A DNA stretch of 64,000 nucleotides from Candidatus Cloacimonadales bacterium (GCA_963665815.1 OY762463.1:1952001-2016000), one strand, 5' to 3'. Positions 1 through 64,000 are shown, numbered from the stretch's first letter. The notes: generated by a model not told the origin, from the sequence alone. Made by a program: numbers and translations.

Positions 1-787
1 TGGAATCTACCGTTTCTGCCAGAGCTTCTCTTATTTCATTAGAATTTATTGTTAATGTTATAGGATAACCGGTAATAATATCTCGTCCTCGCACATCCAT
101 CTCAAGTTCTTCTTTAAGAGGATAAGCAGAACCTATCTGCATTTTTATTCTTTCTGCAGTCTGAATACCAACATGCAGATTATTCTTCTTTCTCAGATAA
201 TTGACAATGGCTGCATCCATCTTGTCACCACCAAGCCTTATAGAACTATGAACAACAATATGGGACAAAGATATAATAGCAATTTCCGTGGTTCCCCCAC
301 CAATATCCATAACAAGATTTCCAAACGGCTTATGAATAGGTAAATCTGCACCAATTGCAGCAGCTATCGGTTCTGAAACCAGATAAACTTCTCTCGCTCC
401 GGCATGCAATGCAGAGTCTCTTACCGCTCTCTTTTCCACTTCAGTAATTCCTGATGGCACACAGACAATAACTCGGGGCTTTAACAGGAATTTCTTCTTT
501 TGTGCCCGTAGTATTAAATCTCTCAGCATAATTTCCGTAACCTGAAAATCCGCAATAACACCATCTTTCAGGGGTTTGATCACTCTGACTTCATCAGGGC
601 TTTTACCCAGCATCTCTTTCGCTTTGGCTCCAACTTCAATTACTTTCTTTCCGCCATTTCCAAGTGCAACCACTGAAGGTTCATTAATAACAATACCAAC
701 ACCCTTTCTGTAAACAAGCGTATTCGCCGTTCCAAGATCTATTGCAATATCGTTAGTCAATAAATCAAACAGTCTCTTAAAAAACAT
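1..787 (-). CDS. mreB: Rod shape-determining protein MreB (runs off the window start)
   Basis: Manual translation of the minus strand from ATG at 787: MFFKRLFDLLTNDIAIDLGTANTLVY...EPSVVA...PLKDGVIADF...VPSGITEVEKRAV...EPIAAAIGA...DIGGGTTEIA; GGAGG RBS at 791-796 (minus strand). Confidence 0.95.
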   Translation of the reverse strand, partial: MFFKRLFDLLTNDIAIDLGTANTLVYRKGVGIVINEPSVVALGNGGKKVIEVGAKAKEMLGKSPDEVRVIKPLKDGVIADFQVTEIMLRDLILRAQKKKFLLKPRVIVCVPSGITEVEKRAVRDSALHAGAREVYLVSEPIAAAIGADLPIHKPFGNLVMDIGGGTTEIAIISLSHIVVHSSIRLGGDKMDAAIVNYLRKKNNLHVGIQTAERIKMQIGSAYPLKEELEMDVRGRDIITGYPITLTINSNEIREALAETVDS

Positions 788-956
788 TAATCCTCCGCAT
801 GGATTTGATATCCTTGAAGTATTTTGATTCACCGAAATAAAGTCAAGTAAAATCAAGAACTAACATGTATTTATTTATATAAAGTATAGAATTACTAAAT
901 TATTAGCTGTAAATTAATAAAATACTATGCTCTACCTGAACACAATAAAATAAAAA

Positions 957-983
957 TTAGCACTCTAAGATTTAGATTGACAA
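957..983 (+). promoter_or_regulatory. CIRCE-like HrcA operator 1, overlapping the -35 box
   Basis: TTAGCACTC-N9-GATTGACAA versus consensus TTAGCACTC-N9-GAGTGCTAA, directly upstream of hrcA. Confidence 0.8.
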
Positions 984-1005
984 TTTTCATGTCCGTAATT
1001 ATATT
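977..1005 (+). promoter_or_regulatory. sigma70-type promoter of the hrcA operon
   Basis: TTGACA-N17-TATATT. Confidence 0.75.
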
Positions 1006-1013
1006 GTTTATAG

Positions 1014-1040
1014 TTAGCACACGATGTAATAGATTGCTTA
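1014..1040 (+). promoter_or_regulatory. CIRCE-like HrcA operator 2
   Basis: TTAGCACAC-N9-GATTGCTTA (8/9 and 7/9 matches to the CIRCE arms). Confidence 0.8.
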
Positions 1041-1041
1041 A

Positions 1042-2109
1042 ATGGAGTTAATTATGAAAAAGAATGTTATACGGGAAGCGAAAGTACTTAAATCATTAGT
1101 AAATGAGTACATCAATACAAATGAAACTGTAGCTTCGAGCCTTTTATGCAAGAAATACATCCAGAATGTCAGCCCTGCAACAGTGAGAATTGACCTGCAC
1201 AAGCTTGAAAAGAAAGGGTTGATCTGTCAACCTCATACATCCGCAGGAAGAATTCCGACTTTAGTGGGATTCAGAAGATATCTGGAGCTTATTCAGGACG
1301 ATCTTGCAAAAGCCGAATATACAGGAAAAGACATTGTTCGGGATTTTCTCGTTAAAAACTTCAGAGACATCCCTATGGCATTGCACTATATTATGCAGTA
1401 TCTTGCCAAAGAAACAGATCAGCTCAGTTTTGTAGCTGAGCCTGAGATTTCCTACGGGTATCTGAAAAAATTAGACGTATTTAAAATCGCTGACAAAAAG
1501 CTGCTTTTCGTGGTCAGTCTGGACTCAGGTATGGACAAAACGGTCCTTCTTAACTCCAGTGCGGACATTTCCGAACAACAGTTGAAGGTGCTTGTGAGAT
1601 ACGCTAATGATGAGCTCATGGGGCTAAGAATCTATGATATTTTAAACCATTATCTTGCACAGATAACTGACGACATGACCAGTTCGAATAAACTGCTCAT
1701 TTCATTCCTGACAGAGCTTTATAAAGCTTTCAGGGAAATCACTAGCTATTTCATCCATTTCGACGGAAACATATCCTTCCTGGAACAGCCTGAATTCAAT
1801 GAAAAAAAGAACATTCTTGTCTTCTTCGATCTTATGCAGAGACAGGACTTCCTTGTTAACAAAATGCAGGAGAATATTGCAGGGAAAGATTTCAGTATTG
1901 CTCTGGGCGAAGACCTTGGCAGACCGGAATGGTTGAACTTTGCTTTAGTTTACTCTAAATATGAACTGTTTGATGTTCCGGGATTCCTGGGAATTCTGGC
2001 ACCAATCAGAATGAACTATATGAAAAACGTCCCGATTGTAAGGGATATTGCCAAAATGATTACAGAGACTACAAAAAAAGGAATGATGGTGCCTCGCTAT
2101 GAAAAATGA
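1042..2109 (+). CDS. hrcA: Heat-inducible transcription repressor HrcA (true start possibly ATG 1054)
   Basis: VSPATVR, LCQPHTSAGRIPT-like and GILAPIRMNY motifs; position before grpE-dnaK-dnaJ. Confidence 0.95.
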   Translation: MELIMKKNVIREAKVLKSLVNEYINTNETVASSLLCKKYIQNVSPATVRIDLHKLEKKGLICQPHTSAGRIPTLVGFRRYLELIQDDLAKAEYTGKDIVRDFLVKNFRDIPMALHYIMQYLAKETDQLSFVAEPEISYGYLKKLDVFKIADKKLLFVVSLDSGMDKTVLLNSSADISEQQLKVLVRYANDELMGLRIYDILNHYLAQITDDMTSSNKLLISFLTELYKAFREITSYFIHFDGNISFLEQPEFNEKKNILVFFDLMQRQDFLVNKMQENIAGKDFSIALGEDLGRPEWLNFALVYSKYELFDVPGFLGILAPIRMNYMKNVPIVRDIAKMITETTKKGMMVPRYEK

Positions 2110-2704
2110 AGAAAAAAAAATACCTGTTGATTCTGAGGAAGACAAACCAGAAAAAGTGAAGGAAAAGAAAAAGTCTTCAAAGAAAAAGAAAACATCATTA
2201 AAAGATCAGGTTTCAACCCTCGAAATCGAGAAACAGGAATTGAAAGATAAGTATCTCAGAACAGCAGCTGAATTTGAAAACTACAGAAGACGCTCAAATG
2301 AAGAAAAAGCTGACTGGATTAAAAATGCCACTCAGAAACTTGTTCTTGAAGTGTGCGATGTTCTGGATAACTTCGAGCGTGCTATAATTACCGGAAAAGA
2401 GAAACATACATACGAATCTTTAATGACCGGAATTGAGCTTATCTTCAAACAGCTTGAAGCTGTTCTGAAAAAAGAAGGTGTGGAAAAAATTGAGGCTCTT
2501 GGTGAGGAATTTGATCCTATGTACCATGAAGCATTAGCGCAGATTCCTTCGGAGCATGAAAAAAATAAAGTAGCAGCTATTATTCAAAATGGTTATAAAA
2601 TGAATAATAAAATCATAAGACCTGTCAGAGTTGCAGTAGCGAATGGAGATATTCCCGCAACTGTAGAAAACAACAATAAACAAGAAAATAATAAAAAAAA
2701 ATAA
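2099..2704 (+). CDS. grpE: Nucleotide exchange factor GrpE
   Basis: [38 protein letters not shown]. Confidence 0.97.
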
Positions 2705-2714
2705 GGAGGAAACA

Positions 2715-4664
2715 ATGGGAAAAATCATAGGTATTGATTTAGGAACCACAAATTCCTGCGTTAGTGTAATGGAAGGTGGAAAACCTGTTGTAATCGCAAA
2801 CCCGGAAGGTGGAAGAACTACTCCATCCGTTATAGGATTTGCAAAAGATGGACAAAAATTAGTAGGTCAACTGGCAAAACGCCAGGCAATCACAAATCCC
2901 CATAACACTGTATTCTCAATAAAAAGATTTATGGGTAGAAACCTCAACGAAGTAGGATCAGAAATTCAGACTGTTCCTTATGTGGTAAAATCCGGACCAT
3001 CCAATCAAGTTGTTGTACATATTGATCAGGATAACAAAGACTACACCCCGCAACAGATTTCAGCATTCACTCTTCAAAAAATGAAAGAAACCGCTGAAGC
3101 TTACCTCGGACAAGAAGTTAAAGAAGCTGTTATCACGGTACCGGCTTACTTCAATGATGCCCAGAGACAGGCAACCAAAGATGCTGGTAAAATTGCAGGA
3201 CTTGATGTAAAAAGAATCATCAACGAACCTACTGCTGCAGCACTTGCTTACGGAATGGAAAGTAAAAAAGAAGAGAAAGTAGCTGTATACGACCTTGGTG
3301 GAGGTACATTCGATATCTCTATCCTTGATATTTCCGAAGGTGTTGTAGAAGTACTTTCAACCAACGGTGACACTCACCTTGGTGGTGATGACTTTGATAA
3401 AATTATTATCGACTGGATGATTGATAAATTTAAAGCACAGGAAGGTGTTGATCTTTCCGGTGATGCTATGGCTAAACAAAGACTTAAAGAAGCTGCTGAA
3501 AAAGCTAAGATTGAACTTTCTGGAACTCAAACTACAAACATCAATCTTCCGTTTATCACTGCAGACGCTTCCGGCCCTAAACACATGAATCTTGATCTTT
3601 CCAAAGCTGAATTCAACAAAATGACAGGTCACCTTGTTGAAAGATCAATTGTTCCATGTCAGAAAGCTCTTCAGGATGCTAAGCTTTCAATAGGCGACAT
3701 CAATGAAGTTATCCTTGTTGGCGGATCTACCAGAATTCCTGCCGTACAGGAAGCCGTAGAAAAATTCTTTGGTAGAAAACCAAGCAAGAATGTTAATCCT
3801 GACGAAGTAGTTTCTATAGGCGCTGCTATTCAGGGCGGTATTCTTTCCGGTGATGAAAATCTGGATGACATCCTTCTTCTCGATGTAACTCCACTCTCAC
3901 TTGGTATTGAAACACTTGGAGCTGTTATGACAGCACTTATTCCGCGTAATACCACAATACCAACTAAGAAAAGCCAGATTTTCTCAACTGCTGCAGACAA
4001 TCAAACGGCTGTATCTATTCACGTACTTCAGGGTGAAAGATCAATGGCATCTGACAACAGAACACTCGGCCGTTTTGATCTCGTAGGTATTCCACCTGCA
4101 CCAAGAGGAGTCCCTCAAATAGAAGTTGTATTCGATATTGATGCAAACGGTATCCTGCACGTATCAGCTAAGGACAAGAGCACAGGCAAAGAGCAATCTA
4201 TTAAGATTGAGCGTGGTGGATCATTAAGCGAAGAAGAAATCGACAGAATGGTAAAAGATGCTGAAGCAAATGCTGAAGAAGATAGGAAACGCAAAGAAAA
4301 CATTACATCACGTAATGAGCTTGACACAATGATCTTCTCAACAGAAAAAGCACTTGAAGAACATAAAGATAAGTTAAGTGCCGATGAAGCTAAAAACATT
4401 GAAGAAGCTATAAAAGAAGCAAAAGATAAGCTCGAAAAAGCTAATTCAAAAGAAGAGTATGACAAGATCAAAGAAGAACTTGCTAAAAAAGCTCAGAAAA
4501 TCGGTGAAATAATGTATCAGAACATGCAGCAGCAACAAGGTGGTCAACCTGGTGCTGAACAGGCAGGACCACAGCCTGAACAGAATACTCAGGAAAGTCA
4601 ACAGAAGCCGGCAGATAACGGTCCGGTCGATGCAGACTTCGAAGTAGTTGATGACGATAAATAA
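2715..4664 (+). CDS. dnaK: Chaperone DnaK (Hsp70)
   Basis: [36 protein letters not shown]. Confidence 0.99.
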
Positions 4665-4675
4665 TGATTTAAGGT

Positions 4676-4712
4676 CTCTGAAGCAGTCTTTGAGACTGCT
4701 TCGGAGGTTTTT
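4676..4712 (+). terminator. Intra-operon hairpin/terminator between dnaK and dnaJ
   Basis: CTCTGAAGCAGTCT-ttg-AGACTGCTTCGGAG followed by GTTTTT. Confidence 0.7.
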
Positions 4713-4728
4713 ATATATGAGGTAAGAT

Positions 4729-5889
4729 ATGGCAAAAAGAGATTATTATGAAGTACTGGGACTGGAAAAGTCAGCTTCAGCCAGTGATATAAAAAAAGCA
4801 TACAGAAAACTGGCAATGAAGTACCACCCTGATAAGAACAAAGACAATCCCGAAGCTGAAGAAAAATTCAAGGAAGCTGCAGAAGCCTACGAAGTTCTGA
4901 GTGACGAGGATAAAAAAGCGAAGTATGATAAATTTGGACATGCAGGTCTGGACGGTGCTTTCGGTGGCGGAGGATTTTCCTGGAATGATTTCAGCCATGC
5001 CTCAGAATTTGGTGATATTTTTGACGGATTCAGCAGTATTTTCGAAACCTTTTTCGGTGGTGGTGGAAGAGGAGGATTTTCCAGATCTTATTCTCAAAGC
5101 CAGCCTAATAAGGGAGAAGACCTTCAGATATCACTTTCTCTGACCTTAAAAGAAATTTCTAAAGGTGTTGATAAAAAGATAAAGATAAACTTCAAGGAAT
5201 CCTGTGATATTTGTAACGGAACAGGATCTAAGGATGGGAAATCCAAAACCTGTTCTCAATGTCGCGGTACAGGTCAGGTTCGACAAATGCAAAGATCTTT
5301 GTTTGGTCATATCCAGACAATTGTTGCCTGCCCCAGCTGTCATGGTGAAGGTGTTATTATTGAGAATAAATGCCCTGCCTGCCATGGAGAAGGAAGAAAA
5401 CCGGGATCCAAAACTATCAATGTACACATTCCTGCCGGAGTATCCGAAGGACAATACATCAGAATACGCGGAGAAGGTAACGCCGGACCTCGTGGCGGAA
5501 CTAAGGGTGATATTCTTGTTCAAATCCATGAAAAAGAAGATGATATTTTCGTTAGAGACGGACAGAATCTTATCTGCGAATTCCCGATAAGTTTTTCACA
5601 GGCAGCTCTTGGATCAGATATCATGATTCCAACACTTTTTGGAAAAGTTAAAATGAAAGTGCCAGCAGGAACTCAATCCGGAAAAGTTTTCAGACTAAGA
5701 GCTCAGGGGTTACCAGATGTGAACAGCTCTTACAAGGGTGATCTTTTTGTAAAAATTGTCGTTATGACACCTACCAAACTGAAGCAGGAAGAGAAAGAAC
5801 TCTTTGAGAGACTACAGAGTTTTGACTCTGCCAGAGATCTTAAACCGGGAAAATCATTTTTCCAGAAATTTAAGGAATTCTTTATCTAA
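4729..5889 (+). CDS. dnaJ: Chaperone DnaJ
   Basis: J domain with HPD, G/F-rich region, four CxxCxGxG repeats. Confidence 0.99.
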
Positions 5890-6617
5890 TGCCCAGTTTC
5901 TATAATCCTGAATTTAATGTAAAAGATAAATACATAACGCTGCAAGGTGATGAGAACCATCACCTTGTTCACGTTATGAGAAAAAAAACCGGAGAAGCTA
6001 TAGATATTCTGAATGGAAAAGGTATCACTGCACATTGTATAATAGAATCAACTTCAAAGAAGCAGACAAAATGCAAAGTCAGTTCAATACAGGAATCATT
6101 CAGGTCAAAATCCAGAATCAGTACAGCTTTTGCTCTTCTCAAGAACAAGAATGATCACCTGATAATTGAAAAGCTAACTGAACTCGGTGTATCTGAATTT
6201 TACCCTCTGGTCACTGACAGAACGATTAAGCGGCCTAAGGATTCTGTTGTTAAAAAATTCTACAGCACTGCCATGACAGCAGTAAAACAATGCGATAACC
6301 CATTTATTCCTGTGATTCATGAGACATTAGATCTGAAAGACTTCATAAAAAAAATTACATCAACAAATACACAGTTGATTATTGCGTCTGAGTCTGAAGA
6401 AAAAATCTATCTGAAAGATATTGAGCTGGATAATAATGTATGTATTATTATCGGTCCTGAAGGCGGATTCTCTGAATCTGAGCGAACATTTTTTAAAGAA
6501 GGAAATCTTCTCACTGTTTCTCTTGGGAGTCATATTCTTCGAGCGGAAACTGCAGCAATTTCTTTCACTTCCCAATTGATCAACATGATTCAGAGTAATG
6601 GAGAGATTTTCTTTTAG
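5889..6617 (+). CDS. rsmE: 16S rRNA m3U1498 methyltransferase RsmE
   Basis: HHLVHVMR, EKLTELGV, IIGPEGGFS, LGSHILRAETAA. Confidence 0.95.
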   Translation: MPSFYNPEFNVKDKYITLQGDENHHLVHVMRKKTGEAIDILNGKGITAHCIIESTSKKQTKCKVSSIQESFRSKSRISTAFALLKNKNDHLIIEKLTELGVSEFYPLVTDRTIKRPKDSVVKKFYSTAMTAVKQCDNPFIPVIHETLDLKDFIKKITSTNTQLIIASESEEKIYLKDIELDNNVCIIIGPEGGFSESERTFFKEGNLLTVSLGSHILRAETAAISFTSQLINMIQSNGEIFF

Positions 6618-6752
6618 ACGTTTCCCAGCAATATCTCCCGACAGTTATAAATTCTTATCTGTATCACATTTCAGACATTTTTCTTTTTTTTCCTTGCCAT
6701 AAAAAGCATAGAAAACATCTTTGGCTCTCAATATAAACGAACAGGAGATACT

Positions 6753-7313
6753 ATGGCTTCAATGAGTGATATCAGAAACGGAATGATAATTAAATTCAAA
6801 GGTGGACTCTATGAATTTACTGAGTTCCTTCACGTGAAACCAGGTAAAGGTGCTGCTTTTGTTCGCACAAAATTGAGAAATCTCAATACAGGTCAGGTTA
6901 TTGAAAATACTTTCCGTAACAGTGACAGGTTTGAGGAAGTAAGAGTAGAAAAGTCCAAAAAACAGTATTTATATGCTGACACAGATTTCTATGTATTTAT
7001 GGACAACGATACTTACGAACAGCTTTCAGTTCCACGCGATCAACTGGAAGACATCAGTAAATTCCTCATGGATAATATTGATGTCACCATGAGAATGGAT
7101 CCGGAAGGAAACATTATCGGAGTAGAACTTCCGATATCTGTCGTACAGGAAATTGTCGAGTGTGAACCTAATGTAAAAGGCAACACAGCATCCGGAAGCG
7201 GTAAAACTGCAACCACGGAAACCGGCTTATCTTTAACTATACCTTTCTTTGTTGAAAAGGGAGAAAAAGTAAAGATTGACACACGTACCGGTGAATATAT
7301 AGAAAGAGCATAA
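6753..7313 (+). CDS. efp: Elongation factor P
   Basis: HVKPGKGAAFVRTKLRNL, IDTRTGEYIERA. Confidence 0.98.
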   Translation: MASMSDIRNGMIIKFKGGLYEFTEFLHVKPGKGAAFVRTKLRNLNTGQVIENTFRNSDRFEEVRVEKSKKQYLYADTDFYVFMDNDTYEQLSVPRDQLEDISKFLMDNIDVTMRMDPEGNIIGVELPISVVQEIVECEPNVKGNTASGSGKTATTETGLSLTIPFFVEKGEKVKIDTRTGEYIERA

Positions 7314-7373
7314 AAAAAAACTTGACATTGAATACTAAAAAACTAAATTGTAAATGTAAGTCGGAGGATAGAG

Positions 7374-7580
7374 ATGCCAAAAGGTAGAACTTTCAATGCG
7401 AAACTTGCTCACGAACTGAGTACCGAAGGTAAAGTAATTTGCCCTAATTGTAATCAGGAAGTAAAAAGAATAAAGCTCGTAAGAGCCAGGAAGTCCAAAG
7501 CTGAAGGCTGGGCTCCTAAATATGAATTCGCTAAAATTTGTAAATGTAATGAAAAAGATATTTATAGCGGAAAAATTTAA
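7374..7580 (+). CDS. Small basic protein with CxxC and CxC motifs, possibly DUF4295/bL38-like
   Basis: 68 aa, Lys/Arg-rich, GGAGG RBS at 7363-7367, candidate promoter TTGACA-N16-TAAATT at 7322-7349 and a downstream terminator. Confidence 0.7.
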   Translation: MPKGRTFNAKLAHELSTEGKVICPNCNQEVKRIKLVRARKSKAEGWAPKYEFAKICKCNEKDIYSGKI

Positions 7581-7610
7581 AACCTCACACCCTACATAAA
7601 ATGCCCTCCT

Positions 7611-7658
7611 AGAAAAAGCCCAATAGCCGCCCGGCGATTGGGCTTTTCTTTTTTTTTA
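7611..7658 (+). terminator. Rho-independent terminator
   Basis: AAAAGCCCAATAGCCG-cc-CGGCGATTGGGCTTTT followed by a long T tract. Confidence 0.85.
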
Positions 7659-7734
7659 TTTTTCACATTTTGAAAAAAACCATAAAATTTGTTGCATAAA
7701 AATTTCCAGTTTCAAATTATGATGTCATATTAAA

Positions 7735-10700
7735 TTGGAGAATGCTATAATTATGAATAATATACCCACAAAAAAAACTATCTCTCTTTTATTGCTCTTT
7801 CTTATGATAGTAACAATCGCAACTGCAGCTCCTGTTTATCCCGGAGTTGATAATCAAAACTACAGGATTAAACCCGAGAGACCAAGTGAAAGATTCAAAC
7901 CTGTACCCTATACCATGGAAAGATCAAGAGATATTCCCGACAGTATCCTCGTTGTCATGGTTGAATTTGCTGATCTGAAGTTTGTCGCTGACACAACTTC
8001 ATTTGATGGTATACCCCATAACAAATTGTACTTCGAGACATACATGAAACACATGTCAGCTTATTTTCATGATGCTTCTCATGGGAATTATAGTTTAACT
8101 CCAGATAATTATACTGTATACGAAAAAGTAGAATTAAATAAAGATCATACTTATTACGGAGATTATGATGCTGACTCCGGAACGCGAGTAGTATCTCTTA
8201 TGGCAGATATAGTTGCTGCTCTTGATGACGAAATAGACTTCAATGACTATGATTCTTACCTCATATTCCATGCCGGTGCAGGAAGAGAAGCCGACATACA
8301 CGGAACTCACCCTTATGCACTTTCCAGCACTTTTATTGATAGATATGACATTAAAGAATCTTATGAAGCTTCAATTGAAGAAGGTTTTTCCATGAATTCG
8401 AATATTACTGAAAACGGCATTACTACTGCCGATGGAAAAAACCTTTACGAATTTGTTGTTTGTCCAGAGGCAGAAGTCTTTGAAGACTTTACCGAAACTG
8501 ATCCTACCTTGGGTACTCTTGGAGTTATTGCCCATGAATTCGGGCATCAGTTGGGAATGCCTACATTATTCGATAATTACAGTGCAAACGGAAGATCTGC
8601 CGGTATCGGGTACTTTGGAATTATGGGTAATGGTGCCTGGAACGCACTCGGCTATGTCCCCCCTCTCCCCTGTGCCTGGACAAGATACTATATGGGATGG
8701 GAAAATACAGTTGAAATAGATCAATTCGATACTGATCTTTTTATCAATCATGTAAGCGATACTATAAATACGAATAATAAACTCTATAAAATAGACATTT
8801 CAGAAACCGAATATTTTCTTATTGAGAATAGACAGCAGAATCCGGACAGCAGCCGCAGCATTAATGGAGCACCGAGTTTTACATTCAGACTCCACCCTAC
8901 CGAACAGAAATATTATGAAGATGGGCATCCTAATGCAGGAGATCCAAAATTTGATTTTATGATCAACACATATAAAGGGTGCGAATGGGACTTTTATCTT
9001 CCTGGTTACGGTGACCCGATGATTTTCAAGAATGGTGAACCAATAGATGGTTCCGGCTTGCTGATCTGGCATATTGATGAGACAATAATCAACCTGTTGT
9101 TCAAAGATGATTTTGAATACAGTTATGTGAACGGCGATGCGGAACATAAAGGTGTTGACCTCGAAGAAGCTGACGGTGTACAGAATCTTGACTACTACAT
9201 CCCACCAAGTACATACAGACAGGGATCTCCTCTTGATGCCTACCGCAAAGGGAATAATGATTATTTTGGCTTTGACCGATACAGAGGTAATCCTGCATTA
9301 ATATCAACACCCACAAGTGAAGGAAACTATGGTAAAACAGAAATTGAAATATATGACATCAGTTATTCAGGGAATCAAATGTCATTCAAAGCCAGCAACA
9401 GTTGGAGCAAAGATGTACTGGATGTAGATTTCCCAAGAATAACATGTAATATCCTAAGCGGTCCTGATTATTGGTTTTACAAGTCTTACATTTTTGGTGT
9501 CACCGAAGATGGTCAGATGGAAATCATTGGTGATGAAGTGGAAAATACATACGACCTACAGACTATGTCTTCGATTACATCCATCAGAGTAATTGGCAAA
9601 CCTGTATTCAATGAACAGGAAAAACATATATTGGTACCTGTGAAATACTCCATAGACGGAACGGATAAGTTTGGAGTAATTGTAGTTAAATCACTTCCTG
9701 ATTTCTCTGAGATTGAGATTATTGAAGTGAGAAACACAGATCAGAATCTGGAACTCAGTCAGCACATTATGGTTAATAATTATTCTTATGCGAACTACAG
9801 ATTATGTGTACCATTTGAGGATAATGGAGAACAAGTACTATACTTCTTTGATTCGGATTATAGCTTTTTAGAATCGGTAAACGTCGGAACAGGAACACTC
9901 GCAGGTGAAATTGTGGCAGGGCTTGCAATCAGTTTCGTTGTTACCTTCAACAATAATGCTTACACAATGAATGTACTTACTGCAGACGGCAGTCTGTCAA
10001 ATTATGAGCTTCAGGAAATCACATTTGCAGATACTATACTCCACTGTTCAGGTGCAGATATGATTGATAACGGCAATGGTGTCGAAGAAATAGTGATAGT
10101 TACCAAAAACCGTAAAATGTTTATCTATAACTCTCAAGGAGAACTGGAAGCTCAGAATAATGTAGAGATTCCTCTCAACACTATCTCCCAACCGGCTATT
10201 GGCGATGTTTCTCATAATGGTAATCTGGATATAGTAATTGGAGGGGAAAATTCCTTTGCAGTATACAATGCACAGGGTGTTCTTATAAGCAGCCCATATT
10301 ATTCCGTGGATTATCCTGATACAAGCAATGTTGCTGCCCCTTTCATTTTATTTGATTATAATCCCAATTATAATTTAGATTATATTAATGGTGCATATAT
10401 GCCTTCCAATCCTTATTATGGTCCGGACATCTTCGGTTATACATCCCTGAACAGACTGGGAGGATGGGACTACCATAATGAATACATAACGGGCTATCCT
10501 GTTACGGCTGTCCATAAGTTCAACTCAGCCCCATTAGTATTTTTCTCGAAGATAATCTTAGATGGTGAAGATGAGCCTGAGTGTGCAACATATTTCTACC
10601 ATGATGAAGGAAATAAACTTACCAGAACATTGATAATAGACATGGGGCAGAATGCGGGAACAGGCTGGTTAATGGAAAATGCCAACAGTGGCAGAACATC

Positions 10701-11031
10701 TTTTAATTACAAACCAATGAAATACAACAGTTATAATACAGCATCATTATTTGTGCCGGATGAAGTCTATATCTTCCCTAATCCCGTAACGAGAGTTAAT
10801 GATGGAGACTTGAAATTTAACTTAATGGTAAACAAAGATGCTGAAGTTCAAATAAAAATATTTGACATTGCAGCTAACTTAATTGCAAAAAGAACTGTGA
10901 AATGTAATGCTTATGAGAAAAACAGAGATAAGTTCATTCTGAATACATCAAAACTGTCTTCAGGAGTTTACATTGCAGTAATTAAAGCCGGAGGTGAACA
11001 GAAAACCTTGAAGTTTGCCATAGAGAAATAA
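7735..11031 (+). CDS. Secreted M6 (immune inhibitor A-like) metalloprotease with FG-GAP-like repeats and a T9SS/FlgD-type C-terminal domain
   Basis: Signal peptide; IFHAGAG, HEFGHQLGMPTLFD, GIMGNGAWN, EYFLIENRQ, GLLIWHID; C-terminal IFPNP...LSSGVYIAVI...LKFAIEK. Confidence 0.85.
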   Translation: MENAIIMNNIPTKKTISLLLLFLMIVTIATAAPVYPGVDNQNYRIKPERPSERFKPVPYTMERSRDIPDSILVVMVEFADLKFVADTTSFDGIPHNKLYFETYMKHMSAYFHDASHGNYSLTPDNYTVYEKVELNKDHTYYGDYDADSGTRVVSLMADIVAALDDEIDFNDYDSYLIFHAGAGREADIHGTHPYALSSTFIDRYDIKESYEASIEEGFSMNSNITENGITTADGKNLYEFVVCPEAEVFEDFTETDPTLGTLGVIAHEFGHQLGMPTLFDNYSANGRSAGIGYFGIMGNGAWNALGYVPPLPCAWTRYYMGWENTVEIDQFDTDLFINHVSDTINTNNKLYKIDISETEYFLIENRQQNPDSSRSINGAPSFTFRLHPTEQKYYEDGHPNAGDPKFDFMINTYKGCEWDFYLPGYGDPMIFKNGEPIDGSGLLIWHIDETIINLLFKDDFEYSYVNGDAEHKGVDLEEADGVQNLDYYIPPSTYRQGSPLDAYRKGNNDYFGFDRYRGNPALISTPTSEGNYGKTEIEIYDISYSGNQMSFKASNSWSKDVLDVDFPRITCNILSGPDYWFYKSYIFGVTEDGQMEIIGDEVENTYDLQTMSSITSIRVIGKPVFNEQEKHILVPVKYSIDGTDKFGVIVVKSLPDFSEIEIIEVRNTDQNLELSQHIMVNNYSYANYRLCVPFEDNGEQVLYFFDSDYSFLESVNVGTGTLAGEIVAGLAISFVVTFNNNAYTMNVLTADGSLSNYELQEITFADTILHCSGADMIDNGNGVEEIVIVTKNRKMFIYNSQGELEAQNNVEIPLNTISQPAIGDVSHNGNLDIVIGGENSFAVYNAQGVLISSPYYSVDYPDTSNVAAPFILFDYNPNYNLDYINGAYMPSNPYYGPDIFGYTSLNRLGGWDYHNEYITGYPVTAVHKFNSAPLVFFSKIILDGEDEPECATYFYHDEGNKLTRTLIIDMGQNAGTGWLMENANSGRTSFNYKPMKYNSYNTASLFVPDEVYIFPNPVTRVNDGDLKFNLMVNKDAEVQIKIFDIAANLIAKRTVKCNAYEKNRDKFILNTSKLSSGVYIAVIKAGGEQKTLKFAIEK

Positions 11032-11055
11032 AAAAAATCATTCTGGAGGAAATAG

Positions 11056-11967
11056 ATGAAATATAAATTTTTAATATTATTACTGGTAATAATGAGTGCA
11101 TCATTATTTGCCGAAAAAGTAGATGGTAAAGCCGGTGAATCCGGTTTTGCAATGCTTAATATCCTGAGAGATCCTGCAACTTCCGCAAGTGGTGGAGTAG
11201 GATCATTTAATTCATATAACAGTCTGGGATTTATTACACATCCTGTATCAAATCTTGTTAGTCCCGGTCATCAGGTTTCATTCAGTACTGCCGAATTGTT
11301 TGCCGGCATCAAAACTAAAAACCTTGGTTACAAAAAGAGTTCTGAAAAAATGGGATTCGGACTGTCATTCCGTACTGTAGATTATGGTGATATTGATAAA
11401 AGAGATGATAGTGGATTATTGATTGGCAGTTATAAACCTGTAGATATGGTTTTGTCTTCAAACGCAGCATTCAGAATCAATCCTTCTCATTTTGCGGGAG
11501 TAAATGTTCACCTTCTATACGAAAGAATAAGTAACTCATCAGCCTACGGTCTGGCATTTGATCTTGGATATTACTACAAAACTCCAATCAAGAACTTATG
11601 TTTTTCTGCAGCTTTAAGGAATATGGGTAAAACATCCAAAATGGATGATGAAGATATAACTCTGCCATTTTCTTTTGAAGCTTCAACAATCTATACATAT
11701 GAAATGAATGAAATTATTAATAACCACTGTGAATTTAAAGTTATGAAGTATCGTGATGATGAAAATATGAAGATTAATCTTGGTAACATTGTATCTTTTT
11801 ACGATACATTTCAGGTTAGATTTGGCTATAAAATAAATTATGATGCAGAAGATTTATCTGCCGGTATTTCTTTGAAAGTAAAAAAATACAACATAGGATA
11901 CTCTTTTGTAAAATACGCAGACGAGCTTGAAGACATTCACATGATAGGTGTCTCATACTCATTTTAA
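11056..11967 (+). CDS. PorV/PorQ-family outer-membrane beta-barrel protein
   Basis: Signal peptide, GFAMLNI..D..SASGG start, AFDLGYYY, ALRNMG, terminal aromatic GVSYSF; flanked by CTD-bearing proteases. Confidence 0.75.
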   Translation: MKYKFLILLLVIMSASLFAEKVDGKAGESGFAMLNILRDPATSASGGVGSFNSYNSLGFITHPVSNLVSPGHQVSFSTAELFAGIKTKNLGYKKSSEKMGFGLSFRTVDYGDIDKRDDSGLLIGSYKPVDMVLSSNAAFRINPSHFAGVNVHLLYERISNSSAYGLAFDLGYYYKTPIKNLCFSAALRNMGKTSKMDDEDITLPFSFEASTIYTYEMNEIINNHCEFKVMKYRDDENMKINLGNIVSFYDTFQVRFGYKINYDAEDLSAGISLKVKKYNIGYSFVKYADELEDIHMIGVSYSF

Positions 11968-11976
11968 GGAGCAATA

Positions 11977-14900
11977 GTGAAAAGACTGTTAGTACTTACA
12001 CTTTTAGTAATTAGTTTCAACTTATTCTCAGAGATTGATATTACACCAAGAGAATTGATTCTCAAAGCCAGAGATAATATCAGTTTTGATGAAGTTACTT
12101 TCGAAAACACTGAGATCAACAATATTTTTGAGAAATACAGACCAAGAAGTATAAAAAAACTATTCCCGAAAGATGATCGATATTTCTGCGTAAGATTCTA
12201 TGACGATCTTGACTGGAATGATTTAACCAAAAAAGCTAAAAACATTGAAGAAATTGAATATATTCAACCTAACTATGTAAACAAAATGCATTTCTACCCA
12301 AATGATCCACGATATGAGAATCAGTTTCTGGATATGGTTAATGCTGAACAAAGCTGGGATATTACGACCGGAAGTAACAGTATTATTATAGCAATCATAG
12401 ATTCAGGATGTCATTTTGAACATGAGGATTTGCAGGGAAACATCCTGATAAATTCAGGTGAAATTGCTGACAACGGTATTGACGATGATGATAATGGCTA
12501 TGTAGATGACTGGAGAGGTTGGGATTTTTCTGATGCTCCGGAACTATCCGAAGTAGCTCTTGGTGATTACCTGGATCAGGATAACGATGCTGAGGATGAA
12601 AACAATCACGGTACTCACGTCGCCGGAATTATTGGGGCTGACTCAGATAATTCCATAGGTATTACAGGAATATGCCACAATACCAGCATGCTCATTGTAA
12701 GAGCAGGTTTCAGAACTACTCAGGGAACAGGTTATCTTCAGGATGATGACTGTGCTTCTGCAATTGTATATGCAGCCAATATGGGAGCAAATTTAATCAA
12801 CATAAGCTGGGGAGATCAGACTCATTCCCAGATTATTGATGATGCCTGCCAATACGCTTATGATCATGGAACAATTATCGTTGCTTCAGCAGGTAATGAC
12901 CCGCAACCGGGAATCAGTTTTCCGGCAAGACTTGCTACTACAATCAGCGTTGGAGCTGTTGACGAAGATATGAATCTTGGGGGTTTTTCCAGTTATGGTC
13001 CGGAGATGGATATTGTAGCTCCGGGCAGTCAGATTATAAGTACTTATTCAGTAGACGATCCTGCAACAATGTATCATGAAATGTCAGGAACTTCCATGGC
13101 AGCGCCTTTTGTAACCGGTGCTTTAGGATTACTGCTTTCTGAAAATCCGGGTATTTCCTTTGATGAAGCAAAATCAAGACTTTACTCTTCCGCCTATAAC
13201 CTTGGTCCAGTTGGATTTGATAATTACTTTGGAATGGGAATGCTTGATATTGAAGCACTTCTGACAGTTTCTACAATTCCTCTGGTTGAAATTACTTCTC
13301 CGGATGACAGAACCGGTTTTGCAAATAGCTTTGATATTGTGGGAACTGTGGATGCTGAAGATTTCTTTCGATATTCAGTTATGTATACTTCAAGTGAAAT
13401 GCCTGAGCAAATAGACTGGAAAAATGTTGAGAATCACGAAACTACTCCTCTTTTCTATACTGAAAATGTTGTTAATGGTGTTCTTGCAACCTTTAATCTC
13501 AGAAATGAAATATCTGATGGTACTTATCTTATAAAAGTCGAACTGACAACTTCCGACTACAGGAAGTTTACTTCCATGAGGACAGTTTACCTTGATCAAA
13601 CCTCACCGATTCTTGATGCAAGTTATCTGAAAATATATAAGAGATATTTTGAAGAAACTCCAAGATATTACTTACAGTCAAAATACGATGAACCCGTGTA
13701 TCAGAAAACTGTTATAACAGACATGAACAGCAAAGTATATACAATATATAATGACTACCCGGATTCATCTCTGATTATTCAATTTCCTGAAGAGCTGGCT
13801 GAAGGACCTGTTGATCTGCAAATTTCAGCTGAAAACCTTTGTGGAAAACTTAATGCAGCTCAGACATTTAATTCCGTTGGAGATATTGATAAAACAACAA
13901 TCAATACAACTGAATATAATCAGATTGCCATTGGTCCTGCGATTACAGGAATCAATACAAGTAATCCAAATATAATTATAGGTATGGAAGCAGGCTCAGG
14001 ATATGGAGATGTTCATATTTTTGATATCTCTGCCGGAACAATGCAGACTGCATATTCTTTCGATGGAAAATTCTGGCCATTAGACGTAGGCAATACAAAT
14101 AGTACTCACGAAGAATTGATTGGAATCAATCTGGACAAAATAGTAATTTATGAATCAAATGACAGGAATAATTTTACATTACCTGCGGATACAATTCTTA
14201 CAAAGAGTGATGTCATGGGAGCCAGATTTGTCAATTTTGACACAGATGTATATGATGAACTCCTTACAATAGAAAATGAATCATTTGCACGTGTTATCAA
14301 AGGATATGATCGTAACAGCAATGTTTTCATTAACAGATTTACTCTCCATAACACTTCTCCTACAAGCACAAGAAACTCATTTTCTACAAGAATAACCTGT
14401 GGTGACTTTGATAATGATGGATATACAGATATAGTTGCTTCGGATTCGGATGGTGATGTTATGGTGTATGAAGTCCATTCCAACTATGAAACCAGTCAAA
14501 CCTGGGCATTCAGACTGCCAACTCCAAATGCTTTCTTTATTACAAGTGGGGATTATACCGGAGATGGTGTTAAAGAATTCTGTGTCGGGGGTTATACTGA
14601 ATCTTCCGGTAATCCGGAAAAAACTTTCAGCTTTTTCCAGGTTTTCAAATCCACCGGACCTGACACATACGAACCACTAGATTATATCAGTTTTGACCAT
14701 ATAGGTTCTCAGAATTCAATAACATCCGTCGATTTTGATGACGACGACGACGATGAGCTTGTTATATCCATGTCTCCTGGAGTTTACATAGTGGATTATA
14801 TTGACGGACACTTAGTTCCTGTATGGAAAGGAGAATCTGATAGAACCTATCAGGCATTCTCAATTGACAAAAATGGTTCAGAACCATCTAAAGTATTTTT

Positions 14901-16113
14901 GAACAATACTCTTGATGACCAATATGAATGTCATATGGTAACTAAAGCAGCAGTTCAGGACAGACCGTTCCCACCTAATCAGTTTAAAGCAGCACCTATT
15001 AATGAAAATGCTATATTACTAAGTTGGAAGCAGCTGATTACAGGTGAAGTAATAATTTACAAAATTGAAGATGATAACATGTCTGAACTTGCAAGAGTAA
15101 CAGGCAACAGTTTTATTGATACTCTTGTTGTTGCAAGCAAAGAATACCAGTATGCACTTGCAACATATGATGAGTCTTATCAGTACAATACTTCTAAACT
15201 AAGCTTATGGAAAACGGTTATGCCGGATTATAAACCGGAACTTGTAGAAATGTCTTTTATTGATCAGGACAGACTTTCTCTGGAATTCTCAAGACCACTT
15301 GATAATACAGCAGTTGACATTGGGAACTATTACATTACTCCGGATATAAAACTGCCATCGTCCTGCTATTTCGATAAACACAAGACCAGAGTTATCCTGG
15401 CTTTCAGTCAGAACTTTGAGCAGGATGTGCCTTATACACTATCTATTTCGAACTTGAAAGGTGATTCAGGAGTTCCTTTAGATGATGTTAATTTATCTGT
15501 CACACTTGACGGATCGGAATTAATTAAGCCATATATTGAAAATATAAAAGTAATTGATAGAAATCATCTTGAAATAAACTATAGTGAAGTTGTGTCAGAG
15601 ATTACTGCAACAAATATAAATAACTATGTCATTTCTTTCCCAGAAATTGATAAAAACAACAGTATCAGATCAATCACATACAATAATGATCAGGTAACAA
15701 TTGTTTTTTCAAATGAACTCGAATATGCTAACAAAGTATATGACTTGAATGTGAAAAATGTTGAGGACTTAGATGGGAATAGAATAAAACTGGGAAATAA
15801 ATTCCTTTTCAGCTTGACAGTTATTAATAATCTTGATCATGTAAAAATTGTCCCTAATCCATTATATACCAGTAAATCGGATAGATTTGTCATCTATAAC
15901 CTGCCTTTGAATAAAGCAGGCAGTATCAGACTTTATGATATTAATGGAGATCTTGTTGTTAACAAGTCAATTGAAGGACTGACACAAAACGAAAGCAAAT
16001 TTGATTTTCTGCCCAGAAACAAAATGGGAGAAGACTTATCTTCAGGAGTATATTACTATATTCTGGAGATTGGAAATGACATTAAAAAAGGTAAAATTGC
16101 TGTAATCAGATAG
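11977..16113 (+). CDS. Secreted S8 subtilisin-like protease with FG-GAP and Ig-like domains and a T9SS-type CTD
   Basis: Catalytic triad motifs IAIIDSG, HGTHVAGII, GTSMAAPFVTG; GDFDNDGYTD repeats; C-terminal VPNP...LSSGVYYY...GKIAVIR. Confidence 0.9.
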   Translation: MKRLLVLTLLVISFNLFSEIDITPRELILKARDNISFDEVTFENTEINNIFEKYRPRSIKKLFPKDDRYFCVRFYDDLDWNDLTKKAKNIEEIEYIQPNYVNKMHFYPNDPRYENQFLDMVNAEQSWDITTGSNSIIIAIIDSGCHFEHEDLQGNILINSGEIADNGIDDDDNGYVDDWRGWDFSDAPELSEVALGDYLDQDNDAEDENNHGTHVAGIIGADSDNSIGITGICHNTSMLIVRAGFRTTQGTGYLQDDDCASAIVYAANMGANLINISWGDQTHSQIIDDACQYAYDHGTIIVASAGNDPQPGISFPARLATTISVGAVDEDMNLGGFSSYGPEMDIVAPGSQIISTYSVDDPATMYHEMSGTSMAAPFVTGALGLLLSENPGISFDEAKSRLYSSAYNLGPVGFDNYFGMGMLDIEALLTVSTIPLVEITSPDDRTGFANSFDIVGTVDAEDFFRYSVMYTSSEMPEQIDWKNVENHETTPLFYTENVVNGVLATFNLRNEISDGTYLIKVELTTSDYRKFTSMRTVYLDQTSPILDASYLKIYKRYFEETPRYYLQSKYDEPVYQKTVITDMNSKVYTIYNDYPDSSLIIQFPEELAEGPVDLQISAENLCGKLNAAQTFNSVGDIDKTTINTTEYNQIAIGPAITGINTSNPNIIIGMEAGSGYGDVHIFDISAGTMQTAYSFDGKFWPLDVGNTNSTHEELIGINLDKIVIYESNDRNNFTLPADTILTKSDVMGARFVNFDTDVYDELLTIENESFARVIKGYDRNSNVFINRFTLHNTSPTSTRNSFSTRITCGDFDNDGYTDIVASDSDGDVMVYEVHSNYETSQTWAFRLPTPNAFFITSGDYTGDGVKEFCVGGYTESSGNPEKTFSFFQVFKSTGPDTYEPLDYISFDHIGSQNSITSVDFDDDDDDELVISMSPGVYIVDYIDGHLVPVWKGESDRTYQAFSIDKNGSEPSKVFLNNTLDDQYECHMVTKAAVQDRPFPPNQFKAAPINENAILLSWKQLITGEVIIYKIEDDNMSELARVTGNSFIDTLVVASKEYQYALATYDESYQYNTSKLSLWKTVMPDYKPELVEMSFIDQDRLSLEFSRPLDNTAVDIGNYYITPDIKLPSSCYFDKHKTRVILAFSQNFEQDVPYTLSISNLKGDSGVPLDDVNLSVTLDGSELIKPYIENIKVIDRNHLEINYSEVVSEITATNINNYVISFPEIDKNNSIRSITYNNDQVTIVFSNELEYANKVYDLNVKNVEDLDGNRIKLGNKFLFSLTVINNLDHVKIVPNPLYTSKSDRFVIYNLPLNKAGSIRLYDINGDLVVNKSIEGLTQNESKFDFLPRNKMGEDLSSGVYYYILEIGNDIKKGKIAVIR

Positions 16114-16180
16114 CACTACTTTCGTTATTACCTTAAAACCTTATTTAATGAAAAATAATTTCGACAGAAAGGAGAGATAA

Positions 16181-16990
16181 ATGATCTCTATAGACTGGAA
16201 AGCAAGATTGAAGAAGGATACTGAGGATTTCCTTAATAAAAAGCTTCCAAACAAAGATTTTGATATTGATATAATATACAATGCCTATCCGGAAAGAATA
16301 GATAATAAAGTACCTAAAGATATAATCGTACTTGTATCAAAACATATAGCTTCAGAAGTTTCGAAAAATCCGGAAACTCACATGGATTTCTTCGATTATC
16401 TCTGGAAAACAAAAGGTGAAAATGGTAAAATTGCATTAAGCATCATTCTGGCAAAGCTTGTAAAAATGGATCCGAGAAAATATATAGACTATTCGGGAAC
16501 ATTACTCAAAACATGTAAGGAAATCACTCATGCTCAATTTATTCTGGATAAAGCTGTTTATCCGATTGTAAAAAAATACCCGGATACTTTTCTTGATAAA
16601 ATCATCAAATGGCTTGGTGGTAATAATTCTATTCTCAAACAAGCTATCATGAAGTTGCTCATCAAACTTATCAGAGCTGACAATAACCTGATAAAACCTG
16701 TTTTCAGAAAACTTGAGGGACTCTGGCTTTATGCAAATGAAGATATGATACACTTTAATATTGATTTCCTTAAAGCTGTAAGCAAGATTAATCCTGATTT
16801 TTACAGAAATATATTCGTCAGTTACAAAATATCAAGGAATCCTGTGTTTATCGAAATTCTTACGGGCAGCATCAATTCTTATGATCAGGAGATTTTCGAT
16901 ATTGTAGAAAACTGGACAAAAAGCGGTAATGCCAGACTAAAAAAAGCAGCATTGGCTGCACACAAAATTATGATTAGAAAGAAAGGATAA
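16181..16990 (+). CDS. Helical (HEAT/ARM-like) repeat protein, possibly AlkD-like
   Basis: All-alpha repeats with W..S.N..LKKAA patterns; GGAG RBS; operonic with greA. Confidence 0.45.
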   Translation: MISIDWKARLKKDTEDFLNKKLPNKDFDIDIIYNAYPERIDNKVPKDIIVLVSKHIASEVSKNPETHMDFFDYLWKTKGENGKIALSIILAKLVKMDPRKYIDYSGTLLKTCKEITHAQFILDKAVYPIVKKYPDTFLDKIIKWLGGNNSILKQAIMKLLIKLIRADNNLIKPVFRKLEGLWLYANEDMIHFNIDFLKAVSKINPDFYRNIFVSYKISRNPVFIEILTGSINSYDQEIFDIVENWTKSGNARLKKAALAAHKIMIRKKG

Positions 16991-16992
16991 AT

Positions 16993-17466
16993 ATGCCTGA
17001 ATATATTACAAGAGAAGGAATGGAGAGGCTGAATAAGAGAATCAGCTTTCTTCTGGAAACCGAAAGACCAAAAGTTGTAAAACAAGTAGCTACAGCCAGA
17101 GAAATGGGTGATTTGAAAGAAAACGCCGAATATCATGCTGCACGTGAAAGACAAAGACACATTGATGATGAAGTAGGCAGACTGAAGTCCAGAGCTGCAA
17201 TACTGAAAGTTGTCGATACTGATACAATACCTAAAGATGCGGTCAGGTTTGGTGCATATGTAGATGCTGAAGAGATTTCTAAGTCAGAAACACATCATTA
17301 CAGACTGGTCGGAGTAGACGAAGTAAACCATGAAGTAGAAGGTGTTCAGCTTATTTCAGTTGCATCTCCTATCGGAAAGGCAATGATCGGGAAAAAAGTT
17401 GGAGAAATGTTTGTTGTTAAAGCACCTATAGGTGACAGAAATTTTAAAGTTTTAAATATTAAATAA
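16993..17466 (+). CDS. greA: Transcription elongation factor GreA
   Basis: AREMGDLKENAEYHAARERQ, ISVASPIGKAMIGK. Confidence 0.95.
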   Translation: MPEYITREGMERLNKRISFLLETERPKVVKQVATAREMGDLKENAEYHAARERQRHIDDEVGRLKSRAAILKVVDTDTIPKDAVRFGAYVDAEEISKSETHHYRLVGVDEVNHEVEGVQLISVASPIGKAMIGKKVGEMFVVKAPIGDRNFKVLNIK

Positions 17467-17479
17467 GAAAGGAAACCGT

Positions 17480-18892
17480 ATGTCTTCAGAAAGTATTAGA
17501 AAAAAACTTGAGTACACTAAAAATAATTTTTGGGAAATTTCAACAAAGAAAGAGCAAAAAGTAGCAATGAAATTCGCTGATTCATACAGAAGATTCCTTG
17601 ATGAAGGTAAAACTGTTCGCGAAGTCGTAAAGTTTATTAAGAAAGAGCTTGATGATAACGGATTTCACGATCTGAGTACAAACACTGAAACTGATAAAGT
17701 ATACACTATCTATAGAAACAAAGTTGTTGCTTTTGCAAAGATAGGTAAAAAACCAATCAAAGAAGGTGTTAACATCGTTGCTTCACATATTGATTCGCCA
17801 AGAGTTGATCTTAAACAAAATCCTCTGAGCGAAGATGCTACAACTAATCTGGCAATAATGAAAACACATTATTATGGTGGAATTAAGAAATATCAATGGA
17901 TGTCTACCCCACTTGCTTTACATGGTATTGTAATTAAGAATGATGGAACTCCTGTTAATATTTCCATTGGTGAAAAAGATAGCGAACCTGTATTTATCAT
18001 GCCTGATCTTCTCCCGCACCTTTCTTCAAAAGTTCAAGGTTCTAAAAAAATCGGAGAAGCAATTCCAGCCAGCTCAATGAAAGTTGTATTTTCATCTATA
18101 CCATATATTGAAAAAGACAAACAGGTTAAAGAAGCTGTTAAACTCCATGCATTGAACCTTCTCAGTGAAAAATACGGAATCAAAGAAGAAGATTTTCTCA
18201 GTGCAGAACTTGAACTGGTTCCAGCCGGTAAAAGCAGAAATTCAGGTATTGATGAAAGCATGGTATCCGGCTATGGTCAAGACGACAGGATTTGTTCTTA
18301 TACTGCTTTAAAGGCATTGTTCGATTGTGACATTCCTGAAAAAACAAGTATCGTAATTCTCTTTGATAAGGAAGAAATCGGAAGCGAAAGCAATACCGGA
18401 GCAAACTCAATTATAATGTATGATTTTGTTGCTGATCTTCTTAAGCATAATAATGAAGATTATGACAGCTATACATTAAGAAAAACACTTATAAATACAC
18501 AGATTCTCTCTGCTGATGTAAACGCTGCAATTAACCCTAATTTCCCATCTGTACATGAAAAAAGTAATGCCTGTAAACTCGGTTATGGAGTTGGTGTTAC
18601 AAAATTCACGGGAGTAAGAGGAAAAGGCGGATCAAATGATGCCAATTCTGAATTTGTTGCGAAAGTAATTGAAGTCTTCAATAAAGAAAAAGTTAACTGG
18701 CAGATGACTGCTCTCGGTAAAGTAGATGAAGGTGGCGGTGGTACTATTGCAAAATTCCTCGCAGAAAGCGGTGCTGAAGTACTTGATGTTGGTCCTGGAC
18801 TCCTTGGTATGCACTCTCTCTATGAACTTTGCAGTAAAGCTGACTTGTATTCAACCTATAAAGCTTATAAAGCATTTTTCGTACATGCTTAA
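17480..18892 (+). CDS. M18 family aminopeptidase
   Basis: SHIDSPR, THYYGGIKKYQW, GQDDR, DKEEIGS, GGGGTIA, MHS motifs. Confidence 0.92.
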   Translation: MSSESIRKKLEYTKNNFWEISTKKEQKVAMKFADSYRRFLDEGKTVREVVKFIKKELDDNGFHDLSTNTETDKVYTIYRNKVVAFAKIGKKPIKEGVNIVASHIDSPRVDLKQNPLSEDATTNLAIMKTHYYGGIKKYQWMSTPLALHGIVIKNDGTPVNISIGEKDSEPVFIMPDLLPHLSSKVQGSKKIGEAIPASSMKVVFSSIPYIEKDKQVKEAVKLHALNLLSEKYGIKEEDFLSAELELVPAGKSRNSGIDESMVSGYGQDDRICSYTALKALFDCDIPEKTSIVILFDKEEIGSESNTGANSIIMYDFVADLLKHNNEDYDSYTLRKTLINTQILSADVNAAINPNFPSVHEKSNACKLGYGVGVTKFTGVRGKGGSNDANSEFVAKVIEVFNKEKVNWQMTALGKVDEGGGGTIAKFLAESGAEVLDVGPGLLGMHSLYELCSKADLYSTYKAYKAFFVHA

Positions 18893-18903
18893 ATGAGGTT
18901 AAA

Positions 18904-19332
18904 ATGAAAAAAAATCTGATTATACTGATAATTCTTCTATGTGTGTGTGCTCTATCAGCTCAAAGCATCTCTTTATATAACAAAGCACGAAGCTACTATA
19001 AGAGCGAAAAATACGAGAAAGCAATATCAGTGTTCACAGATTTGATTTCAAAATATCCAAATGATAAATTAGTGCCCAATGCTCATTACTGGATTGGTGA
19101 ATGCTACTATGATCTCGATGATTATGCAAAAGCTGTAAAAGCTTTTCAAAATGTAGCGGATTTTCATTTTGATTCAGAAAAAGCACCTGATGCAGTATTG
19201 AAAATTGGGCTTTGTTATAAAAAACTGGGATTAAATGATCAAGCCCGTCTGGAACTGACCAGATTAAAGAAAACATTTCCCGACTATGAAAGAATGAAAC
19301 TTGTTAACAAGTTTCTTAAAGAACTGCAATGA
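18904..19332 (+). CDS. Periplasmic TPR protein, YbgF/CpoB-like
   Basis: Signal peptide; PNAHYWIGECYY and KAPDAVLKIG. Confidence 0.8.
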   Translation: MKKNLIILIILLCVCALSAQSISLYNKARSYYKSEKYEKAISVFTDLISKYPNDKLVPNAHYWIGECYYDLDDYAKAVKAFQNVADFHFDSEKAPDAVLKIGLCYKKLGLNDQARLELTRLKKTFPDYERMKLVNKFLKELQ

Positions 19333-19811
19333 AGTATCTGTTAATACTTCTTTTCTTACCGGCATTATGTTTTTCCGTTACTCTTGATGAAGAAGATGTG
19401 CCGTCTTATATAATTGACAATTTTTCTCAAAATCTGAAACAACTTAAAAAAGTTTATATTTCTGTTGATTCTAATTACCAGAAAAAAGAAATTGAAACAT
19501 CTATAGAAGAATTCTGTTTGTTTAATAGTATTACAGTATATGATTCTTTGACTGAAGACAGTCAGAAAGTAGTTGTTTCATTATCAAAATCAGATGTTCT
19601 CGTAAAAAGCAGATCTTTTTTCGGCAGACCTTTGAAAAAGTATCACATTGCTTTAAAAGTAATTGAGAACAATCAGATTAGTGTTTCCAAAACAATTACA
19701 TTCAATATGGATATGTCCGATAATGAATACAGAGCTATAAAATGGTATGATCCCTTACTTGTAACAGCTGTGTTCAGCGGATTAATATATTTTTTCTATT
19801 ATGGGAGTTAA
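19329..19811 (+). CDS. Hypothetical exported protein with a C-terminal membrane anchor
   Basis: N-terminal signal peptide, C-terminal hydrophobic segment, ATGA-coupled to the upstream gene. Confidence 0.6.
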   Translation: MKYLLILLFLPALCFSVTLDEEDVPSYIIDNFSQNLKQLKKVYISVDSNYQKKEIETSIEEFCLFNSITVYDSLTEDSQKVVVSLSKSDVLVKSRSFFGRPLKKYHIALKVIENNQISVSKTITFNMDMSDNEYRAIKWYDPLLVTAVFSGLIYFFYYGS

Positions 19812-20577
19812 AATGAAATTATTCACTGGAATAAACGGTTCAAGCCGTGTCCTGATTATTGTTTCCTTTATTGCAGCCACCATCCTTTTCACAGGCTGCT
19901 CATCTGTTAAGCTTGCTGAAATGCCTGTTGAAGAACGTTTCAATATCGCAAACGATTACTATGAAAACGAGAAGTACCGTAAAGCTATTGAGTATTACGA
20001 AACAATAGTATTTGACAGGAACTCCGTTTATACATCTGAAGCACAATTCAAGCTAGCATTATGCTACTTCAACAGAAAGAATTATATTGACGCACGTTTC
20101 AACTTTGAACAGCTTATCAAACAATTTCCCGAAAACAGCAAGGTTGCAGATGCTCATTTTTATATTGGCGAGTGCTATTTCTACGAATCTCCCAAATCAC
20201 ATTATACTCAGGAAGAAACACTACAGGCTATTGAAGCATTTGAAGTCTTTCTGGATAAATTCCCTGCTGATTTGAAAAGGGTTGAAGCTCTTAATTTCAT
20301 TAAGCTTTGCCAAAAAAAGCTTGCGGAAAAGAAATACTTTAATGGTTACCTTTATTATAGAATCAAAGACTACAGCTCTTCCCTTATGTATTTAAATGAA
20401 GTTATTGAAGCAGACTACAAAAATGAGTTTGACCTTAAAGCTCGATATTATTGCTCAAAAATCTGGCTTAACAGAAAACAACCTGAAAAAGCACAACCAT
20501 ATTATAAAACAATGCAGCTTAAGTATCCTGATTCAAGAGAAACCAGGAAACTGGCAAAGTACTTTAAAGAGAAATGA
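19801..20577 (+). CDS. bamD: Outer membrane protein assembly factor BamD
   Basis: Lipobox FTGC; TPRs; YTQEETLQAIEAFEVFLDKFP and KLAEKKY pattern. Confidence 0.85.
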   Translation: MGVKMKLFTGINGSSRVLIIVSFIAATILFTGCSSVKLAEMPVEERFNIANDYYENEKYRKAIEYYETIVFDRNSVYTSEAQFKLALCYFNRKNYIDARFNFEQLIKQFPENSKVADAHFYIGECYFYESPKSHYTQEETLQAIEAFEVFLDKFPADLKRVEALNFIKLCQKKLAEKKYFNGYLYYRIKDYSSSLMYLNEVIEADYKNEFDLKARYYCSKIWLNRKQPEKAQPYYKTMQLKYPDSRETRKLAKYFKEK

Positions 20578-21161
20578 AACTGGGAATACTTGGCGGAACA
20601 TTTAATCCTGTACACAATGGTCATATATACATAGCTGAACAAGTTATAAATTATATGAGTCTGGATTTGCTTTATATGGTTCCATCAGGTAGTCCACCTC
20701 ATAAGTCACAGTGTCTGTCATATGAAGTAAGATGCGAATTACTCCGTAAATCAATAGAAAATTCCGGTAAAATCCGAATTTCCTATCTTGACAGTCCTGA
20801 TTTCGGAACAAGCTATACTTTGAATCTTCTGAAGAGATTCGAGGAAGAAAAACCATCTGCTGAAATTTTTTTCATTATTGGAGAAGATAATGTCTCTGAG
20901 CTTTACAGATGGTACAAAATTGATGAAATACTTAAGAAATACAAGTTTGTAGTTTTAACCAGAAATTACAAAGCTGAAAAAGAAGATCAAAGAAACTCAA
21001 TCACAGAAAAACTGAATTATGTAGATATTCCACCGTATGATGTATCTTCTTCTGAGATAAGAAACTTGCTGAGAAACAACAAATCGATAGAACATCTTGT
21101 TCCGAAAGCAGTAAACGATTATTATATAAACAAGTATGAACAAAAAGAAAACAAAACGTAA
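20574..21161 (+). CDS. nadD: Nicotinate-nucleotide adenylyltransferase
   Basis: GILGGTFNPVHNGH, PPHK, FIIGED, VSSSEIR. Confidence 0.95.
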   Translation: MKLGILGGTFNPVHNGHIYIAEQVINYMSLDLLYMVPSGSPPHKSQCLSYEVRCELLRKSIENSGKIRISYLDSPDFGTSYTLNLLKRFEEEKPSAEIFFIIGEDNVSELYRWYKIDEILKKYKFVVLTRNYKAEKEDQRNSITEKLNYVDIPPYDVSSSEIRNLLRNNKSIEHLVPKAVNDYYINKYEQKENKT

Positions 21162-22218
21162 ATTCAAGCGAAAAAACATCAAATTCAGGAACATTCAGAC
21201 TGAAGCAGTTAATGAACTCGATGGAGAACAAATAGAAAAATCTTCCAAGGCCCACAGGAAAATTCATAAAAAGGGTATTCATACCAGTAAAAGTAATGCT
21301 GTGCTCAAAGAAGGACTTGTCATTGAAGTTTTTTCGAACAACACTGCAAATGTTGAAATAGACGGTGAAATGAAAGCCTGCACAATAGGCGGTAGACTGA
21401 GACATATCAACTACCAGACCAAGAATGTCATTGCAATCGGTGATAGAGTCAAAGTTGATACAGTATTGGACGAAAACTCCAACCTGCTTAGAATTGAAGA
21501 AATAAAAGAAAGACAAAACTCTCTCTCACGTTTCTCTGATTCAGAATTCCAGCTTCAAACAGTTATAGCAGCAAATATTGATAATGTAATAATTACTGCA
21601 TCATGGAAAAATCCGGGAATAAACCTCGGACTCATTGACAGATACCTCTGTATTGCTGAACTATCAGATATTCACCCCATAATTTGCATCAACAAAATTG
21701 ACCTGTCTGAAAACCTGAAAGAAGTTTCAGATGCGATCAGCTTTTACATAGAAAATGATTATGATGTCATTTTGACTTCAGCACAGGATAATACAGGTAT
21801 TGATGAACTGAGAAAGCATCTGGCAGGAAAATCATCCGTGTTTTCCGGGCACTCAGGTGCAGGAAAATCAACTTTGATAAACGCATTACAACCCGGATTA
21901 AATCTCAGAACATCTGAAATCAGTGAGAACACAGGAAAAGGAGTTCACACAACAACTTCCAGCAGATTGATTCGCTGGGATTTCGGAGGTTTTCTTGTTG
22001 ACACTCCCGGTATAAAAACTCTTGGTTTGCATAAAGAAGATTTCTATGATATTCCCAAAGTATTCCCTGGAATGTGGAATTTGAAATCTAAGTGTAAATA
22101 TGCTGACTGTCGACATATTGATGAAACAGAATGTGGCGTGAAAAAAGCGGTTGAATCAGGGCTATTCCCTGAAGAACGTTACGAATCCTACCTGAGAATT
22201 ATGGAGTCTATTAAATGA
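21136..22218 (+). CDS. rsgA: Ribosome small subunit-dependent GTPase RsgA
   Basis: Circularly permuted GTPase NKID, GHSGAGKS, GVHTTT, DTPG; C-terminal CKYADCRH..E..C zinc site. Confidence 0.96.
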   Translation: MNKKKTKRKFKRKNIKFRNIQTEAVNELDGEQIEKSSKAHRKIHKKGIHTSKSNAVLKEGLVIEVFSNNTANVEIDGEMKACTIGGRLRHINYQTKNVIAIGDRVKVDTVLDENSNLLRIEEIKERQNSLSRFSDSEFQLQTVIAANIDNVIITASWKNPGINLGLIDRYLCIAELSDIHPIICINKIDLSENLKEVSDAISFYIENDYDVILTSAQDNTGIDELRKHLAGKSSVFSGHSGAGKSTLINALQPGLNLRTSEISENTGKGVHTTTSSRLIRWDFGGFLVDTPGIKTLGLHKEDFYDIPKVFPGMWNLKSKCKYADCRHIDETECGVKKAVESGLFPEERYESYLRIMESIK

Positions 22219-23075
22219 ATATTGGAGTTATAATAAATCCCAGACACCTCAACAATGTTGAAATATATTCTAAACTTAATGAAGTGAATTGTAATTGTGG
22301 ATCAGATTTTTCGGATATTAATTATTATGTGTTTGCTGACCAGCTGATTAATGATCCCGAATTATTCAAACTTGTCAAACCGGATACAAAACTTGATGTT
22401 ATTCTTGTTTTTGGTGGTGATGGAACAATGCTTCACTCTGTCCCTTACTCAATGAAATATAATACTCCTTTACTCGGAGTTAATCTCGGGCATCTGGGTT
22501 TTCTTACAGACTGTTCTCTTGAAGAACTGGATAAGTCCATTAGGCATATCTGCCAGAACAAGTACACAGTTCAGGAAAGAATGCTGATAAAAGTTTCTGT
22601 TAAGAGAGATAAGAAAACAGTATTCAAAGGTGTTGCCCTTAACGATGCGGTTATATATAAAGGAGTTGTTCCAAAACTGATAGATTTACGCCTTTTCTGC
22701 GATCGCCGTTATGTTCTTAAAACAAGGTGCGATGGAATAATAGTAGCGACTCCAACAGGTTCTACAGCATATTCTTTGTCTTCAGGCGGTCCTATTCTGT
22801 CTCCTGTAATGGATGCAATTGTTGTTTCTCCATTAAATCCTCATGTATTAACAGTAAGACCGATGGTCTTTGATGCAAAGGACAACCTGAGTTTTGAGTT
22901 AAAAGACATCACAGGAGAAGTATTGCTTCAGCTTGATGGCGTAAACCTGTTCAGGCTCATGGAACATGATGAAGTCAATGTAACAGCGGACACAAAAAAA
23001 GTATCATTTATCAAATTGAGTAATAAAACATTTTATCAGGTTCTTAGAAACAAGCTTCACATGGGTAGAAGATAA
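22215..23075 (+). CDS. nadK: NAD kinase
   Basis: GGDGT, GHLGFL, LND, DGIIVATPTGSTAYSLSSGGP. Confidence 0.96.
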   Translation: MNIGVIINPRHLNNVEIYSKLNEVNCNCGSDFSDINYYVFADQLINDPELFKLVKPDTKLDVILVFGGDGTMLHSVPYSMKYNTPLLGVNLGHLGFLTDCSLEELDKSIRHICQNKYTVQERMLIKVSVKRDKKTVFKGVALNDAVIYKGVVPKLIDLRLFCDRRYVLKTRCDGIIVATPTGSTAYSLSSGGPILSPVMDAIVVSPLNPHVLTVRPMVFDAKDNLSFELKDITGEVLLQLDGVNLFRLMEHDEVNVTADTKKVSFIKLSNKTFYQVLRNKLHMGRR

Positions 23076-23086
23076 TAGAGGACATT

Positions 23087-24772
23087 ATGCTGAAATATCT
23101 TAAAATCAAGAATTTCATTATTGCAGAAGAAATTAACCTGCAATTAAGTAAAGGGCTTCACATTGTGACGGGAGAAACCGGTGCCGGAAAATCCGTACTC
23201 ATAGGAGCGTTGAATTGTTTGATGGGTGCTCCGGTCAAGAGTGGAATGATAATGAATCCGGACATACCAACTGTTATTGAAGGTTCATTTGTAGTAAACA
23301 CTGACAACAAAAAACTTCGAGCGCTTATAGAAACTCATGACATAGATGAAGACTCAGATGAGATATTCATAACAAAAGAAATTACTTCTAAAACCACAAA
23401 AGTTTTCCTGAATGGGAGAAGAGTCACCAACTCTATTATCAAGGAATTCAGAACTGAATTACTTGATTTCAACAGCCAGAGAGATCAGCTGCTCTTGTTT
23501 GATAATAAAGAACAAAGGTATTTCCTTGATAAATTTGCAGGAATAGATAAACAACTTGAAGAATACCGAGAGCTATATTATTCGATAAAAAATAAGGTCC
23601 GAGAATTGAATGATATCAAAGCACAAGTAAAGAAAGAACAGGATCTGCTTGATCTGTATTCATTCCAGAAAGAAGAGATTGATAATGCAAACTTAGTTCC
23701 TGATGAAGACGTAGAGCTGAATAAGGAGTATAATTTCCTCAGTAATTCCGAAGAAATACTCAATATGTCAACTCAATACGAACAGGAATTGATTGAAACG
23801 GATAACTCAGTAATTGATAAAATTAATTATCAGCTATCAGAACTGGAAAAGTATCAGGATGATAACGAGAAAATAAAAAGTGCGGCTGAGTTTCTCCGAG
23901 AAGCCATAGAAAACATCAATGACAGTGTTTCTGAAATGAGAGATATTAATTCAATTATTGATCTTGATCAATCCAGATTGTCTGATGTAGAATCCAGACT
24001 GGATTTTCTGAATTTGTTACAGAGTAAGTATAGAAAATCCAATAATGAGATTATTGAATATGGGAAAAAGATCTCAAATGATATAGCAGCAATGCAATTT
24101 TCCGAAAACAAGATCTCTGAAATTGAGGAAGAACTTAAAAAACTTATGAGTACAATCAGGAAGAAAGCTGCTGTTCTGACAAAACTGAGAAAAGATGCGG
24201 CAGCAAGATTCGAAAAGCAGGTAATTATCTATCTCAATCAACTTGCATTCAAGAATGTTCGATTTACCGTTGATTTTGAGTCAGAAAAAACCAATGAGCT
24301 ATATACAGGTTTTTATTCAACTAAAGATGGTGTAGACAATGTTGAGTTCAGATTTGCATCAGGACCGGGGCTTCAGCTTCAAAAAATAAAGGATGCGGCA
24401 TCCGGAGGTGAGCTTTCCAGAATAATGCTTACGATAAAGAGAATGCTGTCTGCCAATGAACATGCAAAGACAATTGTGTTTGATGAGATAGATAGTGGTA
24501 TAGGCGGAAATACAGCTAATATACTTGCAGAGTTTTTAAGAGAAATAAGTCTTAATCACCAGATTGTATGTATTACTCATTTACCTCAGGTGGCAAGTCA
24601 GGGGGACAGGCATTTCCTGATATCCAAGGAATCAGGCAATAAAAAAACGTCTATTCATGTTAAAGAACTGGACAAAAATCTTAAAAGAGAAGAAATTGCT
24701 CGTATGTTGGCAGGTTCAGCGTCAGATTTAGCATTGCTTCATGCTGATGAGCTGATCAGTAATAAAAGTTAG
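23087..24772 (+). CDS. recN: DNA repair protein RecN
   Basis: TGETGAGKS, coiled coil, ASGGELSRIML, FDEIDSGIGG, ITHLPQVA, EEIARML. Confidence 0.96.
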   Translation: MLKYLKIKNFIIAEEINLQLSKGLHIVTGETGAGKSVLIGALNCLMGAPVKSGMIMNPDIPTVIEGSFVVNTDNKKLRALIETHDIDEDSDEIFITKEITSKTTKVFLNGRRVTNSIIKEFRTELLDFNSQRDQLLLFDNKEQRYFLDKFAGIDKQLEEYRELYYSIKNKVRELNDIKAQVKKEQDLLDLYSFQKEEIDNANLVPDEDVELNKEYNFLSNSEEILNMSTQYEQELIETDNSVIDKINYQLSELEKYQDDNEKIKSAAEFLREAIENINDSVSEMRDINSIIDLDQSRLSDVESRLDFLNLLQSKYRKSNNEIIEYGKKISNDIAAMQFSENKISEIEEELKKLMSTIRKKAAVLTKLRKDAAARFEKQVIIYLNQLAFKNVRFTVDFESEKTNELYTGFYSTKDGVDNVEFRFASGPGLQLQKIKDAASGGELSRIMLTIKRMLSANEHAKTIVFDEIDSGIGGNTANILAEFLREISLNHQIVCITHLPQVASQGDRHFLISKESGNKKTSIHVKELDKNLKREEIARMLAGSASDLALLHADELISNKS

Positions 24773-24783
24773 AGAGGAGAAAT

Positions 24784-25704
24784 ATGATCAGTCTTCGTAA
24801 GAGATACAAAACTCTTTTAGTTATCGGAATTATCTTTATATCAATATACAGTGGAATGAGAAAATCCAGTGTATTAGATTTTTTTAGTAGTAAAACAGAA
24901 GTAAGAAACGACTTTAAAGAAGCAACCAAAGAATTTAATATTAGAGAAAACTTTAAGAAAGTGCAACTGGATTACCTTGTAGAAGATATCACTAAATTTT
25001 ATAATCAAGTAGATGACATTCTCATTAAAAACGGCATTAAATTCGGTATTGATAATGCCTTTCATAAGAAAAATTTTGGTACAAGTGCATCTGTGCTTCT
25101 CGAAATACCTGATTCAGTTGCCACCAGCATTTTTTCAAGTCTGAAAAAAATATCAGGATTCAAAACTGATAACATTCAAAATATTAATCGCGAAATTGAT
25201 ATTGATATTGAAGCAGGAATCAAGAATGCCGAATTTCTTATCGAAAATTATAAGAAAAGTATTGATAGCGAAAAATCTACTCAAAGTCAGATAGAAAAAA
25301 ATGTTATAAGCTTAAAAAGAGAACAGGCTATTCTGGATAGTCTTAAGAATATTGAAAAAATCAATAGAGAACACAAAGAAAAGAATCTCGTTTTCTTCAG
25401 AGTTTTCCTGGATGAATCAAAAGGAAATTCTATCCAGACTGTTAAGAAGTTCCTTCTTCACTTCCTTACAACATTCTTAGCACTCACAGCTTTATTGTTC
25501 TTCGCATACTTTGCATTATCAATATTATTACGTCTTATGAGCTACTTTGGAATCAGAAACGCAAGATCATCCGGAAGATATTCCAGCTACTACAAAAAGA
25601 GTGGAAAATACGGATATGGTTCTTATGGTGGATACAACAGAAGACGTAAAATAAAAAGAGTATACAAAGATCCTGAAAACAGTAAATCTGATGAGGAAAA
25701 ATAA
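24784..25704 (+). CDS. Hypothetical membrane protein (two TM segments, coiled coil, Tyr/Gly-rich tail); loosely DUF4349-like
   Basis: N-terminal anchor, central coiled coil, C-terminal TM followed by SSYYKKSGKYGYGSYGGY. Confidence 0.55.
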   Translation: MISLRKRYKTLLVIGIIFISIYSGMRKSSVLDFFSSKTEVRNDFKEATKEFNIRENFKKVQLDYLVEDITKFYNQVDDILIKNGIKFGIDNAFHKKNFGTSASVLLEIPDSVATSIFSSLKKISGFKTDNIQNINREIDIDIEAGIKNAEFLIENYKKSIDSEKSTQSQIEKNVISLKREQAILDSLKNIEKINREHKEKNLVFFRVFLDESKGNSIQTVKKFLLHFLTTFLALTALLFFAYFALSILLRLMSYFGIRNARSSGRYSSYYKKSGKYGYGSYGGYNRRRKIKRVYKDPENSKSDEEK

Positions 25705-25713
25705 CATCAAGTA

Positions 25714-25938
25714 ATGCTCTGGATATACTCAGGATTAATTTTAATTTTCTTAGAAATTTTTGTTGTCGGTTACTGGTTGCTCGGTATGGGAATATCAGCA
25801 CTTTTAACCGGCTTTTTTTCTTTTTATACAGGAAATCTGTTATATCAGATTATTTTCTTTGCTGTTACATCAGTTATATTTATATTTACTTTAAAGAAAT
25901 TCGGAAAACGCTTTTTCCGTCACATATCAAAAAAGTAA
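25714..25938 (+). CDS. Short NfeD-like membrane protein (N-terminal TM part only)
   Basis: W..GLILIFLEIF..GYWLLGMGISAL..G...Q.IFF...S pattern typical of NfeD N-termini. Confidence 0.55.
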   Translation: MLWIYSGLILIFLEIFVVGYWLLGMGISALLTGFFSFYTGNLLYQIIFFAVTSVIFIFTLKKFGKRFFRHISKK

Positions 25939-25949
25939 CTTAACTTTAA

Positions 25950-27263
<1,314 letters not shown>

Positions 27264-27270
27264 CAATGTT

Positions 27271-27298
27271 TGAGAGGAGTTCGCTCCTCTCACTTTTT
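27271..27298 (+). terminator. Terminator after eno
   Basis: TGAGAGGAG-ttcg-CTCCTCTCA followed by CTTTTT. Confidence 0.8.
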
Positions 27299-27303
27299 AA
27301 ATT

Positions 27304-28761
27304 ATGAAGTGGTTTTTTAAAGCAATTCAACCTGTTGAAGTATTCCCGGATTTTACCAGACTGGCACACAGAGTAATAATTTACTTTTCTGATCTGGATG
27401 TTTCTTCATATATAATCCATGCAGATGAAGATTTCATTTATCTCAGTGAGTTTGAGCCTAAATTCCTGAATTACGAAAAAGGACTGTTTGAAAAAATCAA
27501 AATAGAAATAGTCTGGATTGATCAACTGAAACTATTCAGATACAAATGTATTGTAACGTTCAGAGATGCTACTGTCTTCAATGAAACAGCAGTATATAGA
27601 TATTCAGTTACTAAAATTGTTTCCCACTCCGAAGACTTATTTAACATCCATCCTGTTAAAACTGATATTTTCGATCTTCACTTCCAGACAGATGTTAAAA
27701 ACTACTTTATTCATACTGACTATATCAATTTGGAAAGAATAATCTTTAATGCAAATCCAATGCTTCTCGAGAAATATACTAATTCAGAAATATATAACAT
27801 CTATCTGACATTACCATTCAGTAAACATAGAATTTCCGGTATATTAAAACATATTCGGGGAAATGTATTCTGCTTTGAAGAATACCTTCTTGATGAGGAT
27901 TTATTCATTGAACTTGTCAAATATTCTGAAGAATGCTTTATAAATGATTTTCATGTGAAAGCTCCGGTAATTGATGCTTCTCAGAATAAAAAAAGAAAGT
28001 TCCAGAAGAAATCAATTATTATTGCAGACGATAAAGAAATCAATATTGATGTGATAAGTAATATTGTTAAAGATAATTACGACTTCGACATAAGAACGTG
28101 TTTCAGTGTTTCGGAAATTTTCCAACAAATACAGCAATCAGTTCCTGAACTTATAATTCTCGATTTTGATATGCCCGGTTTCACCGGAACAGAACTATAC
28201 CAGAAGATAATTGCTAATTCTGACAATTGTGAGATTCCCATTATTTTCACGATATCGCACCTTGAACAAAAGCAGGTTATCTTAAATGAAATATCTGAAA
28301 ATTCACTGATCATTAAAAAACCTGTTGGTAATAAAGAACTGTCAATGCTGATTAACAACGCATTGAGGAGAAGAAAGCTCTATTGCAGAATAATGGCAAA
28401 TCCTGTTGCGGTATGTTCTAACGATTCTTATTTCCGCAATGAAGCTGAACAGGCTGCTAATGAACTCAATAAAGACGTTATTGTGTTTGATTCAGCACAG
28501 AACCTTCTTTTGAACTCTGTAAAAAATCAGTTCTCCCTTATAATTCTGAAAAATGTCTCAGGGAATTCACTCTCAGAGCTGAATATTCTGATTTCCGGAA
28601 ATAGAATAGCAGGTGCTTCAAAGATAATTGTATTAGCAGTTGACAAGAAAGAAGTTAAGTTGCTGAATGCCTTGAATTCAGATTCTGTGAAGATTCTGGA
28701 TGCATCTGTCAGTATACGGGAGTTACTGACAAATTCAGGAAGACTACTGGAGATATTATGA
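27304..28761 (+). CDS. Protein with a central receiver (REC) domain and a degenerate C-terminal REC-like domain
   Basis: IIIADD...PELIILDFDMPGFTG.EL...IPIIFT...KKP. Confidence 0.75.
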   Translation: MKWFFKAIQPVEVFPDFTRLAHRVIIYFSDLDVSSYIIHADEDFIYLSEFEPKFLNYEKGLFEKIKIEIVWIDQLKLFRYKCIVTFRDATVFNETAVYRYSVTKIVSHSEDLFNIHPVKTDIFDLHFQTDVKNYFIHTDYINLERIIFNANPMLLEKYTNSEIYNIYLTLPFSKHRISGILKHIRGNVFCFEEYLLDEDLFIELVKYSEECFINDFHVKAPVIDASQNKKRKFQKKSIIIADDKEINIDVISNIVKDNYDFDIRTCFSVSEIFQQIQQSVPELIILDFDMPGFTGTELYQKIIANSDNCEIPIIFTISHLEQKQVILNEISENSLIIKKPVGNKELSMLINNALRRRKLYCRIMANPVAVCSNDSYFRNEAEQAANELNKDVIVFDSAQNLLLNSVKNQFSLIILKNVSGNSLSELNILISGNRIAGASKIIVLAVDKKEVKLLNALNSDSVKILDASVSIRELLTNSGRLLEIL

Positions 28762-29369
28762 GAAATATTCTGATTCTGCTCGTTTTAAGCACAATTTTGC
28801 TTACTGCCTGCGAAAGCGAAGGCAGACTTCGTATAAATAATTTTACAGATAATAAAGTATATTTTACATTCAACAACAAATCATATATACTCGCTGATTC
28901 AACTTATCGAATTGTAACTAAGAAGATTAATAAAAGCTGGAACCCATTTGCCAATAACGAAAAGACATCTATACTGACCCTCTTTGGAGAGACTTTTATT
29001 TACGAAAAAGAGGGCATTGAGTATGAAGATATTGAAGTGACACTTAAACCGGATAAAACATTGAACCTGTATTGTACTGCAAACAGGGCATGTGTTGAAA
29101 TTCAAAACCTCACTGATTCCCCAATTACAGACTTTCATTACCAACGATTTATTGACGATGAATTTGATGAGGAATCGGAAAATTTCTTTGCAGACACAGC
29201 TCTTGAACCCAACGAATACATGTTCTACAGGCTTAAGCTCTCAGATGACACTGGTGATACCAGGAAATTCTCTTACGTCTTTTCAGCTGCCGATTCCCTT
29301 GGAAATACTACTATTTCATCGAGAATCTTAATGGATGAGGATAAGAAATTCTATTTTATCGTTGAATAA
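28758..29369 (+). CDS. Hypothetical lipoprotein
   Basis: Lipobox LLTAC after a hydrophobic stretch. Confidence 0.7.
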   Translation: MRNILILLVLSTILLTACESEGRLRINNFTDNKVYFTFNNKSYILADSTYRIVTKKINKSWNPFANNEKTSILTLFGETFIYEKEGIEYEDIEVTLKPDKTLNLYCTANRACVEIQNLTDSPITDFHYQRFIDDEFDEESENFFADTALEPNEYMFYRLKLSDDTGDTRKFSYVFSAADSLGNTTISSRILMDEDKKFYFIVE

Positions 29370-29372
29370 TAC

Positions 29373-31169
29373 CTATCCGGAATTTGAATAGAAAGTATCC
29401 AGAATAAGCATGATAACTTCATAGTTTTCAAAATTACTCTGATTCGATTTTATATCTTCCATTATTGCATTAAACGAATTGCGTTTCTCCACAGGTAATG
29501 AATTCAGATAATTAATGAATTTCTCGTCCTTTATTGATCCCAGGATTTTCTCACGTTTCTGTTTTTCCATTGAATAGTAATTTCTGAATTTTTCGGAATT
29601 CTGAAATGCATCATTAATAATTTTTTCAATTCTATGTCTATAAAGATGAAACTTAATAACCTTTTTGTACCCGTTTTCCACAATTACCTGTCTTTCCTGA
29701 GGATTCGCGAGATAGTAACTTATCTTTTCTTTTAGATCCGTAATTGATGAAAATGTAACAACGTCTCTTCCCGGTTCAAACAACTCAGGTAAAAGAATTC
29801 TCTCATCCACAAGCTGAAATCCTCCGCAGGCAATTATCTCAAAAGTACGAGGATTAACAAAATCTCCGTTTTCCTCAAAATAACCGGTACTCATTGCAGA
29901 ATGCAGATTGATGTTTATCTTTGCAGAATTATAAATCTTTACACTTTCTTCAATTGTGACACGTTCACCGTTCTTCATAACAAAAGGCTCAAGCTGTCTG
30001 TTATTCTCCCAGCCTGTCCCCCACACTTTCAGATCAAATTCCGTCAATTGTGCAAATAATGCATGTCTGTTTGGATATCCTGCCCCCATAAAGGAGACAT
30101 CAGAACCGTAAAATTTCTTCTCAGCACTATCTAATTCAAGTCTTTCATGTAATTCTGAGGAGGCTGCCATTGGTAGATAATCACAAAAACCTGCCCCATG
30201 AGATTTCAACATGGAAAGAAACGGTTCTTTCTGAATTCCATAGAACAAATCAAAGCTGCCGGCATATTCTTTCCAGTAATCAAATCTTTTGTAATCTTCT
30301 ACAAACCAGAATACTGATGTACAATCGGAGAACTCTCTGATAGAGTTCAGCAAATGTTTCGTTGCAGGTGATTGAGCCGGAAATATTGCCAGATGAGGTT
30401 TAAAAGCTTTGAATTCCTCCCAGAAAAGATCAGAAAGAAGTTCCGTTAATTTCAGAGCCATATATGAAGAATGACTTTTATTCTCAACAGAAGTTATTGC
30501 ATGAAGCATTGTTTCGGCATGAGCATTATCAACAATTTTAACCTGCACACCAAGTTTTTCGCAGGCATGCTGGATATATCTCGCTGTTGTATATGATCCA
30601 CCATATACCGGATAGTCCACAATAACTCTGAGTCCATTAAAATCAACAGTATCGGACGGAATAATATGAGGACTGTCAATTACAGATGATTCACTGAAAG
30701 CCAAAATTGATTCAGGGAAGAAATTCTTATAGGATGGGAGTATCATCACATCCTGCTTTTCTGAACGATTAATTTTCCTGAAATCAGTCGTAATTTCCAC
30801 TTTGCTCAGGAGACTTGACAGAAATTCCTGCTTTTCAGCAAGCTCAACTACATCTTTAACAGGTTCATAGACAATGATCTGCTTATACTCCTCCAATAAA
30901 GGTATAATATGATAACCAAAACCGAGACCGAACACTCTCAGTGAGTCATATTTTTTTTCTGAGAGAGTTTTTGCAGCTATTTTCTCTCCTTCTTTCTCGG
31001 GATTGTATTTACTATGTACATAATTTTCATTCAGCAGAATAATTTCCTTGCCGTTTCTGGCTGATTCTGTCTTTATTGTAATCATAGACAGATTAATATT
31101 ACTATGTGGATAATCTGAGTTCATTGAACCTCCGGAATTGATTGTGGAGAACAGAGAATAGTTCGTCAA
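29373..31169 (-). CDS. CgeB/DUF3880-family glycosyltransferase with a Maf-like N-terminal domain (true start probably ATG near 31123)
   Basis: VHSKYNPEKEG and FGLGFGYHI at the N-terminus; DVSFMGAGYPNR, SAKININLH, NPRTFEIIACGGFQL. Confidence 0.8.
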   Translation of the reverse strand: MTNYSLFSTINSGGSMNSDYPHSNINLSMITIKTESARNGKEIILLNENYVHSKYNPEKEGEKIAAKTLSEKKYDSLRVFGLGFGYHIIPLLEEYKQIIVYEPVKDVVELAEKQEFLSSLLSKVEITTDFRKINRSEKQDVMILPSYKNFFPESILAFSESSVIDSPHIIPSDTVDFNGLRVIVDYPVYGGSYTTARYIQHACEKLGVQVKIVDNAHAETMLHAITSVENKSHSSYMALKLTELLSDLFWEEFKAFKPHLAIFPAQSPATKHLLNSIREFSDCTSVFWFVEDYKRFDYWKEYAGSFDLFYGIQKEPFLSMLKSHGAGFCDYLPMAASSELHERLELDSAEKKFYGSDVSFMGAGYPNRHALFAQLTEFDLKVWGTGWENNRQLEPFVMKNGERVTIEESVKIYNSAKININLHSAMSTGYFEENGDFVNPRTFEIIACGGFQLVDERILLPELFEPGRDVVTFSSITDLKEKISYYLANPQERQVIVENGYKKVIKFHLYRHRIEKIINDAFQNSEKFRNYYSMEKQKREKILGSIKDEKFINYLNSLPVEKRNSFNAIMEDIKSNQSNFENYEVIMLILDTFYSNSG

Positions 31170-31211
31170 TAAATTTTATTGGAATGAAAATCATTGTAAA
31201 TCAAAAAGTTA

Positions 31212-31937
31212 TTGACAAAACTTTGCGACCCCACAAACTTGCAAATTATAAAAATGGATTTTAGTATGGGGATTAATATTATTATTGCAATAGATGGTCC
31301 GGCTTCTTCCGGTAAAAGTACTACCGCGAAGCAGTTGGCTAAACTATTGAAGTATATTTATATAGATACAGGTGCAATGTATAGAGCCTGTGCCTTATGT
31401 TCTTTGAAAAGTGGAATCGAGATTTCTGATCATGAAAAGCTTAAAAAAATGATCGAAGAAATTTCAATCTCATTTGAGTATAATGAAAACGGAAATCAGG
31501 TCTTTCTTAATGAAGAAAATGTTTCAAAGAGAATCAGAGAAGAAGATATTTCAAGACTATCTTCGGAAATAGCCGTAATTGGTTTTGTACGGGAAAGAAT
31601 GGTAGCTCTTCAGCAGAAAATGGGACAGAATTGTTCTGTTATTATGGATGGAAGAGACATAGGAACTGTTGTTTTTCCTGATGCAGACTATAAATTCTAC
31701 ATGGATGCCAGTGTTGAAAAACGGGCTGAAAGGAGATTTATTGAATTGCAGGACAGAAATGTCGAAACAGATTATAACTCTGTTCTTGAAGAAATGAAAT
31801 GGCGTGATCATAATGACATGAATCGCGAAATATCGCCATTAAGAAAAGCTGATGACGCAATAGTTGTTAAAACCGACAATATGACCATTGATGAGCAGGT
31901 CAGTTATATTTATAGCGTAGTTAAGAATGAAAAGTAG
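31212..31937 (+). CDS. cmk: Cytidylate kinase (true start likely ATG 31254 or 31266; the ORF-track TTG coincides with a TTGACA -35-like box)
   Basis: IAIDGPASSGKST, YIDTGAMYRA, MDGRDIGTVVFP. Confidence 0.97.
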   Translation: MTKLCDPTNLQIIKMDFSMGINIIIAIDGPASSGKSTTAKQLAKLLKYIYIDTGAMYRACALCSLKSGIEISDHEKLKKMIEEISISFEYNENGNQVFLNEENVSKRIREEDISRLSSEIAVIGFVRERMVALQQKMGQNCSVIMDGRDIGTVVFPDADYKFYMDASVEKRAERRFIELQDRNVETDYNSVLEEMKWRDHNDMNREISPLRKADDAIVVKTDNMTIDEQVSYIYSVVKNEK

Positions 31938-32523
31938 TAAGTTTTACACATTAGCAAGAAATGCCACCAGATTTTTTCTGTATAAAATCTGCCGAATGGA
32001 AGTAATTGGAACAGAAAACTTGAAAGGCTGGACAAGCGGAATTCTTGCTTCAAATCATATGTCATATCTTGACCCTCCTCTTCTTGGTAGTGTTTCTACC
32101 TTCCCGATTCATTTTGTCGCTAAAAAAGAGCTTTTCCAAATTCCGGTTCTTGGTTATATTATCAGGAAGCTGAACGCTTTCCCTATACGTCGGGGAACAA
32201 TTGATAGAAAAGCACTTACTCACATGTCAGGTTTAATCGAGAATGGTGAATCAGTTTTAATTTTTCCAGAAGGAAGCAGAAAGAACTTCAGTGCTCGACC
32301 TGGAATTGGAAAAGTAGCAATAACAGCTCAAAGTCCTGTACTACCTATCAAAATCGAGAACAGCAACAGATTAATGTCTGTAATTTTCGGTAAAAGAAAA
32401 CTAAGAGTATTTATAGGTAAACCTGTGCAACCTGTTCAGGTGAAAGACACCGATAACGTAAAAGATATTTACAGAGAGTATTCGAAGAATATTCTCAGTT
32501 TGATAAATTCACTAGGAAAATAG
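31927..32523 (+). CDS. plsC: 1-acyl-sn-glycerol-3-phosphate acyltransferase
   Basis: NHMSYLD, FVAKKELF, IFPEGSR. Confidence 0.9.
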   Translation: MKSSKFYTLARNATRFFLYKICRMEVIGTENLKGWTSGILASNHMSYLDPPLLGSVSTFPIHFVAKKELFQIPVLGYIIRKLNAFPIRRGTIDRKALTHMSGLIENGESVLIFPEGSRKNFSARPGIGKVAITAQSPVLPIKIENSNRLMSVIFGKRKLRVFIGKPVQPVQVKDTDNVKDIYREYSKNILSLINSLGK

Positions 32524-33426
32524 ATGTGTATATGTAAGTATTCCATATCAATAGCCAAAAATTCCGGCTTTTGTTTTGGAGTAAAACGTGCAATAAAAAT
32601 TACTTTGGAAGCCGCTGAACAGTACAAAAAGATTCAGACAATCGGACCATTAATACATAATCCTCAGATGGTGGAAAAACTTAAAGCCAACGGAGTGAAT
32701 TATGTCAGTTCAATTGATAATGTTAAATCTGATTCCACAGTAATTATCCGATCACACGGAATCACAAAAGGCGCTTACAAAGATTTATCTGATAAGAAAG
32801 TCAAAATTATAGACGCGACATGTCCATATGTCGCCAAGACTCAGCAATTTTGCAAAGAATTAAGTGAAAATGGTTTTCAGGTGGTAATTCTTGGAGACAG
32901 GAACCATCCTGAAGTCGTAGCTCTGGAATCTTTTGTTAAAAGTAAAGCTATCATAGTATCCTCAGCTGAAGAACTTCCTCATGCAAATTACAAGAAACTG
33001 GGCATTATATCTCAAACTACCCAGACTTTCGATAAGTTTTCAGATTTAGCCAATAAGGCAATAGCCATGGCAAAGGAAGTTCATGTTGTTAACACAATAT
33101 GTAACGCAACAGATATAAGACAGCAATGTACATTGAAGTTAGCAGAAAAAAGCGATATAATGATAGTGATCGGGGGAAAAAACTCATCAAACACCAAGAT
33201 GCTGGCAAAAATCAGCAGCTCTGTAGTTTGTACTCATCATATCGAAACAAGCGATGAGCTTGATATGAAGTGGTTTGAAGGAAACCACAAAATTGGCATA
33301 ACAGCAGGTGCAAGCACACCTGACTGGATAATACTGGATATATATAATAAAATAATAGAACGATTGTGTGGCAGGAATCTTCAAGTCGCAGACATTGAAG
33401 AAATTCCTGGATACAAGGAGGAATGA
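32524..33426 (+). CDS. ispH: 4-hydroxy-3-methylbut-2-enyl diphosphate reductase
   Basis: GFCFGVKRA, IHN, SHG, DATCP, HPEV, QTT, NTIC.AT..RQ, SSN, TAGASTP. Confidence 0.97.
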   Translation: MCICKYSISIAKNSGFCFGVKRAIKITLEAAEQYKKIQTIGPLIHNPQMVEKLKANGVNYVSSIDNVKSDSTVIIRSHGITKGAYKDLSDKKVKIIDATCPYVAKTQQFCKELSENGFQVVILGDRNHPEVVALESFVKSKAIIVSSAEELPHANYKKLGIISQTTQTFDKFSDLANKAIAMAKEVHVVNTICNATDIRQQCTLKLAEKSDIMIVIGGKNSSNTKMLAKISSSVVCTHHIETSDELDMKWFEGNHKIGITAGASTPDWIILDIYNKIIERLCGRNLQVADIEEIPGYKEE

Positions 33427-35223
33427 ATGTTGTTTCAAGATCAAATGAACCAAGAAGAAATTGAAATTCAAAACGAAGTAACTGAACAGGAAACAGAAAA
33501 AACTGAAACTGAAGTTGCTGAAGAAAAAACCAAAGAAATGACCGAAGAAGAAAAAATGATGATGCTTTATGAAGAAACCTTCAGCAACATCAAACCCGGT
33601 CAGATAACAGAAGGTACTGTTATCAGCACAAACGAGAAAGAAGTTCTCGTTGATATCGGATTTAAATCTGAAGGATCTATTCCTATCTCAGAATTCTCCG
33701 ATGGTCATTTACCTGAAAAGCTTACCAAAATTCATGTGTTTATTAACGCAATTGAAGATGGTGAAGGAAAACTCAAACTTTCTAAAAAGAAAGCTGACTT
33801 CCTTCTTAATCTTGATAAGCTTCAGGGAATCTTCAAAAACGGTGAAACTGTTACCGGTAAGTTAAAACGACGTGTTAAAGGTGGAATGATTGCAGATATT
33901 TTCGGTCTGGAAGCATTTTTACCGGGATCTCAAATTTCTTTAAAGCCTATTCCTAATCTTGACCAGTTTATCGGTAAAGAAGCTGATTTTAAGATTATTA
34001 AGCTTGATCTCGACAGAAGAAATATTATTGTATCCAGAAAACTTGTTCTTGAGAAAGAACTTGAAGTTAAAAAGGAAACACTCAGAGAGCGTATCCAGCT
34101 GAACAAAGAACTCGATGGTGAAGTTAAAAACATTACAGATTATGGTGCATTCATTGATCTTGGTGGTATTGACGGTCTTCTTCATATCACAGATATGTCA
34201 TGGGGAAGAATAAAACATCCTTCCGAAATGCTTAACATCGGTGACAGACTTAAAGTCAAAATCATCGATTATGATGAAGAAAACGATAAGGTTTCCCTTG
34301 GACTTAAACAACTTGTTCCACATCCATGGGAAAACATCGAAAGCAAATATCCTGAAGGACACATTATTTCAGGAAAAGTTGTGAATATCACAAATTACGG
34401 TGCTTTCGTAGAACTTGAACCTGGTGTTGAAGGACTTGTTCATGTTTCAGAAATGTCCTGGACAAAGAAAGTCAACCATCCTAATCAAGTTGTTAAAGTT
34501 GGTGATAATGTTAAAGCTGTGGTACTTTCAGTATCAAAAGAAAAACAAAAAATTTCACTCGGTATCAAACAAATGGAACCAAACCCATGGTTCACAATTG
34601 ATACTCGTTATCCTGAAGGAACAACTGTAACACGTAAGATTAAAAACATCACTCCATTTGGTGTGTTTGTTGAACTTGAAGATGATATTGACGGACTTAT
34701 CCATATATCTGATATCTCCTGGACAAAACGTATTTATCATCCAAAAGAAGTTTACAAAGTGGGACAGGAAATTGAAGCTAAAATTATTACAATCGACAAA
34801 GCAATGCACAGAGTAGCACTCGGTGTAAAACAGCTTCATGATGATCCATGGAATAACCTTGATGAAAAACTTCCTGTAAATACAGAAGTTACCGGTGTTG
34901 TTTCAAAACTTATACCTAAAGGTATTCTCGTTGATGTAAATATCGACGATTCTATTGTTGAAGGTTTTGTACCAATGTCTCACCTCGGTATTCCTAAAAC
35001 CGAAAACATCCAGTATGCTTTTGATGTGAACGAAGAACTTCCACTTAAAGTAATAGAACTGGATATCGAAAACAGAAGACTTATTCTTAGTGTAAAAGCC
35101 TTCTTCTTTGGAAAAAACAAGGACGAAAAAGTTGCATATTTCCGTGAACATGAGCAGAGAATTCAAGATAGAATCAACTCAGATCATACACCAATGGAAA
35201 TCAGTGACGAAGAACCTCACTAA
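33427..35223 (+). CDS. rpsA: 30S ribosomal protein S1
   Basis: Six S1 repeats (DIGFKSEG, AFLPGSQ, YGAFIDLGGIDGLLHITDMSW etc.). Confidence 0.98.
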   Translation: MLFQDQMNQEEIEIQNEVTEQETEKTETEVAEEKTKEMTEEEKMMMLYEETFSNIKPGQITEGTVISTNEKEVLVDIGFKSEGSIPISEFSDGHLPEKLTKIHVFINAIEDGEGKLKLSKKKADFLLNLDKLQGIFKNGETVTGKLKRRVKGGMIADIFGLEAFLPGSQISLKPIPNLDQFIGKEADFKIIKLDLDRRNIIVSRKLVLEKELEVKKETLRERIQLNKELDGEVKNITDYGAFIDLGGIDGLLHITDMSWGRIKHPSEMLNIGDRLKVKIIDYDEENDKVSLGLKQLVPHPWENIESKYPEGHIISGKVVNITNYGAFVELEPGVEGLVHVSEMSWTKKVNHPNQVVKVGDNVKAVVLSVSKEKQKISLGIKQMEPNPWFTIDTRYPEGTTVTRKIKNITPFGVFVELEDDIDGLIHISDISWTKRIYHPKEVYKVGQEIEAKIITIDKAMHRVALGVKQLHDDPWNNLDEKLPVNTEVTGVVSKLIPKGILVDVNIDDSIVEGFVPMSHLGIPKTENIQYAFDVNEELPLKVIELDIENRRLILSVKAFFFGKNKDEKVAYFREHEQRIQDRINSDHTPMEISDEEPH

Positions 35224-35241
35224 GAAAATCATATATTATAT

Positions 35242-35278
35242 AAAAGAGACTGGCGTAATCCAGTCTCTTTTTTTTTTT
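35242..35278. terminator. Bidirectional terminator between rpsA and the GH108 gene
   Basis: AAAAGAGACTGG-cgtaat-CCAGTCTCTTTT with a long T tract. Confidence 0.85.
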
Positions 35279-35295
35279 GAAAATCTTCTTACTCA

Positions 35296-35883
35296 TTAAG
35301 AGAATGCTCTCATGCACCAGTTGTAATAAAATGCTCTCAGCTCTTTCTTCTTTTCAGTAAGCTCAACATAGTAACTTACCTGTAATCCGATAAAAGTCTT
35401 CACTACTGCGTTGATGATATCATTCCTGTGAAGCTGATTAACCATAGCGACTGTTTTTGTACCTATAATTCCATCTACAACCAGATCATCTCCAAATCGA
35501 TTCCTCTTGTTTGCATAGTTTAACGATCTCTGAAGCACTTTCACACCATTCTGAGTCCCCGCATTAAATGAGAACTCGTAGAGCTTCCAGGCAATCAATT
35601 CGCTACTCAGAAGATTACACTTATGATCCTTCCACCATGAATAATAGAAATCTCTAACAAGTTTCATAAAACCGGGATCTGATTCCAGATGGTTTACAAT
35701 ATCTTCCGTTCCGAATTCTGCTTTCACACTATCCAGTTTATCCCATAGCTCTTTGTAATTTTCTTCATGAAATCTTCTGCTTATTCCGAAAATTGTTTCC
35801 TGCCCGGGATCAACAGGATTATTTGCATAACCACCCTCTAACTTCCTTAGCTTAACATAACATTTGTTGAAAAAGTCATTCAT
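35296..35883 (-). CDS. Glycoside hydrolase family 108 (N-acetylmuramidase) with a peptidoglycan-binding C-terminus
   Basis: EGGYANNPVDPGQETIFGIS, FNAG, LQRSLN, DGIIGTKT; start set at ATG 35883 (GGAG RBS) rather than 35949. Confidence 0.85.
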   Translation of the reverse strand: MNDFFNKCYVKLRKLEGGYANNPVDPGQETIFGISRRFHEENYKELWDKLDSVKAEFGTEDIVNHLESDPGFMKLVRDFYYSWWKDHKCNLLSSELIAWKLYEFSFNAGTQNGVKVLQRSLNYANKRNRFGDDLVVDGIIGTKTVAMVNQLHRNDIINAVVKTFIGLQVSYYVELTEKKKELRAFYYNWCMRAFS

Positions 35884-35913
35884 ACATACTCCACTTTCCT
35901 TACATTGTTCCTC

Positions 35914-35946
35914 AAAAAAAAGGAGTCCTCCAGTACAGGAGAACTC
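35914..35946 (-). terminator. Terminator of the rnf operon
   Basis: Minus strand GGAGTTCTCC-tgtact-GGAGGACTCC followed by T8. Confidence 0.75.
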
Positions 35947-35966
35947 CATATATGTTTATTGAATAA

Positions 35967-36860
35967 TTAAGCGTTTTCTTCTGCTTTCTTTTTGGCAGCA
36001 AGTGCAGCTTCAGCTTTTTTCTTTGCTTCTGCTCTCTTCTTAGCTCTAATTTCTTTAAGAGGATCGAATATCGCACTTGTTGGACATGCATCGGCACATA
36101 AACCGCAGTTTATACACTTATCATAGTCTATTGTTGCCAGGAAATTTTCAACTTTGATTGCATCTTTAGGGCATTTTTTAACACAAATACCACAACCGAT
36201 ACAAGCAGTTTTATTTCCGCAATTTTTACGGGCTACAGCCCCCATATCTTTAGACATGCACATTATATGAACACGTTTTTTCTCACTGACAAGTTCAATA
36301 AGATGTCTTGGACATGCTTTAACACAAGCACCGCAACCGGTACATTTTTCCTTATCAATTACACGCATTCCGTTTTCATCAATTGAGATTGCATCAAACA
36401 GACATACATCCATACAATCGTTTTGATAAACACATCCGAAATCACAGAGGTTTGGTCCACCTGCAACCTGAACAGCAGCTTTACAGGTAGGAATACCTTC
36501 ATACTCGAATCTGAAGTAAGTATTGTTTGTTCCACCGCTCTGACAGTGAATAACAGCAATCTTCTTATCTCCTGCTTCTGCAGATTGCCCCATGATATCA
36601 GCAATCTTTCCGACAACTTCTGCCCCACCCGGAGCACATTTATTCAGTTGATTACCTTCGTTAACAATTGATTCTGCGTATGCTCCACAACCCGGAACTC
36701 CACATGCACCACAATTTGCCCCCGGAAGAGCTTCAATAATCTGTTCTATCTTAGGATCAACTTCCACGTAGAATGCTTTGGAAGCAATTGCCAGAAACAG
36801 ACCATAAGCAAGCCCGAGAACTCCAACAACCGCAGCTGGTATTAATATTACAGTCATCAT
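35967..36860 (-). CDS. rnfB: Rnf complex subunit B
   Basis: [12 protein letters not shown] and multiple CxxCxxCxxxCP clusters. Confidence 0.95.
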
Positions 36861-36866
36861 TCCCCC

Positions 36867-37472
36867 TTAGAATTTCATGCCTGCGAAACCAAGGAAAGCA
36901 AGAGCCATACATCCGGCAATAATGAATGCAATAGGCATACCTTTCATGGTTTCAGGAACTTCTGCTTTTTCAAGTCTTTCACGGATTCCGGCCATCAGAA
37001 CAAGTACTAATGTAAAACCAACTCCCGCGAAAAATCCCTGAAGGGTTGAATAAATGAAATTATATGATGTGCCATCAGCCCATTTTGAATCAATATTAAG
37101 AATAGAAACACCAAGTACAGCACAGTTGGTTGTGATCAACGGAAGGAACACACCAAGTGATTTGTAAAGAGCAGGTGCCATTTTCTGAATTGCCATTTCC
37201 ACAAACTGCACCAGAGATGCAATTGTCAGGATAAAGGTAATTGTCTGTAAATACTGAATATTAAGTGGAATAAGCACATAATATTGTAAAATATATGTTA
37301 TGATAGACGCAAGCGTCATAACAAAAATAACTGCCATACCCATTCCAGCAGCGGAATCGAGTTTTTTAGATACACCAATATAAGGACATAATCCAAGAAA
37401 ACGGGCAAGCACATAATTCTGTACGAATATAGAGGCAATAGCAATCGCTACGATTTTTCCTAAAAATTCCAT
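36867..37472 (-). CDS. rnfA: Rnf complex subunit A
   Basis: FLGLCPYIGVS, LPLITTNCAVLG. Confidence 0.95.
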   Translation of the reverse strand: MEFLGKIVAIAIASIFVQNYVLARFLGLCPYIGVSKKLDSAAGMGMAVIFVMTLASIITYILQYYVLIPLNIQYLQTITFILTIASLVQFVEMAIQKMAPALYKSLGVFLPLITTNCAVLGVSILNIDSKWADGTSYNFIYSTLQGFFAGVGFTLVLVLMAGIRERLEKAEVPETMKGMPIAFIIAGCMALAFLGFAGMKF

Positions 37473-37483
37473 GTACTACTCCC

Positions 37484-38077
37484 TTATTTTTTCTTCTTGC
37501 TTAAGATGTTAATCAATCCCATCAGCAGGCCAAGAGTAAAGAATGCTCCCGGAGCCAGAATAGCGGCAAGCATTGGCTGATAGCTTGAAGGCAGAACATT
37601 AATGCCGAGGAATTGACCTGCACCGAGTACTTCACGAATTGCTGCAAGTACAACGAGTGCAAATGTAAATCCGAAACCCATTCCAAAACCATCAATAATG
37701 GATGAAAGAACATTATTCTTGCTGGCAAAAGCTTCCGCTCTACCAAGAATAATACAGTTCACCACAATAAGCGGTATGAATAGACCAAGACTCTTGTGAA
37801 CCTCAGGCACATATGCGTGCATCATCATATCCACAATTGTTACGAAAGATGCAATGATTACTATATAAGCAGGTATTCTGACTTGAGATGGAATTACTTT
37901 TTTTAATAATGATATAAAGATATTAGACATTACAAGTACGAATGTAGCTGCAAGTCCCATACCTATAGCATTCATAACCGATGATGTCACAGCAAGTGTA
38001 GGACAGAGACCCAATGCCATAACGAAAACAGGATTTTCTTTTACGAATCCTTTAGTAAACTCTTTCATTAAAGACAT
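37484..38077 (-). CDS. rnfE: Rnf complex subunit E
   Basis: LGLCPTLAVT, IPLIVVNCIILGRAE. Confidence 0.95.
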   Translation of the reverse strand: MSLMKEFTKGFVKENPVFVMALGLCPTLAVTSSVMNAIGMGLAATFVLVMSNIFISLLKKVIPSQVRIPAYIVIIASFVTIVDMMMHAYVPEVHKSLGLFIPLIVVNCIILGRAEAFASKNNVLSSIIDGFGMGFGFTFALVVLAAIREVLGAGQFLGINVLPSSYQPMLAAILAPGAFFTLGLLMGLINILSKKKK

Positions 38078-38085
38078 GTTTCCCC

Positions 38086-38619
38086 CTATTGAGCTGCAAC
38101 AGCATCTGACAATGATTTGATTCCGGCACTTATAGATTTTGTGATAGCTCTGGTTGTAATTGTTGCTCCTGTAATACTGGCAATTTTACCACCATCTTTA
38201 TCAACTTTAAGTGTTGGCATTGTCTGTTTCTCGAAACGAGGAGCAAAATCGTCTTTCACACAATTAGCACCAAGTCCCGGAGTTTCAGATTGATATATTA
38301 TTTTGATATTCTGAACTTCAAGAGCAGTATTAACACCGACCATTGTCTGAATTGTACTGCTGTAACCAGGTCCGTAAGCTATAAAAGTATAGCCGATAAC
38401 ATTACCATTATCATCCAGACCGTCAAAGTACTTGAATCCGTCTTTTTCATGTTCAGCAAAATCTTTTGCTTCGGACAATACGTCTGATCGGGCTATTCTT
38501 TCAGCTTCAGCCTGATTTTTCTTAATTATAGGATCTGTTAACTGGTTTACATACGCGAGTATACCACTGGCAATACCTGCGATCAAAAGCAATACTACGG
38601 AAAGTCTTACAAAATACAT
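38086..38619 (-). CDS. rnfG: Rnf complex subunit G
   Basis: GY.S.I, ETPGLG, FMNylation motif ITGATITT. Confidence 0.93.
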   Translation of the reverse strand: MYFVRLSVVLLLIAGIASGILAYVNQLTDPIIKKNQAEAERIARSDVLSEAKDFAEHEKDGFKYFDGLDDNGNVIGYTFIAYGPGYSSTIQTMVGVNTALEVQNIKIIYQSETPGLGANCVKDDFAPRFEKQTMPTLKVDKDGGKIASITGATITTRAITKSISAGIKSLSDAVAAQ

Positions 38620-39674
38620 TATTTCCTTACCTCCCCGAACGCTTTTGGAACAGTGAATCTGTCAATAAGCGGAACTGCAATGTTCATAAGCAGAATTGAG
38701 TATGAAACACCTTCAGGATATCCACCGACAAATCTGATAATGATTGTCAGAAGTCCACATCCGAAACCAAAAATCAAACGTCCTTTTTTAGTTACAGGTG
38801 AAGTCACCATATCTGTTGCCATGAAGAATGCACCGAGGATAAGTCCACCTGCGAATACGTGGTACAGACCAATTGAGAAAGTACCGCTGAAAGGTCCTTT
38901 TACTCCACCAAAAATATATGCTAATACAAATACTGTTACAATGTAACTGACCGGAATTCTCCATTCAATAATTCTTTTGAATGCAAGATATGCTGCACCA
39001 ATAAGCAGAGCTGCAACGGAAACTTCCCCGATAACTCCACCAATATTACCCCAGAACAGATTTGATAATGTGTCCATTCCGGTAATCTGGTTCATGGCAT
39101 TGTAAGCAACTTCCTGTGAAACCTGAGTAGTATCTCTTAATGCTTTTACTACTCCGAGAGGTGTTGCTGATGTAACGAGATTAGATACTTTTTCGGTTAA
39201 TCCCGCAGGATTAATACCACTGATTGATTCAAATTTTGTAGCAGTCCATCCTGCAGTTGTAAGAGTAGGCCAGGATGCAACTAAGAAAGCTCTACCAAGA
39301 AGGGCAGGATTCATTGGGTTATGACCAAGTCCGCCAAATACCTGTTTACCGATTGCTATTGCAAATACAGAACCAACAACAGGCAGCCACCAGGGTGAAG
39401 CTACATTAATATTAAAAGAAACCAACATTCCGGTTACAACAGCACTACCATCGGCTATTGTGACAGGAAGTTTGCGAAATTTTTGTATGGCTGCTTCAGT
39501 AAGACATGCTGCAATGATTCCGTACAGTGTAAGGAAAAGAGCATTAATGCCGAAAATAATAACACTGGCAATTAATGCAGGAACAAGTGCAATTGCAACC
39601 TGCCACATAACAGAAGCTACAGAATTCTTATCGTGCAAATGAGGTGATGCCGATACAACGTAGCCTTTATTCAT
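38619..39674 (-). CDS. rnfD: Rnf complex subunit D
   Basis: SPH, FGGLGHNPMNPAL.GR, TSATPL, FMATD.VTSP, GGYPEG. Confidence 0.95.
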   Translation of the reverse strand: MNKGYVVSASPHLHDKNSVASVMWQVAIALVPALIASVIIFGINALFLTLYGIIAACLTEAAIQKFRKLPVTIADGSAVVTGMLVSFNINVASPWWLPVVGSVFAIAIGKQVFGGLGHNPMNPALLGRAFLVASWPTLTTAGWTATKFESISGINPAGLTEKVSNLVTSATPLGVVKALRDTTQVSQEVAYNAMNQITGMDTLSNLFWGNIGGVIGEVSVAALLIGAAYLAFKRIIEWRIPVSYIVTVFVLAYIFGGVKGPFSGTFSIGLYHVFAGGLILGAFFMATDMVTSPVTKKGRLIFGFGCGLLTIIIRFVGGYPEGVSYSILLMNIAVPLIDRFTVPKAFGEVRK

Positions 39675-39685
39675 ACATCCTCCAT

Positions 39686-41011
39686 TTATTTCTTAGCTTT
39701 TTTCATTTCGTAAATTTTATTCTTACCTATATCTATCCACTGAATAAGTTTAATGTGTGATGGACAGACATAAGCACAGCTTCCGCATTTCATACAATCC
39801 ATACATCCTGCCTTATCAGCAGTTTCGAAGTCATTGTACTTAACAGCAGATGCTATCATACTTGGAACGAGATTAAGAGGACATATATCTACACAGCTTC
39901 CGCATCTGAGACAAGTATGCTCCTCACTTTTCTTTGCCATTTTCTTATCAAAGAAAAGCAGTCCTGAACTGGTTTTAGCTACCGGAGGCTCCAAAGATGA
40001 AATAGCAAATCCCATCATAGGTCCACCGGAAATTATTTTTCCGATTTCCTCAGTTGTACCACCACAGAACTCAAGAAGGTTCGAGAATGGTGTTCCAACT
40101 CTGGCAAGCAAGTTTTTAGGATCCTTTACAATTGAACCTGTAACCGTGATTACTCTCTGGATACATGGTTTCTTGTAGCGAACTGCTTCGTAAACTGCAG
40201 CCGCTGTACCGGTATTATCAACAACAACACCGCAATCCATCGGAAGACCACCCTTGTTAGGAACTTTTCTCCTGGTTGCAGCATAGATAAGTTGTTTTTC
40301 AGCACCTTGTGGATACTTGATTTTCAATCCGACAACACTGATATTTGATTCACTTTTAACAAGATCATTCATGTGCTTGATAGCATCAGGTTTATTCGCT
40401 TCAATACCGATAAATCCCTTTTTTGCATCTACTATCTTCATGATAATCTTCAATCCGTTAATAATCTCTTCTGCGTTTTCAAGCATCATTCTGTAGTCTG
40501 CAGTAAGAAACGGCTCACATTCAACTCCATTCAGAATAATTGTGTCGATAGGCTTGTCTTTCGGAGGAGAAAGTTTCACATGAGTTGGAAATCCGGCTCC
40601 ACCCATTCCGCAGACTCCGGCTTCCTGGATTCTTTTTTTCATCTCGTCAACTGACAGATTCATGTAATCCTTATCATCAACTGTTTCTACCCACTCATCT
40701 TCACCATTTCCAGTAATTTCGATCGCCATTCCAGATGTTCCGGAAGGATGAGGGAATTTGCCAATCTTTGTTACCGTTCCTGTTATGCTGGAATGCATGG
40801 GAATGGAAACAAAACCGCCTGCTTCAGCAATAAGCTGCCCGGTTTTTACCTCGTCTTTTAGTTTCACGACAGGCTTTGCCGGAGCACCAATATGCTGAGA
40901 CAATGGTATAATTACCTTGCCTGGCAATGGGGGTTGTTCAATTGAAGCTTTTTTGGAAAACTCTTTGTAATCATGTGGATGGACTCCACCTGGAAAAGAT
41001 TTTAATCCCAT
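39686..41011 (-). CDS. rnfC: Rnf complex subunit C
   Basis: FPGGVHP, QHIGAP, GMGGAGFPT, NGVECEP, YPQGAEK, GGPMMG, two 4Fe-4S motifs. Confidence 0.96.
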   Translation of the reverse strand: MGLKSFPGGVHPHDYKEFSKKASIEQPPLPGKVIIPLSQHIGAPAKPVVKLKDEVKTGQLIAEAGGFVSIPMHSSITGTVTKIGKFPHPSGTSGMAIEITGNGEDEWVETVDDKDYMNLSVDEMKKRIQEAGVCGMGGAGFPTHVKLSPPKDKPIDTIILNGVECEPFLTADYRMMLENAEEIINGLKIIMKIVDAKKGFIGIEANKPDAIKHMNDLVKSESNISVVGLKIKYPQGAEKQLIYAATRRKVPNKGGLPMDCGVVVDNTGTAAAVYEAVRYKKPCIQRVITVTGSIVKDPKNLLARVGTPFSNLLEFCGGTTEEIGKIISGGPMMGFAISSLEPPVAKTSSGLLFFDKKMAKKSEEHTCLRCGSCVDICPLNLVPSMIASAVKYNDFETADKAGCMDCMKCGSCAYVCPSHIKLIQWIDIGKNKIYEMKKAKK

Positions 41012-41250
41012 AATATCTCCATATTTTATAGTTATGTATCTTTAATATTCCATTTGAAACTGATAAAAAAAATCTGAATTTGTGATGTAGTTGATGCACT
41101 CTCTGACAATGAGTTAACAGATTGCACCTATTCAATAATTTTTTATCAATTAAATCAATGACAATATTTTCATGTATTTTAATTTGTCAAAGCATTATTA
41201 TGTAAGAAAGTGCAGTTTATTTACAAGCATATTTAAAATGGTAAATCAAT

Positions 41251-41405
41251 GAGAGCTGTACACAATAGCAAAAACAAGTAGCTTTGGTGAAAAAATTCGA
41301 TGAGATATTTGTAATCAACAGGAAAACCTCTTAGAAATGCTAATTTTGAGTTAGAATCTGATGGATTATGAAATCGGTCGCTGCCTCCAATTGTAAAATG
41401 CTCTC
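41251..41405. mobile_element. MITE copy 1 (155 bp, degenerate TIRs)
   Basis: Ends GAGAGCTGTACACAA / TTGTAAAATGCTCTC; TCAAT direct repeat on both sides; colinear similarity to 53034-53189. Confidence 0.7.
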
Positions 41406-41440
41406 TCAATATGTATTTCATAGATTCAAAAGCTAATAAC

Positions 41441-41466
41441 AAAAAAAGAGCCCCTCAGGGCTCTTT
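41441..41466 (-). terminator. Orphan terminator on the minus strand
   Basis: Minus strand AAAGAGCCC-tgagg-GGGCTCTTT-like stem with T7; no substantial ORF upstream. Confidence 0.65.
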
Positions 41467-42226
41467 ACCTTAAACCGACGTTTGATTTTGAAATTAATAA
41501 AACTAAAAAACAATTAAACTTTCGAATATGAATATTCCGGGATATTTTTTCATGTACTTTTCAAGAATCACACTTTTTATATATACATGTTCTGTGCCAA
41601 TTGCCTGATCCTGAAAAAATATCACATTTTTAATTTTATATTACTTAATTTTCACAGAGCATGCAAAAATCCGATTTCACGCACTCCTCAAACATATTCA
41701 GAGTATAGTCATCAGGTTTAAATTATTAGACAAATAGCTACATATTCCCCGATTTAGAAGAATGGAATAAATTTAATGAGAAAACATTGCCTACCTTAAT
41801 CCGAACCTTCATTATTCGTTTTCGCATACCCGATATCGAATACCGTCTTCGATATCGAAGAATAACCCCCTCCTTTATGCTGAAAAAAAGTCTTTTCCGT
41901 AAAAAAAACGATATATGAGCTCAATTTGTCGTTTGAAAAATAAGTTTATTTTCACACTTCCACAACCGGTATTTATCGGCTGTTTTTTTTGTGCCCCAAA
42001 AAAATTTCTGTAAAAAAAGACACCGCAAAATACAAACCATGTCAATTGACAATCCGACCACTGCAAACTGAACTTATTACAATTTCTTAATCAAGAATGT
42101 GCAATATACTGTCTAACTTCATTTCATTTTAATCTGATCATTCTGATTATGTATCTTTTTGTATTTACATATTTTTACATGGTTATTTAAACAATTTACA
42201 CCTATGCTTTTACTGAATTATTTGTC

Positions 42227-42255
42227 TTGACGCTCCTTGAACCAATTAGTATATT
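42227..42255 (+). promoter_or_regulatory. sigma70 promoter of CTD paralog 1 (same boxes at 43612-43640)
   Basis: TTGACG-N17-TATATT conserved in both duplicated leaders. Confidence 0.7.
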
Positions 42256-42287
42256 TTCAATGTGTGGAAATTAATATCGGAGGTAAA

Positions 42288-43325
42288 ATGAAAAAAATTA
42301 TTTTATTAATTTCTCTTATCTGCCTTACTGCATTGCTGGCTGCATACAATGAAACAGAAGGAAATGATACTCAAGGGGAAGCTAATGTAATCCCTACAGG
42401 TTCAAATATCGTAACAATATATGGAGAAACATCTTCAGCAGATACCGACTGGTTCCAGTTCTCTGCAATTGGTCAAGATCACTTTGAAGTAAATTTGGCT
42501 TCTAATACTAATCTGGTTATACAGTTCAGAAATCAATCCAACGGTGCTGAATTAACAATGTTCATAGGTGAAACTACCGGGCAATTTGACATTACAGAAC
42601 CGTCAGGACTCGTTAACTGGACAATAGAAATTTTTGCATTAACTGGAACAGAAGCATATGAATTAACTCTTACTAATGCTGATAACAATACTCTTCCGGT
42701 AACCCTGAGTTCCTTCAATGCAGCAAATACAACAGAAGGCACAGTAGAACTGAAATGGACTGTTCAATCTGAGACAGAAATGCTTGGCTATAACCTGCTC
42801 AGAAATGCAACAGATAATGAAGAAACCGCTATAGGCATTAACGGTACTCCAATCCCTGCTCTTAATACTTCATTCGAACATTCATATTCATTTGAAGATA
42901 TTGACGTTGAAGTTAATACTACATATTATTACTGGATTGAAAGTATTGAAATCGACAACAATGTAACATATCACGGACCTGTTCAGATTACTGTAAAACC
43001 GGAAGATGAAGAACAGGATGCAGAACTGATCAAATACACTAAAATCACAAAGAACTATCCAAATCCATTCAATCCACAAACAAAAATCAGCTATGATCTA
43101 AGTGGATATACTGACACTGAAGTCCCTGTATCTCTTATAGTATATAACATAAGAGGACAGAAAGTGAAAACCCTGATTGATGGCTACCAGACACCTGGTA
43201 AAGGAAAATCCATTGACTGGTTTGGAAAAGATGATAATGGCAATGACTGTTCAAGCGGAGTATATTTCTATGTACTCAAAACTAATGATACAGTCAAAAC
43301 CTCAAAAATGACATTATTGAAATAA
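42288..43325 (+). CDS. Secreted protein with a PPC-like N-terminal domain and FlgD-Ig/T9SS-type CTD (paralog 1)
   Basis: GGAGG RBS then ATG 42288; signal peptide; E.EGN....A..I and DTDWF pattern; LPVTLSSF; NYPNPFNP...SSGVYFY...KMTLLK. Confidence 0.85.
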   Translation: MKKIILLISLICLTALLAAYNETEGNDTQGEANVIPTGSNIVTIYGETSSADTDWFQFSAIGQDHFEVNLASNTNLVIQFRNQSNGAELTMFIGETTGQFDITEPSGLVNWTIEIFALTGTEAYELTLTNADNNTLPVTLSSFNAANTTEGTVELKWTVQSETEMLGYNLLRNATDNEETAIGINGTPIPALNTSFEHSYSFEDIDVEVNTTYYYWIESIEIDNNVTYHGPVQITVKPEDEEQDAELIKYTKITKNYPNPFNPQTKISYDLSGYTDTEVPVSLIVYNIRGQKVKTLIDGYQTPGKGKSIDWFGKDDNGNDCSSGVYFYVLKTNDTVKTSKMTLLK

Positions 43326-43674
43326 TCAACTTTATTTCCACACTTTCACAGCCGGCATATGTCGGCTGTTTTTTTTGTACCCCAAAAAAATTTCTGTAAA
43401 AAAGACACCGCAAAATACAAGCAATGTCAATTGACAATCCGACCACTGCAAATTGAACTTATTACAAATTCTTAATCAAGAATCTGCTATATACTATTTA
43501 ACTTTATTTCATTTTAATCTGCTCATTCTAATTATGCATCTTTCTGTATTTACATATTTTGACATGGTTATTTAAATAATTTACACCTATACTTTTTCTG
43601 AATTATTTGTCTTGACGCTCCTTGAACCAATGAGTATATTTTCGTTGTGTGGAAATATATTTTGGAGGTAAGAA

Positions 43675-44712
43675 ATGAAAAAGTTATTTTTCATTGTATT
43701 TATTATCTGTTTCACCGTAGCCATTACTGCATACGATGAAACTGAAGGAAACAACACAAAAGTTGAAGCTGATGTAATTCCTGTTGGTTCACCGGTTGTT
43801 ATTGTAAACGGGACAGCAGAATCAGGAACAAGTGACTGGTTTGTTTTCCAACTTTACGGACAGGATAATTTAGAAGCCAGCTTAGCTAATCCTGGTATTG
43901 AAGTTGTTTTCTATGATGAAAACGACACCATGATGGATGTTATTAACACGGTAGATAATCATGGAGGATTTCAGGCATCCGAACTCGACACAGGCACCAT
44001 GTACAATTATTACATGGAAGTAAGAAACGGTACCGGACAAGCATATACAATTACTTTAGACAATCTCGACAACAATACTCTCCCTGTTACTCTCAGCTCC
44101 TTCAATGCAGCTAATACTGTAGAAGGTACTGTAGAACTGAAGTGGACTGTTCAGTCAGAAACAGAAATGCTTGGCTATAACCTGCTTAGAAACGCAACAG
44201 ACAATGAAGAAACCGCTATAGGCATTAATAGTACTCCAATCCCTGCTCTTAATACTTCATTCGAACATTCATATTCATTTGAAGATATTGACGTTGAAGT
44301 TAATACTACATATTATTACTGGATTGAAAGTATTGAAATCGACAACAATGTAACATATCACGGACCTGTTCAAATTACTGTAAAACCGGAAGATGAAGAA
44401 CAGGATGCAGAACTGATCAAATACACTAAAATCACAAAGAACTATCCAAATCCATTCAATCCACAAACAAAAATCAGCTATGATCTAAGTGGATATACTG
44501 ACACTGAAGTCCCTGTATCTCTTATAGTATATAACATAAGAGGACAGAAAGTGAAAACCCTGATTGATGGCTACCAGACACCTGGTAAAGGAAAATCCAT
44601 TGACTGGTTTGGAAAAGATGATAATGGCAATGACTGTTCAAGCGGAGTATATTTTTATGTACTCAAAACTAATGATACAGTCAAAACCTCAAAAATGACA
44701 CTATTGAAGTAA
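43675..44712 (+). CDS. Secreted protein with a PPC-like N-terminal domain and FlgD-Ig/T9SS-type CTD (paralog 2)
   Basis: Same architecture; C-terminal ~210 aa differ from paralog 1 at two residues. Confidence 0.85.
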   Translation: MKKLFFIVFIICFTVAITAYDETEGNNTKVEADVIPVGSPVVIVNGTAESGTSDWFVFQLYGQDNLEASLANPGIEVVFYDENDTMMDVINTVDNHGGFQASELDTGTMYNYYMEVRNGTGQAYTITLDNLDNNTLPVTLSSFNAANTVEGTVELKWTVQSETEMLGYNLLRNATDNEETAIGINSTPIPALNTSFEHSYSFEDIDVEVNTTYYYWIESIEIDNNVTYHGPVQITVKPEDEEQDAELIKYTKITKNYPNPFNPQTKISYDLSGYTDTEVPVSLIVYNIRGQKVKTLIDGYQTPGKGKSIDWFGKDDNGNDCSSGVYFYVLKTNDTVKTSKMTLLK

Positions 44713-44956
44713 CTTTGTATATTTCCACACTTTCACAGCCGGCATATGTCGGCTGTTTTATTGTTACATACAATTTTTCTTTTTTGTTGACTTCTAATCG
44801 CAGTATTTAACATTTATACTATTGAGAATTTTGTATAATTGAAGCAACCAGGAATTTTTCGACTTTATCCGAATCGATTCGAAAGTTCATAAGATTTTAA
44901 GTTAATATTAAAAAATTGTTTTCAGGCAAAGATCTCATAAATTCTGATCTGGAGAT

Positions 44957-45991
44957 TTGATGGATATTATATATTCTAATATATATGTTAATTTCATAAT
45001 TATTGCAGCTGCATTTTACATATTGTTTAAAGCAGCTGATTTATTTGTTGATGCTGCAATTGGCATTTCAAAGGAACTTCATATACCGAAATTCATTGTA
45101 GGAGTTATAATTGTGGGATTTGCTACAACAGCCCCGGAAATAACTGTATCAGTAATATCTGCAATGAAAGGCCAATCTGAGTTTGCTCTTGGCAATGCCT
45201 TGGGTTCTGTTATTGTTGATGATGGAGTAGCACTTGGACTTGCAGCAATTCTTGCCCCCGTTCCTATTGTAGTACACAGAATGACAATGTTTAAAATGGG
45301 ATCATTTCTGCTCGCATCACTGGGCTTAAGCTATATTCTGGCAGCTAACGGAATTATTTCCAGATCTGAAGGAGCAATTCTCGTCGTCATGCTTTTTTCA
45401 TACTGGGGGAAAGTCGTATGGACAGAAGCAAAAAACTGTAGAGAGAGAAATAAACAGGCTTGTGAGGTTGATCAGAATACAGAAAAGGGTGATGTAAAAT
45501 CTCATCTTGTTAAATTTCTGATAGGTTTAAGTGGAGTAATCATTGCCAGTCATTTTATTGTTGGTGCTGCCGAGCAGATTGCATTGTTCTTCAGCGTTCC
45601 AAAAGTTATTATTGGATTAACGGTAATAGCAATCGGAACATCTCTCCCTGAAATCAGTACAGCAATTATTGCTGCACGTAAAGGTGAAGGCGAAATTGCT
45701 GTTGGTAACATTATTGGAGCTGACTTGCTGAATGTTTTATGGATAATAGGTGTATCATCACTTGTAAGACCAATAAATATTTCCCACGATAGAATTACAG
45801 TAAAACTATTTAAACTTGTTTTCGAGAACATTCCATCTGTGCACTTTTCATTCATCTGGTCTTCCATATTCTGTTTTCTTGCCGTACTTTTTATAATTAC
45901 AAGACAGAAGCTGGTTCGCTGGGAAGGATACGTACTACTTGGACTATATGTTGTTTATTTTTATATGAATTTCTCTATGTTTACAGGATAG
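44957..45991 (+). CDS. Calcium/sodium antiporter (YrbG/CaCA family)
   Basis: Duplicated alpha repeats GFATTAPE...GNALGS and AIGTSLPE...GNIIGA. Confidence 0.9.
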   Translation: MMDIIYSNIYVNFIIIAAAFYILFKAADLFVDAAIGISKELHIPKFIVGVIIVGFATTAPEITVSVISAMKGQSEFALGNALGSVIVDDGVALGLAAILAPVPIVVHRMTMFKMGSFLLASLGLSYILAANGIISRSEGAILVVMLFSYWGKVVWTEAKNCRERNKQACEVDQNTEKGDVKSHLVKFLIGLSGVIIASHFIVGAAEQIALFFSVPKVIIGLTVIAIGTSLPEISTAIIAARKGEGEIAVGNIIGADLLNVLWIIGVSSLVRPINISHDRITVKLFKLVFENIPSVHFSFIWSSIFCFLAVLFIITRQKLVRWEGYVLLGLYVVYFYMNFSMFTG

Positions 45992-46005
45992 GCTGAACAA
46001 TCAAA

Positions 46006-47229
46006 ATGAATCTTACAGGTTTATATTTTTTAAAATCACTAAAAAGCACAGGACAGTTTTTCAAAGTTCAGAACTTTTACCCTTTGATAGGACTTATAAT
46101 CTCAACAGCTGTTCTGACAGTTGCATTCTCTGTTTTTGACGGATACGAAGATGCACTGAAAAAATCAATTCTTAATTCAAGTTCTCACGTATACATTTTT
46201 AAACAGGGACGAGAAGATCTCAGTAATGAAAACATTGTTGGTCTAAGGAATTACCTGAAAGGTAAAGAACAGATTGCCAGCCAATCCCCTATTGTTATTA
46301 CTCAGGGAATGCTGAGAAAAGACGGAAGAATTAACAGTGCTTCAGTGCACGGTATTCCTTACGGTTATCACTCTAAAAAAACACCCTTCAATAGCTTTGT
46401 TATAGAAGGAAAAGCAAGCATTGAAAACGAATACGAAGCAATAATCGGAAATAAACTTGCACAATTGCTTAATGCAAAAGTCGGTGATACCGTTACTCTG
46501 CTCAGTCCACTTAAACCCCGAATAACTCCGCTGGGAATTAAAACTCCATCTCAAAAACTAACAGTAACCGGTATTTATAAATCAGGCATGTATGAATATG
46601 ACAGTCATTATCTGTTTGTAAACCTTAAAACTGCCCAGAAATTTTCGACTGAATCAGATCAGATTACTATGATGGAAATTTTTCTAAAAGACAAGTATAT
46701 TGATGAGGCAGACATCTTATCTTCAGACTGGAATTATGATCTTGGACATGAATATCAGGTCTTATCATGGCAATTTTACAATAGTAATCTTTTTCAGTTG
46801 TTGAGCCTGGAAAAGAAAATTCTTTTCATAGTCCTCAGTTTTCTGATCCTGATAGCATCCTTCCAGCTTATATCGGCTACTTCAACAATTATTCTGGAAA
46901 AACAGCATGATATAGGTATAATGAAGGCTTATGGTGTAAAAGATATCGAAATACAGAAAATGTTTTTGTTAAGGCAGGTATCTTCATCTGTGATAGGCAT
47001 AATTATAGGAATTCTGACCGGTTACGGAATAGGCTGGTTACTGATTGTACAGGATATTTACCACCTCAAGGGTGACGTTTATCAGATTGAGGATATCAGT
47101 TTCAGTTTTTCATTGCTTAATGCAGCACTGATCTTTTCATCCGCTTTATTTATAATCATCTTTTCCATAGTACTTCCACTAAGAAGAATATCGAGAATGA
47201 ACATAACTAATTTGCTCAGGAGGAATTAA
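46006..47229 (+). CDS. LolC/E-family ABC transporter permease
   Basis: MacB/FtsX layout, VTGIYKSGMYEYD, EKQHDIGIMKAYG; precedes the LolD-like ATPase. Confidence 0.85.
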   Translation: MNLTGLYFLKSLKSTGQFFKVQNFYPLIGLIISTAVLTVAFSVFDGYEDALKKSILNSSSHVYIFKQGREDLSNENIVGLRNYLKGKEQIASQSPIVITQGMLRKDGRINSASVHGIPYGYHSKKTPFNSFVIEGKASIENEYEAIIGNKLAQLLNAKVGDTVTLLSPLKPRITPLGIKTPSQKLTVTGIYKSGMYEYDSHYLFVNLKTAQKFSTESDQITMMEIFLKDKYIDEADILSSDWNYDLGHEYQVLSWQFYNSNLFQLLSLEKKILFIVLSFLILIASFQLISATSTIILEKQHDIGIMKAYGVKDIEIQKMFLLRQVSSSVIGIIIGILTGYGIGWLLIVQDIYHLKGDVYQIEDISFSFSLLNAALIFSSALFIIIFSIVLPLRRISRMNITNLLRRN

Positions 47230-47898
47230 TTGGAAATTCTTAGAGCTGAAAATATACATAAAAAATTTATTGACTGTAACACAACACTGCACATCCTGAA
47301 AGGAACTGATTTCATAGTTTCAACCGGTGATCTTGTAAGTATTCAGGGACAATCGGGATCAGGGAAAAGCACACTGCTGCATATACTGGGTCTTCTCGAC
47401 ACACCCAACGAAGGTGAAGTTTTCTATAATGGTAAGCCTATAGTATATAATAAGAATCTGGCTGAACTCCGGAACAGGAAAATTGGTTTCATCTTTCAGT
47501 TTCATTATCTTCTTGAGGATTTTGATGCAACGGATAATATTGCTATGCCTATGTTCGTCTTAACCGGAGATCTTAAAAAAAGCAGAACAAAAGCAAATGA
47601 GCTTCTGAAAAAGCTGGACATCTATGATCGACGTAATCATTATCCAAATCAATTGAGCGGTGGCGAGCAGCAGAGAGTAGCCATTGCCAGAGCAATGATT
47701 AACAGTCCGGAGATAATTTTTGCCGATGAACCAACCGGCAACCTTGACCCTGATCATAAAAACGAAATAATGGACATTGTGTTGAGCATGAACAGAGAAT
47801 ATAATCAGACATTTGTTATTGTTACTCATGATGATATTATTGCTGACAAAATGAAAACTAATTATATCCTGAAAGACGGAATAATAAAAAATAAATAA
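47230..47898 (+). CDS. lolD: LolD-family ABC ATPase
   Basis: [48 protein letters not shown]. Confidence 0.85.
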
Positions 47899-47915
47899 CA
47901 GAAACAGGAAGATAT

Positions 47916-50900
47916 TTGAAAAAACACAAGTGGTTATTCATAATAGTTTCATTACTTATTCTGGTAAACCTGCTTTTTCTCATTTTCGTGAAATCAGGAT
48001 ACCTTTCAAATTATATTGAAAACCGTTTTATATCTATACTGGAAGATAATCTTGATGCAGATGTATCATACGGTGTATTCAACTTCAACGAACGGCAGCT
48101 GAGTATTCACGATCTATCAATGTATTCTGCCGACAGCAGTTTTTCTGCTGAGATTTCCAGTATCAGAGCAGATTACAGTATATGGGATATAATACTGCAT
48201 GGTGTTTCCAGAAATGGTATCATTGAGAAAATTGAAATCAACAAACCAGTAATCTCTCTTTCTGTTAAGCCATCTACAAAAACACAAAAAAACAGTAAAA
48301 ATAAATCGGATACGGTATTTGATCCTGATAATATAGAGTTAAAACCACTATTTATGGTTAACACTGCTAAAATTGTTAATGGTTCTTTTGATGTAGAATA
48401 TATCAGTAAAGAAGTCAGCCTTAAGCAGAAACTGACAAACATTAACATGAATATGAACGGTGATAAATTTAAAACTGTTGAACTCACTGCAATGACGTCA
48501 AAGGGTAACATTGCCGTTGCAACCGAATTAAGTACAAAATCCATAAGCTATGCTGATCTTATAATCAAGAATTTTACCATAGACAGCCTTAATGTAAATA
48601 AAATCGATTACCTGAAACTCGGAGTTTCGACAAACGTACATTACGAAGATAAAGAGATTACTTATTCAGGTGCACTGGAAAATATCATCGCAGAAGTAAT
48701 GGACTACAAAGTCAAAACTGACAAAATAGTATTTGCAGGATTGAATGATTCAATCAGAATATTATCTCCACATATTGCTGTGAATGACGATATGCTCAAG
48801 TTTGATGCAGTTATCACAAATTTGCTTTATGATGATAGAATTGTTGATGCTGACGTAAATTGCCGGGTTACTTTAGATCCTTTCCTGGAGGATCTAAGCG
48901 GGAATGTAGAAGCTCAATTTAAAGTTAACGGAAAAATTCTGAATCCTACTGCAGAATTCAATGTATATCTTCCTGAAACAAAGTACCAGACTCATGTTGT
49001 CAAAGCTTGCAGCCTTTCCGGTACTTACGCAGATAATGTTGTGGACTTCAATCTGAACAATATTGAATATATGGGAAACACTCTAAAAGGTAAAGGGTCA
49101 GCCAATACTAACGGAGACTTCACTATTGACATATCAGGTAAATCCCTTGCTTATTCTCAGGAAGGTACCGATTTAAAATCGAATATTAAAGCCTCGTTTG
49201 CTTTTATAGACAAGAAAATGGAAGGTTATGCAAAACTGACCAATCTAACAATAAAAAACAAAACACTGGATGTTAAAAACCTTACCGGTACAGCTGAGAT
49301 AAAAAATGATATAGCCAAAGTCAATCTTATAACACGAACACGCCGAACAGGTGAAAAGTTTGAGTGCACAGCTGAATACAACATTAAAGATCAGTCTTAC
49401 AAAGGAAATATAAACCTGAAGAGATTTGGGCTTAATGATATTCTGACAAAAAAGATATCTCAACTCAATCCATCTTTCAACGGAAAACTGGAATTCAACG
49501 GCAGCAAAAAGAACATAAATATTGAATCGAGTATTAGGTTTTACGATAAAAGTTTCGGGAAACTTGATGGTTATCTGGATTCAAGAATCGCACTTGATTT
49601 TGTGAGAAAAAGCAGTCTCATTACTTTGCGAACTAATAACGCAAAATATAATTACGAAAGTTTCAGTCTAAACCTTATGGCAAGAGGAAATCTGGACAGT
49701 CTGCGTTCAGTAAGATGTAAAATTAACAGAGATATTTCCATAGACTTCAAGGTAGTTCTTACTGAAGCAAAAAGGCTTGCATTTAAGATTAAGGCAAAAA
49801 GGCTTCCACTGAACAGATATCTTCGTTATATGGATGCAAGTTCATCATCAAGAAATACATTTGGAATTGTTAGCACGGAACTAACATTTGACTCGGCAAA
49901 AAGAAATGCCGTAAATGGAAAAATCACAATTGAAAACCTGAATTTTGACGGTGAAAAGTATGGTAGTTTCGGATTTAAGATATCCGGACGTCAGGACTCT
50001 TTAAGAATACACAATATCTCTCTGAAAGGTGTTGGGAGTACAACTTTTACTGGCGATGTCACACTTGATGCAACAAAAGGTAAACTTAAATCCGCTCAGC
50101 TTCTGATGAACAAACTTGATCTCAGTTATATTCTCCTGAATAATGAGGATTTCAAGGGCACATTAACAGGAAAGCTGAATTTCTCGGAAAGCAATAACAC
50201 GTTCTCCCTGAGAATGAATGCTGAAGACCTGAATCTGATGTCTTATCCAATTGACGATGTAAACATTGATATTCAGCAGAGAACAAGAAAGCTCATAATA
50301 AAAGACTTTTTTGTAAAAAACTCGTATAATAACCTGAGAATTACAGGATCCCTTGATCATAACTTTATTGACAACACAACCTGGGGCAGCAGAGAAAAAT
50401 TGATTGTAGCCTATAATGGTGACCTTATGCGAACAATGTCGGATAACATTCCCCCACTGCACCATGGCCGTTCCAAGAGTTCCGCTGTAATTGAAGTTGG
50501 TGTGAAAGATGAAAATATATCTCTTCTTCGTGGTGAAATAAAAATTGAAGATGGTCTAATTGAAATTGATGATCAGCCAACAAATATTACTGAACTTTTC
50601 AGTAACATCATTATTGTTAATGACACTCTTAAAATAAACAGATTTGATTTCCTTATGGGCTCAGGAAGAGTTCATATATTCAACACTGACTGGGGCAGCG
50701 AAAATCAACTAGCACTTAATAACCTGCAGCTTGGAAACGTCAGAATGAATACTGATCCGGAAGGTATTCTGGTTCATATTCCTGATTTTATGCCTAATAA
50801 GAGAATTGTAAATGTTGTTGTTAAAGGCAAGAAAAGCGATTATTTTGAGATCAACGGACCATTTGATGACATGAAAATCACCGGAGATGTGATCGTCTCA

Positions 50901-51923
50901 AATGGTGACTTCATTTTCCCGGCAGGAGTTAAGAGTCTGGTTAATCTGATTAATCAGAAAAACACTATGAATCCTGCCCAGACCAGCAAAGAAATGGCTA
51001 ATCTGCCGTTCAAGCTTGATCTGACAGCGAGAATAGGTAAACAGATACGTTATGTAACTCATCCTGCCAATGTAACAATGGATCAGGGAGGTTATCTCAA
51101 TGTTGTTTACGATGACAGTGAATTCATTGTTAAGGAAGCTCATTTCAGCTCTGAAAAAGGTACCCTTGATATGTTCGGAACTACTTTCAAAGCCAGCACT
51201 ATCAATGTTAACCTGAATCAGTTCAATCCTGAACCGGACCTGGAGATTGTCTTCGAGAAAAAAATCTCTGACGGAACTACAATCAGTCTCGCTATTCAGC
51301 CTGACGACAATAACTCTTTGCAGTTCAAGCTGGAAAGTGATAACTCCGATGATAACACTATTTCTGATATTCTGGCTAAATTACGTTATGATAGTGGCTA
51401 TGACCAGTTATCCAGCAAACAGAAACAATCCCTCATGCAGGATGATGCCATAGAAATTGCCGGATATAGTATTGAGAATGTCCTGATTTCACCTGTACTG
51501 TCCCCTATTGAAACAAGATTCAGAAAGTGGTTCAAACTTGATTATATTTATATTCAGCCCGGTTTCATTCAAAATCTGTTCCATATGTATTACAATAATG
51601 ATACAGCAGAAGAAGAAATCAATCAGCAGTCCGGCGTCAGTACGGGAGTACTTCTCAGTAATCTTTCTTTAAGCTTTGGTAAAAACATATATGATAACAC
51701 ATTCGTTCACTATAAAGGTATTATTCAGGAAATAACTGACTTGAGATCTGAAAGACTTAAACTATCCCACACCTTGAGACTGACATTCGATCTACCCGGA
51801 AAATACCAATTCTCTTATTCATATATTATAGATGAAGAAGATGAATTGAAATCACACGAAGTCAAGCTGGAGAAATCCTTTAAGTTCTCTTTTAACGGAG
51901 TGAATACAATATTTGATAAATAA
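47916..51923 (+). CDS. Large AsmA/TamB-like envelope protein
   Basis: N-terminal TM anchor, 1335 aa of beta-rich repeats, C-terminal beta-strands. Confidence 0.6.
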   Translation: MKKHKWLFIIVSLLILVNLLFLIFVKSGYLSNYIENRFISILEDNLDADVSYGVFNFNERQLSIHDLSMYSADSSFSAEISSIRADYSIWDIILHGVSRNGIIEKIEINKPVISLSVKPSTKTQKNSKNKSDTVFDPDNIELKPLFMVNTAKIVNGSFDVEYISKEVSLKQKLTNINMNMNGDKFKTVELTAMTSKGNIAVATELSTKSISYADLIIKNFTIDSLNVNKIDYLKLGVSTNVHYEDKEITYSGALENIIAEVMDYKVKTDKIVFAGLNDSIRILSPHIAVNDDMLKFDAVITNLLYDDRIVDADVNCRVTLDPFLEDLSGNVEAQFKVNGKILNPTAEFNVYLPETKYQTHVVKACSLSGTYADNVVDFNLNNIEYMGNTLKGKGSANTNGDFTIDISGKSLAYSQEGTDLKSNIKASFAFIDKKMEGYAKLTNLTIKNKTLDVKNLTGTAEIKNDIAKVNLITRTRRTGEKFECTAEYNIKDQSYKGNINLKRFGLNDILTKKISQLNPSFNGKLEFNGSKKNINIESSIRFYDKSFGKLDGYLDSRIALDFVRKSSLITLRTNNAKYNYESFSLNLMARGNLDSLRSVRCKINRDISIDFKVVLTEAKRLAFKIKAKRLPLNRYLRYMDASSSSRNTFGIVSTELTFDSAKRNAVNGKITIENLNFDGEKYGSFGFKISGRQDSLRIHNISLKGVGSTTFTGDVTLDATKGKLKSAQLLMNKLDLSYILLNNEDFKGTLTGKLNFSESNNTFSLRMNAEDLNLMSYPIDDVNIDIQQRTRKLIIKDFFVKNSYNNLRITGSLDHNFIDNTTWGSREKLIVAYNGDLMRTMSDNIPPLHHGRSKSSAVIEVGVKDENISLLRGEIKIEDGLIEIDDQPTNITELFSNIIIVNDTLKINRFDFLMGSGRVHIFNTDWGSENQLALNNLQLGNVRMNTDPEGILVHIPDFMPNKRIVNVVVKGKKSDYFEINGPFDDMKITGDVIVSNGDFIFPAGVKSLVNLINQKNTMNPAQTSKEMANLPFKLDLTARIGKQIRYVTHPANVTMDQGGYLNVVYDDSEFIVKEAHFSSEKGTLDMFGTTFKASTINVNLNQFNPEPDLEIVFEKKISDGTTISLAIQPDDNNSLQFKLESDNSDDNTISDILAKLRYDSGYDQLSSKQKQSLMQDDAIEIAGYSIENVLISPVLSPIETRFRKWFKLDYIYIQPGFIQNLFHMYYNNDTAEEEINQQSGVSTGVLLSNLSLSFGKNIYDNTFVHYKGIIQEITDLRSERLKLSHTLRLTFDLPGKYQFSYSYIIDEEDELKSHEVKLEKSFKFSFNGVNTIFDK

Positions 51924-51933
51924 TGGAGATATT

Positions 51934-53025
51934 ATGAGAAAACGGATCAGCGTAGAAAATTTATACAGATTTATGCAGGATGTTTTTGTTGGTCTCGGCG
52001 TACCAGCCGATGAAGCAAAAACCTGTGCAGATGTACTCATTCAGTCAGATCTTCATGGCATAGAGTCACATGGAGTAGGTCGTCTGAAAATGTACTATGA
52101 TAGAATCAAAGCAGGAATCCAGTTCGCGGAAACAAAAATTGATGTAATCAATGACAGAAAAGCTGTTGCAGTCTGGGATGGTAATCATGGCATGGGACAT
52201 GTTATTGCAACAAGAGCTATGCAGGAAGCAATCGATAAAGCTAAAAACTATGGTGTTGGATCTGTAGTTGTCAGAAATTCTACACACTATGGAATTGCAG
52301 GATATTATGCAAAAATGGCAATAGATCAGGATATGATAGGTATTACATTTACCAATGCCCGACCTTCCATAGCACCAACATTCTCAACCTCCCCTATGCT
52401 GGGAACAAACCCGATCTGTTTTGGCTGCCCTTCCAATCTTGAATATCCTTTCCTTTATGACGCTGCTACATCAATCTCTCAAAGAGGTAAAATTGAAGTC
52501 TTTGACAGAGAGTTCAAGGATACTCCCTCAGGCTGGGCTATTGATAAAGAAGGAAATCCCTTTACCGATACTAAACAGCTTCTGAAAGACCTTGTAAGTA
52601 AAGACGCTGCCATGCTGCCGCTTGGTGGTCAGGGTGAACTTCTCGGTGGTCATAAAGGTTACGGTCTCTCTGTAATGGTTGAAATACTCTCAGCTGCTCT
52701 GCAGAATGGTTCTTATCTGCATGGACTCCATGGATGGGAGAAAGGAAAACGTGTTCCATACAGACTCGGTCATTTCTTCCTGGCACTTAATATCGATTTC
52801 TTCACAGATATTGAAGACTTCAAGAGAATTACCGGGGATATAATGACACAGCTCAAAAATGCTGATGTTGAACCGGGTAAAGAGAAAATCTACATTGCCG
52901 GGGAAAAAGAATACTATAACACAATCGATGTTAAAGAAAACGGAGTTCCGGTTAACGAAGAACTGGAAAAAAATATAAAAATAATGCAGGAAGAACTGCA
53001 GATTGAAGATTACCTCTTCAACTAA
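51934..53025 (+). CDS. Ldh_2 family (malate/L-lactate type 2) oxidoreductase
   Basis: SDLHGIESHG, RNSTHYG, GTNPI, GGHKGYGL; GGAG RBS before ATG 51934. Confidence 0.92.
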   Translation: MRKRISVENLYRFMQDVFVGLGVPADEAKTCADVLIQSDLHGIESHGVGRLKMYYDRIKAGIQFAETKIDVINDRKAVAVWDGNHGMGHVIATRAMQEAIDKAKNYGVGSVVVRNSTHYGIAGYYAKMAIDQDMIGITFTNARPSIAPTFSTSPMLGTNPICFGCPSNLEYPFLYDAATSISQRGKIEVFDREFKDTPSGWAIDKEGNPFTDTKQLLKDLVSKDAAMLPLGGQGELLGGHKGYGLSVMVEILSAALQNGSYLHGLHGWEKGKRVPYRLGHFFLALNIDFFTDIEDFKRITGDIMTQLKNADVEPGKEKIYIAGEKEYYNTIDVKENGVPVNEELEKNIKIMQEELQIEDYLFN

Positions 53026-53033
53026 TAAAGAAT

Positions 53034-53189
53034 GAGAGCTTTGCATAATAGTAAAATTAAACAGCTTCGATGGAAAATTTCGATGAGATTTTTGAATTCC
53101 TCAGAAAAGCTATTAAGCGAAACTCATTTTGAGTAAAAGTTTGATGAATTCTAAAATCGAGTCAACTGCACCATTTATGCAAAGGTCTC
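53034..53189. mobile_element. MITE copy 2 (156 bp) with IS5-family-like TIRs
   Basis: TIRs GAGAGCTTTGCATAA / TTATGCAAAGGTCTC (14/15 match); flanks AGAAT/TGAAT; non-coding. Confidence 0.75.
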
Positions 53190-53192
53190 TGA

Positions 53193-55526
53193 ATGTTAAA
53201 GCCTGAGTTATCCATTTCTGTCAGAAATCTGGTCGAATATGTATATCGGTCAGGTCACTATGATGCTACCTATAAAGGACCCTCCAGAGCTTTGGAAGGA
53301 ACCCGGGCACACCAGAAAGTTCAGAAATCCAGACCGGATAACTACACAGCAGAAGTCTCACTGAAACATGTTCATGAAACAGAAAAATTTGATCTTGTTC
53401 TACAGGGGAGAATCGACGGTATTTTCTTTAATGAAAGCAGTATCATACTCGAAGAGATAAAATCGACTTTTCTTCCCTCGGAACACATTACTGATGGTAA
53501 CATTGTCCACTGGGCTCAAGTGTTGCTCTACGCATATGTATACTGTCTCCAGAACAATCTCGAATCTGTAGATGTGTCATTAACCTACTACCAGATTGAT
53601 GAAGAAAAAGAAGTCACCTTCAACAAACTGCAAACATTTGCACAGCTCAAAGACTTTTATAATGAGACGATCAATGAATACCTGAAGTGGGCAGAGATAA
53701 TTGTAAACAACAGAAATAAAAGAGACATAAGCATTGAAAATCTCAATTTTCCGTTTGTATTCAGAGAAGGACAACGAAAGCTTTCTGTATATGTGTATAA
53801 AGCTATTCAGGAAGAGCGGAATCTGTTTCTCGAAGCTCCAACTGGAACAGGAAAAACAATCGGCACCATCTTCCCCACTCTGAAGCATCTCAAGGATAAC
53901 CAGAAAATTTTCTACCTTGCAGCAAAGACCACCGGAAAGAATATAGCTCTTAATACACTTAGAATCCTTTCCGAGAATGGACTGAAGGCAAAGATTCTGC
54001 TATTAACAGCAAAGGATAAAGTTTGTTTTCTTGAAACCACCCAATGCTATCCGGAAAAATGTCCCTATACTATTGATTTCTACACAAAACTGAATGGAGT
54101 TACAAAAAAGCTCCTGGAAAATGATGTACTTACTACCGAACTGATCAGCCAGATTGCCGAGGAAGAGAAGGTCTGCCCTTTTGAGCTGGCACTGGAAGCT
54201 TCCCTCTACTGCGATATTATCATCTGTGACTACAACTATGTGTTTGATCCGGTTGTGTTTCTCAGACGCTTCTTTATGGATTCAGCCAGAAGATATTACT
54301 TCCTGATAGACGAAGCCCATAATCTGGTAGACAGAGCCAGAAGCATGTATTCGTCGGATATCCTGAAATCAGAAGTAATGGATCTGAAAAAACTGATGAA
54401 ACCGATATCTAAAGCTGTTCACAATAAACTGCAGGGAATCAATAAACAGTTATTGCAGATCAGAAAAGACATTGATAATGCAAAGCAGGCATCAATCAAA
54501 GACAAACCGGAAAGTCTGATCAGGAGCATTACAAAGTTCTACAAGGAATGCGAAGCCTGGTTAGCAGAGAATCAGGAATCTGAATTTAAGAATGATGTTC
54601 TGGAGTTTTTCTTCAAGTGCAATAACTTCCTGAAAATCAGTGAGATTTACGGTGATAACTACACAACATTGATAACCAATTCGAGTAGAGAACTCCGTCT
54701 GGAGCTGTTCTGCATCGATCCTGCCAGACATCTTGCTGAGTGCCTTAAAAAATCCATATCAGCAGTATTCTTCTCTGCTACCTTCCGACCTGTACAGTAT
54801 TACAGGGATCTGCTTGGCGGCACAGAAGAAGACTGGATGCTTTATCTGGATTCTCCTTTCCCACGTGAGAGCACCTCAGTATTAATATCATCATATGTGA
54901 ATACCAGATATCTGGTTAGAGATTCAAGTTACAAACACATTGCAGAAGTGATACAATCAGCTTACAAGAGCAAAGAAGGGAACTATCTTGTGTTTTTCCC
55001 ATCATACGAGTACTTGCAGAATGTTCTGACCGAGCTTGAGCCTTTACCTGATAACTTTGTTATACAGGAAAGGGATATGTCTGAGGATGAGAGAACTGAT
55101 TTTATTGAAAGATTTGAGCAGAAGCAGAACCAGATTGGTTTTGCAGTGATGGGTGGAGCTTTCGGAGAAGGAATTGACCTGACAGGAGACACACTGATAG
55201 GTGCAATTGTGATTGGGGTAGGATTACCCCAGATAAGCTATAAGAAAAACATAATAAAGGAATACTATAACGAACAGGAAGCTGATGGATTTCTGTATTC
55301 CTACTTATACCCGGGAATGAACAGAGTTCTGCAGGCTGCCGGACGTGTAATCCGAACCATGAATGATAAAGGCACAATAATTCTTTTGGACGATCGTTTT
55401 CTGACAATGAGATACAGAAATCTGTTCCCGGAAACCTGGAAGCACTATAAAGTATTCAGAAATATTGACAGCTTTGAAACAGAATGTACAGAATTCTGGG
55501 AATCGAAGAACGAGGAGGAAGAATGA
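53193..55526 (+). CDS. DinG/Rad3-family Fe-S helicase with an N-terminal PD-(D/E)XK (Cas4-like) nuclease domain
   Basis: GTRAH, GRIDG..EEIKST, Q..LY nuclease motifs; APTGTGKT, Fe-S cysteines, DEAH, FFPSY, EGIDL, QAAGRVIR. Confidence 0.9.
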   Translation: MLKPELSISVRNLVEYVYRSGHYDATYKGPSRALEGTRAHQKVQKSRPDNYTAEVSLKHVHETEKFDLVLQGRIDGIFFNESSIILEEIKSTFLPSEHITDGNIVHWAQVLLYAYVYCLQNNLESVDVSLTYYQIDEEKEVTFNKLQTFAQLKDFYNETINEYLKWAEIIVNNRNKRDISIENLNFPFVFREGQRKLSVYVYKAIQEERNLFLEAPTGTGKTIGTIFPTLKHLKDNQKIFYLAAKTTGKNIALNTLRILSENGLKAKILLLTAKDKVCFLETTQCYPEKCPYTIDFYTKLNGVTKKLLENDVLTTELISQIAEEEKVCPFELALEASLYCDIIICDYNYVFDPVVFLRRFFMDSARRYYFLIDEAHNLVDRARSMYSSDILKSEVMDLKKLMKPISKAVHNKLQGINKQLLQIRKDIDNAKQASIKDKPESLIRSITKFYKECEAWLAENQESEFKNDVLEFFFKCNNFLKISEIYGDNYTTLITNSSRELRLELFCIDPARHLAECLKKSISAVFFSATFRPVQYYRDLLGGTEEDWMLYLDSPFPRESTSVLISSYVNTRYLVRDSSYKHIAEVIQSAYKSKEGNYLVFFPSYEYLQNVLTELEPLPDNFVIQERDMSEDERTDFIERFEQKQNQIGFAVMGGAFGEGIDLTGDTLIGAIVIGVGLPQISYKKNIIKEYYNEQEADGFLYSYLYPGMNRVLQAAGRVIRTMNDKGTIILLDDRFLTMRYRNLFPETWKHYKVFRNIDSFETECTEFWESKNEEEE

Positions 55527-55915
55527 TTAAGCAAGTTATAAATATTCGTACTGACCGAAAAGACCAGATGAAGAATATCACAAGTCATTTACGTGATTTC
55601 ATCCGAGAGAACGGTATTGAAGAAGGCAGATTGACTGTGTTTGTTCCACATACAACTGCTGCCGTGACGATAAACGAGAATGCTGACCCTACAGTTCAGT
55701 CTGACATGCTGTACTCTCTGGACAAGATTTCTCCGGACTATCCTGCATTCCGCCATATGGAAGGCAACTCCGATGCACATGTAAAAAGCTCATTGATTGG
55801 CTGTTCTCAGGATGTATTTGTGTTTGATGGAAGCCTGATGCTGGGAACCTGGCAGGGAGTATATTTCTGTGAGTTTGACGGACCGAGATCCAGAAAGTTC
55901 TATATTGTCGGATGA
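55523..55915 (+). CDS. yjbQ: YjbQ (UPF0047) family protein
   Basis: HTTAAVTINENADP, EGNSDAH, LGTWQGVYFCEFDGPR; ATGA overlap with the helicase stop. Confidence 0.93.
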   Translation: MIKQVINIRTDRKDQMKNITSHLRDFIRENGIEEGRLTVFVPHTTAAVTINENADPTVQSDMLYSLDKISPDYPAFRHMEGNSDAHVKSSLIGCSQDVFVFDGSLMLGTWQGVYFCEFDGPRSRKFYIVG

Positions 55916-55974
55916 TTTTGAGTAGTAATTATTGTTCATCTTCGCATTTACCTGCTGAAGGATTCCATGCAAAT

Positions 55975-56123
55975 CACCTTCGGAATGGTTGAAAACCTTC
56001 CGAATGGTGTGACTGGTAATGCTGATAATATAAAATCGGAAACTTAATGCACACCATGAGACACAAGATGTTGTGTCTCTACAATTATTGGAAGACAATG
56101 TGACGTTAAAACGTCACTCCCAT
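55975..56123. repeat. Cluster of REP-like palindromes (spacer A)
   Basis: CACCTTCGGAATGGTT-gaa-AACCTTCCGAATGGTG (55975-56009); GAGACACAAGATGTTGTGTCTCTAC (56058-56082); GTGACGTTAAAACGTCAC (near 56100). Confidence 0.75.
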
Positions 56124-56258
56124 GGGGGGACTGCTTCATCTGTACAAAATATAATTTTGAACTTTGATAAAGAAGGATAATAATCCCATGAACAATTTTC
56201 TTGACCATTTGCCGTTAATGAGCTCAATTTTACTATATTATGGAGTAAGGAGACAGGA

Positions 56259-57205
56259 TTGTACGTAGGAAATAACGTAACGAATTTACAGGAAGACCAT
56301 TATTATCCACTGAGCAGGTTTGGAATGAGACTTGGAGGATTATCCTCTACCAATGGAGATAAATCCAATAAATTCATTTACAACGGAAAAGAATTTGAAG
56401 ATGAGAATAATGTACCTCCTATGGTCTTCGAACTGACGTTCTATAGACTTCGGAGTGGAGACTCTCGCCTGCGGCTACGAGCTCTTTTTTGGAGACTTTC
56501 GGGCTTTACCCTGCAAGCTCGTAGCTACCACTACGGAGTGCGTTATTACGACCCACAGCTTGGGCGCTGGCACGCTATAGACCCGGCTGAGGAATTCTTT
56601 AGCCCTTACAATTATTGTGCTAACAATCCTATTATGTTTGTTGACCCGGATGGGGCTATGTCAACTGCTGCTTTACCTTTAGCAGCTTTTGAGATCGGTT
56701 TAGGTTCAACTGCAGCAGCAGGGGCTGGCCTTATAGTGATTTTTGGTATTTCTTTTTATGTAACAGACTGTATTATGGATGAAATTCAAGAAAAGAATTT
56801 GCGGAAGCCCAAGCAGAAGAAAATAATAAAGGAGTTGCTTTTATTCATGCTTGTAAGTTAGAGGGACAATCCACTCCTCATGTTTCAATTGAAATTTGGG
56901 GACTGAATTCGGAGCTTTCGGTTGATGATTCCAAAAATACCTATGTACAAATTGTAAAAAACCACAACTTGGAGATAAGAAAGTTGACTATATTGGAACA
57001 ATTCCAGTTGTTGTTAACAATCCAGTAGCTCTATCTGAATATCAGTCAAGCACTCTATATCAATCAAGAGGACAATGGAATTCTGGAAATAATTGTCTAA
57101 CTTATGTTATGGAAGTTTATAAATGCAGGTGGTTCTAACTACAAAAGCAGAAAGATAACAAAAGATCTAAAAATGAATAACAAAAAAATGAATCCAACAT
57201 GGTAA
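56259..57205 (+). pseudogene. Orphan RHS core plus papain-fold-like toxin tip, triply frameshifted (cassette 1)
   Basis: [41 protein letters not shown]; shifts near 56794, 56961 and 57118 restore ...PHVSIEI...GNNCLTYVMEVINAGG...W* ending at TAA 57203-57205. Confidence 0.75.
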
Positions 57206-57227
57206 AACAAGAGAGAAGGAGATAAAT

Positions 57228-57554
57228 ATGCCACCAACAAAGTGCTCAAAACATGGCAAAACCTTTGCAATTTCCTTGTGCAAGCATGTAGAACAAGCTT
57301 TAAATAAGGATATTCCTATTGACATTGTTCATGTATGCATTGATTTTTTTGAGGAATATATGTGTCTCTCGTGCTTTGAACTTTATAAAGATTGTAATAC
57401 ATTGGAAGATATTGAAAAAGTTGCCACAAAAGATTCTTGGAATGCCAAGTGTGTCGACTGTTTCAGAGAATATCTTGCCAGTCATAATATTATTCCTCTA
57501 AAACATTTTGTTAATACTTTTTTTGGTGAGGAATGTTCGTTTCTTACAGGCTAA
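57228..57554 (+). CDS. Cys/His-rich putative immunity protein (cassette 1)
   Basis: AGGAG RBS; CxxHG, CxH, CxxC, CxxC; directly after the toxin tip. Confidence 0.65.
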   Translation: MPPTKCSKHGKTFAISLCKHVEQALNKDIPIDIVHVCIDFFEEYMCLSCFELYKDCNTLEDIEKVATKDSWNAKCVDCFREYLASHNIIPLKHFVNTFFGEECSFLTG

Positions 57555-57572
57555 TCTATGATTTATATACAT

Positions 57573-58258
57573 CAAGCCAGAAACAAGTTTTCTGGCTTGT
57601 TCTGTTTGAACCTTGATTTTCATGATTGAAGTATTGCTCACCTGAACACCTTCCAAATGGTTAAAGACCTTTTGAATGGTGTGACTAACTGCTGTTTTTT
57701 GGTGAAATTAATACTGTGAAGTACCCCCTTCAACGAATAGGAATAGTACATCCTACGTTGTTTGTAGGGAACAAATATATTTGTTCAGAATTTTAAACCC
57801 TCTGTCTCGTAAACTCGACATCTCTACCAGACTGTGTAAAAACGGGTTGTGATAGAAAACTAATCCTTATTTTTGTCGCAGATTTCGACTCCGCTCAATC
57901 AACTTAATCTGTTATAATCAATAGAGTTATAAGTTTCCTGAGTCCCGATAAAGTCGGAAAAGGGAATATGATGTGAACAAAAGAAACGACAATAATTACG
58001 TTTTTACACAGTCTGTCCGTAGATGTTTCTGTTAGAACACCTCCATAGATGCATTAGGGAGAACTTTGTCTGTACGAGCTTGTACAGTTCTGATATACGC
58101 GTAGAGACAAACGGCCGTTTGTCTCAGAATTAGACGTTGCATGCAACGTCTCTACAGAGACTAGAATCAGGATTTACCTGAGTAAATCGACTATGCCTAT
58201 TTCACATTGACATTCCAAGCCCCCCATTCGCAAGGACAGGTCCATTGCGAAGGGGGCT
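57573..58258. repeat. Ordered mosaic of REP-like palindromes (spacer B)
   Basis: Hairpins at 57573-57599, 57647-57681, 57764-57786 (GTAGGGAACAA...TTGTTC), 58101-58125 (GTAGAGACAAACGGCCGTTTGTCTC), 58132-58155 (AGACGTTGCATGCAACGTCTCTAC) and 58218-58258. Confidence 0.85.
57828..58015. mobile_element. MITE, 188 bp, with perfect 17-bp TIRs
   Basis: CAGACTGTGTAAAAACG / CGTTTTTACACAGTCTG; absent from the homologous site at 63221-63241. Confidence 0.8.
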
Positions 58259-58399
58259 ATATATGGGGGTACTGCTTTAGCTGTACAAAATATAATGTTG
58301 AACTTTTATAAAGAAGGATTGTAATCTCAAGAATAATTTTCTTGACCTTTTGCCACTAATGGGCTCAATTTAGCGATAAAATGGAGTAAGGAGGTAGGA

Positions 58400-59287
58400 T
58401 TGAACGTAGGAAATAACGTAACGAATTTACAGGAAGACCATTATTATCCACTGAGCAGGTTTGGAATGAGACTTGGAGGATTATCCTCTACCAATGGAGA
58501 TAAATCCAATAAATTCATTTACAACGGAAAAGAATTTGAAGATGAGAATAATGTACCTCCTATGGTTCTCGGATTCAAATCCTACGAACTTCGGAGTGGA
58601 GACTCTCGCCTGCGGCTACGAGCTCTTTTTTGGAGACTTTCGGGCTTTACCCTGCAAGCTCGTAGCTACCACTACGGAGTGCGTTATTACGACCCACAGC
58701 TTGGGCGTTGGCATTCCATAGATCCTGCTGATGAGTTCTTTAGCCCTTATGTGTATTGCCACAACGACCCAGTGAACTTTGTTGATCCGGATGGGGCGGA
58801 AAGAGAAAGTAAATACAATGTGAATGATTTCTCAGCACAAGACATAGCTGATCTACTCAAAAACAATGGATATGAGGAAACAAAGAAAAAATTTGGAGAA
58901 GTTACAAGTTATTCAATAGTTGCTTTATTGGTTGCAGTATGGAGGGAAACTCACAACAAACGTTATTCAGAATTTCTAACTTGTGATATAGAACCAGAAG
59001 AAAAACTCTATTCTCTTCAGAAACACAATACTACTGATGATGCAAGTAAGAAATCTGCTGATACAGGGAATGGTATGTGGAAAGCATATGCAATAATGTT
59101 TGTATCTGGAGTTGTAGGAGGAATATCTTATGGCTTGCAATGGGTTGGACTTATTACTACAGGAGGGAATGTTGCTGTTGATTCAAAATCAGCTGTGGAT
59201 TTAGCAAAGGATAATGATGACAAGCTGGAAGAAGCTGCAGATATTTATAATGAAGAAAGAGGATACTATGATGATGATGAAGATTAA
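58400..59287 (+). CDS. Orphan RHS core plus toxin tip with a hydrophobic Gly-rich segment (cassette 2)
   Basis: Same core as cassette 1 up to DPDG (ends 58795); tip contains [31 protein letters not shown] start after GGAGTAAGGAG. Confidence 0.75.
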
Positions 59288-60176
59288 TTTATTCGCAATT
59301 TGTTTTATATGCTTTTTATGTAATATATCTAGTTTGGGCTGTCAGGTGACTGATAAAGAAAAAAGATGTAAGGAGCTTGAAGCAAGATTTGATAGTGTTA
59401 ACACAATACATGATTACAATTATGTATTGGATAATGAAGCTGATATTGAATGGTTAGTAGAGAATTCAGATAATTTTCAAGTCAGAAACTTTTATGCTGT
59501 GAGACTTCTAGAAGCTAATTTCATAATGAAAAATTATAATAAATCGTTACAATTTGTAGAGATATTGTTAAATGATCTACCATTTGAAGAATTTGAACAA
59601 TATCAGCTTAAAACTAAGTTTATAATTGACTATAGACTGAACTCAGCTATCAATAACGAACTTTTGAATAAGTTGGAATTGAATAATATAACAACATTAG
59701 ACAATATAATTTTTGCATTACATATTAATAGGCTAATCAATTCAGATTTTAATCCCGTTAATTTCTTGGAAAAGTACAATATAGAGATTAATTATCCGCC
59801 ATATCAAGCAGTCTACATCTATCTATACTTAGCTAGTCGTGCAATTGAGACTAATGATTATTTAAGTGCAAAAGAAAATTTAGTTCTTGCAGAGAAAAAA
59901 ATTGAATCCATGGCTAATATTTCTGAAGCAAGCAGAAATGTTTATTTTGTTAAACTTATACTATGGAAAAGTATTGTTGCCTATAAGGAAAACAGAATTG
60001 AAGATGCTAAGCAATTTTATTCAAATGCAATAGAATTGAGCAAAACAATTTGCATGATAAAGACAAGTACTATTGATCACCTGCTTGATTTCTATACAAT
60101 TGTTGAAGTTAATAATGAATTTAAAGATATAATCAGAGAGCTTGATAAGTCATACAGGAAAGAACAGAAAAAGTAG
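59268..60176 (+). CDS. Putative exported helical/TPR-like immunity protein (cassette 2)
   Basis: Start in the ATG run 59268-59279 overlapping the toxin 3' end; signal peptide ending SLGC; helical repeats. Confidence 0.6.
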
Positions 60177-60351
60177 TTCAGCTACTGTAAATAATACTAC
60201 GCCAGAAACATGTTTTCTGGCTTATTTTTCCGTGTCCTTTAGTGTATTCCATGTTTGAATCCTAATGGGATTGTAATCCCATGAACAATTTCCTTGACCA
60301 TTTGCCGCTAATGAGCTCAATTTTGCTACATTATGGAGTAAGGAGACAGGA

Positions 60352-61356
60352 TTGTATCTGGGAAACACAGCTTTAATAGTGCAAGAAGACCATTATTATC
60401 CACTGAGCAGCTTTGGAATGAGACTTGGTGGTATCTCCTCTGATACCGGGCAGGAAAACAAGTTCCTCTACAACGGAAAAGAATTTGAAGATGAGAATAA
60501 TGTACCTCCTATGGTCTTCGAACTGACGTTCTATAGACTTCGGAGTGGAGACTCTCGCCTGCGGCTACGAGCTCTTTTTTGGAGACTTTCGGGCTATGCC
60601 TTGCAAGATCGTAGCTACCACTACGGAGTGCGTTATTACGACCCACAGCTTGGTTCTGGGAGACTTTCGGGCTATGCCTTGCAAGCTCATTGCTGGATGG
60701 CAGTTGACCCGGCTGATGAGTTCTTTAGTCCTTATGTGTATTGCCATAACGACCCGGTTAATTTTGTTGATCCGGATGGCAGAATAGTACGAGTAAACCA
60801 AGATTTTGCCCAAACCAGAACATACAAACTTTATTCAAGTACTGAAGGAGGAAAAGCCCAATTAGCACAATTCCAAGCTGGAGGTAAATATGAACATCAT
60901 GTACTTGAAATTGGTTACAAAAGGAAAATGTGGTCTTCAGGTTCTCAAAGCTCAGGTACATATAATTCACAGGGAGTTTTTGTCAAAGCTGATGTCGGAG
61001 TTCCATTTGGTGAAAGAAGCATAGTGTTTAAAATTAATATTAATAAAGAAATGAACGAACGCACCGAACAGCGTTCAAAGTGTGATTATAGAGTGGCTTC
61101 AATGGTTGAAACAGTTAGCCATGAAGTCGACCACTCTATTGACGAAGCCAATGCAGGTTATAATCTACCTTTTAGAGAAGGTGAAAACAAAGTGTCAGAG
61201 TATAATTCTGTTCATAACAGAATGAATATTATTCTTGATGTTTTTATAATGTTGGGAACAACAGATTTCTATCCTGAACCAGATAAAGCAGCTTACGAAA
61301 TTGCAACCGATCACTTGAATCATAATGAGGATGTTTACAATGAAACAAAACCTTAA
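60352..61356 (+). CDS. Orphan RHS core plus HExxH metallopeptidase-like toxin tip (cassette 3)
   Basis: Core ends at DPDG (60780); tip has ETVSHEVDH and a downstream E...YNS; TTG start after GGAGTAAGGAG. Confidence 0.75.
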   Translation: MYLGNTALIVQEDHYYPLSSFGMRLGGISSDTGQENKFLYNGKEFEDENNVPPMVFELTFYRLRSGDSRLRLRALFWRLSGYALQDRSYHYGVRYYDPQLGSGRLSGYALQAHCWMAVDPADEFFSPYVYCHNDPVNFVDPDGRIVRVNQDFAQTRTYKLYSSTEGGKAQLAQFQAGGKYEHHVLEIGYKRKMWSSGSQSSGTYNSQGVFVKADVGVPFGERSIVFKININKEMNERTEQRSKCDYRVASMVETVSHEVDHSIDEANAGYNLPFREGENKVSEYNSVHNRMNIILDVFIMLGTTDFYPEPDKAAYEIATDHLNHNEDVYNETKP

Positions 61357-62092
61357 AATTTTCTTTTTTGCCTGTATTTTGTGTAGCTTTTTACCATTAT
61401 GCTGTCAAGAGTTCTTAGTGTACAACTTTGATTCAGATATAAGTGATTGCTATTATTTTGAGAGATGGAAACTCCTACATAACATTAGTGATGATGACGC
61501 TGATATTAAACATAAGAAGATAAATGAAGTTAACTCAAAGTACTTAGGATATGGAAAAGAATTCTACTCTAAGTTGACATCTGGGAGAAAAGGTGTTTCA
61601 AAAACAATATTCGAAACTAAGGATGAAAAAATATCCGGAAAAAACTATGTTCGATACTCAAAAGCATGGTCTTGCTCTGACAGTCAGATTCCTTTTACAT
61701 TTGAAGGAAACAGAATTAGGTGTAGAATAGGAAAATCACCTTTCTTTAGTAGACCTTTTTTTGTTTCAAAAGATTTTGAGAGTTTGGTTTCTTACTTTTT
61801 TTCGACAACTCATGATTCTCTTTTAATTTTTAAAGACAATGAATGGATTACATTGTTCTCAAAAAGCGAAACTAATTCTTGCTTAGAAAATATATTTGGG
61901 AAAATTTATCATTTGGGCTCGTATTCGAAAAAGAATTTTTTTGATTATGTTTACTCAGATATTGATGAGTTTCTAGTTATCTCAAACTTAAATGGTTATT
62001 TGACATTTAGTCTTGTATGGTTTAATGAAAGGTGGGAGATTCTGAGAATTGAGTCTTCAGATAATCAATTCGGTGTCTTGAGAATCCCATAA
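61340..62092 (+). CDS. Putative exported immunity protein (cassette 3)
   Basis: Overlaps the toxin stop; signal peptide MKQNLKIFFFACILCSFLPLCC. Confidence 0.6.
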   Translation: MKQNLKIFFFACILCSFLPLCCQEFLVYNFDSDISDCYYFERWKLLHNISDDDADIKHKKINEVNSKYLGYGKEFYSKLTSGRKGVSKTIFETKDEKISGKNYVRYSKAWSCSDSQIPFTFEGNRIRCRIGKSPFFSRPFFVSKDFESLVSYFFSTTHDSLLIFKDNEWITLFSKSETNSCLENIFGKIYHLGSYSKKNFFDYVYSDIDEFLVISNLNGYLTFSLVWFNERWEILRIESSDNQFGVLRIP

Positions 62093-62137
62093 CTAAGTAT
62101 TGTAAGCCGACTCTATTTACGTTTATGTCCATTTTTC

Positions 62138-62168
62138 TGTAGCCTTTCTGTAAAATAGAAAGGCTACA
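62138..62168. terminator. Hairpin after the cassette 3 immunity gene
   Basis: TGTAGCCTTTCT-gtaaaat-AGAAAGGCTACA. Confidence 0.65.
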
Positions 62169-62256
62169 ATTATAATTCTAGGAATATTTCTCCTCCTATT
62201 GAGTCTACCCCATATTTTGTACTAAGTCTAAGTTTGGTAAGTTTGAGTTATTCTGA

Positions 62257-62430
62257 TTAATTTTATTTTCATATATCAAGAGATATTCCATTGGTAATAT
62301 CATAACAAAGAAAAGCTGTCAAACCAGTGTATCAGCAGCTTTACGAGAAATTGATGGTTTTAAAGATATTTCTCATAAAGTATTGCCAGCTAGTCTGGGA
62401 AGACAATTATCCAAAAAAGAAGGAGTGTAA
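62257..62430 (+). pseudogene. Remnant 3' end of a toxin tip (cassette 4)
   Basis: Open frame without a start: ...RYSIGNIITKKSCQTSVSAALREIDGFKDISHKVLPASLGRQLSKKEGV*; its end carries the AGGAG RBS of the next gene. Confidence 0.5.
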
Positions 62431-62431
62431 A

Positions 62432-62884
62432 TTGAAGAATATGTTCTCTTTAAACAAGATCAAAATTAAATACTGTGAATTTAAAAAATATGTTGCTTTT
62501 AACTTGATATATGCAATAATTGCAAGTGTAGCATATATAAAATACAGAATAGATTTAATTGATTTCAACCTTTATGATCTGGCAGCATTTCTGATAGTAT
62601 TTTCGATTATGTCATTTGTTCTATCTCCAGCAAATTTCCTGATATGCAAATTTCCTAGTAAAAAAGGAATAGTTATTTTGCAATTAATTTTTGCTTCTTT
62701 GTATTCATTAACTTTATTTTCCATCATCTGTTATGAAAGCGAAAATCTTGATATTAGTTTCATTTATATACTAAAAAGATTTTGGAGAGATTATCTGGAT
62801 TTCTTCAAATTCTCATTGCTTTACTCTGCAGGATGGGATTTTTTTATGTGTCACAAATTCAGAAAAAAAAGGATAGTGTTCTAA
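62432..62884 (+). CDS. Multi-pass membrane protein, putative orphan immunity (cassette 4)
   Basis: Three to four hydrophobic helices; start TTG 62432 or ATG 62441 after AGGAG; followed by the shared cassette-end hairpin. Confidence 0.55.
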   Translation: MKNMFSLNKIKIKYCEFKKYVAFNLIYAIIASVAYIKYRIDLIDFNLYDLAAFLIVFSIMSFVLSPANFLICKFPSKKGIVILQLIFASLYSLTLFSIICYESENLDISFIYILKRFWRDYLDFFKFSLLYSAGWDFFMCHKFRKKRIVF

Positions 62885-62950
62885 TATGCGTATATTCAAG
62901 AATTTAGCTATGTGAGAAACATAATTAGGAAATGAATAATATTCAGCTAC

Positions 62951-63330
62951 AAGCCAGAAACTCGTTTTCTGGCTTTTTCTGTCTGAACCTTGATTTTCAT
63001 GATTGAAGGATTGCTTTGGAATAAGCCCTTGCGCATGGCTGAAAGCCTCCGCAATGGTGGATTTAAACCAGGGAAAATGGGGGAAATAAATGCGGTTTCA
63101 CCACCCCGTCTTCGATTTTAAATCGAATTAACACCGCCAGCGGATGGAAATTGACGCTATTGCGTTGTTTGTAGGGAACAATAATCATTGTTCCGGATTT
63201 TAAACCCTCTGTCTCGCACGCTCGACATCTCCCCGTAGATGTTTTCGAAGAAATACATCCAGAGAAAGACGAGGGAGAACCAATAACCTGTGTAGTCCTG
63301 CTATGCGTAGAGACAACCGGACGGTTGTCT
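62951..63330. repeat. Ordered mosaic of REP-like palindromes (spacer D), colinear with spacer B
   Basis: AAGCCAGAAAC-tc-GTTTTCTGGCTT, GAACCTTGATTTTCATGATTGAAG, GTAGGGAACAA...TTGTTCC (63171-63194), AAACCCTCTGTCTCG...CTCGACATCTC, GTAGAGACAACCGGACGGTTGTCT (63307-63330). Confidence 0.85.
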
Positions 63331-63658
63331 ATGATTGGAATGTGTTCTACACACCTCCCGCCTTCTGCATACTCCCGTAGTGTTTAACCTGAATTGTCAG
63401 GTAAAGTAACAGAATTCCGTGCAGAACGTGCAGTATTATTTTGGAATTTCTTCCATGTAGAGTAGAAACAAATAAACATTAGAAAGGCGAAGATATTAAA
63501 TACAATAAGATCATTTCAGCACTGAAAGAAAATCAATCCCGATATGCAATCTGTATAAACTCACTTCCACAAAATCGGTCTTAACCATTAAAAAATTGAA
63601 ATATTGACATCAGAATCCGGTTTTATATGTTGGAAGAAAAATTATTCAGGAATAAAAT

Positions 63659-64000
63659 ATGATTGGATTACATAAAAAAATTTACATGTCTTTGTTGATA
63701 ATAGTGTTAGTTACCGGTTTATTTGCGTCTGTTAACGATAAATATAAATTCGGGCTTCAGATGTTTAAGGATGCCCTCTATGAAGAAGCTATACTCGAGT
63801 TTGAGAAGATTATTGAAGAAGCTCCAACTTCCACTGAAGCACAACAATCACTATTCTATATAGGTGAATCTTACCGTTTAAGAGAAGACTTTGTCAAAGC
63901 AGAAATATATTACAAGAAACTGCTTGATGGTTATCCCTCTAACTCCGGTAGAGACCGAACTCTATTTTACTATGGTAATGTCCTTTCTGCACAGAAGAAA
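63659..64000 (+). CDS. Exported TPR protein (runs off the window end)
   Basis: Manual translation MIGLHKKIYMSLLIIVLVTGLFASVNDKYKFGLQMFKDALYEEAILEFEKII...SLFYIGESY...; TTGACA at 63604. Confidence 0.8.
   Translation, partial: MIGLHKKIYMSLLIIVLVTGLFASVNDKYKFGLQMFKDALYEEAILEFEKIIEEAPTSTEAQQSLFYIGESYRLREDFVKAEIYYKKLLDGYPSNSGRDRTLFYYGNVLSAQKK

Follow-up and report, generated by a model that had tools for sequence, protein, structure and literature searches.

A genus-specific hairpin repeat with an open reading frame inside orphan RHS toxin genes of a Candidatus Cloacimonadales bacterium

Three RHS cores lying close together in the genome of a Candidatus Cloacimonadales bacterium (G000) carry extra DNA within conserved motifs, which raises the question of what this DNA is and how coding sequence accommodates it. 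The window analysed is a stretch of 64,000 nucleotides of G000; coordinates given without a genome name are counted from its first letter, and G001 denotes a sister genome of the same genus. The host genes and their neighbours are as follows.

56259–56861, + strand: orphan RHS cassette 1, a core fragment with a C-terminal tip (stop-to-stop frame 56205–56858); TIGR03696 59.2 bits, profile positions 29–75 only
57228–57554, + strand: ORF after cassette 1, putative immunity gene by position, no Pfam family
58400–59287, + strand: orphan RHS cassette 2 (from the ORF list); TIGR03696 62.5 bits, profile positions 29–75
59214–60176: ORF, likewise a putative immunity gene by position
60352–61356, + strand: orphan RHS cassette 3 (from the ORF list); TIGR03696 41.8 bits, profile positions 38–75 only
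61325–62092: ORF, likewise a putative immunity gene by position

All three cassette ORFs exceed the curated TIGR03696 cut-off of 32.5 bits and thus belong to the RHS repeat-associated core family. A clean orphan core used for comparison aligned over the full span (1–75, 69.8 bits); the partial alignments in the window arise because the inserts interrupt the core. The Pfam search matched no family in the C-terminal tip of cassette 1. Displaced C-terminal tips, each retaining part of the TIGR03696 core and followed by presumed immunity genes, are the ordinary RHS orphan arrangement. Recombination of these tips with a main rhs gene has been described (PMC3482391). The window cores differ from described orphan cassettes by their embedded hairpin repeats, of which the portions of the literature covered by our search held no description.

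The presence of extra DNA in all three cores was confirmed against uninterrupted cores of the same genome. The smallest insert, 9 nt between YYP and FGM, was found as predicted, and paralogous cores are free of it; a paralogue contig aligned to the window skips exactly 9 nt at 56310. It recurs in one further orphan (G000 140–1012), is missing from the other cores, and is separate from the hairpin modules. The reference for the larger inserts was a clean core reading DDYNLNWYHYG (G000 2111752–2111468), by which 111 extra nt lie between NNV and YHYG in each copy (56415–56525, 58556–58666 and 60505–60615). The original prediction had these coordinates right; its division into three inserts separated by native D and W codons is better replaced by a single composite, in which a head and an A hairpin are joined through a linker to B and C units in tandem. 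As the head is conserved even at non-RHS sites, the start of the element was moved a few bases 5′, to about 56410 in copy 1. The further insert reported in the LG-R-W motif of copy 3 was also confirmed, and a second RHS core family (family 2) has a B unit at the matching position.

56310–56318, + strand: 9-nt insert CTGAGCAGG (LSR), recurring at 58451–58459 and, as LSS, at 60403–60411
56410–56525, + strand: composite copy 1; head about 56410–56422, A 56423–56449, linker 56450–56456, B 56457–56485, C 56491–56525; covariance-model match at G000 2008410–2008461, 73.7 bits
58551–58666, + strand: composite copy 2; B 58598–58626, C 58632–58666; covariance-model match 77.2 bits
60500–60615, + strand: composite copy 3; A as in copy 1, B 60547–60575, C 60581–60615 (inner hairpin GGGCTATGCCT); covariance-model match 73.7 bits
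60655–60693, + strand: extra C-type unit in copy 3 at the turn between LG and RW; core 60659–60689, net +36 nt

In general form, the composite starts with the head A[TG]GT[AG][CT]CTCCTATG, continues with the A hairpin and the linker TTCGGAGTG, and ends with one to five tandem B/C units, each built as TGGAGACTYTC, a variable inner hairpin, T-R-C, RAGCTC and a short tail. Composites measure about 75–190 nt and their tandem hairpin units 27–36 nt. When A, B and C were folded to minimum energy, the common architecture proposed for them was reproduced: an outer stem, TC, an inner hairpin, TAC, TGC or TAT, and the closing stem. The A module of copy 1 reads GGTCT/TC/GAACTGACGTTC/TAT/AGACT, and copy 2 carries another allele, GGTTC/TC/GGATTCAAATCC/TAC/GAACT. 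These alleles differ at 11 of 27 nt, and the flanks of copies 1 and 2 are indeed identical (no difference in about 160 nt before and about 118 nt after the module). The four compensatory pairs claimed between the copies are real (GTCT:AGAC and GAAC:GTTC in copies 1 and 3, GTTC:GAAC and GGAT:ATCC in copy 2). Across A modules, helices 2 and 3 are 99% paired, with six of nine pairs changed on both sides; none of 500 shuffles reached the observed pairing score, and slid controls were only 22–56% paired. The inner hairpins of the B/C units form at least five different stems, and at least seven double changes were counted manually in the module alignment. The peptides encoded by the element copies differ from one another. 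These results showed that the element conserves nucleic-acid pairing and not peptide.

The genome search with a covariance model, which the original prediction had proposed, found 24 composites in G000, eight in G001 (E values 1e-15 to 5e-6 in these two genomes) and none in 99 other relatives. BLAST detected the element in two of 61 genomes, and an exact pattern search retrieved one other record among species genomes and none among metagenome contigs. Composites were located in RHS cores of two families, in the DNA separating cassettes and, in a single case, in an unrelated intergenic region, where an array of 4.9 units of 30 nt is found; the RHS arrays hold 23 of the 24 G000 composites, many of them inside ORFs. 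At least eight different 5′ junctions occur across the two families. Family 1 sites fall between EDEN and WYHYG, LG and W, and SP and NDP, while those of family 2 fall between QIG and W, between NPAN and LDGA, and after RFLE; one filled site has two empty counterparts. Thus, RHS toxin-cassette arrays have acquired the element at several positions, and the predicted family of repeated, covarying hairpins recurring at non-homologous positions of the RHS core and compatible with coding was supported. By manual tally, 17 of 24 orphan cores and none of three long rhs ORFs (two in G000, one in G001) carry it, so that the orphan bias compares 24 cores with only three long genes.

How far the inserts respect the reading frame was answered in two parts. 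ORF translations of the window revealed no frameshift and no in-frame stop in any insert, and this part of the original claim held for the window and for family 1. Copies elsewhere shift the frame or bring in stops: family 2 copies add 34 nt or introduce TAA or TAG at their junctions, and because of this the ORF compatibility of the element is not universal. In all three frames, the sense strands of 23 unique composites contain 31 stops, compared with 92 ± 6 expected from dinucleotide shuffles (none of 500 was as low), and the antisense strands contain 108; as the copies are related, these stop-codon statistics, like those of covariation, represent few independent events. The sense strand was thereby shown to be almost stop-free in all three frames, meaning that a copy inserted in the sense direction could sit inside an ORF without ending it. 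All 23 composites within RHS arrays do lie in the rhs sense direction.

The open frame could also be read as a sign that the extra peptides are a native, selected feature of the RHS cores of this lineage. Eight of nine composites between EDEN and WYHYG in family 1 are in frame and stop-free, and at least one insertion site lies between YDxxG and R of a YD repeat, presumably at its turn. However, the peptide sequence is not conserved and the base pairing is, and element DNA is used in another frame at G000 1054890, does not keep the frame in family 2 and lies in non-coding sequence at G000 3456135. Neither the three long rhs ORFs nor those outside RHS orphan cores that were examined and had a visible motif carry inserts. 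The original prediction would have fallen if full-length RHS proteins natively contained these peptides, and since these outside cores and the long ORFs are clean, this is not what was seen; a native peptide is largely refuted and hardly tenable as an explanation.

Several recombinant junctions were recognized. A deletion between two C units (G000 1054733 and 2108089) removes the intervening peptide, at G000 1057797 a composite has the 5′ flank of a core and the 3′ flank of inter-cassette DNA, and the A allele of copy 2, a swapped patch between unchanged flanks, is identical to A at G000 2110353. Direct copies have therefore recombined and caused deletions, and hairpins were swapped in short patches. 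Such events fit the idea that the modules are functional cis-sites at which a recombinase or nuclease captures, deletes or swaps RHS toxin cassettes, as integron attC sites do. The elements occupy cassette-relevant places, in the shared core and between cassettes, they have one orientation, and the recombinant junctions coincide exactly with them; conserved arms, free but always paired inner hairpins and small internal loops resemble folded sites recognized by proteins, and the low intrinsic stability of the modules suits a protein-assisted structure. On the other hand, direct-repeat deletions need no dedicated enzyme, the ORF list shows no recombinase beside the window array, Y1 transposase genes do not track the element, the module sequences examined have no core site of the GTTRRRY type, and one array lies in unrelated intergenic DNA. 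We regard this role as rather unlikely. Of the possible roles named in the original prediction (nicking or recombination sites for tip exchange, barriers to recombination with the parental rhs gene, RNA structures), recombination between copies alone left visible traces, and these may be a by-product. Integron attC sites are 57–141 nt long, lie at the cassette 3′ end, have RYYYAAC/GTTRRRY boxes and need IntI, and their arrays of promoterless cassettes are often toxin-related. The element, like them, takes a folded form in which the outer boxes are conserved, the bulges are small and unpaired, and the centre varies freely but stays self-complementary, and it too is set in toxin-cassette arrays. 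R″/R′ boxes (RYYYAAC and GTTRRRY) were absent from the aligned modules and an IntI integrase from the ORFs listed for 50000–64000. It is quite unlikely that the modules are attC-like sites of a polymorphic-toxin cassette system, folding as single-stranded DNA within stop-free code in frame in the RHS core, where a putative recombinase would reshuffle toxin–immunity cassettes and the five-unit intergenic array would serve as reservoir or landing pad.

If the modules acted as RNA structures in the orphan transcripts, for example on their stability, processing or translation, the constant sense orientation would be accounted for. Consistent with such a role, 22 of 25 sequences have G-U at one outer pair, which can form on the sense strand only, and CUCC of the head pairs with GGAG in the linker. 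Against it, some arms contain A-C mismatches that would pair only on the antisense strand, and the sense RNA of the whole element folds no better than shuffles (z −1.3, compared with −4.3 for the antisense). Moreover, Rfam 15 gave no relevant match at E values up to 5 in 55900–61500 or, for four further loci of the element, at E values up to 1. We consider an RNA function improbable.

The original prediction connected the hairpins with GTAG-tagged REP elements and their RAYT transposases. REP/RAYT systems are marked by a conserved GTAG at the 5′ base of the hairpin, an extragenic position, frequent inverted pairing and a RAYT gene flanked by its own repeats. The modules resemble REP/REPIN elements as short imperfect palindromes with conserved arms, many reading GTAG, hairpin and GA on the antisense strand, and the proposed gene search did reveal two RAYT-like Y1_Tnp (HUH) genes (40.4 and 27 bits), either of which might move them. 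Nevertheless, the antisense tetranucleotide is not fixed, being GTAG, GCAG, ATAG, GGAG or TCCG depending on the module, and all modules are in direct orientation, none as inverted pairs, and mostly intragenic, unlike REP/REPIN sequences. A pattern scan found no A, B or C module adjoining either Y1 gene. In the BLAST analysis of Y1 flanks, which covered gene 1 of the two (G000 2133689–2134177), both flanks proved to carry a different palindrome family, CCTTCGCAATGGTCC..., which is repeated at about seven other places. Y1_Tnp occurs in 15 of 21 relatives and the element in two of 101 genomes, and G000 holds another, canonical GTAG-plus-hairpin repeat. The RAYT link was thus not borne out, and mobilization of the modules as REP/REPIN-type elements by one of the Y1 enzymes is very improbable.

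The element was also compared with other small repeats. Rickettsia palindromic elements (RPEs) are lineage-restricted and have no known transposase, and MITEs are small non-autonomous repeats with tens of copies and occasional in-frame fusions (PMC10969869). Like RPEs, the element is a palindromic repeat that lies in frame, is open in the host frame (family 1) and occurs in only two genomes, both of the same genus; in these respects it resembles the RPE-like coding palindromic repeats, taken as a functional class and not as a sequence family. RPEs are about 150 bp long and are spread over many unrelated genes, whereas the element is about 75–190 nt long, has tandem units and some frame breaks, and was found only in RHS arrays and at one intergenic locus. 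It shares small size, non-autonomy and tens of copies with MITEs, but lacks a parent IS. At the junctions of 24 sites and in one pair of empty and filled sites, neither a target-site duplication nor a clear terminal inverted repeat was present, apart from a 5-nt match of CTATG with CATAG. At several sites, target bases seem to have been replaced and not cleanly interrupted, so that transposition in the strict sense is hypothetical. GC-rich palindromic clusters and byp elements of fungal mitochondrial genes offer a parallel as mobile, GC-rich hairpins within coding sequence that is AT-rich. Both are organellar, and byp elements are skipped by the ribosome; as the inserts here are stop-free and in frame, no ribosome bypass need be invoked.

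Considering these results, we favour, with moderate confidence, the view that the inserts represent a palindromic repeat that is genus-specific, non-autonomous and ORF-compatible and that colonizes orphan RHS cassettes as an analogue of REPs and RPEs. The repeat would persist mainly in orphan cores that have been displaced and do not have to serve the RHS shell. Its spread from cassette to cassette would rely on homologous recombination and on gene conversion of short patches, with the conserved head and linkers as anchors, and on rare occasions a putative enzyme or template switching would add a new insertion. Family 1 presumably keeps only in-frame, stop-free copies because selection still acts on the toxin frame downstream. 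Besides the limits given above, single modules are weak hairpins (−3 to −6 kcal/mol as single-stranded DNA, sense-strand z −1.4 to +0.3), which speaks against this explanation. It is also odd that an element that is purely selfish should be tied almost exclusively to RHS arrays, and a function could lie behind this.

The three window genes are presumably silent spare toxin genes that host a genus-specific, selfish-looking hairpin repeat with an open reading frame. Repeats inside bacterial coding sequence that do not end it are rare, the Rickettsia RPEs being the textbook case, and the element would be a second example, presumably unrelated to RPEs, in an uncultured lineage. Its signature combines conserved pairing with a freely varying peptide and with an avoidance of stops that covers the three sense frames but not the antisense strand. 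For annotation, matches to the RHS core profile are broken up by the inserts, and cassettes can fall below detection, as does P0016, which has a deletion and an extra insert and gives no TIGR03696 match. The confinement to RHS arrays, together with the deletions and hairpin swaps, makes the element a natural system for studying how small palindromes move and recombine, and whether they influence the turnover of toxin tips.

The window carries three orphan RHS cassettes in tandem, each consisting of a core fragment and a C-terminal tip.

Orphan RHS cassettes (window ORFs; coordinates without prefix are window positions, those with the prefix G000 belong to the genome of the window)
56259–56861, plus strand, orphan RHS cassette 1
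58400–59287, plus strand, orphan RHS cassette 2
60352–61356, plus strand, orphan RHS cassette 3

An uninterrupted RHS core of the same genome (one contig of 3.96 Mb, 36% G+C) was used as the query in a whole-genome tblastn search and provided the reference for cores without extra DNA. The uninterrupted core at G000 2111752–2111468 reads ...QEDHYYPFGMRLGG..., while the window copies have CTGAGCAGG inserted between YYP and FGM, which forms no hairpin and adds 9 nt encoding LSR (LSS in copy 3), and an extra 111 nt between NNV and YHYG. In copy 3 alone, the stretch from LG to W is longer by another 36 nt (net). The coordinates of all inserts in the original prediction proved correct, and the alignment to the NCBIfam profile TIGR03696 suggested with it covered profile positions 1–75 in a clean orphan (69.8 bits) and was limited to positions 29–75 in copies 1 and 2 and to 38–75 in copy 3. 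The RHS array of the window (56205–62100) contains orphans only and is not preceded by a long rhs gene; the genes found upstream, with putative names based on their translations, are TamB-like, dehydrogenase-like and helicase-like, besides a small ORF. A repeated stretch similar to CTCGTTTTGGCTTTTTCTGTCTGAACC occurs at 57584–57613 and 62961–62990 and at G000 1057406 and 2125352, behind the cassettes in several RHS arrays, and is probably part of a shared inter-cassette leader. At the YYP/FGM spot, P0033, a metagenomic RHS orphan from an unrelated source found in the core search, carries a different insert of eight residues (LRQAQCIA) where the window copies have LSR; insertions may be tolerated at this position in general, or it may be a hot spot.

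Comparison of all copies revealed that the inserts, which had been parsed as three independent ones, are better described as one composite element built of a head, an A hairpin, a linker and tandem units. The head, A[TG]GT[AG][CT]CTCCTATG, is kept even next to non-RHS flanks, and the start of the element was therefore placed at about 56410. The A hairpin comprises, in this order, a 5-bp outer stem, TC, an inner 4-bp stem with its loop, TAC, TAT or TGC, and the returning strand of the outer stem. It is followed by the linker TTCGGAGTG, whose GGAG is able to pair with CTCC of the head, and by one to five tandem units of 27–36 nt, in each of which TGGAGACTYTC is followed by an inner hairpin, then T-R-C and RAGCTC, and finally a short tail. 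The unit comes in the versions B and C and in a third one (AAAGATTC...GAACTT), which some sites have between A and B. The architecture of A, B and C was reproduced exactly by minimum-energy folds of either strand.

In a 25-sequence alignment, the two helices of the A module were 99% paired and both partners had changed in six of the nine pairs. The observed covariation score and percentage of pairing were not reached in any of 500 column shuffles, statistics that represent few events because the copies are related, and sliding the partners by 1–3 columns lowered the pairing to 22–56%. We counted at least seven double substitutions in the A modules, and the B/C inner hairpins have at least five stems (GCC/GGC, GGAC/GTCC, GGGC/GCCC, GGGT/ACCC, and ACC/GGT) between nearly constant arms. 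The encoded peptide, one version of which is PPMVLGFASCE, is not conserved between copies; paired stems are kept while the peptide varies, and the target of selection or repair is therefore the pairing of the nucleic acid. As single-stranded DNA the hairpins are weak (−3 to −6 kcal/mol), with z-scores of −1.4 to +0.3 for the sense and −2.5 to −0.3 for the antisense strand. Thermodynamic stability was rejected as evidence of structure, since single modules did not rise above shuffles on the sense strand. Folded as RNA, the whole 131-nt stretch gave a z-score of −1.3 in sense and −4.3 in antisense orientation, the latter helped by a 10-bp pairing of the B arm with the C tail. Rfam yielded no relevant match at permissive thresholds, and an RNA role of the modules appears unlikely. 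Readings as a hammerhead, a twister or a group II domain V, made by eye, were also discarded, as the conserved cores are absent and Rfam matched none of them.

The genome search suggested with the original prediction was run with a covariance model based on 25 sequences of the A module and, in parallel, with a head-anchored pattern, and both returned the same set of 24 composites in G000. They occupy RHS cores of two types, family 1, which includes the window copies, and family 2, a second type of the same genome, as well as sites outside the cores.

Sites of the elements (a slash marks the junction)
Family 1, EDEN / WYHYG site: the window copies and G000 1054733, 1057797, 2106646, 2108089, 2110353, 2125078, and 3361491
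Family 1, LG/W: window copy 3, C unit only
Family 1, SP/NDP: G000 1054890, element read in another frame
Family 2 (core ~45% identical), QIG/W: lone B unit, net +34 nt, frame shifted
Family 2, NPAN/LDGA: TAG immediately before LDGA
Family 2, after RFLE: in-frame TAA
Inter-cassette DNA: G000 2713, 5026, 3358284, and 3963438
Whole core replaced up to LDGA: cassettes at G000 521820 and 524563
Non-RHS intergenic copy: G000 3456009–3456200 (locus L024 1383–1572; composite 3456135), minus strand, poly-C head, A hairpin and a B-like 30-nt unit repeated perfectly in tandem 4.9 times

All 23 composites of the RHS arrays lie in the sense direction of rhs. By our tally, one or more elements are present in 17 of 24 orphan cores; G000 has just two long rhs ORFs (3337 and 1354 residues), both with clean cores, and the core of the one long rhs ORF seen in a sister genome of the same genus (at least 2568 residues) is clean as well. 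The copy at G000 2125078 is broken, with an A module 1 nt shorter. The ~900-nt region of the G000 3456135 array also has a different short repeat (GGTACCCCCGGCG...), present twice. A ToxI-like type III toxin–antitoxin reading of this 30-nt tandem array was rejected, as no gene follows the array on that strand. Two genome scans with patterns based on structure alone gave too much noise (214 + 201 and 174 + 204 matches vs. ~175 and ~100 in shuffles) and were superseded by the head-anchored patterns and the covariance model.

The predicted preservation of the reading frame held for family 1, that is, for the window copies and for eight of nine composites at the EDEN site, but not for family 2. 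Stop codons were counted in 23 unique composites (2209 nt, three frames summed), where the sense strand had 31 as against 92 ± 6 in dinucleotide-preserving shuffles, none of 500 being as low, and the antisense strand had 108. In the 110 nt preceding the elements, 128 stops were counted in sense and 104 in antisense. None of the triplets found at the bulge (TAC, TGC, TAT, TCC or GGA) is a stop. Given the few sense stops and these triplets, the family is therefore open in any landing frame, in one orientation only, and this is the orientation actually found.

Several copies carry traces of recombination. In the orphans at G000 1054733 and 2108089 the first C unit is joined directly to ...CATTGC/TGGATGGCA, the 3′ junction that copy 3 has at its second C unit, and the join is a deletion of 13 residues. 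The copy at G000 1057797 combines a 5′ junction of the core type with a 3′ flank of the inter-cassette type, and in a family 2 core of the sister genome A+B spans from the RFLE junction to the junction preceding TGGCA, two junction types found apart from each other in G000. Eleven of the 27 A positions distinguish copy 1 from copy 2, as against none in the ~160 nt before and ~118 nt after, while the A of copy 2 equals that at G000 2110353, the flanks of the two being different. Judging from these sequences, the difference between copies 1 and 2 is a conversion patch confined to the hairpin. The inter-cassette site was found in a filled state at G000 2713 and elsewhere, and in an empty one at G000 ~2110760 and ~2104440; where it is filled, a 32-nt leader and the element stand in place of TTAGCCAG, and comparison of the two states revealed no target duplication. 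A small ORF (…ITGVIGKTLILEFKGKSMVLSQDEQAEFGLIYSIEPDS…; G000 2104002–2104445, plus strand), which runs convergently to the rhs cassettes, is duplicated with each inter-cassette leader, mostly as fragments (G000 2110555–2110770, 2739–3005, 3358116–3358337, and 1057809–1058048). The inter-cassette copies of the element lie at the 3′ end of this ORF, and its C-terminus is rewritten.

BLAST over 61 related genomes found the element in two, that of the window and a second member of its genus, and the covariance model gave the same two among 101, with eight matches in the sister genome. An exact degenerate pattern of head, A and linker, scanned in one genome for each of 185,579 species, matched only three loci of one Candidatus Cloacimonadales MAG record and nothing in metagenome contigs, two sets that may lack the records of the genome to which the window belongs. 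This stricter A pattern replaced an earlier B/C pattern that was too loose (at least 115 stretches, which among those listed were almost all fortuitous matches to unrelated taxa). A protein search with an insert-bearing core gave 193 proteins, 120 of them listed, and the first 170 residues were compared for the best 60 of the 193. Among these 60, insert peptides outside the own genome occurred only in P0004 and P0044, both from one 1.28-Mb contig; the own genome supplied six insert-bearing proteins and a seventh, P0007, which is a clean orphan, and the remaining rows with a visible motif read uninterrupted ...LNWYHYGARYYDP.... Set beside this distribution and the variable peptide, a native peptide feature of RHS cores is very improbable. 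In contigs of four sequencing runs compared with 55900–57300, only same-genome paralogues and a distant relative were seen, and no informative presence/absence joint.

The hairpins had also been linked to RAYT transposases through a GTAG tag, and the search for such genes did find two Y1_Tnp genes in G000. One of them is RAYT-like (Y1/HUH; G000 2133689–2134177, locus L049 1369–1857, minus strand, 162 residues) and has the same 33-nt palindrome (CCTTCGCAATGGTCC...TTGCGAATGG) on both flanks; the palindrome is unrelated to the RHS modules, occurs at about seven other places and, with the gene, looks like a classic REPIN–RAYT arrangement of its own. A canonical GTAG + 8-bp hairpin repeat (GTAGAGACAACCGGACGGTTGTCT), also unrelated in sequence to the modules, lies at 63307–63330 and has at least 14 further genome copies, one of them near this RAYT-like gene. 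No A, B or C module was detected beside either Y1 gene by pattern scan, nor by BLAST of the flanks of the 2133689–2134177 gene, and Y1_Tnp was present in 15 of 21 relatives searched vs. 2 of 101 genomes for the element. On these scans and the spread of Y1_Tnp, RAYT was rejected as the mobiliser. The antisense tetranucleotide of the modules is not fixed; with the unrelated flanking palindrome and the lack of co-occurrence, the elements are therefore not filed under REP/RAYT, and that they represent REP/RAYT proper is quite unlikely. In architecture the closest systems are presumably REPs and integron attC sites. By the defining tests of REP/RAYT systems, MITEs and integron attC sites, the RHS elements fall outside all three.

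The element is repeated, restricted to one genus and present at several junctions, its pairing is conserved, stops are avoided, and copies recombine with each other. The best-supported reading, and in our opinion probably the right one, albeit with considerable reserve, is that a palindromic repeat, non-autonomous and compatible with ORFs, has colonised the orphan RHS cassettes. The fixed orientation and the positions of the elements, the conserved arms around centres that are free yet paired, and the low intrinsic stability of the modules would also suit functional, protein-recognised sites of cassette exchange. However, no enzyme is in sight, and we grant this main rival a small but real chance; an RNA role, REP/RAYT proper and a native peptide are less likely than it. 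Literature on RHS with palindromic or hairpin insertions, or on Cloacimon* with Rhs, described no such inserts at the level of titles and abstracts. In behaviour, the closest analogue of a palindromic repeat in orphan cassettes is the Rickettsia palindromic element (PMC10969869). Such a repeat would be tolerated in orphans, where the shell function may be dispensable, and in family 1 the downstream toxin frame would be under selection. It would spread chiefly via recombination and short-patch conversion, and new insertions would be rare.
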